NCBI GenBank assembly: GCA_004294095.1
Contig: RDZR01000026.1
Span: 16,411-80,410 of the forward strand
Source: Verrucomicrobiota bacterium
Lineage (GTDB): Bacteria; Verrucomicrobiota; Verrucomicrobiia; Verrucomicrobiales; Akkermansiaceae
Length of the DNA stretch: 64,000 nucleotides
Reading direction: 5' to 3'
The translations under genes were made by a program, and so were the position numbers. The notes beneath the pieces are model-generated. The model ran no database searches, was not told the origin of the DNA, and saw only the letters and a list, made by a program, of their open reading frames with translations. This document shows positions 1-64,000 of this stretch, piece after piece; within the stretch, counting starts at the first letter, position 1, and each line of letters begins with the position of its first letter.

Positions 1-396
1 CATTTGCGCCAGCAGCTTGAGTTGCTTTCGCGCGCGAGGCTCGCTCATTCGCAGGCGCGGCTTGCACAACTCAGCTCTCGCCATCTCGCGCAACGTCCAG
101 ACCAAGTGCTTGATCGCAGAGAGCGAGCCTTCAACGACCTACGCCATCGCTTGCAGCGCAGTGCCCGCGATCGTCTAGCGGTCTATCAACAAACATTGCA
201 CCAGCAGCATGCCATATTGCGCGCACTAGGGCCCATTTCTGTTTTTCAACGTGGATTTTCTATTACCTTAGATCGTGAGGGGAAATTAATCCGTTCCGCC
301 AAGCAGCTCGCTTCAAATACCGAGATGATTACCCAATTCGCGGATGGGCGAGTCACGAGCCATGTGACCGATGTCTTTTTACAACATAAGCCCTAG
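1..396 (+). CDS. xseA: Exodeoxyribonuclease VII large subunit, C-terminal fragment (5' end lies outside the window)
   Basis: The frame is open from the window edge to TAG at 394-396. A Q/R/L-rich coiled-coil segment is followed by 'GPISVFQRGFSITLDREGKLIRSAKQL...ITQFADGRV', which is typical of XseA C-termini. Confidence 0.7.
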   Translation, partial: HLRQQLELLSRARLAHSQARLAQLSSRHLAQRPDQVLDRRERAFNDLRHRLQRSARDRLAVYQQTLHQQHAILRALGPISVFQRGFSITLDREGKLIRSAKQLASNTEMITQFADGRVTSHVTDVFLQHKP

Positions 397-766
397 TCGT
401 CTTAGGTCGTTTTTTATTAAATGATTTAATATCAACAATTTACATTATTTTTTAATTTATAAATATAAGTGGAAAATTTGCTTTATTTTTTTAATTTGTA
501 ATCGATGGCGGTGATTTTCTCTGGAAGTTCCGTTCGCAGCATGCATCAACATGCCAGAGGCAATTCAGGATCCAACTCTCTTCCGCTGCTAGCATCTCGT
601 TGGAGTGAGTCGAAGAAGGCGATCAGCTCGTTCAACGCACGCTCATTGTGTTCAAGCGATGCTTAGGTTGGCAGAAGGATTACCGACGGCGGCGGAAGAT
701 GGCTGCCACTTTGAATCCGCGTTTTGAGCCAATCAATCTCTGTGGATGCTTTTCAAAAAGCAGGAT

Positions 767-1468
767 TCAGCGTTGATCGATGCTGCGCAACAAAATGTCT
801 CCGACTTCTACGTGATCGGGCGCTTCGAGAATCGTGAGAATGGCGTGGGCAACGTCGATGGGCTGCAGCATTCGCATCGCCGAGCGGGTTTGGGCGAGAG
901 TTTCTTCGCGCCCGCGAAAGTAGCCATCTAACAGCGGGGTATCCACAAAACCGGGCGAAACTGAGGCGACTTGGATTGGCAAATTCGCTTCCTTGAGCTC
1001 CAAGCGCAGGGCATCGGTGATGGCGCGGACGGCAAATTTCGTCGGCGAATAGAATCCGCCAGAAGGAGGCACGCGGTGGCCGCTCATCGAGCTGACATTG
1101 ACGATGCGCCCGCCATGGTTGGGAAAATGTTTGAGCGAAAGTTGGCAGCATAAGCTCAGTGCCATCACGTTCACGCGGAACATTTCCTCCCAATCCGCTG
1201 GATTTCCGTCCATGATTCGCGAGAGGTATGCCACGCCCGCGCAATTGATGAGGCCATCGATTTTTCCTAACTGTTGGAAAATATTGTGGATTTCACTGCG
1301 CTGGGTGAGATCCGCTTCGATTGGGAAGATGGATGCCGGTAGCGCGGAGGGCCGCCTCGTGACTCCCAGCACGTGCGCCCCGCGGCCGACGAGCTCAATG
1401 CACAGCGCTCGCCCGATGCCGCTCGACGCGCCAGTGACGAGGAAAGTTTTATCATGCAAACGACTCAT
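767..1468 (-). CDS. Short-chain dehydrogenase/reductase (SDR) family oxidoreductase
   Basis: N-terminal 'TGASSGIGRA' Rossmann motif (TGxxxGxG), 'NCAG' motif and 'YSPTKFAV' (YxxxK catalytic motif); 233 aa. Confidence 0.85.
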   Translation of the reverse strand: MSRLHDKTFLVTGASSGIGRALCIELVGRGAHVLGVTRRPSALPASIFPIEADLTQRSEIHNIFQQLGKIDGLINCAGVAYLSRIMDGNPADWEEMFRVNVMALSLCCQLSLKHFPNHGGRIVNVSSMSGHRVPPSGGFYSPTKFAVRAITDALRLELKEANLPIQVASVSPGFVDTPLLDGYFRGREETLAQTRSAMRMLQPIDVAHAILTILEAPDHVEVGDILLRSIDQR

Positions 1469-2445
1469 GCAGAAACTGTTTCACCGCTCGTTGCTTCAGG
1501 CAATTTTACGAATAGCTCTTTGACGTTTGGGAGCTCGGCTGCTGAGCGCGCGCGTTGGCTGGAAATGATTTGACCATTGCGAAACAAAAATGCGCCTGGC
1601 ATCTGCAATCCATCCCCTGCGAGGTGTCCGACCCCGCAGCCTTGGATAATGGAAATCGCACCTCGCCACCAAACTTGCGGGCCAAATAACTCGAGAAAAC
1701 CACCTTTGCCGAGGCCGAAGGCACGGTAGAGCTCGCAGCGAGGATCTGCGATGCGTGGGATGCCGCTGCGCTCGCCAAGGTATTTCGTTTCCGCGCCGCG
1801 TTGGAGCATGTGCACCAGCACCAAGGTGGCACCATTTCGCTTCGCATCATTATCAATGGACTCGAGCCCACGCAGGATTTGCCGAGTGAATGTGCAGCCA
1901 AAATGACGGAGAAATACGATCGCAAGCGTTTTATTTTCCGACGCTTGGGCAAGTGTCTGGCCAGTCGAGAGCAAGTAAACTTGTGATGCCTCCGCCGGAC
2001 TATACGGCTCATTGCGCGATGGCGGCACGCCTGCATGCGCCTTCAAGCAAGCCCATGCAATCACGAAAAATGCGGGCAGCCAAATCAGCGAATCCGTGAC
2101 CAACCACCACAAGCACGAGGTGCAAATGAAGCCATTGACGATTTCTACGAAAAACAAAATCCCGCAGGCTAAAAATTTAAATAGGGTGATGATGACGACC
2201 GGCCAGTTTTTAATCGGATCTTTGGATCCCACGACCAAAATGATGCCGAGCACGCCGAAACCGATGCCAATCACTCGAATTAACAACAAATGATTCGGAG
2301 AATCCACACTCATCCACTGGAACCACATCGTCGGCCAACAATTGATCCACAGAGCGAGGGCGAGATGATACAATCCGGCGAGTAGCAGAACTTTCTTAAT
2401 CCACAGCGGTATTTTACATTCTCCATTCTCGCAACTTGAAAGCAT
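1465..2445 (-). CDS. Membrane-anchored peroxiredoxin-like (AhpC/TSA, thioredoxin-fold) protein
   Basis: The N-terminal ~140 aa are multi-TM hydrophobic. The C-terminal half ('LAIVFLRHFGCTFTRQ...MPGAFLFRNGQI') resembles the AhpC/TSA-like redox family. There is a 4-nt overlap with the downstream SDR gene. Confidence 0.6.
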   Translation of the reverse strand: MLSSCENGECKIPLWIKKVLLLAGLYHLALALWINCWPTMWFQWMSVDSPNHLLLIRVIGIGFGVLGIILVVGSKDPIKNWPVVIITLFKFLACGILFFVEIVNGFICTSCLWWLVTDSLIWLPAFFVIAWACLKAHAGVPPSRNEPYSPAEASQVYLLSTGQTLAQASENKTLAIVFLRHFGCTFTRQILRGLESIDNDAKRNGATLVLVHMLQRGAETKYLGERSGIPRIADPRCELYRAFGLGKGGFLELFGPQVWWRGAISIIQGCGVGHLAGDGLQMPGAFLFRNGQIISSQRARSAAELPNVKELFVKLPEATSGETVSA

Positions 2446-2496
2446 GGGAAAGAGTTTAGTGCCGCCAATCGATCGCGCAAGAGACGGAATTTCTGT

Positions 2497-3282
2497 TCAC
2501 TGTGGAAGGTGATCTTCGCAGTATTCCTTGCCATCCGCTGCGATTCGAAATTCCAAATGGCGATCTGTTAGTTCGGTGCGACCGCACACTTCGCAGCGGT
2601 GAAATGACGTTTCAGGAACCTCCGCATGTTTGCGCGAAATATTTTCCGAGAAATGCGTTCTATCAGATTGTTTGTATGAGCGCCACGCGGGCCATGCGGC
2701 AAATAACAGAAAATTTCCGAGAGCAAATGGCGCATAGAGCAAGAGCACTGGATTTCCGAGCGCTTGCAATACCATGAGTCCGCCAAGAACCAGCGCGATG
2801 ATACGAATTTGCACCGGGATAACGAGGAAAAGGTGCAGCTCAGTTCTCGGATAGAGCGTCGCGTAGGCGAAGAATGCGGAAAAATAAAGCGCGAGCCCGC
2901 CCATTCCAGCGCTGCTTGGGAAAATAAAATTTCCTAACAGAACCAACAGCATCCCGCTGTAGCAAAAGAGCGAAGTGCGGAATGCGCCCCATGCTTGTTC
3001 CAGCCCGTCGCTCATCATGAAGCAAAACTGCACCGCAAAAAAGAAAAACAGCAGACTGATGATTGAAGGTTTTCCAAAAATGGAATACGCAAAAAATCCA
3101 GTAATCACGCGCCAAACTTCACCTTGAAGGATTTTTCCTGTATCGAATTGCAGCACCTCGGCGAGCTCAGGCCTGATCCATAACAGCCCAAAAACCAAGG
3201 CATGCAGCAGCGAATAGTAGCGTAAAATTCCCGGAAATGCCAATGCGCCCACGCGGCGCTCGAGGCGGTCAATAAAAGTCAT
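2497..3282 (-). CDS. Polytopic membrane protein, rhomboid-like fold, with a C-terminal CxxC zinc-ribbon tail
   Basis: 'GEVWRVITGFF' resembles the rhomboid WR/loop-1 motif. A GxSG catalytic serine is not evident ('AGMGG' instead). The C-terminus reads 'CEVCGRT...CEDH'. Confidence 0.4.
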   Translation of the reverse strand: MTFIDRLERRVGALAFPGILRYYSLLHALVFGLLWIRPELAEVLQFDTGKILQGEVWRVITGFFAYSIFGKPSIISLLFFFFAVQFCFMMSDGLEQAWGAFRTSLFCYSGMLLVLLGNFIFPSSAGMGGLALYFSAFFAYATLYPRTELHLFLVIPVQIRIIALVLGGLMVLQALGNPVLLLYAPFALGNFLLFAAWPAWRSYKQSDRTHFSENISRKHAEVPETSFHRCEVCGRTELTDRHLEFRIAADGKEYCEDHLPQ

Positions 3283-3346
3283 GTGCTAGCTATCGCTCAT
3301 ATGCACAGATTGACAAGTGCACACAGCTTATTACTTTCCTCGCGTC

Positions 3347-4450
3347 ATGGAATTACTCAGGCATTCACCGCTCGAAGCTTCTCACCTCGCCCTCGGAGCA
3401 AAATTGACGAACTTCGCCGGTTGGCAAATGCCGATTCAATACACGTCGATCATGGATGAGCATGCGGCGGTGCGAAATGCCGTGGGTGTGTTCGATATTT
3501 CACATATGGGCCAATTCATCGTCAGCGGCAGCGGGGCCTGCGCATGGCTCGATGGCATGCTGACCAATTCCGTGGCAAGCTTGGCCGTTGGCGAAGGGCA
3601 ATACACGCTGTTGCTCAATGAAAGGGGAGGGGTGATTGACGATTTGATTTTGTATCGTTGGTTAGAAGACACCTATTTTCTCGTCGTCAATGCTTCCAAA
3701 ATCGATGAGGATTTCACGTGGCTTTCGCAGCATCTAGCAGCCGGCGTTTTACTGCGCAACGAGAGTGATGCGTGGGCTGGGCTCGCCGTGCAAGGGCCGC
3801 TCGCCGCAAGTCTCTATCAGAAAATTTATCCGCACGAATTACTTCCACCGCGCAATGGAATTCACGCCCTAGCTTCTGGAGAAATCGTCTGCCGCACTGG
3901 ATATACAGGCGAGGATGGATTTGAAATTTTCATCCCGGTGGGACATGCCGCAAGCGTCTGGCAAGCCATGCTCGATGGCGGTGCGAAACCATGCGCGTTG
4001 GGTGCGCGCGATACCTTGCGGCTCGAAATGGGCTACCCACTTAACGGCAATGATCTCTCACCAGACCGCACTCCGCTCGAAGCGGGTCTCGGGTTTTTCT
4101 GCGATCTAACCAAAAATGATTTCATCGGGCGCGAAGTGCTTTTACAGCAAAAAAGTGAGGGCCTTAGCGTTCGTCTAACAGCCATTGAAACCATCGAAAA
4201 AGGACCACCTCCTCGCGCTCACTATCCGGTGCTTGCTTCAGATGGAACGCAGCTCGGCGAGTTATCCAGCGGCGTGCTTTCGCCAACCTTGATGGCTGGC
4301 ATTGGCATGGCCTATTTGCCAACCGCGTTCTCAAAAATTGGCACGTCTTTGTTCGTTGAAGTCCGCGGAAAAAAAATCGCAGCCAAGGTTGTCAAAAAGC
4401 CATTTCTCACATCTCATCGTTCTCAATCCACTACCCCAACTCCACTCTAA
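3347..4450 (+). CDS. gcvT: Glycine cleavage system aminomethyltransferase T protein
   Basis: '[33 protein letters not shown]', '[14 protein letters not shown]' and '[18 protein letters not shown]' are classic GcvT motifs. I chose the ATG at 3347 over the upstream GTG at 3317. Confidence 0.92.
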
Positions 4451-4458
4451 CATCGATC

Positions 4459-4839
4459 ATGTCCACTCCTGCAGATCTTTACTACGCCACCAGCCACGAA
4501 TGGTTACGTCTTGAAAATGACATCGCCACCATTGGCATTTCCAACCATGCACAAGAAGAACTCACCGATGTCGTCTTTGTCGAATTGCCAGAAATCGGCC
4601 GCTCGGTAGATGCGGGAGATCCCACGGCCGTTGTCGAATCGGTCAAAGCGGCAAGTGATATTTATGCGCCCATCGGCGGCGAAGTATGCGGGGTGAATCC
4701 GGAAGTCTCGGCGGACCCGTCATTGGTCAATACCGATCCTTACGGCAGCGGTTGGATTTTTAAACTCAAAGTCAAAAATCCGGCGGAGTTAAGTTCTTTG
4801 TTAGATGCCGAAGCCTACGCCAAGCACATCGGTCATTGA
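4459..4839 (+). CDS. gcvH: Glycine cleavage system H protein (lipoyl carrier)
   Basis: 'YATSHEWLR', the lipoyl-lysine motif '[15 protein letters not shown]', and '[11 protein letters not shown]'; it lies directly after gcvT. Confidence 0.93.
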
Positions 4840-4883
4840 GCATTGCATCTCATCCGAGGTGGCTAACATGCAACTTTGATTTC

Positions 4884-5705
4884 ATGAAATCGCCACCGCC
4901 TCTTGCCATCACGATCGCTGGCTCAGATTGCTCTGCTGGCGCAGGTGCTCAGGCGGATTTGAAGACGTTCCAACACTTCGCTGTTCATGGTCTAACCGTT
5001 TTTACCTGCATCGTAGCGGAGACCGCGGACGAAGTGAGCGCGGTGCGTGTTCTTCCGGTGGAGTGGATGATCGAGCAGGCACAATTATTGTTAGAAAATT
5101 TTCACATCACGGCAATCAAGACCGGCATGCTTTGTTCTGCGGAGCATGTCATGGCTGTGGCGAAATTGTTAGACCAATCACCCCAAGTGAAATGCGTCGT
5201 AGATCCGGTGATGGTCGCATCTTGTGGCGCACGCTTGCTGGCGGATGACGCGCTTAGTGCGTATCAAAATTTCCTACTTCCCAGAGCATTTCTCATCACG
5301 CCAAATTTGCCAGAGGCCGAAGTTTTGTTAGGTGAAAAAATTTCTAACATCGATGCATTGAAGTTGGCAGCGTTGAGCTTATCGAACCGATACGGCACCG
5401 CGGTTCTGCTCAAAGGTGGGCACTTGGAGGGAGATGCATGTGTTGATTGCTTGGCCCATGATGGCACGTTGCAAGAATGGTCGGCAGCACGCATCGACGT
5501 CGCAGCCTCGCACGGCACTGGCTGCACTCTTTCTGCAGCGATCACCGCCGGTCTCGCTCATGGCCAAGATTTGCCAGCAGCCATCGGTGCTGCAAAGCAA
5601 TACCTCGGGCAATGCCTCATAGAAAGTTATGGCTTCCAACAATCCAGCGGGCAGCTCGGGCATTATTTAAATCAAGGAACCACCTGGGCGCGCGGAATCA
5701 GCTGA
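4884..5705 (+). CDS. thiD: Hydroxymethylpyrimidine/phosphomethylpyrimidine kinase
   Basis: 'ITIAGSDCSAGAGAQADLKTF', 'IKTGML', 'VVDPVM', 'ITPNLPEAEVL', 'VLLKGGH' and 'HGTGCTLSAAITA'. I chose the ATG at 4884; the track ORF begins at a TTG at 4836. Confidence 0.9.
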   Translation: MKSPPPLAITIAGSDCSAGAGAQADLKTFQHFAVHGLTVFTCIVAETADEVSAVRVLPVEWMIEQAQLLLENFHITAIKTGMLCSAEHVMAVAKLLDQSPQVKCVVDPVMVASCGARLLADDALSAYQNFLLPRAFLITPNLPEAEVLLGEKISNIDALKLAALSLSNRYGTAVLLKGGHLEGDACVDCLAHDGTLQEWSAARIDVAASHGTGCTLSAAITAGLAHGQDLPAAIGAAKQYLGQCLIESYGFQQSSGQLGHYLNQGTTWARGIS

Positions 5706-5719
5706 GGCTTTGCTAACCC

Positions 5720-6460
5720 ATGCTCGATTCGCCATGGACTTTTGCCCTCGCATGTTTCTGCGCATGCTTGATCGGCCTTTCCAAATCCGGCTTCACCGGC
5801 CTGTCGTGGATTTACATCATCGCCTTTGCGGAAATTTACGGAGCGAAGCAATCCGTTGGCCTGATTTTACCACTGCTCATCGCGGCAGACTGCATGGCTT
5901 ATCCGGCATTCCGCCAGCATGGCTCGTGGCGGCCAGTTTGGGCATTGATTGGTCCTGCGTGTGTGGGAGTTCTGTTAGGCTGGGCGAGCTTGGCTTATAT
6001 TTCAGATGAAATCGCGCGCAGTCTCATCGCCGCATGCGTGCTGCTGATGGTCGTGATTCATCTCGCGCGGCGATGGCAATTTTTGCCTTGGGACCGATGG
6101 CTCGAATCCTCTGGATTCCAATTTGGCAGCGGCCTCTTCGGCGGATTTGCGAGCATGTTGGCCAACGCTGCGGGGCCGATCATCCAACTTTACTTGCTGG
6201 CAAAACGTTTGCCTAAAATGGAGTTGTTAGGAATCAGCGCGAGATTTTTTCTGCTCCTCAATTTGATCAAATTACCGATCAGTGTGCGCTTGGATATGAT
6301 CCATACTGCCAGTTTGTTAGAAAATCTTAAACTGCTGCCATTCCTGCTGCTCGGTGTGGTCTGCGGCAAATGGCTCATCCAAAAAGTCCCTCAGCGTGCT
6401 TTCGAATGGATGCTGCTGGTCTTTGCCATCCTCGCCGCCGCTCGCATGCTTTTTTCATAA
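5720..6460 (+). CDS. TauE/SafE family sulfite/anion exporter-like membrane protein
   Basis: A 246-aa polytopic protein with the N-terminal 'GLSKSGFTG' and internal 'ANAAGPIIQLYLL' repeats typical of TauE/SafE (DUF81). Confidence 0.7.
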   Translation: MLDSPWTFALACFCACLIGLSKSGFTGLSWIYIIAFAEIYGAKQSVGLILPLLIAADCMAYPAFRQHGSWRPVWALIGPACVGVLLGWASLAYISDEIARSLIAACVLLMVVIHLARRWQFLPWDRWLESSGFQFGSGLFGGFASMLANAAGPIIQLYLLAKRLPKMELLGISARFFLLLNLIKLPISVRLDMIHTASLLENLKLLPFLLLGVVCGKWLIQKVPQRAFEWMLLVFAILAAARMLFS

Positions 6461-6467
6461 TCCACTC

Positions 6468-7106
6468 TCAGCGCCTGCCTTGTTCCTGCAGTGCTTGGAA
6501 TGATTGCCATGCGAACATGCCCAAGAAAATTGGGAATAAAATGGACCCCGTTTTCATAAAAATCAAGACTGCTGCGACCACTGCGGTGGCAATGCTAATT
6601 TGCAAGGTCATGCGGATTCGCTGTGGTCCCATCATCGCATTGAGCAAGTGCCCGCCATCTAACGGAAGCACTGGCAGCAAATTGAGAATCGCCCAGACGA
6701 AGCTAATGATGATCATCACCCTCAAAAAATGCAGCCCGTTTTCATTCGCTTGGCCATCGATTGCCAGAAAAAGAACATAAACCAGTGCTCCAAAAATCAT
6801 TTGAAATGCCGGACCTGCTGCGGTGATGGCAAATGACTGCTTGCGCGAAATTTTGGCACCCGTGTAGGCCGCATACCCGCCAAATGCTTCTAACACCACA
6901 TGCACTTGGGCCCCAAATTTTTTGGCTGTTAGAGCGTGGCCCATTTCGTGCACGAGGATCGAAATAAAACCTGCAATCACAAACAAGCCGAGCGCCAGTA
7001 GTTCTTGCTGGGTATCCGCTCTGAGTGCTCCGCCGATAAGTGCCATCGTCAGCCAGAAAAATGGATGCACCTGAATTGGAATCCCAAACATCGAAAATCG
7101 AATCAT
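6468..7106 (-). CDS. Site-2 protease (peptidase M50) family membrane metalloprotease
   Basis: 'HEMGHAL' HExxH sits in a TM helix and 'NLLPVLPLDGGH' is the second M50 motif. The start at 'MIRFSMFGIPIQVHP' (7106) matches family N-termini. The track ORF extends to 7178. Confidence 0.8.
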   Translation of the reverse strand: MIRFSMFGIPIQVHPFFWLTMALIGGALRADTQQELLALGLFVIAGFISILVHEMGHALTAKKFGAQVHVVLEAFGGYAAYTGAKISRKQSFAITAAGPAFQMIFGALVYVLFLAIDGQANENGLHFLRVMIIISFVWAILNLLPVLPLDGGHLLNAMMGPQRIRMTLQISIATAVVAAVLIFMKTGSILFPIFLGMFAWQSFQALQEQGRR

Positions 7107-7771
7107 CTGGCATCTGGTTAGCCGATCCATTTTCCGCTGGCAAGGCATTGACCAAAAAATGAGTGAGGATTCAGACACCTGCCGCAGAAGTCACGCTTGC
7201 GAGGTGTAATTTGCACGATGCGATTCCCGTTCAGGATCTCTCGTCGCCCATGGTTACGAATCTCTGAAATTTTTTGACTTCATAGCGTAGGAATCGTTCT
7301 TCATCACGCTTGAAAATAGTAATCATACGGGCGTGATAACTCTGGATGAATTATTTTAGAAATCGACCGTCGACGAACTTCGTTGTGTGATCATGGAATA
7401 TGTCGCCACTTTGGGGTTGGTGGACATCGCTTACAAAACTCCGGACGGATGTCGTAATGTCGAAAATTGGGGGATGGATTGGCATGGGCCGAGAATGGTG
7501 GTGCCGTGCGGCGCTCGGGTGGGGCGCTTCTTTTCGAGTGCTGCGATGCTCGCACCGCGGAGCTCATTTCCGCCTGCAAAGAGTTGTCGAGCATTTGTTA
7601 TCGCGTAGGAAATACCTCTCTCGTTATTCGCGAAGAGGGACTTCCTAAGTTCCAAAAACAGGTGCGGACGCTCGGTTTTGGCATTCGGTGAAGATGCCTT
7701 GCTCAGCAGTGGTCAATAAGAGTTGCCGCCAGAAGATTGACATGATCCCTAATCTTAAATAAAACACTGCT

Positions 7772-8566
7772 ATGGAAGAAAAGCCGCCTGCACCAGCACC
7801 GATTTCCGATCAATCTGACGCATGGTTTTACACTCTGAATGGGGAACAACATGGGCCTGTTGCCAAAAGCCATTTAGCGATCTTGGCAGAGCAAGGCTCA
7901 CTTCATCCACGCCAAGATATGGTTTGGAAATCGGGCATGAATGAGTGGCAGCCCGCGGGCGAAATCGAAGGGCTATTCAAGCGCCGGGAAATTGTTTTAC
8001 CGCCACCAAGTGCGGCGGCCACAGCGCCTGCGGCCAATCCATATTCACCGCCGGGCCATCGCTCGATTCACGATTCGATGCGCCAGCTTGGTGATTGGCC
8101 GGGAGCACGCCGCCGCAGTTATATTTTAGTGACGATTGTTTTCGCTTTGCTTTGGGCATTTGGCATCGGCTTAGCCACGCCATTTTTGATTCAAACATTC
8201 GGTGAAAAGATGGTGAATCAGGTGCTGCCTTTTAACTTCGTCGTTCCATTTCTGGTTTCCATATACGTCACGCTGCAACGCTTCACAAACCTTGGTATGT
8301 CGCGTTGGTGGATTTTAGGGAATTTCGTCCCGGTCCTAAATTTCTGGGTTGGCTACCGCCTATTTGCCTGCCCCGCTGGGTTTGCCTTGCATAAAAAACT
8401 GGATGGCAAAGGGATTTTCTTAGCCATCATTTATTGGTTAATGATCGCGTTTGTTATCCTCACGATCCTCGCGGTGATCGCTCTTTTATCAAATCTCATT
8501 GGCAGCCCTGAACTCCAAGAAGAAATCCGAAAAATTATTGAGCAGGCCCAAAGAGCGCAGCGCTAA
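7772..8566 (+). CDS. GYF_2-domain protein with a C-terminal multi-TM (DUF805-like) region
   Basis: 'WFYTLNGEQHGPVAKSHLAILAEQGSLHPRQDMVWKSGMNEWQPAGEIEGLF' fits the bacterial GYF_2 (DUF4339) pattern. The C-terminal half has 4 hydrophobic helices and 'RFTNLGMSRWW'. Confidence 0.6.
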   Translation: MEEKPPAPAPISDQSDAWFYTLNGEQHGPVAKSHLAILAEQGSLHPRQDMVWKSGMNEWQPAGEIEGLFKRREIVLPPPSAAATAPAANPYSPPGHRSIHDSMRQLGDWPGARRRSYILVTIVFALLWAFGIGLATPFLIQTFGEKMVNQVLPFNFVVPFLVSIYVTLQRFTNLGMSRWWILGNFVPVLNFWVGYRLFACPAGFALHKKLDGKGIFLAIIYWLMIAFVILTILAVIALLSNLIGSPELQEEIRKIIEQAQRAQR

Positions 8567-8617
8567 CTCTTGATTCAAATCCGTAAAGAAACCGACGAGC
8601 GGCAGGAAGCCGGCCCA

Positions 8618-9352
8618 ATGGAATGCTGGTGCCTGCATGGCTCAGTTGGCCTCGCATCCGATTGGCGAACCTTTGGAAAATCCCTCGCTGGCAATGGATT
8701 TAGCAGCCGCGCGGTGGATTTATGGAGGTTTCTTGCTTGCGAATCACTGCCATTAGGTGCGTTCGGCGCGGTGTTGAATGCAGAGGTGGGTGGCCAAGTT
8801 TTTCGTGGCAATGGCCGTGTGCTCATCGGCTATTCCATGGGCGGGCGGCTGGCTCTCCACTCGCTGTTAGAAAAAAATCATCCATGGCAAGCGGCAGTCA
8901 TCATTTCGGCTCATCCGGGCCTGGAGGATGCCGCGCAGCGCGCTGAGCGAAGAACCAAGGACGCAGAGTGGGCCGCGCGCGCGCTGACGCTGCCGTGGCA
9001 AGAATTTCTAACCGCATGGGAAGCACAGCCGGTGCTCGCGAATGCGAATGTTCGCGATGCCGCGGCGGCAGCTCGCTTGCAACAACAACGGCGGGAAATT
9101 GCGCGTAGTTTTGTCGATTGGTCGCTCGGTGCGCAGCAACCGTTATTGGCGCGCTTGGCATCGATTGACGTTCCAGTGCTATGGCTCGCGGGTGAAAATG
9201 ATCCAGTTGCTTGCGATCTCGGCAAACAGGCCGTGGCGAAGCTGCCAAAAGGAGTGTTAGAAATCGCGCCAGCCGCAGGCCATCGTTTGCCGTGGCAAGT
9301 GCCTGAATGGTTTGCACAGCGTGTCTGCCATTTTCTGCATCTAGGCGCATAA
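8618..9352 (+). CDS. menH: Alpha/beta hydrolase, probable SHCHC synthase
   Basis: 'HG' oxyanion motif, 'GYSMGGR' nucleophile elbow, C-terminal 'AGHRLPW', and a position directly upstream of menB-menA. Confidence 0.65.
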   Translation: MECWCLHGSVGLASDWRTFGKSLAGNGFSSRAVDLWRFLACESLPLGAFGAVLNAEVGGQVFRGNGRVLIGYSMGGRLALHSLLEKNHPWQAAVIISAHPGLEDAAQRAERRTKDAEWAARALTLPWQEFLTAWEAQPVLANANVRDAAAAARLQQQRREIARSFVDWSLGAQQPLLARLASIDVPVLWLAGENDPVACDLGKQAVAKLPKGVLEIAPAAGHRLPWQVPEWFAQRVCHFLHLGA

Positions 9353-9404
9353 GCGATAGATCAAGGGTTGCGGCAGCCGGAATCTGCATCCAGACTGCTC
9401 CGCC

Positions 9405-10220
9405 ATGTGGACTGAAGCTCGCACCTTTGAGGATATCCGATACGAAATAACCGACGATGGACAGATTGCAAAAATCACCATCAATCGCCCAGAAGTGCGC
9501 AATGCCTTCCGCCCGAAGACGGTGACGGAAATGTTAGAAGCCTTCGATCTTGCCCATCAGGATCCGAAAGTGGGCGTGATCATTCTAACAGGCGAAGGCG
9601 ACTTGGCATTTTGCTCCGGTGGCGATCAAAAAGTCCGCGGCCACGCTGGCTACATCGGCGATGACGGCGTGCCGCGCCTCAATGTGTTAGATTTGCAAAA
9701 AAAGATTCGTTCACTGCCGAAGCCCGTCGTCGCCATGGTCGCTGGCTATGCGATCGGCGGCGGGCACGTCTTGCATGTGGTGTGTGATCTCACGATTGCC
9801 GCGGATAACGCGCGTTTCGGGCAAACAGGCCCGCGAGTGGGATCATTTGATGGAGGTCTTGGATCGAGCTATTTAGCACGCATCGTCGGCCAGAAAAAAG
9901 CGCGGGAAATTTGGTATCTTTGCCGCCAATACGACGCGCAACAGGCATTGGCCATGGGCTTGGTCAACACCGTCGTGCCACTGGCGGATTTAGAAAAAGA
10001 AACGCTGCAATGGTGCCGAGAAATGTTAGCGCATTCACCACTCGCGCTGCGGTGTTTGAAGTCTGCCTTAAATGCGGATTGCGACGGGCAAATTGGCCTG
10101 TTAGATTTAGCGGGCAATGCGACGTTGCTTTACTACATGAGTGAAGAAGGGCGCGAAGGAAAGCAGGCGTTTCTGGAAAAACGTGCGCCGGATTTTTCTC
10201 AATTTCCACGCGTGCCCTAA
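9405..10220 (+). CDS. menB: 1,4-dihydroxy-2-naphthoyl-CoA synthase
   Basis: Crotonase fold with '[14 protein letters not shown]', '[11 protein letters not shown]' and '[20 protein letters not shown]...[13 protein letters not shown]', which is highly characteristic of MenB. Confidence 0.93.
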
Positions 10221-10227
10221 TGCCCAA

Positions 10228-11106
10228 ATGATCCGCGCTTGTTGGTTGGCAATTCGCCCAAAGACACTGCCCGCAGCCATCGTGCCGGTTTGGTGCGGTT
10301 GCGTTTTATCTTGGAAATTATCGGGTGAGTTCAATCAATCACTCGCATGGGCAACTCTGTTAGGCGCGATATTGATTCAAATGGCGACGAATTGCTTCAA
10401 CGATGCGATCGACGCACGCAGCGGAGCGGATACCGAAAAACGCCTTGGCCCGCGACGCGTCACTGCCTCGGGCATGCTTTCTTTCAAGCAAGTGATGGCG
10501 ATGGGCGCGGGCTTCGTTCTGTTAGCAACTTTATGCGGTGGCTATTTATATCTGCATCGCGGCTGGCCTGTGCTTGCCATCGGAGTGCCATCGTTGATCT
10601 TGGCCTATGCCTACACCGGCGGGCCATTTCCACTCGCATCGAATGGCTTGGGCGAGGTTTTTGTCCTGCTTTTTTTTGGTTGGGTGGCGGTGGCAGGAAC
10701 TGTCTTTATGCAGATGGGGACTTGGCCGATCGAAAGTTGGCTGTTAGGCGCGCAAGTAGGCTTGCTTTCTGCCGTGCTGATTTCCATCAATGCCTTTCGC
10801 GATCAAGCGGAGGATGCCGCTACTGGCAAGCGGACCTTGGCCGTGCGCTTGGGGCCGAAGTGGATGCTTCTGATTCTTTGGTTGGAAATTAAGCTCACGG
10901 TTTTCGTCGGTTTATTGTGGGCACCTCTTGGCTTTCCGATGTGGGTGCTGGCTGGCGGCGTGATCTGGTTGCTCGGCATTCGCATTTTATGGGGCGTGAT
11001 GACGCAGCCGCCCGGACCTTCGATGAATCGCCTGTTGGCACTCGCTGGGGTGCAGTTGATTCTCTTCGCGGCCGCATTTCATGGGCTCGCCCTGATTAAG
11101 ATGTGA
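10228..11106 (+). CDS. menA: 1,4-dihydroxy-2-naphthoate polyprenyltransferase
   Basis: UbiA-family membrane protein with 'NCFNDAIDARSGAD' (NDxxD motif). The ATG at 10228 gives the typical 'WLAIRPKTLPAA' N-terminus. It follows menB. Confidence 0.88.
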   Translation: MIRACWLAIRPKTLPAAIVPVWCGCVLSWKLSGEFNQSLAWATLLGAILIQMATNCFNDAIDARSGADTEKRLGPRRVTASGMLSFKQVMAMGAGFVLLATLCGGYLYLHRGWPVLAIGVPSLILAYAYTGGPFPLASNGLGEVFVLLFFGWVAVAGTVFMQMGTWPIESWLLGAQVGLLSAVLISINAFRDQAEDAATGKRTLAVRLGPKWMLLILWLEIKLTVFVGLLWAPLGFPMWVLAGGVIWLLGIRILWGVMTQPPGPSMNRLLALAGVQLILFAAAFHGLALIKM

Positions 11107-11180
11107 GTTGTTAGGCGCGCTGGGTGGAACTTCGCCTTGTCGAACGAGCGGCATCGACCTATGAACGACTCCACCGGATT

Positions 11181-12824
11181 ATGATTTTATCAACTCGTTT
11201 CTTCGCATCGCTCACGGTCATCATTTTGGCTCACTTGTTTTTTTTGGGTATTTCCACCGCGACTGACTTTAAGCCCGCCTATCCTGAGCTAGCAGATGGC
11301 TCCAAACAATATGCCACGATCCCAATTCCGTTAGAAAAGTATCCTGAAGTCGATGGTGGCCTGTTCGAGGTGCTCAAAGCACGGGCTGCAATGGATCCAT
11401 TTAATTTGGCGGCTTCAATCATTTTTTTACTCGCCATCGTGCATACCTTTCTTGCCGGATTTTTCAACAAGCTGGCGCACCATTATGAGCATGAGCATCA
11501 GCGCCGGATCGCCGAACACGGGCCAAAAGATGAGGCTCATCCAGATGGCGAGCCCGATGTTTCATTTCGCGCCACGCTATTCCATTTTCTTGGTGAGGTA
11601 GAAGCGATTTTCGGAATTTGGACGATCGCCCTCGCGGCCGTGGCAACTTATTATCACACTTGGTTGGATTTCGAATTATACGTGAGCAAAGACCGAGTTT
11701 ACACGGAACCTTTATTCGTCGTCGTGATCATGGCAATCGCGGCAAGTCGGCCTGTTCTACGCTTTGCTGAACGTTTGATGGCTGTGGCTGCTTCAATCGG
11801 TGGCGGCACTCCTGGCGCGTGGTGGTTGAGCGTGCTGATCATCGCGCCAACTCTCGGATCATTCATTACCGAGCCCGGGGCGATGACGATTGGGGCTTTG
11901 CTCTTGGCGAAAAAATTCTATCAATTCAAGCCATCTCCCAAGCTGGCTTATGCGACGCTTGGCTTGCTTTTTGTCAACATTTCTGTGGGTGGCACGCTCA
12001 CTCACTTCGCGGCGCCACCGGTGCTCATGGTCGCTGGCAAATGGGGCTGGGATATGCTATTTATGGTAGAGCATTTTGGCTGGAAGGCCTTCGTAGGGAT
12101 TTTAATCTCCAGCAGTCTTTACTGGATTTTCTTCAAAAAAGAATTGAGCAATCTGCGTCTCCACAACGCCAATGAAGAAGGCTCGCCGACCATGGTGCCA
12201 TGGACTGAACGCGAGACGGACATCCCGTGGTGGATCACCTTGGTGCACGTTTCATTTCTGGGATGGACCGTTTACACCGCCCATTTTCCGGCACTCTTCA
12301 TCGGTGGATTTTTGTTTTTCTTGGCCTTTCTCATGGCCACTCGTCACCACCAAAACTCGGTCTCGATGCGCAGCCCAATGCTCGTCGGCTTTTTCCTCGC
12401 CGGCTTAGTCATTCACGGTGGATTGCAAGCATGGTGGATCGCACCGGTCATTCAATCTCTCTCTGATCAATCACTGATGTTAGGAGCCACGATTCTAACA
12501 GCCTTCAACGACAATGCAGCCATTACTTACTTAGCATCACAAGTGGAAGGCATCTCGATTGGTGCCAAACATGCGGTGGTGGCAGGTGCCGTCACAGGTG
12601 GTGGCCTCACGGTGATTGCCAACGCCCCGAATCCCGCTGGGCAAAGCATTCTTAGCAAATACTTCAACAATGGTGTTTCACCGCTCGGATTGTTTTTAGG
12701 AGCGTTGATTCCGACGCTTGTGGTCTATGCATGTTTCGTTTTTCTGCCAAGCGGACCAGCCAAAGTGCATGATCCGCATGCTGCATCGCAGGCACCCGCC
12801 GCGCTGGAAATGACTAGCAAATAA
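11181..12824 (+). CDS. Large polytopic membrane transporter, putative Na+/H+ antiporter-like family (DUF1504-like)
   Basis: About 12 hydrophobic helices and a 'FNDNAAITYLA' motif that I associate with the putative Na+/H+ antiporter family. The family assignment is from memory and has not been searched. Confidence 0.5.
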   Translation: MILSTRFFASLTVIILAHLFFLGISTATDFKPAYPELADGSKQYATIPIPLEKYPEVDGGLFEVLKARAAMDPFNLAASIIFLLAIVHTFLAGFFNKLAHHYEHEHQRRIAEHGPKDEAHPDGEPDVSFRATLFHFLGEVEAIFGIWTIALAAVATYYHTWLDFELYVSKDRVYTEPLFVVVIMAIAASRPVLRFAERLMAVAASIGGGTPGAWWLSVLIIAPTLGSFITEPGAMTIGALLLAKKFYQFKPSPKLAYATLGLLFVNISVGGTLTHFAAPPVLMVAGKWGWDMLFMVEHFGWKAFVGILISSSLYWIFFKKELSNLRLHNANEEGSPTMVPWTERETDIPWWITLVHVSFLGWTVYTAHFPALFIGGFLFFLAFLMATRHHQNSVSMRSPMLVGFFLAGLVIHGGLQAWWIAPVIQSLSDQSLMLGATILTAFNDNAAITYLASQVEGISIGAKHAVVAGAVTGGGLTVIANAPNPAGQSILSKYFNNGVSPLGLFLGALIPTLVVYACFVFLPSGPAKVHDPHAASQAPAALEMTSK

Positions 12825-12829
12825 CCATT

Positions 12830-13447
12830 ATGTTTACCGGCCTCATCGAAGCCATTGGCGCGGTGCGTCACATCCAACAGTTAGGCGAGCAAGCAAAACT
12901 CAGCCTCGATTTACCATTCCGCGATGAACTCGCACTCGGTGATTCCGTCGCGATCAACGGCTGCTGTCTCACGGTAAGTCGTTTTGCCGAAGATGCCGTG
13001 GAGTTCGATTTGTTAGAGCAAACTTTGCGCGTGACTGCACTCGGATCTCTAACCGCTGGCTCTCACGTCAATCTCGAACGCGCCATGATTCTCGGCGGGC
13101 GCATGGGCGGCCACTTGGTGCAAGGACATGTCGATGGCGTTGGCATCATCGAGAAAATCGAAGCCCGCGGCCAAGATCACATCATCCATGTCCGCCTGCC
13201 GCATGAGATCGCTACCCTCTGCATCGAAAAAGGCTCACTCGCCGTCGATGGCATCTCCCTTACCATCGCCGAGCTCGCCGATACGCTCGCCACATTTTGG
13301 ATCACCCCCCACACATGGCAAATGACCCACCTCGCCCACACCCGCGAACAAAGCCAAGTCAACCTCGAAGCCGATATGCTCGCAAAAATGGTCTATCAAT
13401 TCATGACCGCCCGCCAACTCACGCCAGCGAAAGATCAGAACCCCTGA
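12830..13447 (+). CDS. ribE: Riboflavin synthase alpha chain
   Basis: 'MFTGLIEAIG', 'GDSVAINGCCLTV', 'NLERAM..GGRMGGHLVQGHVDG' and 'GSLAVDGISLTI' form the duplicated lumazine-binding repeats. Confidence 0.93.
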   Translation: MFTGLIEAIGAVRHIQQLGEQAKLSLDLPFRDELALGDSVAINGCCLTVSRFAEDAVEFDLLEQTLRVTALGSLTAGSHVNLERAMILGGRMGGHLVQGHVDGVGIIEKIEARGQDHIIHVRLPHEIATLCIEKGSLAVDGISLTIAELADTLATFWITPHTWQMTHLAHTREQSQVNLEADMLAKMVYQFMTARQLTPAKDQNP

Positions 13448-13768
13448 CCTCATGCGAGTCGGAACGCAGCGAATGTCTTTAAAATCAAGGGGTTTGATCC
13501 TCTGAGCGGTTGGAGATCAAATTTGGTGAAAATGATACCGAAGTCGGCTCGGTGAATGACGACCTCAGCATGCCCCCCAGAGTTACAGGATTGCGCAAGC
13601 CCGTGGCAGTGTGGCAGCTTTGCTCATGCCGAAGATGCAATTGCCCATTTTTCTCCAATGAATCCATCTCATCACGCCGCACCTCGGCTATCAGCGCGAT
13701 GGCATCGTTTACCTCCACGGCATGATGCCCGTTTTCCTTCACCACTGCAATTCGCGGCCTCTTTCAAA

Positions 13769-14032
13769 ATGATCGTCAGCCAGTTCTATATTAACGGCAA
13801 CGCAAAGCAGGCGGAGTTAGTCCGCATGTTCGGCATCCAACCTCTCGCCCTCAAACGTTGGGTAAAAAGATACCGCACCGATGGTCCCAAGGCGTTTTTT
13901 GAAACCTGCCGCAAACGACATCCAACGCCCAAAAAAAGTCTCTGGACCAAGCTCACTCGCCAGACCCAGTCACCGCCCAACCCGCCGCCCCGCGAGGCAT
14001 CGCCGCCACCGACGAAAACAGGCGAGTGCTAG
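13769..14032 (+). CDS. Transposase-type helix-turn-helix fragment (N-terminal DNA-binding part only, low-complexity P-rich tail)
   Basis: 'AELVRMFGIQPLALKRWVKRYRTDGPKAFFE' matches the HTH + 'W..RY...G' pattern of IS630/IS481-type transposase N-termini. No DDE domain follows. It sits at the left island edge. Confidence 0.45.
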   Translation: MIVSQFYINGNAKQAELVRMFGIQPLALKRWVKRYRTDGPKAFFETCRKRHPTPKKSLWTKLTRQTQSPPNPPPREASPPPTKTGEC

Positions 14033-14358
14033 CCAGTCTCGGCAAAATCGCCGACCCCCAATTCGGCAGATGGTATTAACCTAAAAAACTAACGGGGTAA
14101 CATGCGTTTCAAATCAGTATCATCTTAAAGTCACCCCAACTCTGCCGAGGTCAGGTGTTCTCAAAATGCCTAACATGCCATGGCTTTAGGCAAGAAATTA
14201 TGCGGCCAGTATTCGTTAGCTGTTTGAATTCACGGCAGATACAATGGCTTCCGCGGAATGTGATTGTTGATCCTCCCGACTAACTTGAATGTCATGCGGC
14301 GGTGGGACAGAACGATTAGTAAGGTGGTCATTCCGCGCAGGGAAGCATGACCCATTCC

Positions 14359-15609
14359 TCAATTCTGTTTGGCCACGTTTGCGTCGACAATTCGGAGAAC
14401 CACTCTCCGGTTTGCGGATGGCGAGCCCTCCTGTGGCCTCACATACAAAGGCCTGGAGGATCCATGACCGATCGCAGAGACGCGACTGGCGTCTACGCCA
14501 GAGCGAATCAAAGCGTCACGCACAGAACCCGCCCGTCTTTCAGAGAGCCGTTGGTTGTGTTGTGCAGTACCTTCCGCTGATGTGTGACCCTCCACCACAA
14601 ACTTTGTAAATTGATAGCTTGGGTCGCGGAGCGCGGCTGCCGCTGACTCCAGCAGGGGAGTGCTTTCCTCACGAATTTTGGCAGAATCGAGATCGAAAAT
14701 GATCAGTAACGATACCTCCCTCAACGCTTTGAGGGACTCTCTTATCCCATCGGTTTGCTTAGGTTCCGGGGCCGCAGGTGCCGACGGCATGCTTGGCTGT
14801 CTTACAACCCGCACTGATCTTGTCGGAGCAACCCGCATTTCGACGGTTGTGTCCTGAGAATCCAAAGCGACTGGGCGCTCTGTGGCAAGTGAGCCATACT
14901 GGATCGAGGCACCCTGCCCTTGTATCCAGGCCGTGACGAATCTACGCACTGACGCTCTGTGGATGTCGTTCATGAAATCTGCGTCCACCGAGGTGTCATT
15001 CCACACAACACTGACATTGGATAACAGATCTCCCCTCGTGGCGAACGGCGTCTCATTGATTGTGGCTTGAAGATGCCCATCACTGGGAAAACGGCCTTCG
15101 TTGAAGGAAAACGCGGGCTCCTCACTATCCTGATTGAGCGTAGAGGAAGTGATCATCACCCTGCGAGTGTCGCTAGACATGTTTTCCCTGATTAGCGTGA
15201 ACAATTTCGGCAGGCTAATGATGGGTGCTTGATCATTAGCTATGGCTTTGATCAATTTCATAGCCGCGGCGACTTCCTCGTTAGCGGAAGCAAGGTCAAC
15301 CCTGTTTTCACCCGACTGCAATGCGAGCTGAGGCGTAATTGTGAACGCCGCAGTGCTCGCCAAAGGACCAGAAATCAAGGTGATCGTATCTCCGGCACCA
15401 CCGTTAATCAGGCAATCTTTCCATTGTTTAAAACTGATCGCCCTTGGCACTGTCTCATTAAAGACCAGCAGAACACTTCCCTGTGCAGGAGTTGCCTTGG
15501 CGTTATCATGATCCTTGCCACCACAGGAAACCATGAAGAGTGACGCTGCGGCGATGAGCAATGTAGTGATGCTGGTTTTCATAGGGGTTGTGGTGGTTTG
15601 TTGATTCAT
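14359..15609 (-). CDS. OmpA-domain lipoprotein (peptidoglycan-binding C-terminus, unknown N-terminal domain)
   Basis: Lipobox-like 'LLIAAASLFMVSCGG'. The C-terminus 'FDLDSAKIREES...VEGHTSAEGTAQHNQRLSERRAGSVRDAL' is the canonical OmpA_C motif. The start is ambiguous (15582, 15609 or the TTG at 15627). Confidence 0.8.
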   Translation of the reverse strand: MNQQTTTTPMKTSITTLLIAAASLFMVSCGGKDHDNAKATPAQGSVLLVFNETVPRAISFKQWKDCLINGGAGDTITLISGPLASTAAFTITPQLALQSGENRVDLASANEEVAAAMKLIKAIANDQAPIISLPKLFTLIRENMSSDTRRVMITSSTLNQDSEEPAFSFNEGRFPSDGHLQATINETPFATRGDLLSNVSVVWNDTSVDADFMNDIHRASVRRFVTAWIQGQGASIQYGSLATERPVALDSQDTTVEMRVAPTRSVRVVRQPSMPSAPAAPEPKQTDGIRESLKALREVSLLIIFDLDSAKIREESTPLLESAAAALRDPSYQFTKFVVEGHTSAEGTAQHNQRLSERRAGSVRDALIRSGVDASRVSAIGHGSSRPLYVRPQEGSPSANRRVVLRIVDANVAKQN

Positions 15610-15648
15610 ATTGGCTATGCGTGACAAAAAGAGTCCTGCGCGTGATAA

Positions 15649-16740
15649 CTACGCACGCTCCTGAAGACCATAATGGTAGATGGTGATACCTTCAGAGATG
15701 AAAAGGTCTCGCTCATGCTGGATCATCTGAAGACGCCCCTCGGCACTACCATGCTGGTTTGCCCTATCATGGAAATCGACATGAAGTTTATCCAAATCTC
15801 TTTTTACATTACCGTGGTGAGGATTCTTGATTTTTCCACTGTGATACCGTTTTGTAAGCATGAGGATCACACAGGATAGCGAAAGGGCTCCGGCGCTCAG
15901 CTCAAACAAGATCCACTTTTGTGTCAAATTACCACCCCGCATCAATTCGGATACGGATTCTTCCGGTGCTATTGCCAGCTTTTGTTCGGCCGTTAGTCCG
16001 TTGCGGACAGTCATAACTCCAAGTCCAAGAATGAAATTGCCGAAAGCAAAAGCAAATGGGATCAAGATCAATACGAGCAGCAGTTTCTTGAACCGATTGC
16101 TGGTTACAATATGCAACAAAACCTCCCCAACCATTCCGGCGATTAACAGAATCGCTCCCATGCCGTAGGTAAGAAACGGGTGATTGGTAAAAAGTGGTGA
16201 GTGAGTACCCTCGAAATGGGCCTTCATCGTTAACGGCGATAAAATCACCAGAATCGCGAGTGCCACAGCAGGAATGACCAGCATTATCCAATCTCCCGGG
16301 GTGAATGGCTTCTTTTCTACGTCGTCATTCAAAAACTGCGGCGTATTTGCAAGCTCCTTTGAGACGCGGAGCAATTCCTTCCTTGTTGCCAAACAGTTGC
16401 TCTTTTTGACTTCAGTGATTCTTGTAAGCGGCCCGACTAGCGGTGCGTAGTGCCGGTCAAAGACGGAACTCACAATCGCTTTGACGTTTTCAACGCTTCC
16501 GCTCTTATTCACGACCTGTTGCTGGATCGCGGCATACGGCATCATCGGCTTTTCATAAGTCTGATAGAAACGCTCGAAAGTATCTTTGTCGGGGATGCTT
16601 GAAGGCAAATAATCGACTTCGATTTGATCATCATCCGTATCAACAGCATCAGATGCACCACCCACAGAGTTTGTGACTTCACTGAGATCTTCAGTATTGA
16701 GATCGGCTTCTTTGTTCGCGTTGTTTTTCTGAGTGCTCAT
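15649..16740 (-). CDS. Hypothetical 4-TM membrane protein (acidic N-terminal cytoplasmic domain, C-terminal helical tail)
   Basis: A 363-aa ATG-initiated ORF with four clear hydrophobic helices between about aa 150 and 290. I recognise no family. Confidence 0.6.
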   Translation of the reverse strand: MSTQKNNANKEADLNTEDLSEVTNSVGGASDAVDTDDDQIEVDYLPSSIPDKDTFERFYQTYEKPMMPYAAIQQQVVNKSGSVENVKAIVSSVFDRHYAPLVGPLTRITEVKKSNCLATRKELLRVSKELANTPQFLNDDVEKKPFTPGDWIMLVIPAVALAILVILSPLTMKAHFEGTHSPLFTNHPFLTYGMGAILLIAGMVGEVLLHIVTSNRFKKLLLVLILIPFAFAFGNFILGLGVMTVRNGLTAEQKLAIAPEESVSELMRGGNLTQKWILFELSAGALSLSCVILMLTKRYHSGKIKNPHHGNVKRDLDKLHVDFHDRANQHGSAEGRLQMIQHERDLFISEGITIYHYGLQERA

Positions 16741-16819
16741 GGTGTTGGTGTCTGGTTTCTGTAGTTAGTGCGTTCGATGATCGGTCTTGCTTGTGACGAA
16801 AGTTGTTTATGGAGATGGA

Positions 16820-16850
16820 GATTCTGTTGCCAGGCTCACAGTGCCCCGAT
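16820..16850 (-). repeat. Copy 1 of the conserved leader/promoter motif (minus-strand sense ATCGGGGCAC-N3-GAGCCTGGCAACAGAATC)
   Basis: The 18-nt core GATTCTGTTGCCAGGCTC is identical in all three copies, and GTGCCCCGAT is conserved. It lies 80 nt upstream of the ATG at 16740. Confidence 0.8.
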
Positions 16851-16873
16851 ACTTAGTAAGTCCCGTTGAACGG

Positions 16874-16891
16874 CTAGCCAAAGTCTCCCAT
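16874..16891 (-). CDS. Mini-ORF MGDFG* with its own Shine-Dalgarno (AAAGGAG at 16900-16906)
   Basis: Minus-strand sequence ATG GGA GAC TTT GGC TAG. Its paralog at 17981-18004 keeps the peptide while all four third positions differ. It overlaps the 3' end of the 108-aa ORF 16874-17200. Confidence 0.45.
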   Translation of the reverse strand: MGDFG

Positions 16892-17200
16892 AGTATTTTC
16901 TCCTTTCATAAGTATTGCATGACAGAATTGGGAACCACCGTGACGGAGTTCGTCTCGGGATTGCGAACCCGAAGTAACGAGCGGTTTGTTTCCAACTAGT
17001 TTCACGTCGAAGTGCTCGACGTGCCCATCCATGTGGTGGATCTCGGCGAACTCATCGGGCTTGGCTATGCAGAGCTTGACGCCGCTCCAATAAGCCTTTG
17101 CTGCTGGATTGCTACGAGTCATGGTGATGCTGGCTTTCATGGCAGAGGCTGACTGGATCTTCTTGCGAGAGTAGCTTTTGATTTTCACTCTGGTGCTCAA
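16874..17200 (-). CDS. Hypothetical 108-aa ORF (TTG start); reality uncertain
   Basis: An ORF sits at the position expected downstream of repeat copy 2, 76 nt from the motif. There is no family match and no convincing SD. Its last 5 codons coincide with the conserved mini-ORF. Confidence 0.35.
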   Translation of the reverse strand: MSTRVKIKSYSRKKIQSASAMKASITMTRSNPAAKAYWSGVKLCIAKPDEFAEIHHMDGHVEHFDVKLVGNKPLVTSGSQSRDELRHGGSQFCHAILMKGENTMGDFG

Positions 17201-17275
17201 TGTTTGATGTGTGACTGACTACCCCCCTTCCGTGACGACCTCTGTTTTGGTTCACTCCTCTTTATCGAGATTTTG

Positions 17276-17307
17276 GATTCTGTTGCCAGGCTCCTATGCG
17301 CCCCGAT
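17276..17307 (-). repeat. Copy 2 of the conserved leader/promoter motif
   Basis: The same 18-nt core is followed by CTATGCGCCCCGAT. It lies 76 nt upstream of the TTG at 17200. Confidence 0.8.
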
Positions 17308-17398
17308 GCTGGATTAGTTGATTCGTTATTAATTCTTTATTCTGTATTACCTCCGTTCTTATGATCACTGCGTGACGCTATCCGAGTTTTCCGTGACA

Positions 17399-17869
17399 TC
17401 ATTCGTTTATATGCTTCCATTCCGGTATCGTTAGGAAATGCTCAAATGCGATTGGCCACCCTCCTGATGCACATATCGCATAGTGATAATCTCGTATTTT
17501 CCCATCACGCACGATTGTCTCAGGAGTGTCATCGAGAAATTCGATGCATTCTTCTTGCTTCGAAACCGTTATTCCCAGAGCCGACAAGTTGATCATGCCA
17601 CATTGACAGCAGATTTGAGGTTTGTGCGGCGGAGTTGTATATTCATGCGCCGTGTGGTAATACACGTTAGCAAGTGAAGGCAGTGCGTGAATGCAATCTG
17701 ATGTTCTCGCAGACACATGCAACAAGTCTTTCTTCACTTGACGTAATGCAATGTCTAGTGATGCGCCTTCTATCAAACAGATGAAGTATTTATGCCAAGT
17801 AGGCCGCTCTGGCAGCGTGTAGGAAAATGACACGATCCATTTTTGGTTTCTTTCTGTATGGTTTTTCAT
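17399..17869 (-). CDS. Hypothetical 156-aa protein, paralog of 18089-18550
   Basis: Alignable blocks shared with the 153-aa neighbour: 'FICLIEGASLDIAL' vs 'FLSCLVQGTSLREAL', 'ALPSLANVYYH' vs 'SLPSGAKVYLH', and 'YAICASGG..IAFEHFLTIPE' vs 'YAIRNSDGRIIRLEPFLILPD'. Confidence 0.65.
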   Translation of the reverse strand: MKNHTERNQKWIVSFSYTLPERPTWHKYFICLIEGASLDIALRQVKKDLLHVSARTSDCIHALPSLANVYYHTAHEYTTPPHKPQICCQCGMINLSALGITVSKQEECIEFLDDTPETIVRDGKIRDYHYAICASGGWPIAFEHFLTIPEWKHINE

Positions 17870-17926
17870 ATAATTCTAGCGTAATAGAATATCGTTCATT
17901 CGAACGGATGATATTTGGTAAATTGA

Positions 17927-17958
17927 GATTCTGTTGCCAGGCTCTCTAGTGCCCCGAT
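17927..17958 (-). repeat. Copy 3 of the conserved leader/promoter motif
   Basis: The same 18-nt core is followed by TCTAGTGCCCCGAT. It lies 58 nt upstream of the ATG at 17869. Confidence 0.8.
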
Positions 17959-17980
17959 TCTTAATCAGTGTTTCAGCGTA

Positions 17981-18004
17981 TTAGTCGCCTCCGAAATCGC
18001 CCAT
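17981..18004 (-). CDS. Mini-ORF MGDFGGD* with a strong Shine-Dalgarno (AAAGGAGGA at 18012-18020)
   Basis: Minus-strand sequence ATG GGC GAT TTC GGA GGC GAC TAA, with a 7-nt spacer after the SD. It lies in a 220-bp stretch otherwise lacking any ORF. Confidence 0.45.
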   Translation of the reverse strand: MGDFGGD

Positions 18005-18053
18005 ATTGATGTCCTCCTTTCGTGTGTATTGCGTGACCTCTGGCGAGTTGATC

Positions 18054-18070
18054 GTGACAGCAAGTGTCAC
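18054..18070. promoter_or_regulatory. Inverted repeat GTGACA-N5-TGTCAC just after the stop of 18089-18550
   Basis: Perfect 6-bp arms that share the GTGAC core recurring in all intergenic regions of this sub-cluster. Confidence 0.4.
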
Positions 18071-18088
18071 GTTCCAAATATCCCCATC

Positions 18089-18550
18089 CTAACGAAGGTC
18101 CGGAAGTATGAGGAATGGTTCTAGGCGAATGATTCGACCATCGCTGTTTCGGATCGCGTAGGGATTATCCCGTTTCAACCCATCCGGGATGAGTGGTTCG
18201 GGACAAGTGAAAATCGGAATGATGTCTTCCTCGCAATCGGGAATATCGATGCCGATTGTCTTCATGTCCATAGTGCCACTCATGAATAGGCATGATGCAT
18301 CCGTCGTCATTGCTCCAATCTCGACTGTCTGATGGAGATACACTTTCGCTCCCGAAGGAAGTGAATGCTCATTTTCTTTATCCTCGATATACATCTTTCG
18401 GATCGTAGTCTTGAGCTCTAAGAGGGCTTCACGCAGAGAAGTCCCTTGAACAAGGCACGATAGGAACGTGTTTACCTTGGCATTGTCGGGAGCAACGAGT
18501 GCAAGTTGCGCTAGCCAAATTCTCGACGATTTCGTGGATGGTTTCTTCAT
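18089..18550 (-). CDS. Hypothetical 153-aa protein, paralog of 17399-17869
   Basis: See the paralog alignment blocks above. ATG start at 18550. Confidence 0.65.
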   Translation of the reverse strand: MKKPSTKSSRIWLAQLALVAPDNAKVNTFLSCLVQGTSLREALLELKTTIRKMYIEDKENEHSLPSGAKVYLHQTVEIGAMTTDASCLFMSGTMDMKTIGIDIPDCEEDIIPIFTCPEPLIPDGLKRDNPYAIRNSDGRIIRLEPFLILPDLR

Positions 18551-18582
18551 ACCTATAGTGCATGACAGGAACTCGTTGGCTT

Positions 18583-18599
18583 GTGACGATTCTCGTCAC
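18583..18599. promoter_or_regulatory. Perfect palindrome GTGACGA-TTC-TCGTCAC, 33 nt upstream of the ATG at 18550
   Basis: 7-bp perfect arms. The left arm is part of GCTTGTGACGA, which is also present at 16788-16798 upstream of 15649-16740. Confidence 0.5.
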
Positions 18600-18622
18600 T
18601 GTATTCATAACATATTTAGTAT

Positions 18623-18643
18623 TTAGCAGATGTCATCTGCTAA
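18623..18643 (-). terminator. Hairpin TTAGCAGAT-GTC-ATCTGCTAA downstream of the receiver gene (terminator or operator)
   Basis: A perfect 9-bp stem with a 3-nt loop lies about 30 nt after the stop at 18672. It is followed by AT-rich sequence but has no clean U-tract. Confidence 0.35.
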
Positions 18644-18671
18644 CCGTCATCTCTTTCTTGCTCAGATCAAG

Positions 18672-20021
18672 TTATGAAATAGTCCACTCCACTCCGCTTG
18701 GAGGGTGGTAGGACCAAGCACCGCTTGTGGATGAAAGATAAGCTTCGAGGTGTGCAGCAAAGGCGGCGAAACCATTCTCACGTAAGCAGTCTCTGCATCG
18801 ACTCATGCGGGCCCGGAATGCCATTGCCGTTGGCGAATCTTCGCCCCATCCTCCTTGTCTTGACGTGTAATTGCCACCTTGGGGGTGAAGATCATTCTGT
18901 GCCATTTTTGGGATGTCGACCGAAGAGTCCTCTGGTGCGTTCTCTTCGCTTTCATCCGTTGGCACCTCTACTGGCAAATCATTTGCTCCTGACATCCGTG
19001 AGTATTGTTTCTCCGCAATCGAGGCTAAAGGACCAAGCTCGCTAACAATCACAGCGAGCTCCTCTTCTTCATTCGCGGAGAGATCCTCCTCCTCTTCGAG
19101 TTCTCTGAGTTCGACATATCTGGTAAAGCGATGCGCTAGTGCAACCCGAATGAGATTCTCCTGGGCTTCCTCTGACATCTCGTTCCAAGGAACCCCTTTG
19201 GATACGAAGTAGTCCCTGACGGGATCTTCGACTTCCCCAGCATCGCCACTCCCAGCCTGATCGGGCTTTTCGTTTTTTGGTTCGAGGAACAAAGCTGCCT
19301 CTGGATTCAATGACTCGCCACGTTCCATTGACAAAATGTGATGCAACGTCTTGAAGCCGGTTTTGTGCGGAAGTGTCCGGATGTCCCCACAATCGAAGCG
19401 GATTTGCCAATGAAGCGACGTGGTCTCAATGAACTTTCGGGCTCCCTTTTTGTTCTTGTCTTCCTTTGCCGCCTTGACTCGTTCGAGGCTCTTCACTTCG
19501 ATCGGTCTGAAGATGTAACGCAACCTTCCCACCTCGCCGAAAACAAGAGCGATCTGCTCGATGCGATTGTGGAGAAGCGTCTGCGCCTCCTCCTGAGGTA
19601 GAAACCGTGAAGGCTTCTCGACCACCAACAGCCGCTCTGCCGGGAATTTCCGGTAGGCGGCGCTGCGTAAACTCTTCCTCAGCCTATCGCCCTCTTCCGC
19701 ACCCATAATCGTGTCGATACTGGCGTCGGTCTCTACACCAGTCAGCAAGGATACCATCCATGCGGATTGAAATCGTTTCAATGAGGCCAGGACATCGAGG
19801 CCCGACAGGTCGGCATCTCCAAGATTCACGTCCAAAGAGACCAGATCGTAAGGATGCGCTTGGGCCTGCCTGGCCAGATCACGAGCCTCTTCCACCGTGG
19901 ATGCGGTTTCGATCGTGATTGAGGTGTATCCCTGTGCAATGAAAACCTCGCGATAGGTCTTTTTTAAAAGAGCAAGCAAATCGGCTTCGTCTTCAACAAT
20001 GAGCATTCGGATGGATTTCAT
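18672..20021 (-). CDS. Orphan response-regulator receiver protein with a non-canonical output region (REC-A)
   Basis: Receiver signature 'LIVEDE' ... 'DLVSLDVNL' ... 'VSLLTGV' ... 'VVEKPS'. This is followed by 'WQIRFDCGDIRTLPHKTGFKTLHHIL', acidic linkers and a helical C-terminus. It is a paralog of 21995-23401. I chose the ATG at 20021; the track ORF runs to 20168. Confidence 0.8.
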   Translation of the reverse strand: MKSIRMLIVEDEADLLALLKKTYREVFIAQGYTSITIETASTVEEARDLARQAQAHPYDLVSLDVNLGDADLSGLDVLASLKRFQSAWMVSLLTGVETDASIDTIMGAEEGDRLRKSLRSAAYRKFPAERLLVVEKPSRFLPQEEAQTLLHNRIEQIALVFGEVGRLRYIFRPIEVKSLERVKAAKEDKNKKGARKFIETTSLHWQIRFDCGDIRTLPHKTGFKTLHHILSMERGESLNPEAALFLEPKNEKPDQAGSGDAGEVEDPVRDYFVSKGVPWNEMSEEAQENLIRVALAHRFTRYVELRELEEEEDLSANEEEELAVIVSELGPLASIAEKQYSRMSGANDLPVEVPTDESEENAPEDSSVDIPKMAQNDLHPQGGNYTSRQGGWGEDSPTAMAFRARMSRCRDCLRENGFAAFAAHLEAYLSSTSGAWSYHPPSGVEWTIS

Positions 20022-20041
20022 GGAGATTGGGTGGTTTGAAT

Positions 20042-20800
20042 TCAACGCAGCAGTGAGGGAATCTCCCCGCGCAGTGCCTCTGTAACTTCTTGCGTGACGC
20101 CTGTGGTCACAAGCAGTCGAAGGGTGGTTCTGAGCCGATTTCCAGTAGGGTGGCACGGTTGGGAACAAAACAGGTCGAGGTCGTATTCGTTGTCCTCAAA
20201 CACCTTCCGAACTTCCGTTGCAGCCGCAATCATTTCGCTCGCGCTGCCGGAGATTGCAGCCATTTTTAGAGCGGCCAGGGCAATCCGCCGCTTGTCAGCT
20301 CTCCGGCGGCCATTGAAGAAGACGAGATCCTTAGGCACAAGCTTCCCGAGCACCAAAAGCAAATCGGACAAAGACTCGGCTGAACGCCACACGCCATTGG
20401 CATTTGAAACAGGATCCAGAAAGTCCAAAGCCATTCCAGAAGCCAGAGAGGATTCAAATCCAGAGGGCGCGCCGGAAGGCAGGACGTGAATAAAGGCCAG
20501 TTGATGGCAGTCTCCGGCTGGAGAAAGCTTCTCCACCCACTTCCAAACCTCTTCGAAGCCGCTCAAATGATCCGAAGCGGACATCTTCAAGTCGGCCACC
20601 AAGAAGACATGAGTGAGTTCGTCCAGAGGCTTTTTCGAGAATACGCCACCGTCGCCCGGTTCCGGACCTGCCATAATCGACGGGTAGTCCAAGGTCGCGG
20701 CATCAAAAATCAAAGTCAGCGCCCTGGCCATAGGGCCGCTGCCAATCACCAAGGAATGAGGAGGAAAAAGTTCCCAGGATTGAGGAATTGCGGTGGGCAT
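20042..20800 (-). CDS. Hypothetical 'GSGP' protein, partner A (paralog of 23406-24107)
   Basis: 'LVIGSGPMARALTLIFDAA' and 'HVFLVADL' match 'IILGSGPVASVLAQVFDAL' and 'HVFQVATA' in partner B. I chose the ATG at 20800 over the TTG at 20836. No known family. Confidence 0.6.
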   Translation of the reverse strand: MPTAIPQSWELFPPHSLVIGSGPMARALTLIFDAATLDYPSIMAGPEPGDGGVFSKKPLDELTHVFLVADLKMSASDHLSGFEEVWKWVEKLSPAGDCHQLAFIHVLPSGAPSGFESSLASGMALDFLDPVSNANGVWRSAESLSDLLLVLGKLVPKDLVFFNGRRRADKRRIALAALKMAAISGSASEMIAAATEVRKVFEDNEYDLDLFCSQPCHPTGNRLRTTLRLLVTTGVTQEVTEALRGEIPSLLR

Positions 20801-20863
20801 GGGTCTCGGGCTTTTCGAGGAAGGAGTGCTGGGCAATGATGAAAGGAATGAACGTCGCCGTCA

Positions 20864-21457
20864 TCAAAGCACGGAATCAGGCACGGGAACTACCGCTTTT
20901 TTCCAAAAATCCATGGTCTTGGGCTCCAACAAGCCCTCTTCGTGGTCCCCAAACTCCAGGAGAGCATCAAGAAATGAAAGCGCGAGTTCGTGCCTTCCAA
21001 GGAGAGTCATTGACCGCAACATTCGGGTAATCCGCAGCTGATTGTGGTTACCCTTGCGAAGCCACGGATGGTAGTGAAGGGGCCAATTGTCCGATTCGTC
21101 ATATTGGCCAATCACCCTGAAGAGGACTTCTTTCACTTCGGGGCGGGCGGGATCGAGGCCAGGCATAAACCCAAAAAAATTCAGCATCTTGGAAATGGAT
21201 TTTTCGAAATTGTCCTGAAGCTTCGAATAACCAGCATGAGCTGGATCTAGGAAAATTTCCCTAATCTCGTCCGTAAGCACTGGAGCGTGGGGATTGAATC
21301 GACTGCTCACATAGAGCGGGAAAAGCCATTGGATGTAGTCGTGAGTTTCTTCAAGCCAAAGCTTATCCTTGGACAAAATCTCCTCAAGACTCCGCCCCAT
21401 GTGATCAGTGCCTGTGCCGAGGTAGAAATCGAGCAGCAACGTGTCTTCTTCGTTCAT
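20864..21457 (-). CDS. Opioid-growth-factor-receptor (OGFr_N)-like domain protein
   Basis: 'HDYIQWLFPLYVSSRFNPHAPVLTDEIREIF...MLNFFGF' matches the OGFr conserved-region signature (H.(Y/F)IQWLFPL...LT..EI..F). Confidence 0.75.
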   Translation of the reverse strand: MNEEDTLLLDFYLGTGTDHMGRSLEEILSKDKLWLEETHDYIQWLFPLYVSSRFNPHAPVLTDEIREIFLDPAHAGYSKLQDNFEKSISKMLNFFGFMPGLDPARPEVKEVLFRVIGQYDESDNWPLHYHPWLRKGNHNQLRITRMLRSMTLLGRHELALSFLDALLEFGDHEEGLLEPKTMDFWKKAVVPVPDSVL

Positions 21458-21990
21458 CTTAACTCATCCTCTCTGGCGAGAACTAATTCCATTTTGGCAT
21501 GGAGATCCGAAATCGAATCCATTCGGTCCAAAAACATTTTTCCGTCCAAGTGGTCGAGTTCGTGGAGGAAAACCCTTGCGGCGAGGTCGCGCAATTCACT
21601 TTCGATCAGCTCGCCATAACGATTCTGCCAACGGGCCAGAATTTTGGCAGGCCGAGTGATCAATGCTTTGTATCCGGGCATGCTGTAACAGGATTCCCAC
21701 GCCCGGTCGAGCTCTTCGGACTCCGAGAGAACTTCCGGATTGATAACCTCCATGGGCGGAACATCGGGAGCATTAGGGAAAAGTTCTCCTTTTCGCGACT
21801 GCATCACAAACAACCGGACGGATTCATTGACTTGAGGAGCGGCCAAACCGACGCCATTCACTCCGCCCATTGTTGCGAGGAGGTCATTGATAAGAATTTG
21901 AATCCGAGGATCTTCCGGATTGGGCACTTCGGGCGCACGTTCGCGAAGGATTGGATTTCCTATCAGAGCTACTTGGAGGATACGGGACAT
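21454..21990 (-). CDS. def: Peptide deformylase paralog
   Basis: All three PDF motifs are present: 'GVGLAAPQV', 'ESCYSMPG' (an EGCLS variant) and 'HELDHLDG'. There is an ATGA overlap with the OGFr-like gene. Confidence 0.85.
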   Translation of the reverse strand: MSRILQVALIGNPILRERAPEVPNPEDPRIQILINDLLATMGGVNGVGLAAPQVNESVRLFVMQSRKGELFPNAPDVPPMEVINPEVLSESEELDRAWESCYSMPGYKALITRPAKILARWQNRYGELIESELRDLAARVFLHELDHLDGKMFLDRMDSISDLHAKMELVLAREDELR

Positions 21991-21994
21991 TGGC

Positions 21995-23401
21995 TTAATA
22001 AGTGTTCCAGACAATGGATCCCTTTTCTACTGCATAGCAGAACTTGAAGTTACGTATCTTGATATTAGTGAATAGGTGGTCTGCCAACTCCACCTGCCCT
22101 GCCTCTCGGAGTTCGGCGATTGCTCTAGATTTATGTTGTTTGATCGTCTCGTGTGAACGGCCGCCCACGGTATTTCTGCGCACGTCGCCCAATGCCTTCC
22201 GAAGGGCTGCGATCTCGGTTTCGAGTATCGAGCGCAAGCGTCGATTGGCTGAGGCGAGCTGCGCCTCTTTTCGTTGAATTTCCCTTCGATACACGGCATG
22301 CGTTTCCTTAGCCGTGTCATCCGTATTCAGATTTTCCTGGATTGCTCGGTTGTTGTCGTAATCCCTACGATTCCCCCCATTTTCCCTTTGGAATGGATCC
22401 TCGTCGTCATCTTCGCCGTCCTCATCATCTTCGGCGTCTGACATGTCACCATCACCAGGGTTTTGATGAAGGAAGCCGACAGCCTCCTGGCCAATATCAG
22501 CAGCTTCACCACCAATCTGGTGTGCGGCAAACTCTTCATCTGGATGACGCAGCAACCACGCGATCGTTTCAAAATTCGGATTGTCCGGCAGGGAAATCAC
22601 TTCTCCACATCCGAAACTGATCTGCCATAGCGTGACTGTATCATCTGCCCATTGCGCGGGCGCAAGTTTGCTCCCATTCTTCTTCAACATGTCTAACTCT
22701 ATTTCCATTTCGTAGTCGCCTAGGCGTTTCGAATCGGAACAAGTAGAGGGACCTTTGGGGTACTTTTTGTTAAACGCTTTGACAAAATCCATGGCCTTTT
22801 TGGCCCGATTGAACTCTGGCGAGTTTCTTTTGATCCATTGTCCGTCAATCAACTCGTGAACAGCGATCTGGCAAGGCTCCTTCAAGCGACGGAAACGGTT
22901 GCGCCCGATACGACTCTGACGCAGGTACAGACAAACCTGGCGCAAGCGTTTGGCCAGCAGCTCCGTGTTGGATAGATCCGGCTTCTCCCTCACCATCAAT
23001 CGTTCCGGTGGAAAAGTCGCCGATGCACGAGAATGGAGCTCAAATTGGAGGAGTCGCGCCCGGTGCTCTCCGTAAGTGTCGTCCACGGTCGTGTCGCTTT
23101 CCACTCCGGTCAGAATCGAAACCAACCAAGCCGCCTTCCATTGACTAATGATGCCAAGAAGCGCGAGACCGTCGATGGGGTCTTCTGCCGCATCATTGCT
23201 AAAACTGATGTCGAGCGAAATCAGGTCGTAGGGAATCTCCGCTGCGCGACGGATCGCCTCCCGGCACTTCTGGATAGTGTCCGGGGCTTCAATGGTGCAG
23301 GGAAGCTTTAGATCATTGAAAATCTCCAAGAAGTTGCTTTTGATGGCTTGAGCCCATTTGGGTTCGTCTTCGACAATGAGGATGCGGAGAGGTTGTGACA
23401 T
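21995..23401 (-). CDS. Orphan response-regulator receiver protein with a non-canonical output region (REC-B)
   Basis: 'LIVEDEP' ... 'DLISLDISF' ... 'VSILTGV' ... 'MVREKPD'. This is followed by 'WQISFGCGEVISLPDNPNFETIAWLLRHPDEEF', a poly-acidic 'DAEDDEDGEDDDED' stretch, a coiled segment and 'ETIKQHKSRAIAELRE'. Confidence 0.8.
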   Translation of the reverse strand: MSQPLRILIVEDEPKWAQAIKSNFLEIFNDLKLPCTIEAPDTIQKCREAIRRAAEIPYDLISLDISFSNDAAEDPIDGLALLGIISQWKAAWLVSILTGVESDTTVDDTYGEHRARLLQFELHSRASATFPPERLMVREKPDLSNTELLAKRLRQVCLYLRQSRIGRNRFRRLKEPCQIAVHELIDGQWIKRNSPEFNRAKKAMDFVKAFNKKYPKGPSTCSDSKRLGDYEMEIELDMLKKNGSKLAPAQWADDTVTLWQISFGCGEVISLPDNPNFETIAWLLRHPDEEFAAHQIGGEAADIGQEAVGFLHQNPGDGDMSDAEDDEDGEDDDEDPFQRENGGNRRDYDNNRAIQENLNTDDTAKETHAVYRREIQRKEAQLASANRRLRSILETEIAALRKALGDVRRNTVGGRSHETIKQHKSRAIAELREAGQVELADHLFTNIKIRNFKFCYAVEKGSIVWNTY

Positions 23402-23405
23402 AGTC

Positions 23406-24107
23406 TTATGGAGTGAGGATGATCTGGCGAAGGAGCGATTCTCCTTCTACAAACCATTGCGTGACGGGGTCTGTATCCGGGGCGAGAAGCCACTCACGGA
23501 TGCGATTCGCCAACTCATGATCGGCCAGTGGGCAGTATCGCTCCCAGCGGAGTGGCAGTAAGTTGCTCGCAAGCTTCAAAATTCGACTCCGGTTCTCTTC
23601 GGTATGCTCGCCCTTGCAGACTAGCTGGAGAATTTCCTTCCTGAGCGCGACCTGTTCATCAGTGAGTTGGGAATTGAGCCATTCCGTGAACTGATGCGGG
23701 CGCGCCTCGTTGCAGGCTTCGAGAATACTGAATAGGCCTACCTCCACGGAAACTGGGAGGCAATACGGCGAGGGTGTGGCCCCGCATCCTCGGTCGCCAT
23801 GGTGGCAATCGAGAAGCAGCCACTTCAAGCCGGGGTCGCTTTTGATGTCTCTGCCACCCTTCGCGCCATAGAGCCGCCAGAACGCGTCATGCCGCCATCG
23901 CGTCTGCGCTGAAGACTCTGTGGCGGTAGCAACTTGAAAAACATGCCGACAGCCGATCAGTGGTGATTCGAAAGGGGTGGATAGCCCCCACTTCTGCCTG
24001 ATCAGCCGCTCGTCAGGAATCGGCAATGCGTCAAAAACCTGCGCCAGTACGCTCGCCACCGGGCCGGAGCCAAGGATGATTCGTTGTCGATGCGGGCTTG
24101 CGGGCAT
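23406..24107 (-). CDS. Hypothetical 'GSGP' protein, partner B (paralog of 20042-20800)
   Basis: See partner A. 233 aa, with a 4-nt gap to REC-B and a 3-nt gap to the 875-aa gene. Confidence 0.6.
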   Translation of the reverse strand: MPASPHRQRIILGSGPVASVLAQVFDALPIPDERLIRQKWGLSTPFESPLIGCRHVFQVATATESSAQTRWRHDAFWRLYGAKGGRDIKSDPGLKWLLLDCHHGDRGCGATPSPYCLPVSVEVGLFSILEACNEARPHQFTEWLNSQLTDEQVALRKEILQLVCKGEHTEENRSRILKLASNLLPLRWERYCPLADHELANRIREWLLAPDTDPVTQWFVEGESLLRQIILTP

Positions 24108-24110
24108 GAC

Positions 24111-26738
24111 TTAGAAAAGCCGCTTAAACTCTGATCCCGTCAGACACTCATCCCACTTGCTGGCACTTTTACGAAGAAAACGTTCTGCAAGATAGCTGGT
24201 CGCAAGCCTATCGACTGGAGTCAACGAAACGCCACGCATGTGATTGATCGCTTCGACATTGTCTTTCATTGCGCAAGCCCGGAACAAAGAATTGAATGGC
24301 TCCTGAACTACTTGAATATAGCCACTACTAAACCATTCATTTGCCGATGCAGGAAGATCGTTCGGTCGATACAGAGCAATACGAGCTACCCAATCGGCCA
24401 GATAATGGATCTGCTTGGGATCAACCCGGTTTGGGGCAAAAAGCTGATTGCGGACACGCTGCAACATTTGTGGCCCTCGTCGGAAATTGTTGATAATATC
24501 CTCAAAATCGTTCAAAACCGCGCCTCTTGCAGTTCTCACATCTGGTCTTCCATCCAGAACCCCCCGATCTTTCAAGATTCCTCGCACAATCCTGTGAACG
24601 CCATCGCAATCTAAACTAGTATAGTTCCAATTGCCGGCTCGCTCTTTAAACTCTATACCGTAGGCAGCGTGCCAAGTGCTTCGCGTTGCAAAGTCGGCTA
24701 GCTTTTGCTGCCGTGTGGCGGCATGAACATAAACAGCATCAACAGATATATTAATCCATGGGTGCTCAAACAACAGCATCTCAAGGTTCTGCCTTAGCAG
24801 CGTGTGGTAGATGTTGTCCAACGCATTTTCATCGAAGAGAATCGCGCTGTCGATCACCCTGTCGCGGCTGAACCTAAGCAACTCGGGATCAAGAATGGAA
24901 AAGGCTGCAATTCGACTTCCGCTACCCCTCGCAGCATCAATTGCAAGCTGGAAACCCGCGACTTCGTCCTCCGAACCGGGAACTGGTTTTTTAGGAAAGT
25001 AACAAATACTATTGAGTCGATTCTCTCCACCAGGCCGGATTTGGTCAGGTCCGTAGTCCGAGACACCCCATTTTCTGGGCGCATGATTGACGGACCGATG
25101 GAATGCTTCCATGGCATCTTTGTTCTCATGTGACACAACAATGCCGCCCACGGAAAAGCCCGGATCCCTTTGATTGAACGGGTCTCCAGACTCGTCGATG
25201 TAGATCTCGATAAACCGCTTTGGACGTCCTGTATTTTCGTTCTCGCAAATCGCCCGATCCAGCCGAAACGAGGCCAAGGCTTTTCGCGTGTCCATAATCT
25301 TGCAAGCATGATCGACAGCCGAGGAAAAATCCGACCTAATCTCGCCCACCATCTCGCTCCATGAACTACATAGTCCAGCGAGAATCGGCTTACGGAAGGT
25401 GGTGATGATATTTCCATAATCACGGAAAGGGGCAATCAATTCGCTGCGGTGGGTAGATGAAAAAACGATGATTGGCAGCGTTGGATCAATCAGTGCGACC
25501 AATCGTGGCAATAGCGTTTCGTCGGTGTTGGCCGCGTTAAGTTCGGCCAACAATGCCTGTTTTCCCTCTATCGTCACCCAAGGAAGATTCCTAGTTGAGT
25601 TCAAGAGAGTCCGGCCTAAGTCCTCAAGTTGAGATTGGAACTCCCTACCTAACTCCAAGCGAAGATCCAACAGAAGAACGAAATTCGAGTCGGCATGATG
25701 TGGTTCGCCAGTCAAATCAGACGGGTTGAGTGGTTTTTCGCTGGCTATCACAGCCGTGAGACGTTCGCAGAGGTTGCCCATTTTTGCGGGAAACTCTCGT
25801 GAGGGGATAGTGATGAATTCCGAGCTCCCCTCCCTGATCAGTCCGAAGGCAAACTGAACAAACCAGCTCCAAAGATCGGCCATATCGTCAATCATGACAA
25901 TCGAGGAAAACGCTTGCTGTTGTTGCTCAGAGATCCACCACTGAGAATTAGCATCGTTGTCATCTGCGAGCCTATTCGTGTTGGATTTGACTCCGCAAGC
26001 CGTAGCCAACTCCAAGAGGTAAGGAGCGATGGGGAAGTGCGTATTGAGTTGATTGACAAATTCAGAAATACACCCCGGAGCGGCTTGAAAGGGCAGTAAG
26101 AAAGCCCCAAGAACATTGCTCAAGGCGTGATGCTGCTCGCGGTTGGAGGTGAGTTCGCTCCAGATGGTGGATTTAAGGAGGCCACAGAGATGGGGCGTGT
26201 CTTTGAACATACTGCGCTTATCTAATTTGGAATCAGAAAGCCACTTGCAGATCGCTTCCAAGCCGGGAGCATTCAAGACTGCGGCACGGGGGACGAGGGG
26301 CTGGCCCAAGACGTTGCGGGCACCAAGGATCGTCTGCAGCGCACGCGCCGTGCCGCTGGCGGGGCACAGCTCCTGAGGGTCGATGACAGCGATAGCAGCT
26401 TTAGCATCAGGAAACTTCACTTTCCAGGCGGCAAGCCAAGAGGTGGCGGTGAAGTGATCGCGGAAGTTTATCTTCGTGAGGCTGGGAACATCCGTTTCAA
26501 AGACTCCATCCGGCGGATGGTTGCCTATGATCAGGATTTGCTTATACGCATCAGTGAGGTCAATTTCTCGTCCACAAATGGTTGACTTGCCAGTTTCGAG
26601 AGCCTGTATCCAGAGGGCAGAGAAGGTAATCGTGTCGTTGTAGTCGAGAAGAGAGATAGCTGGATTCGCTGTCTTCCCGGGGCCGTGTAGGATCCGCCCG
26701 AGAGCCTCGAAGAATGGTGATGTCTCGATGTTCTTCAT
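24111..26738 (-). CDS. 875-aa multidomain protein: unknown N-terminal domain + receiver-like domain + DUF3800-like C-terminal domain
   Basis: The central region carries 'VMIDDMAD' ... 'VLLLDLRLE' ... 'IIVFSSTH' ... 'TTFRKP', the receiver D-D/D/S-T/K-P pattern. The C-terminal region starts with 'IEIYIDESGDPF' and contains 'QIHYLADWVA', like DUF3800 (from memory). Confidence 0.6.
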   Translation of the reverse strand: MKNIETSPFFEALGRILHGPGKTANPAISLLDYNDTITFSALWIQALETGKSTICGREIDLTDAYKQILIIGNHPPDGVFETDVPSLTKINFRDHFTATSWLAAWKVKFPDAKAAIAVIDPQELCPASGTARALQTILGARNVLGQPLVPRAAVLNAPGLEAICKWLSDSKLDKRSMFKDTPHLCGLLKSTIWSELTSNREQHHALSNVLGAFLLPFQAAPGCISEFVNQLNTHFPIAPYLLELATACGVKSNTNRLADDNDANSQWWISEQQQQAFSSIVMIDDMADLWSWFVQFAFGLIREGSSEFITIPSREFPAKMGNLCERLTAVIASEKPLNPSDLTGEPHHADSNFVLLLDLRLELGREFQSQLEDLGRTLLNSTRNLPWVTIEGKQALLAELNAANTDETLLPRLVALIDPTLPIIVFSSTHRSELIAPFRDYGNIITTFRKPILAGLCSSWSEMVGEIRSDFSSAVDHACKIMDTRKALASFRLDRAICENENTGRPKRFIEIYIDESGDPFNQRDPGFSVGGIVVSHENKDAMEAFHRSVNHAPRKWGVSDYGPDQIRPGGENRLNSICYFPKKPVPGSEDEVAGFQLAIDAARGSGSRIAAFSILDPELLRFSRDRVIDSAILFDENALDNIYHTLLRQNLEMLLFEHPWINISVDAVYVHAATRQQKLADFATRSTWHAAYGIEFKERAGNWNYTSLDCDGVHRIVRGILKDRGVLDGRPDVRTARGAVLNDFEDIINNFRRGPQMLQRVRNQLFAPNRVDPKQIHYLADWVARIALYRPNDLPASANEWFSSGYIQVVQEPFNSLFRACAMKDNVEAINHMRGVSLTPVDRLATSYLAERFLRKSASKWDECLTGSEFKRLF

Positions 26739-27466
26739 GGCCGAAGTGTATTAAGGAAATCCAGTTTCTCGGAGAGCGCCTTGGATGCGGATACCAGATT
26801 TTGCCCGCTCTTTGACGCTTTTACGACCTCCGCCGCCAATTTGGTGAGATCGTCCGGTGGTTTAACAATCGTGATGCGGTTGCATTCTTCTGTCTCGATT
26901 CCAGACGCCTCCATCAAAAGCCTTGCAGCCATAACTACCTCGTTGAGCCATGCGATGTCGGTTGATGCGCATGCACCTGCCTCGTCCCGAAGTGTCCGGA
27001 GCACTTGAAGCTCTTGATTCACAACTTGTTTTAGGAAATCCGCGTCGCATCGAGGAGGCAGAACGCCTGCATAAAATCTGACACGTAAAGACGGATAGCC
27101 TTCCAGTGGTCCTCCTTTACCAGTTGCGGCTAAACACCACTCGCTTCTTGTTGCCAATTTTGTGTCGCCCCCAGAGTAAAGAATAACGTAAGGCTCGGAA
27201 CCCGCCGGGCAATTCCTCAGGCACTTTATAAACCCTTGAATCTGGACAGAGTGCGAGTACTCGTTCTCCCAGTTCGTTAGAGTAAGGTCAGGATGTTCAC
27301 CTCGCTCATGCTCGTGTGTATGAGCGAAGACAAGATCAACTGGATCGAATGTTGGTGGGAAACTGCTGTCATGCTCGTGTGCAAAAACAATCTCAGTCAG
27401 ACCACCAGTGGGAAATGCATTCTTCCACGCTTCAACGCGACAGGTATCAATAATGTAGATCTTCAT
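26735..27466 (-). CDS. Hypothetical 243-aa protein (possible degenerate flavodoxin/receiver-like N-terminus)
   Basis: An ATG ORF with an ATGA overlap onto the 875-aa gene. The strand pattern 'KIYIIDT', 'DLVFAH', 'YVILYSGG' is suggestive only, and there is no K-P. Confidence 0.5.
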   Translation of the reverse strand: MKIYIIDTCRVEAWKNAFPTGGLTEIVFAHEHDSSFPPTFDPVDLVFAHTHEHERGEHPDLTLTNWENEYSHSVQIQGFIKCLRNCPAGSEPYVILYSGGDTKLATRSEWCLAATGKGGPLEGYPSLRVRFYAGVLPPRCDADFLKQVVNQELQVLRTLRDEAGACASTDIAWLNEVVMAARLLMEASGIETEECNRITIVKPPDDLTKLAAEVVKASKSGQNLVSASKALSEKLDFLNTLRP

Positions 27467-27470
27467 GTTT

Positions 27471-30335
27471 CTATTTTTTATCGAATGTAATTGTCTGTTC
27501 GTCTCTGTTCACCGTGAATTTGAAAGCTAGCTCTAAATGCCCATACAAAGATATTGGGGCCGTAGTCTCAAATTCGGTGATTTTGCAGAATGCATCCAGC
27601 AGGACTGATGCTTCTTCGCACTTATTGCCGCCCACTTTCTCCGAAAGCGATTTTTTCAGCTTCAGTGTTACACTGAAGCTCTTACTGTTAAAGTTACCTT
27701 CATAATTCAGTATGATCTTTTCTAGCAACGATTGACTTCGCAAACTGTGCGCGAGCTCGGCAAGAACGATGGAAGGGTCTTTGTCGCTGAAAAACGCACT
27801 CGATGGAAAATCGGCAGGCTCATCAAACTCTTCATTCCCAGATACAACAATAATCGGGATTTCCGTATTCATCCCACTCTCAGTCATCTTTACTGTGGCC
27901 GCCTGCAGCAGCCTATGTAGTCGTCCTGAGGTAAACCGAACTCCAACTCCCTTGTTAGCTCGCGTCTTGCAGAAAACAGCTTTCAGATTGGCAAAGGGGC
28001 CTTTTGTGCGCGGGCAGGCTTGTGCAAAATTTGGATCGCAATCGACATTTCTCTTCAAGCAGTCTGATTGGACATCGTTTAGCTGAGACAATTGCGCGAT
28101 CATCCAAACAAAAAGAAAATGATCAAGGGTGCTCTGCCCGAAGTAATCGCAGACAACTTTCGATGATGACTTTTTTCCATTTCTCAGAAATGCCAAAGCT
28201 GCGGGAAGCCATGATTCATCAATTCCGCTTTTCAGATCGCCAGAATAACCAAGGATTCGGAACATAGCCCGAAGACGATCCAAGTGATGATTGCAAAACC
28301 AAGCTTCGTGACCACTCACACCTCCAGGAACGTCTTCGAAAAATCTGCCCTCCTCAAACCACAGCGAGATTCGAAGTGCTGAATCGAGAATAGCGACTTT
28401 CTTCTCCTTTTCCCAAATAGATCGCAAGCGTGAGTTCATAGCTTTGACAGCAGCCATCTCTTTGATGGGATAAGAAGGAAGTCCCAGAACCCATGATTTC
28501 CATTCGCGTCCGAGAACTCCGCCGGTGCGCTGTGTTGAATCGCCCAGCCAATAATCCTGGGGAGTAGACTCAGTTTTTTCCCGGCCAAACAAATATCGGT
28601 CAACGATTTCCAGCTTGGAGCTGACATCCCTATACCTGGGGAAATTGGACCAATCAGCTTCCAAACAGGCTTGGATCCAGGGACGAACAATCGTTATTCT
28701 CACAGATTCGTCAGTTAGCAGAACAAGGATGTCGTCGTGAAGGGACTTGAGGGTTGAGTAAAAGACATCAAAGGAAGTAGTTTTGGGATCAAATGGCTTC
28801 GGAAACTTGAGCGCGAGGCAAAACAATGGCAGACTGCCAAAATAGATGGGAAGCATGAAGTAACTCGGATAGTCCGTCTCATCTCCCCAGCACCCCCGTT
28901 TAAGCTTTTTGTTCTTACTGTCTGAGGAATTCAGTCCAAAGACTTCTAATTCAAGTTCTTCAAGAGCAATATCGACAGCGGTTAACTGGTAGTCCGAAGC
29001 CCATTGCGTAGCAAAGGCCTGAACGCTGCTGGATCGGGCGAAGCATGTCTGAAAAACGCCATTTGCACTTGGATAATGAGTTTGCGCACGACTGGGATGC
29101 TCAATCAGCATGGGGTGCGTGGAGATAGTGGTATCAAGCCCTCGGAACAACGGCACGATCCGGGCAAACACAAGGCAAGGGTCGAAAGGAAGAATAACCA
29201 ATGCCTCTCTGCTCCCGGACGTAGATCCTTTTTGGTTTTTCGGATCATCGAACAATGAAATCATCATTGAGATTCGTTCGGAGTTCGAAACCACCGATTC
29301 GTTGATCGAACCTTCTATTACTGAAAAAAATGCATCGTTTAGAATTCCCGCCAAGGGATCGCGAGAGACAAGCACATGGCAGTCCATGGCTCCCCATCCC
29401 GTCTCATGATGTAGGGACAATTGCCGAATGTAACTGACGTCTTTGTTCTCCCCATCCTTCCGAACAAGCATTCCATTTGTTCGCCCCTCCTTTAGTACCT
29501 TATCGGCTTGTTCGCGGGTGAATCTAAGCCCGGATGGCATACCCTCAACGCCGCCAAATAGCTCGGTGGTTGTGTACGCCGCCTGGGTAGATTTAAAGAA
29601 CCATCCATCCTTTCGATTTGCGGGTGGCGGCTCTTCCCAAATTCCTCGTCTAAGTAGCCTATCTGCGATCTTCTCCGTCTTGAGCCATAAGGTTTTACCG
29701 TCCTCCGGAGGCCGTCCATGTTCTAAATAAATGGCACCCACTTTGCTAAGATTACTAACAACTGAGTCCCATGTAGAATAGACATCGACCAGAAGAATTG
29801 AAGGGCGAAGATCCAGAATAGCGTTAGTCAAGCATTGCTGGTCAAAGTGAAACCAGGTGTGAGCCATGATCAGAAGAGCCGTTGTCCCCCAAGCGTCCTC
29901 ATTATCTTCCTTATCGAATAGACTTCTCAATGCATGATCGGGGCATGGATCACATACACTGAATTGAGCTTTAGACTTGGCAGTTTTGGCGCTACGATTC
30001 GCCTGCTCAATTGCAGCTGGAGAACAATCCAGCCCGTAGAACTCCAATTTTGTTTTTGATGCGAATTTCGTGAGGTGATTCAGGAAACTTCCCTCTCCAC
30101 ATCCGTAATCGACGACCCGCGTGATATGAGGCAGGGCGGGATCACTGCCACATCTAGATAAAACTCGACACCATATCTGCTCTGCAGATTGTTTTTGCTT
30201 GTCTTCGAAATCGGGGAAAAGCTTGCTGAACATCTTCTGTGCATAAAGCATCTTCCCATAGTCATGGGGTTCGTCCCTTTCAAGTGTTAGAGTATCACAC
30301 ATAATATTATTTAAATAGATGTAGGGATGCTTCAC
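27471..30335 (-). CDS. 954-aa protein: N-terminal class-I SAM-dependent methyltransferase fused to ~750 aa of unknown function
   Basis: 'VVDYGCGEGSFLNHL' (motif I) is followed by 'LEFYGLDCSPAAIEQA' (motif II acidic residue). I recognise nothing in the remainder. The GTG at 30335 overlaps the upstream gene by 29 nt. The alternative ATG at 30302 leaves a 4-nt gap. Confidence 0.65.
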   Translation of the reverse strand: MKHPYIYLNNIMCDTLTLERDEPHDYGKMLYAQKMFSKLFPDFEDKQKQSAEQIWCRVLSRCGSDPALPHITRVVDYGCGEGSFLNHLTKFASKTKLEFYGLDCSPAAIEQANRSAKTAKSKAQFSVCDPCPDHALRSLFDKEDNEDAWGTTALLIMAHTWFHFDQQCLTNAILDLRPSILLVDVYSTWDSVVSNLSKVGAIYLEHGRPPEDGKTLWLKTEKIADRLLRRGIWEEPPPANRKDGWFFKSTQAAYTTTELFGGVEGMPSGLRFTREQADKVLKEGRTNGMLVRKDGENKDVSYIRQLSLHHETGWGAMDCHVLVSRDPLAGILNDAFFSVIEGSINESVVSNSERISMMISLFDDPKNQKGSTSGSREALVILPFDPCLVFARIVPLFRGLDTTISTHPMLIEHPSRAQTHYPSANGVFQTCFARSSSVQAFATQWASDYQLTAVDIALEELELEVFGLNSSDSKNKKLKRGCWGDETDYPSYFMLPIYFGSLPLFCLALKFPKPFDPKTTSFDVFYSTLKSLHDDILVLLTDESVRITIVRPWIQACLEADWSNFPRYRDVSSKLEIVDRYLFGREKTESTPQDYWLGDSTQRTGGVLGREWKSWVLGLPSYPIKEMAAVKAMNSRLRSIWEKEKKVAILDSALRISLWFEEGRFFEDVPGGVSGHEAWFCNHHLDRLRAMFRILGYSGDLKSGIDESWLPAALAFLRNGKKSSSKVVCDYFGQSTLDHFLFVWMIAQLSQLNDVQSDCLKRNVDCDPNFAQACPRTKGPFANLKAVFCKTRANKGVGVRFTSGRLHRLLQAATVKMTESGMNTEIPIIVVSGNEEFDEPADFPSSAFFSDKDPSIVLAELAHSLRSQSLLEKIILNYEGNFNSKSFSVTLKLKKSLSEKVGGNKCEEASVLLDAFCKITEFETTAPISLYGHLELAFKFTVNRDEQTITFDKK

Positions 30336-31170
30336 ATTCCGCTATAAGAGTTGCCTCACTTTCGACTCCGGCAGAAGGGAATCCAAGATTCAAAATGGAC
30401 GTGGTCCTGGCCCCAAAAATTTCAACGGCGCGCATTGATCCCAATTCAACGTAATGCCTACAAACAGATGGAAAAAGGCTAACAAAGGCAGTGGCGCCTG
30501 TTCGAGTGGTTGCCTCGTATATCATTTCTGCAACTTCTCCTGTGCAATCCGCTGACTTTCCCGTGCAATACGCTTCCTGCAATGCTCCGGAAAGATCCGG
30601 AAGTAAACAGACGACATTCCCATTTGACTCCTCTATCCGTGCAGATGGAGGAAGCTTGCCGTCCGCAATCAACTGTGCCATGCGATTTTTGTGACGATTT
30701 CGTAAGTTCATTTCACCATAAAACGGTGCGGTCGATACGGCGTTCGATACAGGAGGCTTCGGCTCTAGCAACGCAACGCTGTCAGAGTGTAAAGCGAGCG
30801 TTTCAGAATAGACCTGTGGTAACCCTATTTGGCCCGTATAGAAGCTGGACCGATTCACGTCTTTCGGGACGTATTGCCAATCGTTTACCGCAATCATCAC
30901 ATGCTTTTGTGGGGTCTCAAGTTCCGCCATCAGTTTCAACGCGAGTTTCCAAGTAAGAATGGGAAAGTGACCATAAGCCTCGAAAAATGGTTCTATAACC
31001 GGGGTTATGGGCTCACCTTGAACGCAGGAAACGAGGCAACCTTTTGACTTGTCATACATCAGCAGAAAATGCCCTGCCTGGAAAACAACGGATTGCGCAT
31101 CCCCTACAGCCGCGATCGTCAAATCGCGAAGAGCTTCGTAGTCTTTAGGAAAATGGTGCGTAAGATTCAT
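30307..31170 (-). CDS. Hypothetical 287-aa protein translationally coupled to the cysteine desulfurase
   Basis: An ATG ORF with an ATGA overlap onto the desulfurase stop. It contains a Cys pair, 'CTGKSADCTGE'. No known family and no PP-loop SGGxDS. Confidence 0.55.
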   Translation of the reverse strand: MNLTHHFPKDYEALRDLTIAAVGDAQSVVFQAGHFLLMYDKSKGCLVSCVQGEPITPVIEPFFEAYGHFPILTWKLALKLMAELETPQKHVMIAVNDWQYVPKDVNRSSFYTGQIGLPQVYSETLALHSDSVALLEPKPPVSNAVSTAPFYGEMNLRNRHKNRMAQLIADGKLPPSARIEESNGNVVCLLPDLSGALQEAYCTGKSADCTGEVAEMIYEATTRTGATAFVSLFPSVCRHYVELGSMRAVEIFGARTTSILNLGFPSAGVESEATLIAECEASLHLFK

Positions 31171-32303
31171 TGGCTGGTGGCTGGAGTGAGATTAAACGCC
31201 TGCTCCACCATTGTGGCGGCAGCGACAATCTCTTCTGAGGTGGTATGGCAACTGAGGCTGAAACGCAAAGTGCCGTTGGCACGTTCCTCCGAAAAGCCCA
31301 TCAATCTGATAACATGTGAGGACTTCCCCCCACTGGAACAGGCGGCCCCTGCCGAAACTGCCACACCAAAACGGTTGAGAGCGGCGACTAGATCCGCAGC
31401 GTTGCGTCCGGGACAGTAGAGGCTAATGGTATTTGAAAGGCGAAGGCTGAGACGGCCATGGACCTCAGAGCCGGGGATTTTCTCCAATAGATTGATCTCC
31501 AGCTGATTTCGGAGCGATTCTACACGAGACCCTGCTTCGAGACTTCGCTGGAGCAGGCTTGCGGCAACACCGCAACCGACAATGGAAGGTAGGTTCTCGG
31601 TCCCGGCCCGAAGTCCCTGTTGTTGATGGCCTGGAGCGGGAATGCGGCGGTGGAAATCACCAACGGGGCGCTGTTTCAGGAAGAGGATTCCGCAGCCTGG
31701 GGGTCCGTGAAACTTGTGAGCTGACAAGCTGGCCGCAGCACAGTCGAGGCTATCAAGATGCAATGGTAATTTTCCCACTGCCTGGATCGCATCCACGTGG
31801 AGTAGCGATCCGGCCTCACGGCAAATTGCTGAAACGGATGCGATGTCGGCAATGACACCTGTTTCATTATTGGCGAATCCGACGGAAACCAAAGAAGGCA
31901 GTTTGCTTGCCGCCCATCTCAAATAATCTAGATCGAGGGCACCCTCGGCATCAACTGGCACGCACAACACTTTTCTCCCATCTGCCCAACGCTCGGCCGC
32001 CCGAAGGACAGCACTGTGCTCCACTGAGGAAATTAGAATTTGGCGGATGTCGGGCGACAACAAACATGAAAAACCCAAGTTGATGGACTCTGTGCCGGAT
32101 GCCGTGAATACCAGACTGGCTGGTGAGGCAATACCGCATGCGGAAGCGGTGGTGTAGCGCGCACTCTCAAGGGCTTCCCTTGCGTTCCGGCCCATTTCGT
32201 GGGCGCTGGAGGGGTTGCCCCAGTTCTGACTGAGCGTATTCGTAACTGCGTCGATAACCTCGGGCAGCGGTGCGGTCGTTGAATTGTTGTCCAAGTAAAT
32301 CAT
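31167..32303 (-). CDS. Cysteine desulfurase (NifS/IscS-type class-V aminotransferase)
   Basis: 'IYLDNNSTTAP', 'GNPSSAH', 'FTASGTESIN', PLP-lysine 'SAHKFHGPPGCG', and the active-site loop 'SAGAACSSGG'. I chose the ATG at 32303. Confidence 0.88.
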   Translation of the reverse strand: MIYLDNNSTTAPLPEVIDAVTNTLSQNWGNPSSAHEMGRNAREALESARYTTASACGIASPASLVFTASGTESINLGFSCLLSPDIRQILISSVEHSAVLRAAERWADGRKVLCVPVDAEGALDLDYLRWAASKLPSLVSVGFANNETGVIADIASVSAICREAGSLLHVDAIQAVGKLPLHLDSLDCAAASLSAHKFHGPPGCGILFLKQRPVGDFHRRIPAPGHQQQGLRAGTENLPSIVGCGVAASLLQRSLEAGSRVESLRNQLEINLLEKIPGSEVHGRLSLRLSNTISLYCPGRNAADLVAALNRFGVAVSAGAACSSGGKSSHVIRLMGFSEERANGTLRFSLSCHTTSEEIVAAATMVEQAFNLTPATSQ

Positions 32304-32968
32304 TTTTGATGCAAAAAAGCCAGAGTGTGTTTCCGAATCGAATCTCGGTAGCTGATTTCGTCTGCGCGTTTGTCTGGGATTTGGTGGAAAATTGCTGAGG
32401 GAAAGCAGCACGCTAAGTGTTTAGAGAATGAGATTGGATGAAGTTCATCATTTGGCATTCCCAAGATCATTACGGGTTGTTGAATAGACCGCAGTTCGGT
32501 AAGGCTAAACCCCGGATCGAGGCCCAATAGAGAATGAAGCTGTTTGGGAATCTCTGATTTAGCGGAGGCAAAATCCACACTACATTCAGGCGTAGGCCAT
32601 GCGGGCCTGAGAAGTATGAGTTTGGTTACCATTGAAATGCTGGCTAAAGCGAGTTTGACGGCTACAAGGGCTCCGAGTGAAAGGCCACCCATTGCATGCG
32701 GTTGTTGAACCACCTGTTTGGAGAACCAAACTTGATCTTCAAGTAATTGAGATAACGTTGGCGATGTACAATCAGTCATTTCGGTGCTTCCATGCCCCCG
32801 GAAATTCATACTGTAGAGACATATTCCCGGCAGCGGCGAGAGAACTTCGAACACCTGATTTGCTGATCCACCCAATCCATGCTGAAAGACTAACGGATTT
32901 CCTTTACCTTCTTGGAGATACCTATGCGCATCACCAAATTCATGTTTTGTAGATTTCCAGGAAGGCAT
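32300..32968 (-). CDS. Alpha/beta-fold hydrolase
   Basis: 'LVFQHGLGGS' (HG oxyanion), 'GGLSLGALVA' (GxSxG), and a C-terminal Asp/His region 'NDELHP'. There is an ATGA overlap with the desulfurase. Confidence 0.7.
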   Translation of the reverse strand: MPSWKSTKHEFGDAHRYLQEGKGNPLVFQHGLGGSANQVFEVLSPLPGICLYSMNFRGHGSTEMTDCTSPTLSQLLEDQVWFSKQVVQQPHAMGGLSLGALVAVKLALASISMVTKLILLRPAWPTPECSVDFASAKSEIPKQLHSLLGLDPGFSLTELRSIQQPVMILGMPNDELHPISFSKHLACCFPSAIFHQIPDKRADEISYRDSIRKHTLAFLHQK

Positions 32969-32999
32969 TTTCAGAACTGACTGTATCGAACAACATCAA

Positions 33000-33122
33000 C
33001 TACTTATCTATTACCTTGGAATCTTCATGGAGGTATTTCACGAAGCGGATCACAGAGACAAGACTTGCTACTCCACTGATAATGGCGATCAACGGAAAGA
33101 GATAGATTGAGATTTGGAGCAT
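33000..33122 (-). CDS. 40-aa single-TM peptide downstream of the symporter (possible symporter small accessory protein)
   Basis: Minus-strand ATG at 33122 to TAG at 33000 gives MLQISIYLFPLIAIISGVASLVSVIRFVKYLHEDSKVIDK. It begins 12 nt after the symporter stop. It is absent from the ORF track, which lists no ORF shorter than 60 aa. Confidence 0.4.
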   Translation of the reverse strand: MLQISIYLFPLIAIISGVASLVSVIRFVKYLHEDSKVIDK

Positions 33123-33134
33123 TGATGAGTTTGG

Positions 33135-34535
33135 TTAAATTGGTTGACTCTCGGTTGTGGTCACTTTCGATCTGCCTAGCAATTGCCCTATCCCAAAGCA
33201 GACTAGCGAGGCCGCAATCCCAATTAGGATAGCTGGCACTGCACCCGGCTCCTTAGCTGCCTGCCACGCCCACGATGCTGCGCCGCCCCCAAGGATGGAT
33301 AGCCACCCTGCAAGGGGCTTAGCTTTATCGAGATAAAGCGCTGCGATTAACGGAACAATCATGCATGGAGCCCATATCGCATACAGGAAGAGGAGCCCAT
33401 CAATTATTGAGGGAGCGAATTGAGCCACGAAAATGGCCAAGGCAGCAAGCACGAGCGTTCCGCCCTTCGCAAGCAGCAATGACCATTTTTCTCCAGGGTG
33501 AATGAAAATGCTGATGATGTCGCGAACCAGTGAACTGGCGGCGGCATTCAGGCAAGCTTCCTGACTCGACATAACGACCGCCACAATCGTGGCGAGTAGC
33601 AGGCCGAACACACCAACCGGCAGAATAGCCTGTCCAGCTTTTACAAAGACGTCATCTGGGGCTGTGTCCGCAGGCAGTATGCCGTGCGCAACGATTCCAA
33701 AGGCTGCAACTATGGCCAGCCAGACTACCACGAAAACCCCAGCCATTAGAAACCCTGATTTGGATGCTGCTTGGGTTTTTGCCGAAAGAGCCCGGTTGGC
33801 ATACGGTGGAATTAGGACTTCACCCAACATGAAAGAGATGGCGATGCCAAACATCTGCCATGCAGTCATGCCTTTGAAGCTAGCAGAGGTAAGTTCAGAT
33901 GCTTTGTCGGAGAGTTCCGCCATACTCAGTGAGGACTGTCCGACTCCTAGCAGCAGTGTAATAGGAATTACAATGGCGATCATGGAAAACTGCATCCCTT
34001 CGGTGGCAATGGTTGCGCGCAAGCCTCCAGCGAAAGTCAACAGGGCGGTGGTTCCGGTGACGGCAATTAGGCAATACATCAACGGCCATCCAGTGATCAT
34101 GTGCAGCATCGAGCCGCCCACTTTGCCCATTATTGCGGTGAAGCCAACACACAAGCCGACTGAGAGAATTCCGGTGAGCAAATGGCTGAATGCGCCATAG
34201 CGTTTCCTCATGACATCACCCAGCGTGTTGCAATCCCGGTGTTGAGCGAGGCGAGGCGCGAATAGAAGGCCAGTAATAAGAATCTGGATCGAGAAAGTGA
34301 CCGCGAGGAAGTAAAATAAAAAGCCTTGGTCCCAGCTTTTGCTGCTGACGCCCACCGAAAAGCCCGGCCCAACAATGGTCGCTGCAAGGCTCGCGAAAAC
34401 CATAACCGCTGGAACCGAGTGCTTGCCCGTGGCAAATTCGCTGAAGGTCCTCGTTCGTCGTGTAAAATATCCCAGCACTCCCATGAGGACGAAGTATCCG
34501 GCTACGGCTGCGAGATCGAGAGGATGAAGGGACAT
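33135..34535 (-). CDS. Sodium:solute symporter (SSS) family transporter
   Basis: About 13 TM helices, and the N-terminus 'LDLAAVAGYFVLMGVLGYFTRR' is typical of the SSS family. I chose the ATG at 34535. The longer GTG ORF would swallow the palindrome at 34563-34587. Confidence 0.8.
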   Translation of the reverse strand: MSLHPLDLAAVAGYFVLMGVLGYFTRRTRTFSEFATGKHSVPAVMVFASLAATIVGPGFSVGVSSKSWDQGFLFYFLAVTFSIQILITGLLFAPRLAQHRDCNTLGDVMRKRYGAFSHLLTGILSVGLCVGFTAIMGKVGGSMLHMITGWPLMYCLIAVTGTTALLTFAGGLRATIATEGMQFSMIAIVIPITLLLGVGQSSLSMAELSDKASELTSASFKGMTAWQMFGIAISFMLGEVLIPPYANRALSAKTQAASKSGFLMAGVFVVVWLAIVAAFGIVAHGILPADTAPDDVFVKAGQAILPVGVFGLLLATIVAVVMSSQEACLNAAASSLVRDIISIFIHPGEKWSLLLAKGGTLVLAALAIFVAQFAPSIIDGLLFLYAIWAPCMIVPLIAALYLDKAKPLAGWLSILGGGAASWAWQAAKEPGAVPAILIGIAASLVCFGIGQLLGRSKVTTTESQPI

Positions 34536-34562
34536 TGGAGAACAGGCTATGTGTTGATTATT

Positions 34563-34587
34563 GGGCGTGACAGGATCGGTCACGCCC
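34563..34587. promoter_or_regulatory. Perfect palindrome GGGCGTGAC-N7-GTCACGCCC, 28 nt upstream of the symporter ATG
   Basis: 9-bp perfect arms with the same CGTGAC core seen upstream of the other island transcription units. Confidence 0.55.
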
Positions 34588-34780
34588 ACATTTGGGATCT
34601 TCGCGACAGAGCCTTTTACACGGCAATTCGTTGATATTCAAGCTTTCTTACCCGCTTTGGAACACACGGAAGGGAGAGGGAATTCAGCGTAAATTGGAAA
34701 CTCAAGGTGTTTTTTCCATCCACGATGCTTTCGATGATCTCAATTTTGTCGTGTGTTGCGGCGATCCCGCAGGAGAAAAT

Positions 34781-35377
34781 TTAGGTATTCAGTCGATCAA
34801 GTGCCCGGCGGAGTTCCTCGGTTAACTCGTGTTTGAAAAACCAATCGCGGAGTGCCTCATCGCCGACTTCGGTGGAGAGATTTTCAGCAGCGCCCACTTG
34901 TTCGGGGTAGCACTCTCCCGCCTTGAATCCATGGAGTCCATCCGCCGCACGGATGGTGAAATGCTCGGTGACTCCTTCATAGAGATCACGGAGGGATTCG
35001 TTCGCATGGACTTCGCGGAGCGTCTCCGGGTGGGTCATCCGGTGAAGATCTTCATGGATGAGGGTGGCGATTTCCTGGCCGACATCTGCTTTCAGAACGT
35101 GGGCGGGGTCTTCAAGATAGGTCGAATACCCGAGAATGCCTTCTGTCGATTTGATCCCGGCCTCGCGGGCGCTCTCGACGAAATCGTCTCGTTTTTCGAG
35201 GAGATCGGGGATTTCCCGGAGTTTTTCGAATTTCTCGGGGGCTATTGAGTTCGCATACTCTGCATGAAGCCGTCTTTCCGCGATTTCACGCGGGATGTCG
35301 TCCAGCGTTTCAAGCCGACGATCCGACATTTGAGATTCGCTGGCTTCGGAACTGAGTTCGCTGGACTGGGTTTTCAT
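34781..35377 (-). CDS. Hypothetical HExxH protein (putative zincin-like metallopeptidase/effector)
   Basis: 'TLIHEDLHRMTHP' with a downstream 'EGVTEHF'. There is an ATGA overlap with the HerA-like ATPase stop. I chose the ATG at 35377. Confidence 0.55.
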   Translation of the reverse strand: MKTQSSELSSEASESQMSDRRLETLDDIPREIAERRLHAEYANSIAPEKFEKLREIPDLLEKRDDFVESAREAGIKSTEGILGYSTYLEDPAHVLKADVGQEIATLIHEDLHRMTHPETLREVHANESLRDLYEGVTEHFTIRAADGLHGFKAGECYPEQVGAAENLSTEVGDEALRDWFFKHELTEELRRALDRLNT

Positions 35378-37839
35378 GGTTTCGGTTTGTAGGCGTGGGT
35401 TTGAAACGCTTCCCGGAGACGAGTCAACGTGCCGCGACTCAGGCCGGCAGCCGTTCCAAGAGAGATCAGAAAACACAAGGGGCCAGCGGGAAGTGATGAA
35501 ATCATTCCCGGTTGATCGCAGATCTCACGAGTAGCCCAGTCCCAAGTGGCGGACTCGCTTTCCTGGAGAACGCGCTGAAGCTCGGCGAGGCGGCGTTGCA
35601 GGTGGGCGGGGTTGGCTCCCGAGAGTTGGGCGGAACAATTTACGGTGGTGCAGACCGGGCAGGCTGAGATTTTACACACCGGATTTTCCACAGAAGGCAG
35701 CGGCAAATGAGGCAAGGGAAGCCTCCCGTAGGTGATGGCTGGATTTGGCAGGCGCAGGCGGAATGGGCGAGTCCTGCGATCCGAGCGGAGGATGGCATCA
35801 CCCACAGGCAGAGCACCGAGTAGGTCGATCTGGTTGGCTGGGAGTCCGGCGGCCCGTCCGGCGAGTTCGCGGTCGGCGGGATGGTCAAGGCGATGAAGAA
35901 TCTTCGTGCCGGTATTGGCAATTACAGATGGAACAAGTGCCGACGGGGTTTGATCGACGATGATCATGCCGACGCCCAGACCGCGCATTTCGGCAAGCAT
36001 GTTGGCCAAGCTTTCGACGGCTTGATTGCGGGAGGCGTTGGCGGCGGTTTCGGGCACGGCTTTCAAGAGGCGGTGAGCTTCCTCAATCAGGAGGGCGTGA
36101 CGAAGTGAGTCACTCTGCCCCTCAAGCCTCCAATGATGCCGCAATTGCAGAGTGATCAATCCCATGATCAGGGCTTGGGACGGCGCATCCGTGAGGGCTG
36201 ACAACTCGATAATGGTGGGACGTTTCACCAAGCTGGCGATGTCGAGCCCCAGAGATGATTTAAGTTCGGGAGCCAACGGCCCTTCGAGCAACCGACGCAT
36301 ACGAAGCAGTAAACCGGCACGAATATTTCCCGTGATTTCAGCGCCGTATCCAAATTTTGACGCACTGCGGTCAATTTCATCGACCAGATCAGCGAGAGTG
36401 GGCGGCGGTCCATGGGGAACCAACCCGGCGAGGTTCCAGCCATGGTTTCGATAGGTCTGCTCAATCGCGGTGGCCAATACCTCCGGCATGGGAGCAACCA
36501 ACTCGAAAGCGGATGCAAACACCGTGAAGAGGGCGGTCGTGTGCTCAGCAAGTCCGACGCCGGGGGGCAAGGCCATCGGGTTCAACGAGAGGCGTCGGGA
36601 CTTCGGATCGCCGATGGCCCACACGTCAAGGTCTGCTCCAATCTCGCTATTCAGAAGCCGGCGATAGCCGGTTTTCAATCCGGGTTCGATGACCAGCCAT
36701 GGGATCTGGTGTTCACGCCATAATTCAAGCAACAGGTGTTCGCAGGTCACACTCTTGCCGGATCCCGTCATGCCGGCCACGAGCAAATGGCGACAAAGTT
36801 CATCAACGCCGATTTCAAGCCAAGCTCCAGGCTTACCTTGATCGTTGAGGATTTTGCCGGAAACGATGGTCCGACTCTCGGTTCCCGGAACTGTGGCTGT
36901 CGCGAATATGGCCTGCATCACAGGACCGTGTGGAGAACTGGTCTCTCTGATGCTTGTTTCCACGACAAAGCCGGGCATCTCCCGACGAGGTGGACGAGTG
37001 AGTGCAGCGGCCTCAGATGTCCGAAGGAAAGTCAAAGACCTTGGGTCACTGGCATTCTGCCATCTGATCGGCTCCGGTTGTCCTCCATCCGCTGAGTAGC
37101 AACCATGAATGAGTGAGCATGCCTGATTAAAGACTCTCTGGTCGGACGCCGCGACCAGAGTGCGCACCAGCCAACCGCCTTCCTGAAAGGATGAGGTGGC
37201 CCGGGACTTAGCCGCCTCCACAAGTTTAAGGTAGCGACTCGATCCAGTATGATTGTCCTTCTCCAAACCGCCTCGTGACAGATACTCGTCCCGGATATAC
37301 TGCTCATCGCGGCACAAGCGACTCCACTCGGCTTCAATCGAAGTTCTGGGTAACGCTTTAGCAATCACAAGAACCATGAATTCATGGCCTAAAAGCGTGC
37401 GTATGACAGGCTCAAGTCTGGCCGAAGGCCCGAGACCTGAATGCCCACCCATGGCACCACGAAAGGTAAGCGCATTGATTCGCTTGTCCAAACTGGAAAA
37501 ATCACCAGAAGGTTCAAGAATGGCACCCGTTATGTGAGTGCCAACCGATTCGGAAGCACCTAAGACAAGATCTGGCAGAACCAGTTTCCACGAAACTCCA
37601 TCTTCTTCTGCAACGGCGCAAACTCCCCAAGTCAGGCCAAGAGCCCACCATGAGCGCACCACTGACTCCCATGCCAGATCCGAGTCAAGTTCAGCATGTC
37701 CTGGGGCTGCGGCGAGTCCTCTCAACCGCCATGCAGACAAGCCATCGACCGGAAAGAAATTGGGCCAAATGTTAGACGGAATTTCACCTCGCAGCATGGA
37801 GGTGGCATCGGCAAGAGATTGGTTCAAAAGCAGGCTCAT
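35374..37839 (-). CDS. HerA/FtsK-like (DUF87-type) P-loop ATPase, 821 aa
   Basis: Walker A 'VAGMTGSGKS', Walker B-like 'HALLIEEAHRLL', and 'GMIIVDQTPSAL...TKILHRL'. A long N-terminal non-ATPase region and a Cys-rich C-terminus 'CKISACPVCTTVNC' flank the ATPase core. Confidence 0.75.
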   Translation of the reverse strand: MSLLLNQSLADATSMLRGEIPSNIWPNFFPVDGLSAWRLRGLAAAPGHAELDSDLAWESVVRSWWALGLTWGVCAVAEEDGVSWKLVLPDLVLGASESVGTHITGAILEPSGDFSSLDKRINALTFRGAMGGHSGLGPSARLEPVIRTLLGHEFMVLVIAKALPRTSIEAEWSRLCRDEQYIRDEYLSRGGLEKDNHTGSSRYLKLVEAAKSRATSSFQEGGWLVRTLVAASDQRVFNQACSLIHGCYSADGGQPEPIRWQNASDPRSLTFLRTSEAAALTRPPRREMPGFVVETSIRETSSPHGPVMQAIFATATVPGTESRTIVSGKILNDQGKPGAWLEIGVDELCRHLLVAGMTGSGKSVTCEHLLLELWREHQIPWLVIEPGLKTGYRRLLNSEIGADLDVWAIGDPKSRRLSLNPMALPPGVGLAEHTTALFTVFASAFELVAPMPEVLATAIEQTYRNHGWNLAGLVPHGPPPTLADLVDEIDRSASKFGYGAEITGNIRAGLLLRMRRLLEGPLAPELKSSLGLDIASLVKRPTIIELSALTDAPSQALIMGLITLQLRHHWRLEGQSDSLRHALLIEEAHRLLKAVPETAANASRNQAVESLANMLAEMRGLGVGMIIVDQTPSALVPSVIANTGTKILHRLDHPADRELAGRAAGLPANQIDLLGALPVGDAILRSDRRTRPFRLRLPNPAITYGRLPLPHLPLPSVENPVCKISACPVCTTVNCSAQLSGANPAHLQRRLAELQRVLQESESATWDWATREICDQPGMISSLPAGPLCFLISLGTAAGLSRGTLTRLREAFQTHAYKPKP

Positions 37840-38726
37840 GGTGATTGGGGGTCAATGATGGTTTGAAAATGCGGTTGGTGCAGAGAATCACGAACTTTAT
37901 TGAGTTCACGATTCACCCAGGGAACACCGGCAAAGTATAGCCAGAGAACAGCAAATAAAAGAGAGCAGGATCCAATGATCGCCAAGCGGCGTGCATTGGG
38001 CTGACAGGGACAAATCGAGGCTCCAGTTCGCTGACAAACAATCGCATTCACGAGGAAGACTCCCCTGCGCCAAGATCCGATCGCACGGATCCGGTCGCCC
38101 TCCATCAAAGAGCCACCGTGCAGGTGCCCTTTCAATCTGAGTTGAGTTTCGCGCTCGTCGATTTCCCGCAGTCTCGCCATCACTACAGGCATCGGTTCTA
38201 CGACGTGACGCCCGTTGAGCGCCGCAGTGAGGTGCCAACTCTGCATCAAACGGTTTGAAAAAATGAAGCGAAGCACCATTAACGCAACTACAGAAAAGCC
38301 TAGTGCCATTAAAAATCCATAAGTCTGCCACACCACGATAGCTATCGCACAAGGAGTGGTCAAAAGTGCTAGACCCCAAACCGGGATCGCAAGCCAACGC
38401 CACGGATCAAAGTCCATCGGTTCGTGCGGAGCTTGACGGACAATGATTACTCGCCCCTCGATTTCTGCTGACTGAAGAAAAGATCCACTCTTTCTGCTGC
38501 GCGACGATCCAAGAGCCAGAGTGGTCGGTGGCTGAGTAGCAGTCAAAGCCTGCGATTCGCTGGGAAAGAGCGAATTTCTTAGGTTTCCAGCCGCGTCAGG
38601 TGACCTTGTTAGGCTGTCCAGCGGAACGTGTGAGTCATGGCCACACTCCGAGCACAATCCTTCGATGGCCGACCGTCGCCCACAAGAGGAACACCGGATT
38701 GCGATGCGTGGACGATCAGTGGTCAT
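37836..38726 (-). CDS. Zinc-ribbon membrane protein (296 aa)
   Basis: A strong SD (GAAGGAGGGG) lies 5 nt before the ATG at 38726. It has 'CSSCGRR...CSECGH' and 3 TM helices. There is an ATGA overlap with the ATPase start. Confidence 0.6.
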   Translation of the reverse strand: MTTDRPRIAIRCSSCGRRSAIEGLCSECGHDSHVPLDSLTRSPDAAGNLRNSLFPSESQALTATQPPTTLALGSSRSRKSGSFLQSAEIEGRVIIVRQAPHEPMDFDPWRWLAIPVWGLALLTTPCAIAIVVWQTYGFLMALGFSVVALMVLRFIFSNRLMQSWHLTAALNGRHVVEPMPVVMARLREIDERETQLRLKGHLHGGSLMEGDRIRAIGSWRRGVFLVNAIVCQRTGASICPCQPNARRLAIIGSCSLLFAVLWLYFAGVPWVNRELNKVRDSLHQPHFQTIIDPQSP

Positions 38727-39033
38727 ACCTGCCCCTCCTTCTATTTCGACGATCATGATGCGGAGGCCATGGCTCGGACGAGCTACAGTCCTGGTATCTG
38801 ATATTTGATCTTCCAAAGATGCCACGCCAAAGAATAGAAAGACCCAAAAAACTTATAGCCAGTGCCAACAGAGGGACTGAAATCTCGTCGAGCATCGACA
38901 ATGCGACTAATCCCAACGGATGACTCGACGTTAGCAGAACCATCAGCAATACCGTTGGCCAACGCATAAAACGCGGACCACGACCGAGCCAACACCAGCA
39001 GGAAAGAGAGATAGTAAGGATGATTGGGAGCAT
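38716..39033 (-). CDS. Small hydrophobic protein (105 aa), first ORF of the HerA module
   Basis: An ATG ORF with 2-3 hydrophobic helices. It overlaps the next gene by 11 nt. A GGCGTGACGGG site sits ~24 nt upstream of its ATG. Confidence 0.4.
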   Translation of the reverse strand: MLPIILTISLSCWCWLGRGPRFMRWPTVLLMVLLTSSHPLGLVALSMLDEISVPLLALAISFLGLSILWRGIFGRSNIRYQDCSSSEPWPPHHDRRNRRRGRYDH

Positions 39034-39083
39034 AAATATTTCTGGTTCGATATTAAGGCGTGACGGGAATTGTAATCGGGTAA

Positions 39084-39359
39084 ATTATTAACTCGCGCAG
39101 TATTTACTATGCGCATGGCATAAGAATTGCTGGATATACTTTTCTATGGAAAAACGAGACGCGAGGAAACCGCGGTCCAGATCTCAATCCTGACGAATAT
39201 TTCAACCGCGACGTGAAGACCGAACTCGCCAAACGCCCGGAACGTCGAACCAAAGGAAAGTGGCGGGAGAGTGTGGAGGGCGCGCTCGAAAGTATCGCAA
39301 ATCAGCCTGAGCGGATAGTCAGCTACTTCAAGTCCAGACATATAAAATATGCCATTTAA
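39084..39359 (+). mobile_element. 3' remnant of an IS630/Tc1-mariner-type DDE transposase gene
   Basis: The frame ending in TAA at 39357-39359 translates as '...RGNRGPDLNPDEYFNRDVKTELAKRPERRTKGKWRESVEGALESIANQPERIVSYFKSRHIKYA'. This matches the conserved C-terminal 'P.LNP.E' block of IS630-family transposases. There is no start codon and no upstream DDE part. Confidence 0.6.
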
Positions 39360-39361
39360 AT

Positions 39362-40240
39362 ATTGCGCGGGTTAATATCAGGCAGTGTTTCTCCGCGCGA
39401 ATCATTCAAGGCAATAGCGAGAGTCTAGCTGGACGGGTTGCAACTTTGGAAATCGGAGGGTTCGATTTGGATGAAACAGGAACCGAAAATTGGGAACGCC
39501 TCTGGCTACGTGGAGGGCACCCGCCCTCTTTCTTGGACGTTACCGACGAGGGCGCGATGGAGTGGAGAGCCAACTATCTGGAACGGTTATTCGGACGGGA
39601 TCTTCGGATTTGGTCAAATCTGAGCCTTCACCCCGCACAAACTCGGAAGTTGATGACTCTGATAGCGGACTGCACAGGCAGGGCGTGGAACCATTCCGCC
39701 GCAGCGAAGATCCTAGATTTGGATGTGAAGACGATCCAACGCTATGTGGATATTTTGGAAGCCGCCTATCTGGTGAGACTCTTGCCTCTGTTAGAAGTCA
39801 ATATACGCAAACGCCTTCGTAAAGCTCCTACCATCCATGTCCGCGACAGTGGAATCGCTCATGCCATGCTTGCAATTCAAACCCGCGAACGTTTGGAAAT
39901 TCATCCGCGTATGGGCCAAACATGGGATAGTTTCTGCATTGATCAGATCATACGGCTCACAGAAACGCGGCCTGAATACTGTCACACCTTTTCGGTTCAA
40001 AGCGGATCTGAGATCGATTTGATTTTGGATCGACCGGACGGACGCTATGGATTTGAAATTAAAAGTTCGGAGCACAGTCGTCCAAAAGCGGCAGACAAAG
40101 AGTGGATCAATCTGTTAGATCTCTGCTGTCTTCACCAAGTGAGACGCGGAAAGGGCAGCTACGATTTGGGCGATGGATTGTTTTCAACAGGAATAGAGCA
40201 AATACCTCAGATCGCGGCGAAAATTCGCGGAGGAATTTAG
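39362..40240 (+). pseudogene. N-terminally truncated DUF4143/COG1373 AAA+ ATPase gene (P-loop domain missing)
   Basis: The open frame begins mid-domain with 'SESLAGRVATLEIGGFDL...RANYLERLFGRDL...TIQRYVDILEAAYLV...GSEIDLIL'. The AAA+ N-terminal half is absent, and homology starts immediately after the transposase remnant. Confidence 0.6.
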
Positions 40241-40243
40241 AAC

Positions 40244-42022
40244 TCACGCAGCAGGCAGCTGGAGGATAAAAACGGCCCCGTTGTTTGGTTGAGATGGGGC
40301 TTGGCAAGTGAGGTCTCCGCCTTGTTCGCGGGCGAGGCGGCGTGAAAGTGCGAGGCCGAGGCCGACGCCGGGCCGAGTCTCGGCTGCGTCTCTTGCCGAT
40401 TTGTGGAAGGCGCGGAAAATCCGAAATCGCTCGCTCTCGGCAATGCCTGGCCCGTGGTCTCGGATGAGCAGAAATATGGATTTGCTGTTAGATTTCGTAT
40501 CGATTTGAATGGTCACCATCGGCGGCTGGCCTTGGCTTGCGTATTTGGCTGCGTTATCGATCAGATTGAAAAGAATATGCTCGGTGGCGGCGGTATCCAC
40601 GCGAACTTGCAAGTCCAATAGGCCATCCATGTGTAACGTCATGCCAGCAGTGGCGAGGCGGGCTTCGAGGCGTTCACGCGATTGATCTAACAATTCACTA
40701 ACAGAAATAGTGCAGACATTCGAGCGCGCGTTGCCCCGCTCAATACGGGAAAATGCGAGCACGTTTTCCACCAAGTGGGACAAACGATCCGCTTCGCGGG
40801 AAAGCACGCGCAGATAGTCTCCGCGCTTTTCAGGTTTTACCGCGCCGCTTTCGAGCATGTCTGAATACAAGCGAAAGGTGGTGAGCGGTGTGCGCAGCTC
40901 GTGAGTCACGGCGGAGACAAATGAAGCACGCCGCTCGCTCAGGCGGATGATGCCGTGAGCGAGCAACGTGGTGGCAACTACCGCAAGAATCACGGCGGCC
41001 CATGCGACGAGCAATGGAATATTCAATAGCAGTCCCACTGTGAATGGCACGGCTGCGGCTTGTGCAATGGCCTCATTTCTTTGCAGGCGAAATGGAAAGG
41101 AGACCATGATCAGCGGATCATCGACAGCGCGTTGACCTTCTGCCGGGCTGAGCGTTGCATGCGGGAGTAGATCGCGTATTTCTTCTAACAGGCGTTGGCT
41201 TAACGCATCTCGATTCAGCCACACACCTTGCACGGCGATTGGTGTTTTCGCGTTTGTTTGAGTTTGAGAATCAAAAATTTGCCTCAGTAGAAATAGCTCC
41301 TTGCCGAACCATCGGGAGCGCATTTCTCCTATGTCTAATATCTCGTTAGATGTTTCATCCGCTAAATGATCTACTGTTGCCAAATCTGCCAATTCCGCTG
41401 TTGGCGGCGATCCACTCGAAAAGTTTTCAACGCTTTTCTGAACGGCTGCGGCGCGTTTGCTGCGCTCGATGATATTACTACTTTTCTGGTAGGTATCTTC
41501 TCGCTGGCGGTTGGCCGGTTTGCTGGGCGGTTCAATCTCGATTTTGGGAATGGCATTCCATGCATTTTCCTCGTTTTGGATAGCGATGTTGAGTTGATTC
41601 CAAAAATCTTCGGGCGATGCATTATCTAACAAATGACGTTTTAATTGAATCATCTCATTGGTTAGAGATTCTGATTTGTTAGATAATACCTGCGGTGATT
41701 TTAGGGCCGAGTATTGATCAATTTCAAAATACAGGCGGATTTCCGGTTGGAGAGGTTGCTCAGTTGGTTTCTGATAGAAATCGATGGGCATCCGATTCTC
41801 CCGAGAAATGATGGCGGCCCCTGCCGCATCCATGCGCCACAGCGCGAGACGGGTGCGTTCTTCCAAAAACGCGCGGCTTTCAGCAGCATTCCGCTCGACT
41901 TCAGCGGCGATTCTAAAATGTTCTGCGGCGACCACGCCTTGGGTCATCCACGCCATGGCGCCGAGCACCATTGCGGCGCATAAAACCAAGCCACACCAGA
42001 CCCAGATGACGCTCGGCTTCAC
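40244..42022 (-). CDS. Sensor histidine kinase
   Basis: Two TM helices, HisKA 'FVSAVTHELRTPLT', and HATPase_c N/G boxes 'NLIDNAAKY', 'RDHGPGI' and 'GVGLGLA'. Confidence 0.9.
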   Translation of the reverse strand: MKPSVIWVWCGLVLCAAMVLGAMAWMTQGVVAAEHFRIAAEVERNAAESRAFLEERTRLALWRMDAAGAAIISRENRMPIDFYQKPTEQPLQPEIRLYFEIDQYSALKSPQVLSNKSESLTNEMIQLKRHLLDNASPEDFWNQLNIAIQNEENAWNAIPKIEIEPPSKPANRQREDTYQKSSNIIERSKRAAAVQKSVENFSSGSPPTAELADLATVDHLADETSNEILDIGEMRSRWFGKELFLLRQIFDSQTQTNAKTPIAVQGVWLNRDALSQRLLEEIRDLLPHATLSPAEGQRAVDDPLIMVSFPFRLQRNEAIAQAAAVPFTVGLLLNIPLLVAWAAVILAVVATTLLAHGIIRLSERRASFVSAVTHELRTPLTTFRLYSDMLESGAVKPEKRGDYLRVLSREADRLSHLVENVLAFSRIERGNARSNVCTISVSELLDQSRERLEARLATAGMTLHMDGLLDLQVRVDTAATEHILFNLIDNAAKYASQGQPPMVTIQIDTKSNSKSIFLLIRDHGPGIAESERFRIFRAFHKSARDAAETRPGVGLGLALSRRLAREQGGDLTCQAPSQPNNGAVFILQLPAA

Positions 42023-42717
42023 GCCACACCTCCAGCGTGTAACTGGTAGCCCTTGCCGCGGATGGTCGTCAGAAGGGATTGGTTTTGTTGGCCTAACTTA
42101 GTGCGCAGATGCATGATGTGCATGTCGATCGTGCGTGTCTGAGTGCGATCTGGATCCAGATTCCAAAGATTGCGCAAAATTTCCTCACGCGTCACTATTC
42201 GTCCGTTAGAATCTAACAGATACTTCAAAAGCTGGGCCTCTTTTTCTGAAAGTTCCTGAGTTGTGCCATCGTCATGGGCGATCGTATTGAGACGAAAGTC
42301 CACCTGCGCATTTGGCAAGCGGCGCTCGTCCGCTGGTGCCGCGCGCTCGCAGGTGCGGCGGAGCACGGCATCCACGCGGGCGAGCAGCTCTTTCATGCTG
42401 AATGGCTTGACCACATAATCGTCAGCACCGTGAACGAGGCCGCGGACGCGATCATTCTCCTCGCCTCGTGCGGAGAGAATGATCACGGCTTGGCCCGGGC
42501 GTTTGCGTTTGAGTGCCGCGAGAATTTCAAATCCCGATGGCCCAGGCATGACCAAATCTAACAGGATAAGCCGATAATGTGCCTTGAGTGCCATTTCCAT
42601 GCCGATATGCCCGTCTGCCGCTTCGAGGGTTTGGTAGCCGGCATATTCGAGCACATCGACGATGCCTCGGCGCACGGCGGGATCGTCTTCGATGACGAGG
42701 ATAACAGGGCCATTCAT
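42019..42717 (-). CDS. OmpR-family response regulator
   Basis: 'ILVIEDDP' ... 'LILLDLVMPG' ... 'KPF' receiver plus the winged-helix output 'TRTIDMHIMHLRTKL...IRGKGY'. I chose the ATG at 42717. It overlaps the HK start (GTGA). Confidence 0.9.
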   Translation of the reverse strand: MNGPVILVIEDDPAVRRGIVDVLEYAGYQTLEAADGHIGMEMALKAHYRLILLDLVMPGPSGFEILAALKRKRPGQAVIILSARGEENDRVRGLVHGADDYVVKPFSMKELLARVDAVLRRTCERAAPADERRLPNAQVDFRLNTIAHDDGTTQELSEKEAQLLKYLLDSNGRIVTREEILRNLWNLDPDRTQTRTIDMHIMHLRTKLGQQNQSLLTTIRGKGYQLHAGGVA

Positions 42718-42769
42718 GTCGTTCAAATTATCGGGATTTGTTGGAAAAGGCAAATGGCGAAACAGCTTC

Positions 42770-43927
42770 TCAGTTCTCGAAGGTGTAGCCGAGTTTGATC
42801 GCTTGCTTGCGAGTGGTTTCGACCATGACTTGATCCAGTGTTTTGTCTCCGGACTTCGCTTGTTTTTGCTGCTCGGCTTCGACAAAGGCGGTGCGCTCTG
42901 CGTTGAGCGTGTTGATTTGTGATTGAATTTCTAACCGTTTTCTAGCAGCTTCATCTACGCGTTGTTGAATCTCTTCTGGCTTCAAATTTTTCAGCTCCGC
43001 TGGTAACTCGCTGGCGGGGAGTTTGCTAAGATCCACCTTTTTTTCGCGCACGGCATCCACCAGATCCCAGCCACTATTATGGTAGTTTCTGCTAGATTTC
43101 GAGATCGCCCGTTCCACCGCAGCACCAGCTTCGCTTTCGAGAGCGGCGGCTTCATCGGCTTGTCTTTGCTTGGCTGCACCAGCTTTGAAGTGAACTCCGT
43201 AACCGAGGTATGTTTTATTGAGCTCTAGGCCAAGATCGCTGATTTTTTGATCTTGTGGAGCGACGATGTGACAAACGGCGCGGTCTTGATCGATGATCAT
43301 GAAGTCGCCATTTGCGAGTGCAGCACCATCATGCCATGAGCCGGAAATGCCCTCATCGCGCGGTCCACAGTGAATGGTATTGATGATAACTCCTTTGGAA
43401 AATCCTTCTTTGCAAGCATCTCTAACATCGACTGAACCTTGGGTAAATTCCTCATTACCGGCGATGAAAATGGCTTTGTAAGTCTTTGCGTCTTGATCCC
43501 ATTTTAGATCCGTGATGGCACGCTGAATCACCGCACCGCAGTATTCTTCACCACCGTTGGTGGAAAGGGCATTGAGTTGCTTGCTCACTTCATCGAGGTC
43601 TCGTGTGAGTGGTTGCACTTGCCGGATGTATTGGCTGCGGGCGGATTGATTATTATTTCCATATTCATACAATGCCACCTCTACGAAGGGCGCTTCCCCA
43701 TCGCGGCGTGCATCGATGAAGGTGTTGACGACTTTCCATAATTGCGATTTCGCTTGATCGATGAGTCCGTCCATACTGTTAGAAGTATCTAACAAAAGGG
43801 CAATTTGCACTTTATGATTGGCGGCCGGTGTGTCCACCGTTGGTTGATCCACTGGAGCTTTGGCAACCAATGATTGAGTGAGGGTGATGATGCTGATGAT
43901 ACCTAACAGAGTTGTTTTTGTTTTCAT
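42770..43927 (-). CDS. Secreted von Willebrand factor type A (vWA) domain protein
   Basis: A signal peptide, the MIDAS motif 'LLLDTSNSMDG', and a C-terminal coiled region. Confidence 0.8.
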   Translation of the reverse strand: MKTKTTLLGIISIITLTQSLVAKAPVDQPTVDTPAANHKVQIALLLDTSNSMDGLIDQAKSQLWKVVNTFIDARRDGEAPFVEVALYEYGNNNQSARSQYIRQVQPLTRDLDEVSKQLNALSTNGGEEYCGAVIQRAITDLKWDQDAKTYKAIFIAGNEEFTQGSVDVRDACKEGFSKGVIINTIHCGPRDEGISGSWHDGAALANGDFMIIDQDRAVCHIVAPQDQKISDLGLELNKTYLGYGVHFKAGAAKQRQADEAAALESEAGAAVERAISKSSRNYHNSGWDLVDAVREKKVDLSKLPASELPAELKNLKPEEIQQRVDEAARKRLEIQSQINTLNAERTAFVEAEQQKQAKSGDKTLDQVMVETTRKQAIKLGYTFEN

Positions 43928-44022
43928 AACACCTCTCTTTTAACCCGTGATTTCGCAGCGGTCTGTAAAGGCTCGGTAAATTTTCTTTTTGAGATTATGG
44001 AAACCACTCTTAAAATGGATTA

Positions 44023-44643
44023 ATGAAGCGATATTTCTTTTGTTTCTTTTGCCTGCTCGTTTCCGCTTTTGCGGATGAGAATGGGCGTCCTGCGACGCTC
44101 AAGCCTGAGCAATTGCGAAGTTTTTTCCTGCTACCGATGGAGCGGCAGATTCTTTTGCGGCAGGCATTGGAACTGAGCCAACCGCCGAGGTGGCTGAAAT
44201 ATGTGGAAGGAGGTGCCGATCCTGCTGCGGGTGGCTTTGATTGTTCCGGAGCGATGGTTTTTGTGATGAAATCTGCCAAACTCGACCCACCGCGGACATC
44301 GCAAGATCAGTGGGACTGGCTGAAGCGCGAGGGGCGTTTGAATCTCGTTTCTAACAGCGTCAAAACACTCGATGATCCATGTTTTTCAAAACTAAGGCCC
44401 GGCGATTTACTTTTCTGGGCGATTGGCGATCGAGTTCATCATGTGGCAATGTTTCTTGGCAACGAAGCGGGCGATAACCACGCGGTGGCGCTTCATTCGA
44501 CCGATGGACGATCCTACCGCGGTGTGAAAGCGAATGGTTACGGAGTTTTTGATTTGAAAGTTCCATCAGAGAAAAGTGAATCCAAGCTCGTCGGCTATGG
44601 CACGCCGCCTGGATTGTCATTGATGGCGGAAAAATTGCCTTGA
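44023..44643 (+). CDS. NlpC/P60 (C40) family peptidase
   Basis: A signal peptide, the catalytic Cys motif 'GGFDCSGAMVFV', and the 'HHVAMFLG' His motif. Confidence 0.8.
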   Translation: MKRYFFCFFCLLVSAFADENGRPATLKPEQLRSFFLLPMERQILLRQALELSQPPRWLKYVEGGADPAAGGFDCSGAMVFVMKSAKLDPPRTSQDQWDWLKREGRLNLVSNSVKTLDDPCFSKLRPGDLLFWAIGDRVHHVAMFLGNEAGDNHAVALHSTDGRSYRGVKANGYGVFDLKVPSEKSESKLVGYGTPPGLSLMAEKLP

Positions 44644-44854
44644 GGGTTGCGTTTCTTTTTTCGAGACGTTAAAAAAATCCCGCGATGAAGTGGTCCTTTG
44701 TATTTTTTATAGTTGCGGTAATTGGAAATGTGTCGTGTGAGCGCCATGAATTTGAGGGCCCAAATGGCACCAAGCAGCTGCACATCAAGCATACGAAAGC
44801 TCACGGTGATGCACACGCTGAGGGCGATCATGCCGAGGATAAATCAGAAGCTGC

Positions 44855-45502
44855 TCATTGAGCTGGATCAGCCGCGGCGCGTTGATAGTGCAAAAAGCAC
44901 TCGCTTTCGTCTTGCATGATTTGGCACTCGCGTAATTGAAAGACCAATTTGCTCGGCAAAAAATCGCTGAGCAGCCCAGTCAACGTCGGCGCTTGGCCAC
45001 CACTGAATAATGTGTGACCGGCAAGTGTTAGAAAAATTTCGTCGATCGCATCCAACTCTGCCAGCGCGCGGACGAGCCCGCCGCCACCTTCGCAGTGCAG
45101 CGTTTGCACGTTGTAAGAATCGAAGAGCGTGGTGAGAAAATCAGCCAGTGATTCATAATGCAGTGCCGCGCCGGGAATGCCTTGGCTTTGCGTTTTTGAC
45201 TCCGTCACCAATAAATGAATCGGGCCGCCGCGCTTGGAAAATAGCGGGTGCTTCTCATTCCACCCCCCACGCCGCGAGACGATGCAGCGCAGGGGCTGAA
45301 TTTTTTGTCCGGGCACGGTGAGCGTCATTTGATCACTTTCCAGCGTGCCACGGCCGATCAGCAATGCGTCTTTTCCCGCACGCAAATCCAGCAATCGCCT
45401 CGAATCGGCTTGGCTCGTCCAACGGCTCGGAATGTGCCCGGCAGAGGAAATTTTTCCATCCGCAGAAATTGCCAAATTGACGGATATGTGTGGCCTCCGC
45501 AT
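44855..45502 (-). CDS. RibD C-terminal domain / DHFR-like reductase family protein
   Basis: 'RPHISVNLAISADGKIS', 'RAGKDALLIGRGT' and 'TLHCEGGGGL'. I chose the ATG at 45502. Confidence 0.75.
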   Translation of the reverse strand: MRRPHISVNLAISADGKISSAGHIPSRWTSQADSRRLLDLRAGKDALLIGRGTLESDQMTLTVPGQKIQPLRCIVSRRGGWNEKHPLFSKRGGPIHLLVTESKTQSQGIPGAALHYESLADFLTTLFDSYNVQTLHCEGGGGLVRALAELDAIDEIFLTLAGHTLFSGGQAPTLTGLLSDFLPSKLVFQLRECQIMQDESECFLHYQRAAADPAQ

Positions 45503-45627
45503 GTGGCGATGATTCAAAATCGATTCACCCAAGAAGCAAGTATCGATTCGTCATGCACTCTTTTACCTCTTACGCTTGCCATCCTATCTCAACTGGTTCA
45601 TTTCCGTCGTGAGCCTTTAGCCACATT

Positions 45628-47460
45628 ATGAATCTGGAAATTGCACTGACTCTTTTAGTGATCGCGATCACCTTGGTCGCCTTCATTCGAGAGTGGGCCG
45701 CACCGGACGTGCTAGCACTTTCAATTTTGTGCTTGGTCGTGGTCCTTGGCTTGGTGGACATGAAGGACATGTCCAGCGTCTTCCGCAATGAGGCGCCGCT
45801 GACAATTGCCGCGCTGTTTGTCATTGGAGGAGCGTTAGAATCCTCTGGTGCGATTGATCACATCGGGCGTTTATTGCGGGATCGGCTTTCGGGAAATGTG
45901 CGATGGGCGATTCTCGCTTTTTCGGTGATGACGGCCTTTTTCAGCGCATGGATGAATAACACCGCCATCGTCGCCATTTTATTGCCAGTCACACTTGGCT
46001 TTGCGCGCTCCAAGGAAATCCCGGCATCGCGACTTTTGATGCCGCTTTCCTATGCATCGATTTTAGGCGGCTGCTGCACGATGATTGGCACATCGACCAA
46101 TCTGTTAGTCAACGGCGCGTTGCGCGATCTTGGGGAAAAGCCGATGACGATGTTTGAACTCGCTCCGCTGGGCATCCCAATGGCGATTGCAGGGATTGGA
46201 TATCTCGCAATTTTTGGGCCAAAGTTGATCCCCGCGCGGGCATCGATCACGGGCAGTCTGGAAATTTCCAATCGGACTTCACCATTGCATCATTTGTTGA
46301 TCGGAGAAGGCTCGCCAATCATTGGGAAAAAATTGTTAGAAACACCACTTGCGGATCACGCCAATGGCTCCCACATCATGGAAATTCGTCGCTCGGGTGC
46401 TCGCTTGATGTCATCGCTCAGCCAGATTGTGGTGCAAAAAAACGATCGCTTTCTAGTGGCCTTGCATCGGCGGCGTGGCGGAGCGGTGAAATCAGATGCT
46501 TTTTTCCAAGAGCTTGGCGCGCAGGAATTATCCACCGTCGATGGCATCGTTTCGGAGCTCGTCATCCGCGATGAATCATCCTTGGTCGGCCGCAGTTTGG
46601 CTAAATCTGATTTCCGCCAGCACTACAATTGCGTGGTGCTTGCGGTTCACCGCGGCGGCGTGAACATCACCAGCCAAATTGCCAACATCGCCCTCGAGCC
46701 TGGCGATACATTGCTGGTGATCACTGCATTGAATAACTTGGAATCACTGGCCGCGACGCGTGATTTTATCCTCACCGATACCACCGAGGATACGACTCCG
46801 GGTGCGAAATTCAAAAAACCCAAGGCCCACGTCATTCTAGCGTGGACCTCATTGATCGGCGTGATTGCGGTGGCGACGCTGAGCGATGCGCTCAATCGTG
46901 TCTATCCTGCGATTCCCGAGGTGCCGATTCACTTCGCGGCAATCGTCGGAGCGCTGGCACTTTTGTGGCTAAAAGTCGTCACTCCGCGCGAGGCGTATAG
47001 CAGCATCGATTGGCAAGTATTGATCATGCTTTACGGGCTGTTAGGGCTTGGCATGGCGATGCAAAATACTGGCACGGCGACTTATTTGGCCCAAGAAATG
47101 GTCGCTCTATCAGAAAAATTTTTACCGCGCGAGTATCTTCCCATGGTGTTGCTTTGGTTGTTATTTTTGCTCACGCTACTGCTCACCGAAGTTCTATCTA
47201 ACAATGCGACGGCTGTGATGATGGTGCCAATCGCACTCAATTTGGCTCACACGCTCGGCATTGATTCGCGCGGTTACATCATGGCGGTGACGGTTGCGGC
47301 ATCCACCGCTTTTGCACTGCCGATGGGCTACCAAACGCACATGATGGTCTATGGCCCAGGAGGTTATAAATTTAATGATTTCCTGCGCGTCGGCATCCCA
47401 CTGAATGTGATTTGTTGGGTGACTTCCTGTTTGTTGATCCCACTGATTTGGCCATTTTGA
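45628..47460 (+). CDS. SLC13/DASS-family permease with two central TrkA-C domains
   Basis: The N- and C-terminal transporter halves carry 'SAWMNNTA' and 'SNNATAVMMVPI' hairpin motifs. The central ~200 aa show TrkA_C-like repeats. Confidence 0.85.
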   Translation: MNLEIALTLLVIAITLVAFIREWAAPDVLALSILCLVVVLGLVDMKDMSSVFRNEAPLTIAALFVIGGALESSGAIDHIGRLLRDRLSGNVRWAILAFSVMTAFFSAWMNNTAIVAILLPVTLGFARSKEIPASRLLMPLSYASILGGCCTMIGTSTNLLVNGALRDLGEKPMTMFELAPLGIPMAIAGIGYLAIFGPKLIPARASITGSLEISNRTSPLHHLLIGEGSPIIGKKLLETPLADHANGSHIMEIRRSGARLMSSLSQIVVQKNDRFLVALHRRRGGAVKSDAFFQELGAQELSTVDGIVSELVIRDESSLVGRSLAKSDFRQHYNCVVLAVHRGGVNITSQIANIALEPGDTLLVITALNNLESLAATRDFILTDTTEDTTPGAKFKKPKAHVILAWTSLIGVIAVATLSDALNRVYPAIPEVPIHFAAIVGALALLWLKVVTPREAYSSIDWQVLIMLYGLLGLGMAMQNTGTATYLAQEMVALSEKFLPREYLPMVLLWLLFLLTLLLTEVLSNNATAVMMVPIALNLAHTLGIDSRGYIMAVTVAASTAFALPMGYQTHMMVYGPGGYKFNDFLRVGIPLNVICWVTSCLLIPLIWPF

Positions 47461-47549
47461 GTAAAAAGAGGCTCGGGAAAAATCGGCTCAGCATTCTGTG
47501 CATTCCTTGTCTTGCTTGATCGCGCATCTCGCGTCATGATCTGCGCATC

Positions 47550-47843
47550 ATGCAAGCAATGACTGAGCAGTTAAAAAATTTGCTGCAATATTTAGCTCTC
47601 CAATTGATCGACGATCCGAAAGTCGCTCAGCTCAAAGTAGCCGAATTGGGGCCGAAGCGATTGCGCTTCAAATTGATTTTATCCAAGCCGGACGTGGCGA
47701 TGTTGATCGGGCGCAATGGATTCACCGCCTCGGCGATTCGCAATTTACTCAAAGCCGCGGCGGATAAGGAAGACGTGCAAATTTCCCTCCACATTCATTC
47801 CCACGAGGAAGAGGATGAGATGCTCAAGAGCGGCGATTCCTGA
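47550..47843 (+). CDS. KH-domain RNA-binding protein (UPF0109/YlqC-like)
   Basis: 'LIDDPKVAQLKV...LSKPDVAMLIGRNGFTASAIRNLLKAA', the GxxG-type KH core. Confidence 0.7.
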   Translation: MQAMTEQLKNLLQYLALQLIDDPKVAQLKVAELGPKRLRFKLILSKPDVAMLIGRNGFTASAIRNLLKAAADKEDVQISLHIHSHEEEDEMLKSGDS

Positions 47844-47911
47844 AGATTTTTTGATTTTTTCTGAGGAGATACCGCTTGGATGTTGCGGATTCCTGCTTCA
47901 TGATTTGCCTC

Positions 47912-48796
47912 ATGCATTTCTCGGGCACACACACCGCTTTGATCACCCCATTTCGCGATGGGAAAATTGATACGATTGCTTTCAAAGCCCTCATCGATAG
48001 GCAAATCGCGGGCGGAATCGATGGAATCGTCCCCGTCGGCACCACGGGAGAATCGCCCACGTTAGATACCGCGGAGCACATTGAAGTGATCCGCTTGGCG
48101 GTTGAGTTTGCCGCTGGGCGTTGCCAAGTCATCGCTGGCACGGGCGCGAATTCGACGACGGAAGCCATCGAGCTCACCCAAGCCGCGGAGAAGCTGGGTG
48201 CCACTGCTTCGTTGCAAGTTTGCCCGTATTACAACAAGCCATCGCAAGAAGGCCTGTATCTTCATTACAGAAAAATTGCCGAAGAAACGTCGCTGCCGAT
48301 CATGCTTTACAGTGTGCCGGGTCGCTCAGTCGTTGAGATCGCCGTGGAGACTGCGGCGCGGCTCGCTGCGGATTGCCCGAATGTGGTCGCGATCAAAGAA
48401 GCGGGCGGATCAGTCGATCGCGTCAATCAGCTCGTGCAGGCACTTCCTGCGGATTTTGGGATCTTATGCGGCGATGATCCACTGACATTGCCGTTCATGG
48501 CGAGCGGGGCGATTGGCCTCGTTTCCGTGGCCTCGAATTTGATTCCTGAAATCATGGTCAAACTGGTGCAAGCATGCGCGAAGGGCGAATTTGCCGAAGC
48601 ACTGGCGATGCAGAAAAAATTCTACCCGCTGATGCGTGGGCTGATGACGCTCGATGTCAATCCGGTGCCGATTAAATCAGCCGTTGCGATGCAAGGCCAC
48701 TGCTCCGGCGAGTTCCGTCTGCCACTCGCTCCTCTAACAGATGACGCCTCACAAAAGCTCGGCTCGCTACTGCGCTCCTATCAGCTCCTCGCATGA
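47912..48796 (+). CDS. dapA: 4-hydroxy-tetrahydrodipicolinate synthase
   Basis: 'GTHTALITPF', 'GIVPVGTTGESPTL', 'VIAGTGANST', 'YYNKPSQEG' and 'VAIKEAGG' (Schiff-base Lys). Confidence 0.93.
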   Translation: MHFSGTHTALITPFRDGKIDTIAFKALIDRQIAGGIDGIVPVGTTGESPTLDTAEHIEVIRLAVEFAAGRCQVIAGTGANSTTEAIELTQAAEKLGATASLQVCPYYNKPSQEGLYLHYRKIAEETSLPIMLYSVPGRSVVEIAVETAARLAADCPNVVAIKEAGGSVDRVNQLVQALPADFGILCGDDPLTLPFMASGAIGLVSVASNLIPEIMVKLVQACAKGEFAEALAMQKKFYPLMRGLMTLDVNPVPIKSAVAMQGHCSGEFRLPLAPLTDDASQKLGSLLRSYQLLA

Positions 48797-48841
48797 TGCG
48801 TCTTTGATGAAAAAATTTCTAACCTGCTTCTAACATCTAAC

Positions 48842-49915
48842 ATGCCATATCCAAAACTCTTTAATCCAGGCCCAGTGGATGTCTCACCGGAGACATTTGC
48901 AGCCATGTCCCAAACCATGATCGGCCACCGCGGTGGTGATTTTGAGGTTCTATACGCATCCATGCAGCCGGGACTTCAGGAAATTTTCGGGACCGCGCGG
49001 CCAGTTTTTCTATCCACCTCATCGGCTTGGGGCGTGATGGAAGGCGCACTGCGCAACCTCGCTCGTAAAAAAGTGCTCTGCCTCTGCTGCGGCGCGTTTT
49101 CGGATAAGTGGCTCGATGTCGCCCGCAAGTGCGGCTACGAGGCGGATGCGGTGCAAGCCGAGTGGGGGATGCCGATCGATGCTCAAGAGGTGCAAAGCAA
49201 ACTCGCAGAAGGTGGCTATGATACGGTGACGTTTATCCACTCGGAGACGTCCACCGGCGTGCTCAATGATCTTGCGGCGATTTCCAAAGTAGTGAAATCA
49301 TTTCCAGATACGATGTTTATCGTAGATACTGTTTCTTCGCTTTCCACGGTGCCTGTTGAGATGGATGCGCATGGAGTGGATGTGATGCTCGCCGGCGTGC
49401 AAAAGGCGCTCGCGTTGCCTCCGGGCTTGGCCTTGTTTGCCGTTTCTGAAGCAGCGATGGAGCGCGCGAAGACGATTCCTAACCGAGGCTATTATTTTGA
49501 TTTCATCGAGTTTGCTAAAAATGCGGCGGTCAATAATACACCTTCCACACCGGCGATTTCGCTGCTTTTCGGCCTGCAATACATGTTGCAGCAAATTGCC
49601 AAGGAAGGATTTCTCGCTCGCCAAGCTCGCCATGCGCAGACCAATGCAATGATCGCCGCTTGGGGCGCCAAGCACGGCTTCCAACACTTTGCGCCGGATG
49701 GATTCCGCTCGCGTGCGCTCACCTGCTTCGCAACGCCAGACGGATTTGATTTATCCTCCTTCATCAAGCGATTGAAAAATGAACATCACTTTTTAATCAA
49801 TGGGGGATACGGAAAAATTAAGGGGAAAACCTTCCGTATTTCTAACATGGGCAATGAAACTCCAGAGACGATGCAGGCACTTATCGAGGCGATGGATGCG
49901 GTGCTAGCAAGCTGA
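48842..49915 (+). CDS. Class-V PLP-dependent aminotransferase (serine-pyruvate/alanine-glyoxylate or SerC-like family)
   Basis: 'LFNPGPVDV', 'IHSETSTGV', 'DTVSS' and 'GVQKALALPPGL' (PLP Lys). Confidence 0.8.
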   Translation: MPYPKLFNPGPVDVSPETFAAMSQTMIGHRGGDFEVLYASMQPGLQEIFGTARPVFLSTSSAWGVMEGALRNLARKKVLCLCCGAFSDKWLDVARKCGYEADAVQAEWGMPIDAQEVQSKLAEGGYDTVTFIHSETSTGVLNDLAAISKVVKSFPDTMFIVDTVSSLSTVPVEMDAHGVDVMLAGVQKALALPPGLALFAVSEAAMERAKTIPNRGYYFDFIEFAKNAAVNNTPSTPAISLLFGLQYMLQQIAKEGFLARQARHAQTNAMIAAWGAKHGFQHFAPDGFRSRALTCFATPDGFDLSSFIKRLKNEHHFLINGGYGKIKGKTFRISNMGNETPETMQALIEAMDAVLAS

Positions 49916-49995
49916 GCGGGTGTTTTATCCCGCTCTGAGATTGAGAGTTGGCAAAGCTCATTGGCTTGGTGCATAGTGCAGCTCTTCGATGAGTC

Positions 49996-50709
49996 ATGAG
50001 TTTAGCCCTGCTATTTAGTTGCGAGAATGCAACGTGCGCCATCCCCGAGGCGTATCGTGAATTTTTTGTTGGATCAGAAGAGGTGGTGACATCGACTCAG
50101 GGCTGGGAACCAGGTGCCTTGAATCTTGCGCAGGCATGTGCGATGCGCTTCCGCACGCCGCTCGTGCATGGCGAAGTCACGCGTTTGTTGCTCAATTATG
50201 AAGAGCCGGCTGATGACCACTGGAGCGAGATTGCAATGAAGCTGCCGGAGGCAACTCGAAAAAAATTGATCGATCGCCACTGGCGGACTTACCGCCAACT
50301 ACTGCGCAACCGCATCGCAGAAGATCTCCGCCGCCATACGATTCTGTTGCATTGCATGATTCATACTTCGCCTCACGAGGAAGGTTTGATTCTGTTAGAA
50401 AGCGGACGCTCAGCGCCACTCGCAGAGGCCATCGCTGCGGCATGGGTCAAACAAATGAGTTCGCTTGATTTGGATATTCGCGCCGTTCCAAATTCGGATT
50501 TATCCGATCTTTCAAATGATCTATTTAAAGATCAATCAGCCACTCGCTACGCCCAAATTCACCTGCGTGTGGCGCAATCATTTTTTCTGGAAGGCAAGCC
50601 GTGGCGATGGGAAACACTCAAGAAAAAATTGCTCGATGCGTTGGCGACCATCACTCAGGATCCCGAGTCGTTCAGCGGCCTAACAGCCCCTTCGTCTGAT
50701 CCACGCTGA
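49996..50709 (+). CDS. N-formylglutamate amidohydrolase (FGase) family protein
   Basis: The N-terminal 'LLFSCENATCAIPEAY' resembles the family's 'TCEH..n.iP' start, and the size of ~237 aa fits. Assigned from memory. Confidence 0.5.
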   Translation: MSLALLFSCENATCAIPEAYREFFVGSEEVVTSTQGWEPGALNLAQACAMRFRTPLVHGEVTRLLLNYEEPADDHWSEIAMKLPEATRKKLIDRHWRTYRQLLRNRIAEDLRRHTILLHCMIHTSPHEEGLILLESGRSAPLAEAIAAAWVKQMSSLDLDIRAVPNSDLSDLSNDLFKDQSATRYAQIHLRVAQSFFLEGKPWRWETLKKKLLDALATITQDPESFSGLTAPSSDPR

Positions 50710-51265
50710 GCTTGCGCTGCTCTTGCCAATCGATGATGTCAGGTTGCACAAAACTGGCCCGTTCATTTTCGATCAGAGCGTTATTCTTGCGCTCAATTCC
50801 GCTTCGGCGCGTCTCATTTGCAGCATTGGTGGCAAATTCAGGGGTGTCGTAGTTGTTCGGTAAATCCATGTTTTTTCCAGCTTCACGAGAGCGGAGCTGG
50901 CCTAACTTAGATGGTTTTTGAAAACGACTGCCGTCCGTATCACCCTGGAAAGCTTTCTTCTCGTAATCCGTCTTTCCCCACCAAGATTCTTTTTTGAAAT
51001 CGCCAGTGCGGTATTCTTTTTTATCCGCTTTTTTGCTGAAGTAGGCACTCTCGCCCTGTCCTTCAAATGAACTGCGGCGGTCCACCTTCGGCATCCATTT
51101 GCCATCGGCATCTTGCTTGAATCCAGCTTGCTCATTGACGCGCTCGCTCAAGCTGAGGCGTTTCTCTGGTTGAGCGCTGTTAGAAGAAGATTGTTTATCA
51201 TCTAACAGCGAACACGAGCTGAGGCCTAACAGCAAAATTGCTATGATGGATGAGCCTAATTTCAT
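50672..51265 (-). CDS. Hypothetical lipoprotein
   Basis: Lipobox 'LLLGLSSCS' and a lysine/acid-rich mature part. There is a 4-nt overlap with the upstream TPR gene. Confidence 0.6.
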   Translation of the reverse strand: MKLGSSIIAILLLGLSSCSLLDDKQSSSNSAQPEKRLSLSERVNEQAGFKQDADGKWMPKVDRRSSFEGQGESAYFSKKADKKEYRTGDFKKESWWGKTDYEKKAFQGDTDGSRFQKPSKLGQLRSREAGKNMDLPNNYDTPEFATNAANETRRSGIERKNNALIENERASFVQPDIIDWQEQRKLSVDQTKGLLGR

Positions 51266-53451
51266 GGTTGGTGGATTTTTTCTTCAAGCGCGGTATCTGG
51301 CATCGCGCCGCGCTCGAGGGCTTGTTGATAATAGCTGCGTGCTTCCTCAAGCCTGCGATCGTTGGCGCATAGAAGCGCTAAATTGAAATACGGCTCGCTG
51401 AGCATTGGATCCGCGGCAATCGAAGATTTGTAGAACTGCTCCGCATCGCCTAAGCGGCCCATGCGGTAGCTGAGAGTGGCGAGCAGCGTATAGCTCAACG
51501 CATCGGATGGATTCAGTTCGATGGCGCGGCGCAGTGCCTCTTCCGCCGGCGGATATTCACCGATGCTCATTTGCGCAAAGCCTAACATACGATGCGCAAA
51601 CGGATTATCGCGTTCCATTTCGGTGGCGCGGCGGAACATATCAATTGCTGAAATGGGATCCTCGAGCTTCAGGTGAATCACGCCTAATTTACACATGGCT
51701 GATGTGCGGCCGGGATTTTCCTCAACGACCATTTGCATCAACTCGCGCGCGGGTGCGAATCGACCTGTTAGAAACGCCTTATCCGCGGTGCGCTCAAAAA
51801 CGGCGATGTCTCGGTTCAGCTCGCGTGTATTGCGGCCCACCGTTTCTCGATCTTGCGCGAATGGGGAAATGAACTCGCCATCGACATCGCGGCTTGCAAG
51901 AAGCCGTTGCTCTTCGGGCGACATTTCAATTTCCAATCCATCAAATAGTTTCATCGCCTGTGCCAATGGTTCATTTTCTTGGCTTAAATTTTTCACTGCC
52001 TTGACTAGCAGATCTCGCGCTTGCAGGCGGCGCTTCTGGACCAGTTGCTGGCGTTTGATGATGTCGCGCAGCACTTCGACTTCTGCGGCGCTGACCGCGC
52101 TTTTGCCTTGCACGAGATGATCTTCTTCGCGCTTTAGCTGAGCTTTGTATTCTTCGATGCGTTGGTCTTGCTCGCGTTTTTCTTGGTGCAGGCGATTGAT
52201 TTGGGATTTGGCGATGGCCATGTTGCGCATGGCGAGGGCGAGGTCATCTTTGGTTGCGTTGTTATCGCGATTCAGGCGGTCGAGCTTTTCCGAAGATTCG
52301 CGCAAGTCTTTGGCGAGTCCGATGTTTTGCTCGACGAGTTGTTGGATGCGGCCCTCTTCGTTGAGTTTGAGCAGCGCACTCATTTGGTCGCGCTCTAACA
52401 AAAGTGCATCGTGCTCTTGCCGGAGTTGGCCAAACGCTTCGCGGCTTTGATCAAGCTCGGTGATGAGTTGGGTTATTTTTTGGTTGGCTTGATTGAGTGC
52501 CGCACTTTTTTCAGCCAATTCCTTTTCGAGTGTTTGCAGTTGGCTGCGCTGTCCGGCGACGACGGCGTTGGCCACGTTGCGCTCGGCTTTTAAATCCCGA
52601 TCTAGATCGGCATATTGCTGGCGCATTTTGGCGAGTTCCGTTTCCAATGCATCGCTGCGTTCTTTGGCATCTTGATGCGACCCGCGGCTTTGCTCGAGGG
52701 CTGCGGACATGGCGCGGCGTTCTTGCTCGAGGGTTTGAATTTTTTGATTCAGAGCGGTGACCTCGGAGGCGACCGGCTGGCTGGCCATGCGGGAACGCAG
52801 CGCTTCGAGCTTGGCCTCGGCTGCTTGAAGTTGGGCATTTGCACTATCGCGTTGCTTTGCGATGTCCTCCACGCGCGATGCATTGCGAGACGCTTCATTG
52901 GCATTCGTGGGATTGCGACTAAGCTGCTCGCGGAGTCTTTCGACTTCGGCTCGGGCATCCGCGAGGCGGCGAGCTTGCAGTGGATCGACTTGTAGGATGC
53001 CGGGTGTGAGTGGAGTCACGCCCTGCGTAGGATCGATGAGATTCCCAGAAACTTGCGCCCCGCCTTCGAGTTCGGCAATCGCGCGGCGGTCTTTATTGAG
53101 TTTTTCAGTGGCCAACGGCTCGATGCGTGCGATGGTTTCATTGTTTTTTCGCGTGCGCGTTTGCAGCATTTCCGGTTTCCACTCCGGATAAAACTGAGCG
53201 ATGGCATCGAGCATTTTGCGTGCGCTGCGAAGTTTTTCCAAGGCCCCAACGTGATCGCCTTTGGCCTCAAGATCTTCGGCGGCACGAGTGGCTAAGTAGC
53301 CTTGGAAATAGACATCCGAGGGATCAAATTGCGATGGTTGCAATGGCGGGGACGATGTTTGTGCATCTGCGCGCGGTGAGCTAACCCAAAACAACGCGAC
53401 CCCGAGCATTAGCGCGGCGAGTCGAAATGAAGTGGCGATCAATCGTTGCAT
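51262..53451 (-). CDS. Secreted/anchored coiled-coil + TPR-repeat protein
   Basis: An N-terminal hydrophobic helix, ~350 aa of heptad-rich Q/E/R/L sequence, and C-terminal TPR-like repeats ('AEEALRRAIELNPSDALSY...'). I chose the ATG at 53451. Confidence 0.7.
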   Translation of the reverse strand: MQRLIATSFRLAALMLGVALFWVSSPRADAQTSSPPLQPSQFDPSDVYFQGYLATRAAEDLEAKGDHVGALEKLRSARKMLDAIAQFYPEWKPEMLQTRTRKNNETIARIEPLATEKLNKDRRAIAELEGGAQVSGNLIDPTQGVTPLTPGILQVDPLQARRLADARAEVERLREQLSRNPTNANEASRNASRVEDIAKQRDSANAQLQAAEAKLEALRSRMASQPVASEVTALNQKIQTLEQERRAMSAALEQSRGSHQDAKERSDALETELAKMRQQYADLDRDLKAERNVANAVVAGQRSQLQTLEKELAEKSAALNQANQKITQLITELDQSREAFGQLRQEHDALLLERDQMSALLKLNEEGRIQQLVEQNIGLAKDLRESSEKLDRLNRDNNATKDDLALAMRNMAIAKSQINRLHQEKREQDQRIEEYKAQLKREEDHLVQGKSAVSAAEVEVLRDIIKRQQLVQKRRLQARDLLVKAVKNLSQENEPLAQAMKLFDGLEIEMSPEEQRLLASRDVDGEFISPFAQDRETVGRNTRELNRDIAVFERTADKAFLTGRFAPARELMQMVVEENPGRTSAMCKLGVIHLKLEDPISAIDMFRRATEMERDNPFAHRMLGFAQMSIGEYPPAEEALRRAIELNPSDALSYTLLATLSYRMGRLGDAEQFYKSSIAADPMLSEPYFNLALLCANDRRLEEARSYYQQALERGAMPDTALEEKIHQP

Positions 53452-53571
53452 CGGGACCAGCAAGCTAGCCGCATCTCGATGGCTCGGCAAGCGAGGAATC
53501 ATCCATCGCAAACGGGGATTGACGCTGCGGAAGATGCGCACGAATACTCGGCACAGAAACATCTAATCTTC

Positions 53572-54498
53572 ATGGAACAAGTTATCATCATCGGCACCGG
53601 CTGCGCAGGATACACAGCAGCCATTTACACCGCGCGGGCCAATCTCCAACCCCTTCTCCTCTCTGGCACACAACCCGGTGGCCAATTGACAACCACCACC
53701 GAGGTAGAAAATTTTCCAGGCCATCCAGACGGCATCATGGGTCCGGAACTCATGATGCGCATGCAAGCGCAAGCTGAAAAATTTGGCTCGCGCATCGCCT
53801 TCGCACAAGTCGATTCCGTGCAACACATGGACGATGGAACATTCACTCTAACCGCTGGCTCGGAGACCTATCAAACACAGACGCTCATTGTCGCGACGGG
53901 TGCTGCACCACGCCATCTTGGCCTGCCGAATGAAAAAAGTTTGATCGGGCATGGTCTCACATCGTGTGCGACGTGTGATGGGGCTTTTTATCGCAACGTG
54001 CCGGTCTGCGTGATCGGCGGCGGGGACAGCGCGTGCGAAGAGGCGAGTTTCCTCACCCGCTTCGCCAGCAAAGTGTATTTGATCCACCGCCGAGAGGAAC
54101 TCCGCGCGTCCAAAATCATGGCGGACCGAGCTCTTGCGAATCCCAAAATCGAGCCAATCTGGAACTCGACTGTTAGAGAATACCTCACCGATGAGCGAGG
54201 AGAAATGCGCGCCGTTTTGTTAGAAAATTTGATCAATGGTGAGACTCGCGAGCTCGAAGTCGCCTGCGTCTTCGTTGCCATCGGCCACGTGCCTAACAGC
54301 AAGTTTTTAGGCGAGTTGGTAGATCTTGATGAAAATGGCTACATCATCCAGCATGCTGGGCGCACAGCCACCAAAACACCTGGGCTTTTTGCTGCGGGCG
54401 ATGTCGCAGATCACTACTACCGCCAAGCAATCACTGCGGCAGGGCAAGGCTGCGCCGCAGCACTCGAAGCTGAGCGCTACTTGGCGGATATGGAATGA
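53572..54498 (+). CDS. trxB: Thioredoxin-disulfide reductase
   Basis: 'IIIGTGCAGYTAAIY', redox-active 'SCATCDG', 'VIGGGDSACEEA' and 'GLFAAGDV'. Confidence 0.93.
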   Translation: MEQVIIIGTGCAGYTAAIYTARANLQPLLLSGTQPGGQLTTTTEVENFPGHPDGIMGPELMMRMQAQAEKFGSRIAFAQVDSVQHMDDGTFTLTAGSETYQTQTLIVATGAAPRHLGLPNEKSLIGHGLTSCATCDGAFYRNVPVCVIGGGDSACEEASFLTRFASKVYLIHRREELRASKIMADRALANPKIEPIWNSTVREYLTDERGEMRAVLLENLINGETRELEVACVFVAIGHVPNSKFLGELVDLDENGYIIQHAGRTATKTPGLFAAGDVADHYYRQAITAAGQGCAAALEAERYLADME

Positions 54499-54682
54499 CC
54501 GATACCTAACTTTATCTTTTAGGGATCGTGGCACTGCCGCGTGCAATTCTCAACGCGGAGTGCTGCTTATTTGCTTATTATTTCTTTAAAAAGCATCATG
54601 CATTTTCTTTAGCAAGTTTTACAAAGCGGTTCTGGACAGAATGGCAACTCAACCCTAATTTACCCCTCAATTCCTATAAACT

Positions 54683-55507
54683 ATGATTCAAAAATTGATT
54701 CCTTTCGCATTAACTGCAAGCTTCGTGGTTTGCTCCCCAATCCTTCATGCAGAAGCTGAAGCCGAGACCAGTGGGCAACCAGAAACTCCTACTTCTGTTG
54801 CAGAAACCCCACCTCCACTCGATCCTGAAGTTGTCAAAACCAATGCTTCTTACGCCCTCGGCTATCAGACAGCAAAGCGCTTAGGAGATCAGTTTGGCAT
54901 TACGGCCGATGACATCTATGCAACCCATTTTATCAAAGGATTTAATGGGGCGTTGAACGGGGACGACACGGCCATTCCGAAAGAAGATCTTGATAAGGCG
55001 ATGAACGCTCTCGGTGATTCGCTCCAAATGCGCGAACAGGAAAAGGCAAAGAAAAATCTGGAGGAGGGTGAAAAATTTCTAGCAGAAAATGCCAAGCGCG
55101 AGGGCGTGACTACCACCGCGAGTGGTCTTCAATACGAGATCATCAATAAAGGTGGCGAAGAAAAATATGTGGCTCCTAAAGAAGGGGAAAAGGACAATAA
55201 GCAATTTCTCGTCAATTACAAAGGGACCTTGATCAATGGCAAACAGTTTGATGCTTCACCAGAAGGCAAACCCGTTCCGATGACGCTGCAAGTAGTTCCG
55301 GGATTTAAAGAAGCGTTGACCATCATGCCAGTGGGCGCGAAGTGGAAACTTTTTATCCCTAGCAAATTGGCATACGGGGAAACACGCCGCAGTGCAGACA
55401 TCGCGCCGAACACTGCGTTGATCTTCGAGCTGGAGTTGGTGAAAATCGAAGAAGGCCCTGAAATGCCGGACATGCCGATGCCAATGCCTGTGCCGCAAGG
55501 ACAATAA
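54683..55507 (+). CDS. FKBP-type peptidyl-prolyl cis-trans isomerase (FkpA/Mip-like, secreted)
   Basis: A signal peptide, an N-terminal dimerisation helix region, and the FKBP core 'YKGTLINGKQFD...VPGFKEAL..MPVGAKWKLFIPSKLAYG'. Confidence 0.88.
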   Translation: MIQKLIPFALTASFVVCSPILHAEAEAETSGQPETPTSVAETPPPLDPEVVKTNASYALGYQTAKRLGDQFGITADDIYATHFIKGFNGALNGDDTAIPKEDLDKAMNALGDSLQMREQEKAKKNLEEGEKFLAENAKREGVTTTASGLQYEIINKGGEEKYVAPKEGEKDNKQFLVNYKGTLINGKQFDASPEGKPVPMTLQVVPGFKEALTIMPVGAKWKLFIPSKLAYGETRRSADIAPNTALIFELELVKIEEGPEMPDMPMPMPVPQGQ

Positions 55508-55532
55508 TCCGGCTGATCTAACTGATTTCTAA

Positions 55533-55566
55533 CCACCAACTTGCTTCGTGCAGTTGGTGGTTTTTT
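55533..55566 (+). terminator. Rho-independent terminator after the FKBP gene
   Basis: CCACCAACT-N10-AGTTGGTGG is followed by TTTTTT. It overlaps the stop codon of the convergent DUF1501 gene. Confidence 0.75.
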
Positions 55567-57040
55567 ATGCAATCAAAGCGCCAATCACCTTGCTTCCCGG
55601 TTTGGTGATGTTCGTTAGCCGTTGATTCGCACCTTGCGAGGGATAGGTTAGCTTTTCATGATCGAAGCCTAACAGCTTGAGAGTAGTCGCATGAAAATCA
55701 TGCACGCTCACCGGATCTTTGACGACTTGGTAGCCCATCGCATCCGTCTCTCCGTAGGCCAAACCTGCTTTCACGCCGCCGCCGGCCATCCATAAGGTAA
55801 AAGCACCCGGATTGTGATCGCGCCCGACAAAATCCATGACCACGCCGCCGCGATTTTCCCTCATCGGAGTGCGCCCAAATTCGCCACCCCAGATGACCAG
55901 AGTTTCTTCTAACAGGCCGCGTTGCTTGAGGTCTTTGAGCAACGCCATGATGGGACGATCGATCTGCCGGCATTTATCGACAAATCCTTGTTTGAGATCG
56001 GTCTTTGCATCAGTTCCGTGCGAGTCCCAGCCCCAATCGAATAATTGAATAAAGCGCACCCCGCGCTCAGCGAGGCGGCGGGCTAACAGACAGTTGTTGG
56101 CGAAGGATTCTTTGCCCGGCTCGGTGCCGTAAAGCTCGTGCATGGCGGCGGGCTCAGACTCGATTTTGAATGCATCTGAGGCATGAATTTGCATGCGGTA
56201 TGCCATCTCATATTGAGCAATACGCGTCACGGTCTCAGCATCTCCCATCCATTGCGATGTCTCGTGATTGATCTTTGAAATAGCATCTAAAGTGCGCCTT
56301 CTAACAGATGATGAAACGCCGGATGGATTGGTTAGATAAAGCACGGGATCTCCCTCAGAGCGGCATTGCACGCCTTGATAAACGGAGGGTAAATAACCGG
56401 CGCCCCAAACGGATTTTCCCGCATCTGGATTGCTCCCACCCGATGTTAGAACGATGAAGCCGGGTAAATTTTGGTTCTCAGATCCTAAGCCGTAAGTGGC
56501 CCATGAGCCCATCGATGGATGGCCAAGATTTTGGCTGCCCGTATGCAGTAACAACTGCGCTGGGCCATGATTGAATTGGTCGGTAAACATCGATTTGACG
56601 ATGCACAGCTCATCGATCACAGACTCCAGGTGAGGCAAACGGTCCGAGATCCATTGGCCACTTTCACCCGTTTGATGAAATGGAAATAACGAGCCTAACA
56701 TTTTTGGCACCCCTTGAATGAATGCGAATTGTTTTCCGGCCAAGAATTCGGGTGGGCAATCTTGACCATCAAGGCGCTTCAAGTCTGGCTTGTAATCGAA
56801 CATCTCAAGTTGGCTCGGTGAGCCGGCCATGTGCAGGTAAATCACGCGCTTTGCCTTTGGTGCAAAGGCAGGTAAATCCGGTGCCAGTGGATTGGCTGGA
56901 TCTTTGGTCAGCAGTCGAGTGGCAGCCTGACTTTGCGAAGCGAGCCAGATCCCGCCGAGACCCATGGCACAGCGTTGCAAAAAATGCCTGCGAGTGCTGA
57001 GCTGCGCACGATCTAGGAAAAGTTGTTCGTAGAGATTCAT
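55565..57040 (-). CDS. DUF1501 domain protein (sulfatase-like fold, Tat signal)
   Basis: The twin-arginine leader 'STRRHFLQRCAMGLGG', 'WDSHG', 'GGEFGRTP' and 'GRDHNP' are characteristic of PVC DUF1501 proteins. Confidence 0.85.
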   Translation of the reverse strand: MNLYEQLFLDRAQLSTRRHFLQRCAMGLGGIWLASQSQAATRLLTKDPANPLAPDLPAFAPKAKRVIYLHMAGSPSQLEMFDYKPDLKRLDGQDCPPEFLAGKQFAFIQGVPKMLGSLFPFHQTGESGQWISDRLPHLESVIDELCIVKSMFTDQFNHGPAQLLLHTGSQNLGHPSMGSWATYGLGSENQNLPGFIVLTSGGSNPDAGKSVWGAGYLPSVYQGVQCRSEGDPVLYLTNPSGVSSSVRRRTLDAISKINHETSQWMGDAETVTRIAQYEMAYRMQIHASDAFKIESEPAAMHELYGTEPGKESFANNCLLARRLAERGVRFIQLFDWGWDSHGTDAKTDLKQGFVDKCRQIDRPIMALLKDLKQRGLLEETLVIWGGEFGRTPMRENRGGVVMDFVGRDHNPGAFTLWMAGGGVKAGLAYGETDAMGYQVVKDPVSVHDFHATTLKLLGFDHEKLTYPSQGANQRLTNITKPGSKVIGALIA

Positions 57041-59922
57041 CGCGTTAAATTGGCATCCAAGTTGAGCAACGTGTTCGCAACCAATACCCAGGCGACGTGC
57101 TCTGCATCGTTGGATAATTTGGCAGCATTTTCTGGATCAGCAAGATAGGCGTGTTGCAAATCATCTAACAGACTTTTTAGGTTTTCCAAAGTTTGTTGGC
57201 TCGGCTCGCGCAAGCGTAACATGCGATAGCCAGCTCTCAATCGTTCATCAGAATCAGCGGAGCTTTGAATCATGCGTTGCGCATAGGCTTGGGCAAATTC
57301 AATCTGCGCTGGATCATTTAACGTCACCAACGCTTGCAGTGGCGTATTGGTCACCATTCGTCGTGCGCTGCATAAATCGCGTGTTGTTCCGTCAAAGGTA
57401 AGCATCGCCGGATGGCCACTGGTGCGCTTGACATAGGTGTAAATTGCGCGGCGATAGCGGTCCGCTCCCGTAGATGTCTGCCATGCAAGCTGGCCAAATG
57501 CTTGCTTCCAAATCCCCTCCGGCTGCGGTGGAAAAACCGGCGGCCCGTAGAGGCGTGGCGTCAGCAATTGGGCAACTAACAGTCCTTGATCTCGGGTCAT
57601 TTCCGCAGTGAGACGCTGGCGTGGCCCGCGCGCTAACCATCGATTTTTCGGATCGCGCTCGCCCAACTCCGGAGAGGTTTTGGCAGTTTGCCGATAGGTT
57701 GCGGATAAAACGATCTCGCGTAAAAATGGTTTTAAATGCCACCGGTGATGTTGAGAAAAACGGATGGCTAAATGATCTAACAGTTTTTGATTACTCGGAA
57801 CGGATCCGGAGGTGCCGAAATCTTCCAATGTTTCCACAATGCCCAGCCCAAATAATTCTGCCCACAGCCGATTTGCCATCACGCGCGCCGCCATCGGATT
57901 CGCATCGCTCATCAGCCATTGAGCAAGATCGAGGCGATTCATCCGGCGCTCAATCACAGGAGGGTTCACAATTTCCGGAATGCCCGGTAGCACAGATTGC
58001 TCGGGAGTCATTCGGTTGCCGCGAGCAAACATGCGCGTGTCTCGCTGGGCACTCGGAGCGCGCTCAATGAGCGTTGGCACCATCGTTCCCAAAATTTTCT
58101 CATACTCTTGCTGCGTCTCTTCATAGCGCCGCCAGTTGGTTGCACGCTCATCATTCGCAAACCACGCGGGCAGCGTAGGATCATGAATCGCGCGAATACG
58201 GAATTTTCTAACAATGCAATTTTGTTGATCTCCGTGGCAGCGTTTGCCGTGCTTCAGACGAATTTCAAGCCGTTCCCCAGCTTGCGGCACCAAGGGTTGT
58301 TTGAAAATAATCCACGATTGATGAGGCCCTCGCAGCATCGGATAGCTGCCAAAACCTCCTAAATTTTCAGATCCTTCCTTCGGCTCTTTGATCGCATCAT
58401 TTGGCTCAAGCGGTCCAGCCAGTGAATCACTCAACACTTCCCGTAAATCGATGCGGCTTCGCTGCCCAGATGGCTTGATCAAATCCACTTCGATGCCCGT
58501 GATCACCGCGCCAATCTCTAACCACTTTTTGCGATCATCGCTCTGTGGCAGTATTTCGATGGAAAGGGCACCCATGGCCGTTGCCTCGCCAATAACGCGA
58601 AAGACCGTGTCCTTTGGATGCGTGCCGTGCGCGACGATGATGCCGTCATCAAGTTGCTCAAGGCGGCTCTCCGGCCCTGATGAATCCAATGTGTGTGAAT
58701 GAATAATGGAGGATTCATTGGACTTCCTCACACGCTCCAACGCTCGCTCATTGATTGAAGTGCGCTGTGATCTAACAGATTTTTCTAACTGATATGCACG
58801 TTCGCGTTGTGATGGTTCATGAGCCCATTTTGTTTTCGGAAAATCTGAGCTTAGATCATTATCTTCGGTTTGATCAAAAAATGCCATAAACCGGTAGTAA
58901 TCTTCATGCGGAATCGGATCGTATGGGTGAGAATGGCATTGCACGCAGCTAAACGTCGTCGCTTGCCATGCTGTCCACGTCGTGCTCACGCGATCCATCA
59001 CCGCCGCAACGCGAAATTCTTCATCGTCAGTGCCGCCTTCCGTATTGGTCTGAGTGTTGCGATGAAATGCCGTCGCCAATTGATCATCCGCAGTTGGATT
59101 TTCTAACAAATCACCGGCGAGTTGTTTGATCGAAAATGCATCATAGGGCATATCTTGGTTGAATGCACGAATCACCCAATCACGATACGGCCAAGCATCG
59201 CGATGAAGGTCTTTTTCAAAACCCGTGCTATCCGCATAACGCGCCAAATCTAACCAAACGCTCGCCCACCTCTCGCCGTAACTCTCCGAGGCGAGCAAAT
59301 GATCGACGATTTTTTCCATCGCCGCCTTGCGATCGACTTTTGCGTCACGCTCCAGTGCCTCGAGTTGTGCGGTCGTCGCAGGCAAACCTGTTAGATCGAG
59401 AGAAACGCGGCGCAGCCACTCAGCCAAGTCAGCTTCATCTGCTGGCTTCAGACCATGATCTCGATGGGCGATTTCCACCCAAGCATCAAGCGGAGTTAGA
59501 CTCCAATCGCTCGCAGGCGGCACCGGCACATTTTCCGGCAAAACAAAAGACCAATGCTCCTGCCATTTTGCGCCTTGAGCAATCCACTCGCGAATGGTCT
59601 CAACTTCTCTATCAGATAGTTTAGGCCCGTGTTTTGGTTTTGGCATGACCTCGTCAGGATCATCGCTGGTGATGCGCGCCACCATTTCAGAAAGCTCAGG
59701 ATGCCCTGGCACAACCGCGCGTTTTCCAGATTCGGTCTCACCCAATACCCGCTCGCGGAAAATGAGAGAAAGCCCGCCCGCTTCTTTGACTCCACCATGG
59801 CAGGCGGTGCAGTGCTGCGTGAAAATCGGGCGGATATGGCGATTAAATTCAATAGGCGATTCTGCCCTCGCCCAAAGAGCGAGTGCGATCAATGACACAT
59901 AGATTCTCAAGCAAGTGGGCAT
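57037..59922 (-). CDS. PSCyt1/DUF1549/DUF1553 (PSD1) planctomycete-type cytochrome-c domain protein
   Basis: The N-terminal 'CTACHGGVKEAGGLSL' heme-binding CxxCH motif, 'VRITSDDPDEVMPP'-like block, and large DUF1549/DUF1553-type regions. There is an ATGA overlap with the DUF1501 gene. Confidence 0.85.
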   Translation of the reverse strand: MPTCLRIYVSLIALALWARAESPIEFNRHIRPIFTQHCTACHGGVKEAGGLSLIFRERVLGETESGKRAVVPGHPELSEMVARITSDDPDEVMPKPKHGPKLSDREVETIREWIAQGAKWQEHWSFVLPENVPVPPASDWSLTPLDAWVEIAHRDHGLKPADEADLAEWLRRVSLDLTGLPATTAQLEALERDAKVDRKAAMEKIVDHLLASESYGERWASVWLDLARYADSTGFEKDLHRDAWPYRDWVIRAFNQDMPYDAFSIKQLAGDLLENPTADDQLATAFHRNTQTNTEGGTDDEEFRVAAVMDRVSTTWTAWQATTFSCVQCHSHPYDPIPHEDYYRFMAFFDQTEDNDLSSDFPKTKWAHEPSQRERAYQLEKSVRSQRTSINERALERVRKSNESSIIHSHTLDSSGPESRLEQLDDGIIVAHGTHPKDTVFRVIGEATAMGALSIEILPQSDDRKKWLEIGAVITGIEVDLIKPSGQRSRIDLREVLSDSLAGPLEPNDAIKEPKEGSENLGGFGSYPMLRGPHQSWIIFKQPLVPQAGERLEIRLKHGKRCHGDQQNCIVRKFRIRAIHDPTLPAWFANDERATNWRRYEETQQEYEKILGTMVPTLIERAPSAQRDTRMFARGNRMTPEQSVLPGIPEIVNPPVIERRMNRLDLAQWLMSDANPMAARVMANRLWAELFGLGIVETLEDFGTSGSVPSNQKLLDHLAIRFSQHHRWHLKPFLREIVLSATYRQTAKTSPELGERDPKNRWLARGPRQRLTAEMTRDQGLLVAQLLTPRLYGPPVFPPQPEGIWKQAFGQLAWQTSTGADRYRRAIYTYVKRTSGHPAMLTFDGTTRDLCSARRMVTNTPLQALVTLNDPAQIEFAQAYAQRMIQSSADSDERLRAGYRMLRLREPSQQTLENLKSLLDDLQHAYLADPENAAKLSNDAEHVAWVLVANTLLNLDANLTR

Positions 59923-60128
59923 GTTCTTGGCTCAATACGCTAGGGTATTCCGACACCTATCAGAAATCCAACTTTCTTTCGGATGCCGCGATGGGGGATA
60001 TGTGTATGTGTAAGAAACTTTGAATATCTAACAAAACAGTATTATGATCATTTAACATGTAAAAACGGGCGAATTCTATCATCGCGAGCTAGATTGACGC
60101 GCATAAAATTTCGCGGCACGCTTTGCGC

Positions 60129-60638
60129 ATGCAGCAAGAGCCACAAATCGGAATCATCATGGGTAGCACATCAGATTGGGCGACCATGGAGCACGCAGCG
60201 CGTATTTTGAGTGATTTTGAGATTCTGTGGGAAGCGGAGGTGGTGAGCGCTCATCGCACGCCAGACAAATTAGTCTCATACGCACGGGCGGCCAAAGGGC
60301 GCGGCATGCAATGTGTGATTGCTGGTGCCGGCGGAGCAGCGCACTTACCGGGGATGACGGCCGCACTCACCGAATTACCCGTGCTTGGCGTGCCGGTGGA
60401 GTCGAAGACACTACATGGTGTGGATTCGCTGCTATCGATTGTGCAGATGCCGGCTGGCGTGCCGACCGCGACCTTTGCAATCGGCAAAGCAGGCGCGATC
60501 AACGCCGCGCTGTTTGCCGTTTCCATTTTAGCCCTCAATGATGAAAAATTAGCAGAGAAGTGGGAAAAATACCGCACCGAGCAAACGGAAACGGTCAACC
60601 GTGCGAAGTTGCCACCTTTGATGGATGGTCCGGTGTGA
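60129..60638 (+). CDS. purE: N5-carboxyaminoimidazole ribonucleotide mutase
   Basis: '[11 protein letters not shown]', '[10 protein letters not shown]', '[13 protein letters not shown]' and 'VLGVPV'. Confidence 0.93.
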
Positions 60639-60710
60639 TTCGGGGTTGAAACGTAAGCCACGACCGTGTATTGCCTGCGCCCCGCGTTGCGGGATGTGAT
60701 TTATTTTCCC

Positions 60711-61865
60711 ATGTCATCCATCATTCCACTTCATTTTCCCGGCTGCGCGATCGGCGTGATCGGTGGTGGCCAATTAGGCCGCATGTTGGCACTTGCGGCG
60801 CGTCGTCTGGGCGTGCGCGTGGTCGTTTGGACAGGTGGTCTGGAGGCTCCGGCGGTGGAAGTGGCCAATGAGGTGATCGACCGCGGCTTCGACGATCCAG
60901 AAGCGATGCGTGATTTTTGTGAACGCGTCACGGTGGCGACGGTGGAGTTTGAAAATATTCCCTACCAGACGCTCAGCCAAGTGGCCAGCCTGGTGCCGGT
61001 GCATCCTTCGCCCCATGCCATTTCAATTTGCCAAAATCGCGAACGGGAAAAAAAGTTTTTGCGCGAACATCAAATCCCTCACGCAGCGAATTGGGTGGTC
61101 GCGAATGCCGCAGAGCTGACGCAAGCGATGCGCGAGTTGGGCGGCGCTGGCGTGCTGAAAACGGCGGACTTCGGCTACGATGGAAAAGGCCAAATCAAGC
61201 TTCGCGGAGATGAAAATCCTGCGGAAATCTGGCAGAAATTTGATTCTGCGCGTGGAGTGTTAGAAGCATGGGTGCCATTTATCAAAGAACTTTCCATCAT
61301 CGTTGCCCGTGGCGCAGATGGCCAGATGGTGACGTTTGACGTGGCGGAAAATCGTCACCGCGAGCATATCCTCGATGTCTCGATCGTGCCAGCAAGCGTC
61401 GCGCAGGAGATCGCCGAGCAAGCGGCGAGCATGGCAAGCCGCATCGCGCTGGCGTTGGATTATCGTGGGGTGTTTGGCGTGGAATTTTTTCTCAAAGCGG
61501 ATGGCGAATTGTTGGTCAACGAAATCGCCCCGCGCCCGCACAACTCCGGGCATCACACACTGGATGCATGTGTAACTTGCCAATTCGAGCAACAACTTCG
61601 AGCAGTGCTCGGAATGCCGCTGGGCTCGACTCGTCTGATGAGCCCGGTAGTCATGCTCAATTTGTTAGGCGATTTTTGGCCGGAAGAGACGACGCCACCC
61701 GACTGGGCGCTTCTTCTAGCAGATGGAGAAACCAAACTTCATTTGTATGGCAAGCGGCATGCTCGCGGGCGTCGTAAAATGGGCCATGCAAATTTCTTGG
61801 GAACCACGGTGGAAGACGCCTTGGAACGTGCCGAAGCGTTTAAGGCAAGTTGTCTCCAAAAGTAA
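60711..61865 (+). CDS. purK: N5-carboxyaminoimidazole ribonucleotide synthase
   Basis: ATP-grasp with 'IGVIGGGQLGRM', 'TVEFENI', 'VLKTADFGYDGKGQ', 'NEIAPRPHNSGH' and 'GKRHARGRRKMGH'. Confidence 0.9.
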   Translation: MSSIIPLHFPGCAIGVIGGGQLGRMLALAARRLGVRVVVWTGGLEAPAVEVANEVIDRGFDDPEAMRDFCERVTVATVEFENIPYQTLSQVASLVPVHPSPHAISICQNREREKKFLREHQIPHAANWVVANAAELTQAMRELGGAGVLKTADFGYDGKGQIKLRGDENPAEIWQKFDSARGVLEAWVPFIKELSIIVARGADGQMVTFDVAENRHREHILDVSIVPASVAQEIAEQAASMASRIALALDYRGVFGVEFFLKADGELLVNEIAPRPHNSGHHTLDACVTCQFEQQLRAVLGMPLGSTRLMSPVVMLNLLGDFWPEETTPPDWALLLADGETKLHLYGKRHARGRRKMGHANFLGTTVEDALERAEAFKASCLQK

Positions 61866-61937
61866 TCGCGGGATTTGCCATTTTTTTGCAGACAAACACA
61901 TGGCCCATCGGTTTTTTAACAAGCAGAATACAAACAC

Positions 61938-63650
61938 ATGACGGAATTGTTGATCGAACCTGCCCGCCGCAGTGGATGTGCTGACCTTGGTCCTGTGGAG
62001 GAAGTTCTGCGTTCGGCATCGCAGCGCCAGTGCTCACCGATCGAAGATTTGTTAGACTCGAGTTTGATCGATGAGGAAAGTTATTTGCGAGAAATTGCTT
62101 ACGACCTTGGGCTTGAGTGGATTGATGTGATTCCGGTGGCCGAAGTGCCGTTGCCACTGCGCCAAGCGTGTGGCCCGCGGTTGGCACTGCGGCATCGTTT
62201 GTTGCCGATCGAGATCAAAGAAGTGGGTGGTGCCAAGTGCTTAAAATTGGCGACGTTTGATCCGCTCAATCTCATTGCGCGCCAAGCGGCGGCACAAGAA
62301 CTTGAGCTACCCATCGAGTGGTGCATGACCTCGCGCAAGCGCTTACACGAGGCGCTGCGGCGTTTGTATGGAGTTGGCGCGGATACGTTTGAACAAATTT
62401 TGGAAGGTCGTGATTTTGATTACGATCATCTTGATTCAAGAGAAGACGAGGCCAACGTCATCGACCAAGATGATGATGAAGAGGCGAGTGTGGTGAAATT
62501 CGTCAACCAAATCATTCGCGAAGCATTGGATCAGCGGGCGACGGATATTCACGTCGAGCCGTTGAGCACGAACCTCCGGATTCGCTACCGCATCGATGGC
62601 CGCTTAATTGAAATTGCCGTGCCGGAAAACATCAAGGCACTGCAAAGCTCGGTCATCGCACGGCTTAAAATCATGGCGCGTCTGGACATTGCAGAGCGCC
62701 GCGTGCCTCAAGATGGCCGCATCAATTTACAATTCGAAGGTGCCACCATCGACGTCCGGGTGGCAACGGTGCCGACCGTCGAGGGTGAAAGTGTTTCGCT
62801 GCGTTTGCTCAACCAAGAGCGCTTCAACATCGCCAAACTCGGGATGGAGCCGTTTGTGCAGAAAAAAATTGAATCGCTGCTGCACCTATCTAACGGAATT
62901 ATCCTCATCACTGGGCCCACAGGCTCTGGTAAATCCACCAGTCTTTATTCTTTCCTCAGCGAGATCAATCACCCGGAGCGGCGCATCGTCACCGTGGAGG
63001 ATCCGGTGGAAAATAAACTCACCGGCGTCATGCAAATCGCGGTGAAAAATGAAATCGGCCTTACCTTCGCCGCGGCGTTGCGCTCGATCCTGCGGGCCGA
63101 TCCAAACATCGTCATGATCGGGGAAATTCGCGATTTGGAAACAGCGGAAATCGCGATTCGCGCATCACTTACTGGACATTTAGTATTTTCAACACTCCAC
63201 ACCAATGATGCGCTCGGTGGCATCAGCCGCCTCGTCGATATGGGAGTCGAGCCTTTCCTCGTCTCTGCCGCAGTGCGCGCGTTCTTGGCACAGCGCTTGG
63301 TGCGGAAACTTTGCACAAGTTGCAAAACCCCAAGAGTAGTGACCGACCAAGACCGCCGTGATTTCCAAATCCCACTCCATCTCACAGGCCAAGCGTATTC
63401 TCCGGGTAGTTGCGATCGCTGCCGTGGCACGGGATACAGTGGCCGCCTCGCAATTTACGAAGTGATTTTACTAACTCAAGCGATGCAAGAACTCGTCGCC
63501 CATCGTGCGCAGTCCAACGATTTGAAAGCCCAAGCAATACTCGACGGCTACGTCTCGATGCGGGATTACGGTTGGTTCAAAGTGATGAGTGGTGAGACCA
63601 CGATTGAGGAAGTGATTTCGGTGACGACTTCAGACATTGGCGGAATGTAA
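61938..63650 (+). CDS. gspE: GspE/PilB-family type II secretion / type IV pilus assembly ATPase
   Basis: N-terminal T2SSE_N-like domain, 'ASDIH'-like 'RATDIHVEP', Walker A 'GPTGSGKST', 'DPNIVMIGEIRD', and the tetracysteine motif 'CTSC...CDRC'. Confidence 0.88.
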   Translation: MTELLIEPARRSGCADLGPVEEVLRSASQRQCSPIEDLLDSSLIDEESYLREIAYDLGLEWIDVIPVAEVPLPLRQACGPRLALRHRLLPIEIKEVGGAKCLKLATFDPLNLIARQAAAQELELPIEWCMTSRKRLHEALRRLYGVGADTFEQILEGRDFDYDHLDSREDEANVIDQDDDEEASVVKFVNQIIREALDQRATDIHVEPLSTNLRIRYRIDGRLIEIAVPENIKALQSSVIARLKIMARLDIAERRVPQDGRINLQFEGATIDVRVATVPTVEGESVSLRLLNQERFNIAKLGMEPFVQKKIESLLHLSNGIILITGPTGSGKSTSLYSFLSEINHPERRIVTVEDPVENKLTGVMQIAVKNEIGLTFAAALRSILRADPNIVMIGEIRDLETAEIAIRASLTGHLVFSTLHTNDALGGISRLVDMGVEPFLVSAAVRAFLAQRLVRKLCTSCKTPRVVTDQDRRDFQIPLHLTGQAYSPGSCDRCRGTGYSGRLAIYEVILLTQAMQELVAHRAQSNDLKAQAILDGYVSMRDYGWFKVMSGETTIEEVISVTTSDIGGM

Positions 63651-63659
63651 CCTAAGCCC

Positions 63660-64000
63660 ATGCCGATCTTTTCCTACAAAGCTCTATCTGCTCGAGGCGC
63701 CGTTTCTACTGGCGAATTGGACGCGGCGGACCGTCCAGAAGCCTTGCGGGTGTTAGATCGAAAAGGACTGCAACCCGTGCAACTCCGCGAGCAAGCAGCA
63801 CCTAACAAATCCAAGCCTGCTGCCACTTCGATCACGGCTGATGCGAATGACAAGAATGCCATTCCAGATGGGCCAATCAAACTCAAGCGGGCGGAAGTCG
63901 TGCTCTTCACCGAAGAACTTGCCGATATGTTAGGCGCAGGTTTGCAGTTAGAGCCAGCTCTCAAATCAATGGAGATGCGCCAGGAGCTCGGAAATCTCAA
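63660..64000 (+). CDS. gspF: GspF/PilC-family platform protein, N-terminal fragment (runs off the window)
   Basis: The ATG at 63660 is followed by an open frame to the window end: 'MPIFSYKALSARGAVSTGELDAADRPEALRVLDRKGLQPVQL...FTEELADMLGAGLQLEPAL', the typical GspF/PilC N-terminus. The minus-strand track ORF 63674-64000 is its shadow. Confidence 0.8.
   Translation, partial: MPIFSYKALSARGAVSTGELDAADRPEALRVLDRKGLQPVQLREQAAPNKSKPAATSITADANDKNAIPDGPIKLKRAEVVLFTEELADMLGAGLQLEPALKSMEMRQELGNL

What the first reader, a model, noticed from the sequence alone, without database searches (positions are those of the whole stretch)
34781..39033. Four-gene module: small TM protein, Zn-ribbon membrane protein, 821-aa HerA/FtsK-like ATPase and HExxH protein
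Seen: there is an 11-nt overlap followed by two ATGA overlaps (37836-37839 and 35374-35377), so the four ORFs are translationally coupled. The ATPase has Walker A 'GMTGSGKS' and a DUF87-like core, with a ~370-aa unassigned N-terminal region and a Cys-rich tail. The last gene encodes a 198-aa acidic protein with 'HEDLH' plus a downstream Glu. Established: HerA/FtsK-type ATPases are recurrent engines of anti-phage and conflict systems and of DNA translocation machines. Inference: this is a membrane-associated NTPase-driven conflict or translocation module with a putative zincin effector. I cannot match it to a named system.
Basis: partly seen in the sequence, partly recalled or inferred. Interest (0 to 1): 0.7.

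Follow-up and report, generated by a model that had tools for sequence, protein, structure and literature searches.

The report
Membrane VirB4-like ATPase with toxin-type zincin
This is a real, widely conserved but unnamed four-gene cassette of Verrucomicrobia and related phyla: two membrane proteins, a motor ATPase built like those of type IV secretion and archaeal DNA-import machines, and a zinc protease of a family otherwise delivered as a toxin, so it is probably a compact new transport or conflict machine.

Summary
Four minus-strand genes (g1 38716-39033, g2 37836-38726, g3 35374-37839, g4 34781-35377) overlap by 11, 4 and 4 nt. The order g1-g2-g3-g4 recurs in 11 distinct verrucomicrobial contexts (three with inserted genes). 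A g2-g3-g4 core occurs in Planctomycetota and Hydrogenedentota.

New findings:
- The "unassigned" N-terminus of the ATPase folds like the N-terminal domain of VirB4/TrwK. Its P-loop core is HerA/DUF87-like by sequence. This combination is known from archaeal CedB/CedD.
- g2 has a cytoplasmic zinc ribbon, a TM hairpin, a weakly supported OB-like barrel and a third TM.
- g4 belongs to a large family with no Pfam model and an invariant HExxH. In other members the domain sits C-terminal to eCIS-core or PAAR domains, or follows a signal peptide.
- In 5 of the 11 contexts a TraG/VirD4-like ATPase lies just upstream, often with an integrase nearby. No relaxase or other T4SS parts were recognised.
- No PADLOC system matches.

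Best reading (about 0.4): a compact T4SS/Ced-like inner-membrane translocation module that exports the zincin. Main rivals are an abortive-infection defence (0.3) and a DNA-transfer apparatus (0.15). It is a new variant of known kinds and needs experiments.

The parts
38716..39033 (-). g1: 105-aa small integral membrane protein, specific to Verrucomicrobia. It has an invariant W-C-W motif (aa 13-15), GP and W25, hydrophobic helices and a basic/aromatic C-tail.
   Evidence: ORF. Homologues lie upstream of g2 in every complete verrucomicrobial module locus. Alignment A10. Hydropathy. No Pfam, NCBIfam or PADLOC hit. No profile similarity to TrwM/VirB3 or TrwL/VirB2.
37836..38726 (-). g2: 296-aa membrane protein. 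N-terminal zinc ribbon (aa 12-31, nt 38634-38693), variable linker, TM hairpin (about aa 112-157, nt 38256-38393), OB-like beta domain (about aa 165-245, nt 37992-38234) and a third TM (about aa 248-271, nt 37914-37985).
   Evidence: Invariant C15, C25 and C28 and a conserved barrel region in A3. The PDB profile search hits L37e-type zinc ribbons (E about 6e-4) and IF1 S1/OB folds at aa 176-218 (E 4e-3 to 2e-2, weak). TM segments. The family occurs only next to g3-like ATPases.
35374..37839 (-). g3: 821-aa soluble P-loop ATPase with four regions. (1) N-terminal domain with VirB4-like fold, aa 1-300, nt 36940-37839. (2) Short linker. (3) HerA/DUF87-type motor, about aa 325-700, nt 35740-36867, with Walker A at 36751-36774 and Walker B at 36070-36096. 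(4) C-terminal Cys4 plus helical tail, with CxxCx4C at nt 35635-35661 and C789 at 35473-35475.
   Evidence: Pfam, PADLOC and NCBIfam. Alignment A1 with invariant K362, E586/E587, Q630 and four Cys. PDB sequence hits are HerA proteins only. The AF2 model of aa 1-322 has pLDDT 80. Its top 14 Foldseek PDB hits are all TrwK/VirB4 (E 1e-6 to 3e-5, probability 1.0), and the next hit is at E 3e-3.
34781..35377 (-). g4: 198-aa acidic zincin of gluzincin type. HEDLH is at nt 35042-35056 and YEGVTE at nt 34961-34984. There is no signal peptide, and the N-terminal 25 aa or so are disordered.
   Evidence: The AF2 model has pLDDT 89.5. PDB and viral fold matches are all weak; the top PDB hits are zincins (ArdC, collagenase H, anthrax LF) at E > 0.5. 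The profile finds 1016 representative proteins, and 144 of 148 keep HExxH. Fusions: eCIS_core in 11, PAAR in 3 and DUF4280 in 1 of 127 members. About 22 of 148 have signal-peptide-like N-termini.
39034..39445 (.). 412-bp intergenic region upstream of g1, the presumed promoter region of the operon. It is bounded by a truncated DUF4143 ATPase gene at 39446-40240 (+).
   Evidence: No conserved ORF. The sigma-70 consensus scan finds nothing convincing here. DUF4143 hit. The promoter role is inferred from position only.

Best explanation
The cassette encodes a compact inner-membrane translocation machine of the T4SS/Ced kind, coupled to a toxin-type zinc metallopeptidase.

Proposed working:
1. g2 (three TM helices) and, in Verrucomicrobia, g1 form the membrane part. 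The zinc ribbon and OB-like domain of g2 face the cytoplasm.
2. g3 is a soluble motor, presumably hexameric. It docks on g1 and g2 through its VirB4-like N-terminal domain, the domain that in R388 binds VirB3 and the VirB8 tails.
3. ATP hydrolysis by its intact HerA/DUF87-type P-loop core drives a macromolecule into or across the membrane.
4. The most likely substrate is the co-translated zincin g4. It has no signal peptide, yet it belongs to a family whose other members are exported by Sec, T6SS-PAAR or eCIS. That would make this a minimal toxin-export or delivery module used in inter-microbial conflict.
5. In many genomes it rides on small integrative islands next to a TraG/VirD4-like ATPase, which could act as the substrate receptor.

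Shown: gene structure, conservation, domain and fold assignments, intact catalytic motifs, and genomic associations. Inferred: complex formation, membrane docking, the identity of the substrate, and the direction of transport.
For: - The operon is tightly coupled and conserved across three phyla.
- The g3 N-terminal domain matches only TrwK/VirB4 in the PDB at E <= 1e-3. VirB4's N-terminal domain is its membrane-docking and VirB3-binding domain (PMC9259494).
- HerA-clade motors with VirB4-like N-terminal domains are known from the membrane DNA importer Ced (PMC11868833). The best-scoring NCBIfam model for a functionally characterised protein is CedD, 3e-16 but far below its cut-off.
- The catalytic residues of g3 and g4 are invariant.
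- g4-family domains sit C-terminal to eCIS_core and PAAR/DUF4280 domains, or follow signal peptides. The family is therefore normally delivered outside the producer's cytoplasm.
- A TraG/VirD4-like ATPase lies directly upstream in L001, L007, L028, L029 and L030, with integrases in L007, L028 and L030.
- A distant g3 relative in Chloroflexi is followed by a different HExxH protein that is DUF6782-like. The motor-zincin pairing therefore recurs with a swapped zincin.
Against: - These bacteria are diderm, and no outer-membrane or periplasm-spanning component is encoded.
- There is no obvious immunity gene.
- VirB4-type ATPases are not known to be sufficient for substrate export.
- By sequence the P-loop domain is nearest to HerA proteins, including those of anti-phage systems, and not to VirB4.
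- The zinc ribbon and OB-like domains of g2 look more like nucleic-acid binders than protein receptors.
- The window copy, and 6 of the 11 contexts, lack the TraG-like gene.
- Neighbours in other phyla are defence-like: the TerY-P triad, vWA genes, an E2 with JAB-E1, and AAA ATPases.
- The VirB4 similarity is structural only, with TM-score about 0.4, from a model built on 17 sequences.
Confidence: 0.4

Rival explanations
1. Anti-phage or abortive-infection defence system. A membrane-tethered HerA-type ATPase, with g2's zinc ribbon and OB-like domain as sensor of invading nucleic acid at the membrane, activates the zincin g4. The zincin then cleaves a host or phage protein and stops the infection. 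This would be analogous to HerA paired with a Sir2 or DUF4297 effector, and to ATPase-protease pairs such as IetAS.
For: - The motor domain is closest by sequence to HerA proteins, several of them from defence complexes (my reading of the entries, from memory), and to PADLOC HerA and mad8 models.
- The module sits in variable regions with defence-type neighbours. L012 has Prok-E2_E and JAB-ThiF upstream. L029 has JAB-ThiF plus an AAA ATPase. L019 and L020 have vWA, SNF2, PLD, Fic and IS genes. L018 has a complete TerY-P triad directly after g2-g3.
- TerY-P-like modules are reported as defence systems, and VirB4-like ATPases flanked by vWA genes occur in CoCoNuT defence loci (PMC11090510).
- Toxin domains are commonly shared between secreted toxins and defence effectors (general knowledge).
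Against: - No PADLOC model hits g1, g2 or g4, and no known system architecture matches.
- The VirB4-like N-terminal domain and the frequent TraG-like neighbour are not features of known HerA defence systems.
- Every other context found here for the g4 family is an exported or injected protein.
- In the window and in L027 the module lies in a conserved chromosomal neighbourhood, not an obvious defence island.
Confidence: 0.3
2. DNA-transfer apparatus of a small integrative mobile element: a minimal conjugation-like or Ced-like DNA export or import system. The VirB4-like g3, with or without the TraG/VirD4-like ATPase, pumps DNA through a g1/g2 membrane channel, and g2's zinc ribbon and OB-like domain hold the DNA. 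The zincin would be an accessory, for example an ArdC-like establishment protease or a cell-wall-opening enzyme.
For: - VirB4/CedB/CedD-type ATPases are known only from DNA or protein translocation machines (PMC11868833; PMC9259494).
- In L007 and L030 an integrase, a TraG-like ATPase and g1-g4 form compact islands of about 9-13 kb next to the same ABC/radical-SAM/SBP operon.
- DUF932 lies near the L029 module.
- The best, though weak, PDB fold hit of g4 is the ArdC metalloprotease of plasmid R388.
- One g4-family member carries a peptidoglycan-binding domain.
- Distant g3 relatives sit on Streptomyces linear plasmids.
Against: - No relaxase, replication gene, VirB6-like or VirB8-like protein or pilin was recognised.
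- g1 shows no similarity to VirB2 or VirB3.
- The TraG-like gene and the integrase are absent from the window and from most contexts, whereas g4 is nearly always kept.
- The planctomycete and Hydrogenedentes versions show no recognised mobile-element transfer genes next to the core.
- The ArdC match is not significant (E 0.59; hhalign aligns only the HExxH helix).
Confidence: 0.15
3. Housekeeping membrane-protein handling or processing machine. The ATPase extracts or unfolds a membrane or secreted substrate, possibly g1 itself by analogy with VirB4 dislocating pilin, and the zincin processes it. This would resemble MycP in type VII secretion or FtsH-like quality control.
For: - VirB4 is reported to extract pilin from the membrane (my recollection of the T4SS literature, not checked here).
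- Secretion ATPases paired with a dedicated protease exist, for example EccC with MycP (general knowledge).
- Chromosomal synteny is conserved between the window and L027.
Against: - Distribution is patchy and the flanks vary.
- g1 is missing outside Verrucomicrobia while g4 is kept.
- The g4 family has toxin-type domain contexts.
Confidence: 0.07

Closest known systems
CedB/CedD ATPases of the crenarchaeal Ced DNA-import system (T4SS-like)
   Same: A HerA-clade P-loop motor is combined with an N-terminal domain that is a structural homologue of the VirB4 N-terminal domain. It works with small and polytopic membrane proteins, and no VirD4 or outer-membrane parts are required (PMC11868833). NCBIfam CedD is the best-scoring model for a functionally characterised protein for g3, E 3e-16.
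   Different: The score of 59 bits is far below the CedD cut-off of 600. g3 has no TM helix, whereas about half of CedB/CedD/VirB4 proteins do. There is no CedA/VirB6-like polytopic protein and no recognisable pilin. The hosts are diderm bacteria rather than archaea. A zincin is always attached, which Ced lacks.
VirB4/TrwK of conjugative type IV secretion systems, with VirB3 and VirD4
   Same: The size is the same (821 against 823 aa), with a two-domain plan of N-terminal domain plus C-terminal ATPase. The fold of the N-terminal domain matches TrwK. A small TM protein gene lies upstream, as virB2 and virB3 do. A TraG/VirD4-like ATPase is next door in 5 of 11 contexts.
   Different: No VirB4 Pfam or NCBIfam model is hit. 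TrwK is absent from PDB sequence hits even at E <= 10. hhalign against TrwK aligns only the P-loop, E 0.054. g1 is unrelated by sequence to TrwM or TrwL. VirB6, B8, B9, B10 and B11 and a relaxase are absent.
HerA-effector anti-phage systems (SIR2-HerA, DUF4297-HerA) and archaeal HerA-NurA
   Same: The motor domain hits DUF87 and HerA_C and is nearest to solved HerA proteins, E 7e-12 to 9e-6. The ATPase gene is translationally coupled to a putative effector gene.
   Different: The N-terminus is VirB4-like rather than the HAS barrel expected of HerA. The partner is a zincin, not Sir2, a nuclease or NurA. There are dedicated membrane partners. NCBIfam HerA_antiphage scores 38 bits against a cut-off of 800.
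VirB4-like 'EccE3-HerA' ATPases flanked by TerY-like vWA genes in Type III-A CoCoNuT loci
   Same: An ATPase of the FtsK/HerA superfamily with a VirB4-like motor, a distinct N-terminal domain and a small helical partner, flanked by vWA genes in conflict loci and of unknown role (PMC11090510). Planctomycete and Binatia versions of the present module are likewise next to vWA or TerY-P genes.
   Different: No EccE3 structure appeared among the top 50 fold hits listed for the N-terminal domain. No McrBC or CoCoNuT genes are nearby. The zincin and the zinc-ribbon membrane protein are not described there.
Polymorphic-toxin metallopeptidase domains carried by eCIS (DUF4157/eCIS_core) and T6SS PAAR proteins
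   Same: g4 is homologous (E down to 1e-15) to the C-terminal domains of such proteins and shares HExxH...EGxTE.
   Different: g4 is a stand-alone 198-aa protein with no delivery domain and no signal peptide. The family has no Pfam model, and the Pfam scan of g4 returned no metallopeptidase or toxin model.

Membership tests
VirB4 family (T4SS ATPase) | N-terminal domain with the VirB4/TrwK fold | tested here: met
   AF2 model of aa 1-322, pLDDT 80. The 14 best Foldseek PDB hits are all TrwK/VirB4 chains, E 1e-6 to 3e-5, probability 1.0, TMq 0.37-0.43. The VirB4 C-terminal-domain-only structure and other P-loop ATPases are not hit, so the match is to the N-terminal domain.
VirB4 family (T4SS ATPase) | ATPase domain recognised by VirB4 sequence models or close to VirB4 sequences | tested here: not met
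   No CagE_TrbE_VirB, TraC or AAA_10 hit in Pfam or NCBIfam at E <= 1. No VirB4 among PDB sequence hits at E <= 10. hhalign A1 against TrwK gives E 0.054 and probability 1%.
VirB4 family (T4SS ATPase) | Encoded within a mating-pair-formation locus (VirB3, VirB6, VirB8 and so on, plus a relaxase) | tested here: not met
   The window and 14 related loci contain no recognised MPF or relaxase genes. Only a TraG/VirD4-like ATPase is present, in 5 of 11 verrucomicrobial contexts. g1 against TrwM or TrwL shows no similarity.
HerA family | DUF87/HerA-type P-loop core with Walker A, a DEAH-like Walker B and a sensor Gln | tested here: met
   DUF87 scores 24.9 bits (cut-off 23.2) and HerA_C 22.0 (cut-off 22). 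GMTGSGKS, IEEAHR and VDQTPS are invariant. The top PDB sequence hits are HerA proteins.
HerA family | N-terminal HAS barrel and a partner nuclease or effector of the known kinds (NurA, Sir2, DUF4297) | tested here: not met
   The N-terminal domain matches VirB4, not HerA structures. The partners are g2 and g4, with no NurA, Sir2 or DUF4297 hits. NCBIfam HerA equivalogs score 20-38 bits against cut-offs of 800-970.
Ced system (CedA, CedA1, CedA2, CedB, CedD) | CedB/CedD-type ATPase (HerA-clade core plus VirB4-like N-terminal domain) above the family threshold | tested here: not met
   The architecture is analogous, but NCBIfam CedD scores 59 bits against a cut-off of 600 and matches only aa 534-687.
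Ced system (CedA, CedA1, CedA2, CedB, CedD) | VirB6-like polytopic CedA and a VirB2-like pilin CedA1 | tested here: inconclusive
   g2 has only 3 TM segments and an unrelated domain plan. g1 is small and hydrophobic but shows no sequence similarity to VirB2 or VirB3.
MADS defence system | mad6, mad7 and mad8 together, plus methyltransferase and other mad genes | tested here: not met
   Only the mad8 model is hit by g3, at 3e-18. Unrelated ABC ATPases in neighbouring genes also hit mad8, so the hit has low specificity. The MADS model requires MAD6-8 (bioRxiv 10.1101/2023.03.30.534895).
Any PADLOC-DB v2 defence system | Several components hit in the order required by a system model | tested here: not met
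   g1, g2 and g4 have no hits at E <= 1. g3 hits only HerA, mad8, SspH and DndH ATPase models. PADLOC or DefenseFinder system-level calling on a whole genome was not possible.
Gluzincin metallopeptidases (HExxH + Glu) | HExxH on an active-site helix preceded by a small beta-sheet, with a third-ligand Glu on the following helix | tested here: met
   In the AF2 model (pLDDT 89.5) strands 59-61 and 93-95 precede helix 99-114, which carries H108, E109 and H112, and helix 127-145 carries E134. These residues are invariant or at least 90% conserved in 127 members. Fold hits to ArdC, collagenase H and anthrax LF are weak, E > 0.5. Metal binding and catalysis were not tested.
TerY-P triad | vWA (TerY), PP2C phosphatase and Ser/Thr kinase genes together | tested here: not met
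   The triad is complete only in the Binatia locus L018. The window has a secreted-type vWA gene 3.7 kb away (42770-43927) but no adjacent PP2C or kinase.

The most novel reading that the evidence does not exclude
The cassette is a previously unrecognised minimal protein-secretion system of PVC-group bacteria. It would derive from, or be sister to, type IV secretion and Ced machines. A VirB4-architecture ATPase and one or two small membrane proteins would suffice to export a signal-less zincin toxin, optionally assisted by a TraG-like coupling ATPase. This would be a new secretion-system type with its own new toxin family.
Probability: 0.2. Interest if true: 0.85.

Novelty: new variant of a known kind. 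Interest (0 to 1): 0.68.

Why it matters
- VirB4-type ATPases are the one universal component of type IV secretion. Outside full T4SSs they are so far known only from archaeal Ced/Ted DNA importers.
- A bacterial three- or four-gene cassette pairs a VirB4-fold N-terminal domain with a HerA-type motor, a new zinc-ribbon/OB membrane partner and a toxin-family zincin. This would reveal either the smallest T4SS-related transport machine yet, or a new way of wiring a HerA-type motor to a protease effector in immunity.
- It defines a large zincin family (about 1000 representative clusters) with no Pfam model, used as cargo by eCIS and T6SS.
- It gives a handle on mobile islands of Verrucomicrobia and Planctomycetes, whose mobile elements and secretion systems are poorly known (my general impression, not checked here).

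Tried and rejected
- **Named defence systems.** PADLOC HMMs hit only generic ATPase models. MADS was rejected because only mad8 is hit, and unrelated ABC ATPases hit mad8 too.
- **Membership in VirB4, ArdC, VirB3 or VirB2 by sequence.** hhalign against the R388 proteins aligned only the P-loop or the HExxH helix, or nothing.
- **Shared N-terminal domain between the TraG-like neighbour and g3** (paralogy of the CedB/CedD kind). hhalign aligned only the P-loop domains, probability 65%, so this is not supported.
- **Solved-structure or viral-structure neighbours for g4.** Nothing significant was found.
- **Phage or plasmid carriage.** There are no close relatives in IMG/VR, INPHARED or PLSDB. Only distant DUF87 proteins were found, mostly on Streptomyces linear plasmids, in uninformative neighbourhoods.
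- **Recent horizontal acquisition in the window.** Module GC is 55.5% against 51.9%, in the top 1.3% of windows. GC3 is within the range of other genes, and there is no tRNA or integrase nearby. This is not convincing.
- **Promoter and terminator scans.** They were uninformative.
- **A conserved small ORF upstream of g1.** None was found.

Full report
**1. Observation**

The minus strand of 34781-39033 carries four consecutive ORFs. I use these start sites:
- g1, 38716-39033, 105 aa
- g2, 37836-38726, 296 aa
- g3, 35374-37839, 821 aa
- g4, 34781-35377, 198 aa

There is an 11-nt overlap (ATGACCACTGA) between g1 and g2, with GGAGG upstream of the g2 ATG. The g2/g3 and g3/g4 pairs each overlap by ATGA.

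g3 has Walker A GMTGSGKS (aa 356-363) and Walker B LLIEEAHR. It passes the Pfam gathering scores for DUF87 (24.9 bits against 23.2) and for HerA_C (22.0 against 22).

g4 is acidic, with HEDLH at aa 108-112 and E134 in YEGVTE. g2 starts with CxxC-x9-CxxC and has three hydrophobic segments. g1 is a small hydrophobic protein.

**2. Conservation**

A protein search with g3 returned 83 full-length-type relatives of 41-91% identity, almost all 800-830 aa. They come from metagenomes and from genomes labelled Verrucomicrobiota.

The order g1-g2-g3-g4 is contiguous in the window and in L001, L003, L005, L007, L008, L009, L027 and L028. It is kept but interrupted by inserted genes in three loci:
- L006 has about 4 kb between g3 and g4.
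- L029 has about 6 kb, including JAB-ThiF and an AAA ATPase.
- L030 has extra small genes and a DUF1810 gene.

g1 was found only in Verrucomicrobiota. A g2-g3-g4 core occurs in Hydrogenedentota (L012) and in Thermoguttaceae of the Planctomycetota (L019, L020). In the planctomycete loci it follows a 517-aa coiled-coil protein and a TM-coiled-coil-vWA protein. A Binatia locus (L018) has g2-like and g3-like genes only.

The flanks differ between most loci, so the cassette is a unit and not a by-product of local synteny.

**3. The ATPase (g3)**

*Motor domain.* By sequence it is HerA/DUF87-like. The best solved relatives are HerA proteins, E 7e-12 to 9e-6 and confined to aa 540-700. FtsK and TrwB-type proteins follow far behind, and no VirB4 appears even at E <= 10. 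PADLOC hits are generic HerA and mad8 models. The best NCBIfam hits are a serine-rich-protein ATPase domain and CedD, all far below their cut-offs. K362, E586/E587, Q630 and many other motor residues are invariant, so the enzyme should be active.

*N-terminal domain.* The roughly 300 N-terminal residues have no sequence hit. An AlphaFold2 model of aa 1-322 has pLDDT 80. Its 14 best PDB matches are all chains of TrwK/VirB4 of plasmid R388, with E 1e-6 to 3e-5, probability 1.0 and TMq about 0.4. The next hit has E 3e-3 and is unrelated. C-terminal-domain-only VirB4 structures and other P-loop ATPases are not hit, so the match is to the VirB4 N-terminal domain.

In R388 that domain (residues 15-400) makes the VirB4 dimer contacts and is wrapped by VirB3 (PMC9259494).

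The pairing of a HerA-clade motor with a VirB4-like N-terminal domain has been described for CedB and CedD of the crenarchaeal Ced DNA-import system (PMC11868833).

*C-terminus.* The C-terminal 100 aa carry four invariant cysteines (CxxCx4C...C) and conserved helices. Their role is unknown.

**4. The membrane proteins**

*g2.* The zinc ribbon resembles L37e-type ribbons, E about 6e-4. The segment between TM2 and TM3 resembles IF1-type S1/OB barrels weakly, E 4e-3 to 2e-2 across several IF1 entries. The charge distribution places the ribbon and the OB-like domain in the cytoplasm; this is an inference. The g2 family was found only next to g3-type ATPases.

*g1.* It has an invariant W-C-W motif, hydrophobic helices and a basic, aromatic tail. 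It shows no profile similarity to TrwM/VirB3 or TrwL/VirB2. Any analogy to those proteins rests only on size, hydrophobicity and gene position. In R388 the order is virB2 (101 aa), virB3 (104 aa), virB4 (823 aa).

**5. The zincin (g4)**

The AlphaFold2 model is confident (pLDDT 89.5) and has gluzincin topology. A small sheet is followed by helix 99-114 with HExxH, and then by helix 127-145 with E134. No solved or viral structure matches significantly. The weak top PDB hits are zincins (ArdC, collagenase H, anthrax lethal factor).

A profile search over 1.84 billion representative proteins found 1016 members at E <= 1e-3. Of the 148 best, 144 keep HExxH. In 127 aligned members H108, E109 and H112 are invariant, and E134, G135, T137 and Y157 are at least 90% conserved.

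Pfam scans of those 127 members show N-terminal eCIS_core (DUF4157) in 11, PAAR in 3 and DUF4280 in 1. A few carry other domains, including one peptidoglycan-binding domain. About 22 of the 148 have a signal-peptide-like N-terminus.

So g4 belongs to an uncurated metallopeptidase family that is otherwise delivered outside the producing cytoplasm, by Sec, T6SS or eCIS. g4 and its module-linked relatives have no delivery domain.

**6. Genomic company**

*TraG/VirD4-like ATPase.* In 5 of 11 distinct verrucomicrobial contexts (L001, L007, L028, L029, L030) a 600-800-aa ATPase lies just upstream on the same strand. It hits TrwB_AAD_bind, TraG-D_C and DUF87, and has no TM segment.

*Compact islands.* In L007 and L030 the order is integrase, a membrane-type metallopeptidase (M48- or M50-like), the TraG-like ATPase, then g1-g4. 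These form islands of about 9-13 kb. They abut an ABC_tran/radical-SAM/SBP_bac_5/permease operon that also neighbours the module in L001 and L005.

*Other neighbours.*
- L029 adds DUF932.
- L012 has a Prok-E2_E protein and a JAB-ThiF fusion upstream, and DUF1257, Fer4_12 radical-SAM and AAA genes downstream.
- L003 has AAA and Fer4_12 genes and a kinase upstream.
- L005 has a PP2C gene downstream.
- L018 has a complete TerY-P triad after g3: vWA, PP2C and a kinase fused to FGE-sulfatase.
- L019 and L020 have vWA genes plus IS, SNF2, PLD and Fic genes.

*A second zincin family.* A Chloroflexi relative of g3 (31% identity) is followed by a different HExxH protein that is DUF6782-like.

*Published parallels.* A published analysis notes VirB4-like 'EccE3-HerA' ATPases flanked by TerY-like vWA genes in CoCoNuT defence loci, with unknown role. 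It cites TerY-P-like modules as stand-alone defences (PMC11090510).

*The window itself.* It lacks a TraG-like gene, an integrase and any tRNA. Its module is syntenic with L027, including the downstream SSF transporter and cysteine-desulfurase operon. Its GC is slightly raised, but GC3 is unremarkable.

**7. Interpretation**

*Solid.* This is a real, conserved operon. It encodes a membrane-anchored ATPase complex of the FtsK-HerA superfamily with VirB4-like architecture and a catalytically intact toxin-family zincin. It often sits on mobile or variable islands.

*Inferred.* What is moved, and why.

*Preferred reading (0.4).* I rank highest a compact T4SS/Ced-like translocation module that exports or delivers the zincin. 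Two independent lines point outward across the membrane. The only known jobs of VirB4/CedB-architecture motors are membrane translocation. The only contexts found here for the g4 domain are exported or injected proteins. The recurrent TraG-like neighbour fits a substrate receptor.

*Against it.* There are no outer-membrane parts and no immunity gene. The motor has HerA sequence affinity. g2's domains look like nucleic-acid binders.

*Rivals.*
- An abortive-infection-type defence (0.3) is favoured by the HerA affinity and by the TerY-P, vWA, E1-JAB and AAA neighbours.
- A minimal DNA-transfer apparatus of an integrative element (0.15) is favoured by the integrase/TraG-like islands and by the Ced and VirB4 precedents.
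- A housekeeping extraction and processing role is unlikely (0.07).

**8. Known or new**

The cassette fails the membership tests for VirB4 (sequence and locus), for HerA (N-terminal domain and partners), and for Ced, MADS and every PADLOC system. It resembles each in part. I file it as a new variant of known kinds, namely T4SS/Ced-type motors and HerA-plus-effector modules. It has two protein families (g2 and g4) that lack any curated model.

**9. Limits**

- The VirB4 similarity is structural only and comes from a model built on 17 sequences.
- The OB assignment is weak.
- Gene calls in several loci come from my own ORF finder.
- Neighbourhood counts come from 15 loci, not from a census.
- No complex prediction or experiment was possible.

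Noticed in passing
window 20000-32411 (minus strand); syntenic in L027 13220-22406: A long, tightly packed operon lies downstream of the module. It comprises an SSF transporter, an alpha/beta hydrolase, a cysteine desulfurase (Aminotran_5; probably the single strong PADLOC SspA/DndA hit, about 5e-95, in the pooled neighbour scan) and then proteins of 287, 954 (N-terminal methyltransferase), 243, 875, 233 and 468 aa with no Pfam hits. The set is conserved next to the module in L027 at 25-73% identity. It could be an unrecognised modification, defence or biosynthetic system.
   Followed up: partly
L001 2837-4711, L007 3545-5776, L028 6979-8802, L029 6287-8686, L030 4878-7103: A family of 600-800-aa soluble ATPases sits directly upstream of the module in 5 of 11 verrucomicrobial contexts. 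They hit TrwB_AAD_bind, TraG-D_C and DUF87, have a conserved N-terminal domain of about 300 aa of unknown fold, and lack the TM helices typical of VirD4 coupling proteins.
   Followed up: partly
L001 1-1753, L005 1-5174, L007 10078-13937, L030 13702-20495: An ABC_tran / radical-SAM (about 410 aa) / SBP_bac_5 / BPD_transp operon lies next to the module in four diverged verrucomicrobial genomes, in different orientations. It may be an insertion hot-spot or a functional neighbour.
   Followed up: partly
L018 5352-13436 (Binatia MAG): The g2-like zinc-ribbon membrane protein and the g3-like 941-aa ATPase are followed by a complete TerY-P triad: vWA, PP2C and a Ser/Thr kinase fused to an FGE-sulfatase domain. 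There is no g4-like zincin.
   Followed up: partly
L012 2784-12903 (Hydrogenedens MAG); L029 13616-16909: Ubiquitin-like conjugation genes (Prok-E2_E and a JAB-ThiF fusion) and AAA ATPases are tightly packed with the module. In L012 there are also DUF1257 and a Fer4_12 radical-SAM activase. In L029 these genes are inserted between g3 and g4.
   Followed up: no
L017 334-3311 (Chloroflexi MAG): A 756-aa relative of g3 (31% identity) is followed 6 nt later by a 233-aa protein with a HEGTH motif and a weak DUF6782 (putative metallopeptidase) hit. This is a second zincin family paired with this type of ATPase.
   Followed up: partly
L006 13-7139 (Verrucomicrobiales MAG): g3 appears frameshifted near its 3' end. 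About 4 kb with three ORFs (121, 631 and 470 aa) separate it from g4. This may be a mobile insertion or an assembly problem.
   Followed up: no
window 39446-40240 (+): A 264-aa ORF carries only the DUF4143 C-terminal part of an AAA-type ATPase. It is probably a truncated gene that marks a rearrangement at the upstream border of the module.
   Followed up: no
window 42770-43927 (-): A secreted-type vWA protein (385 aa, with a signal-peptide-like N-terminus and a C-terminal coiled coil) lies 3.7 kb upstream of the module, beyond a two-component system. It has no detectable similarity to the planctomycete module-linked vWA proteins.
   Followed up: partly
L025 and L026 (Streptomyces avidinii and Embleya linear plasmids): DUF87 proteins of about 1050 aa, 30-35% identical to the g3 motor region, are common on large Streptomyces-type linear plasmids. 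Each is preceded by a protein of about 120 aa and sits among unannotated genes.
   Followed up: partly
L019 2740-5441 and L020 2745-5446 (Thermoguttaceae): A conserved pair lies upstream of g2-g3-g4: a 517-aa coiled-coil protein with no domain hits and a TM / long coiled-coil / vWA protein. They probably belong to the planctomycete version of the system.
   Followed up: partly
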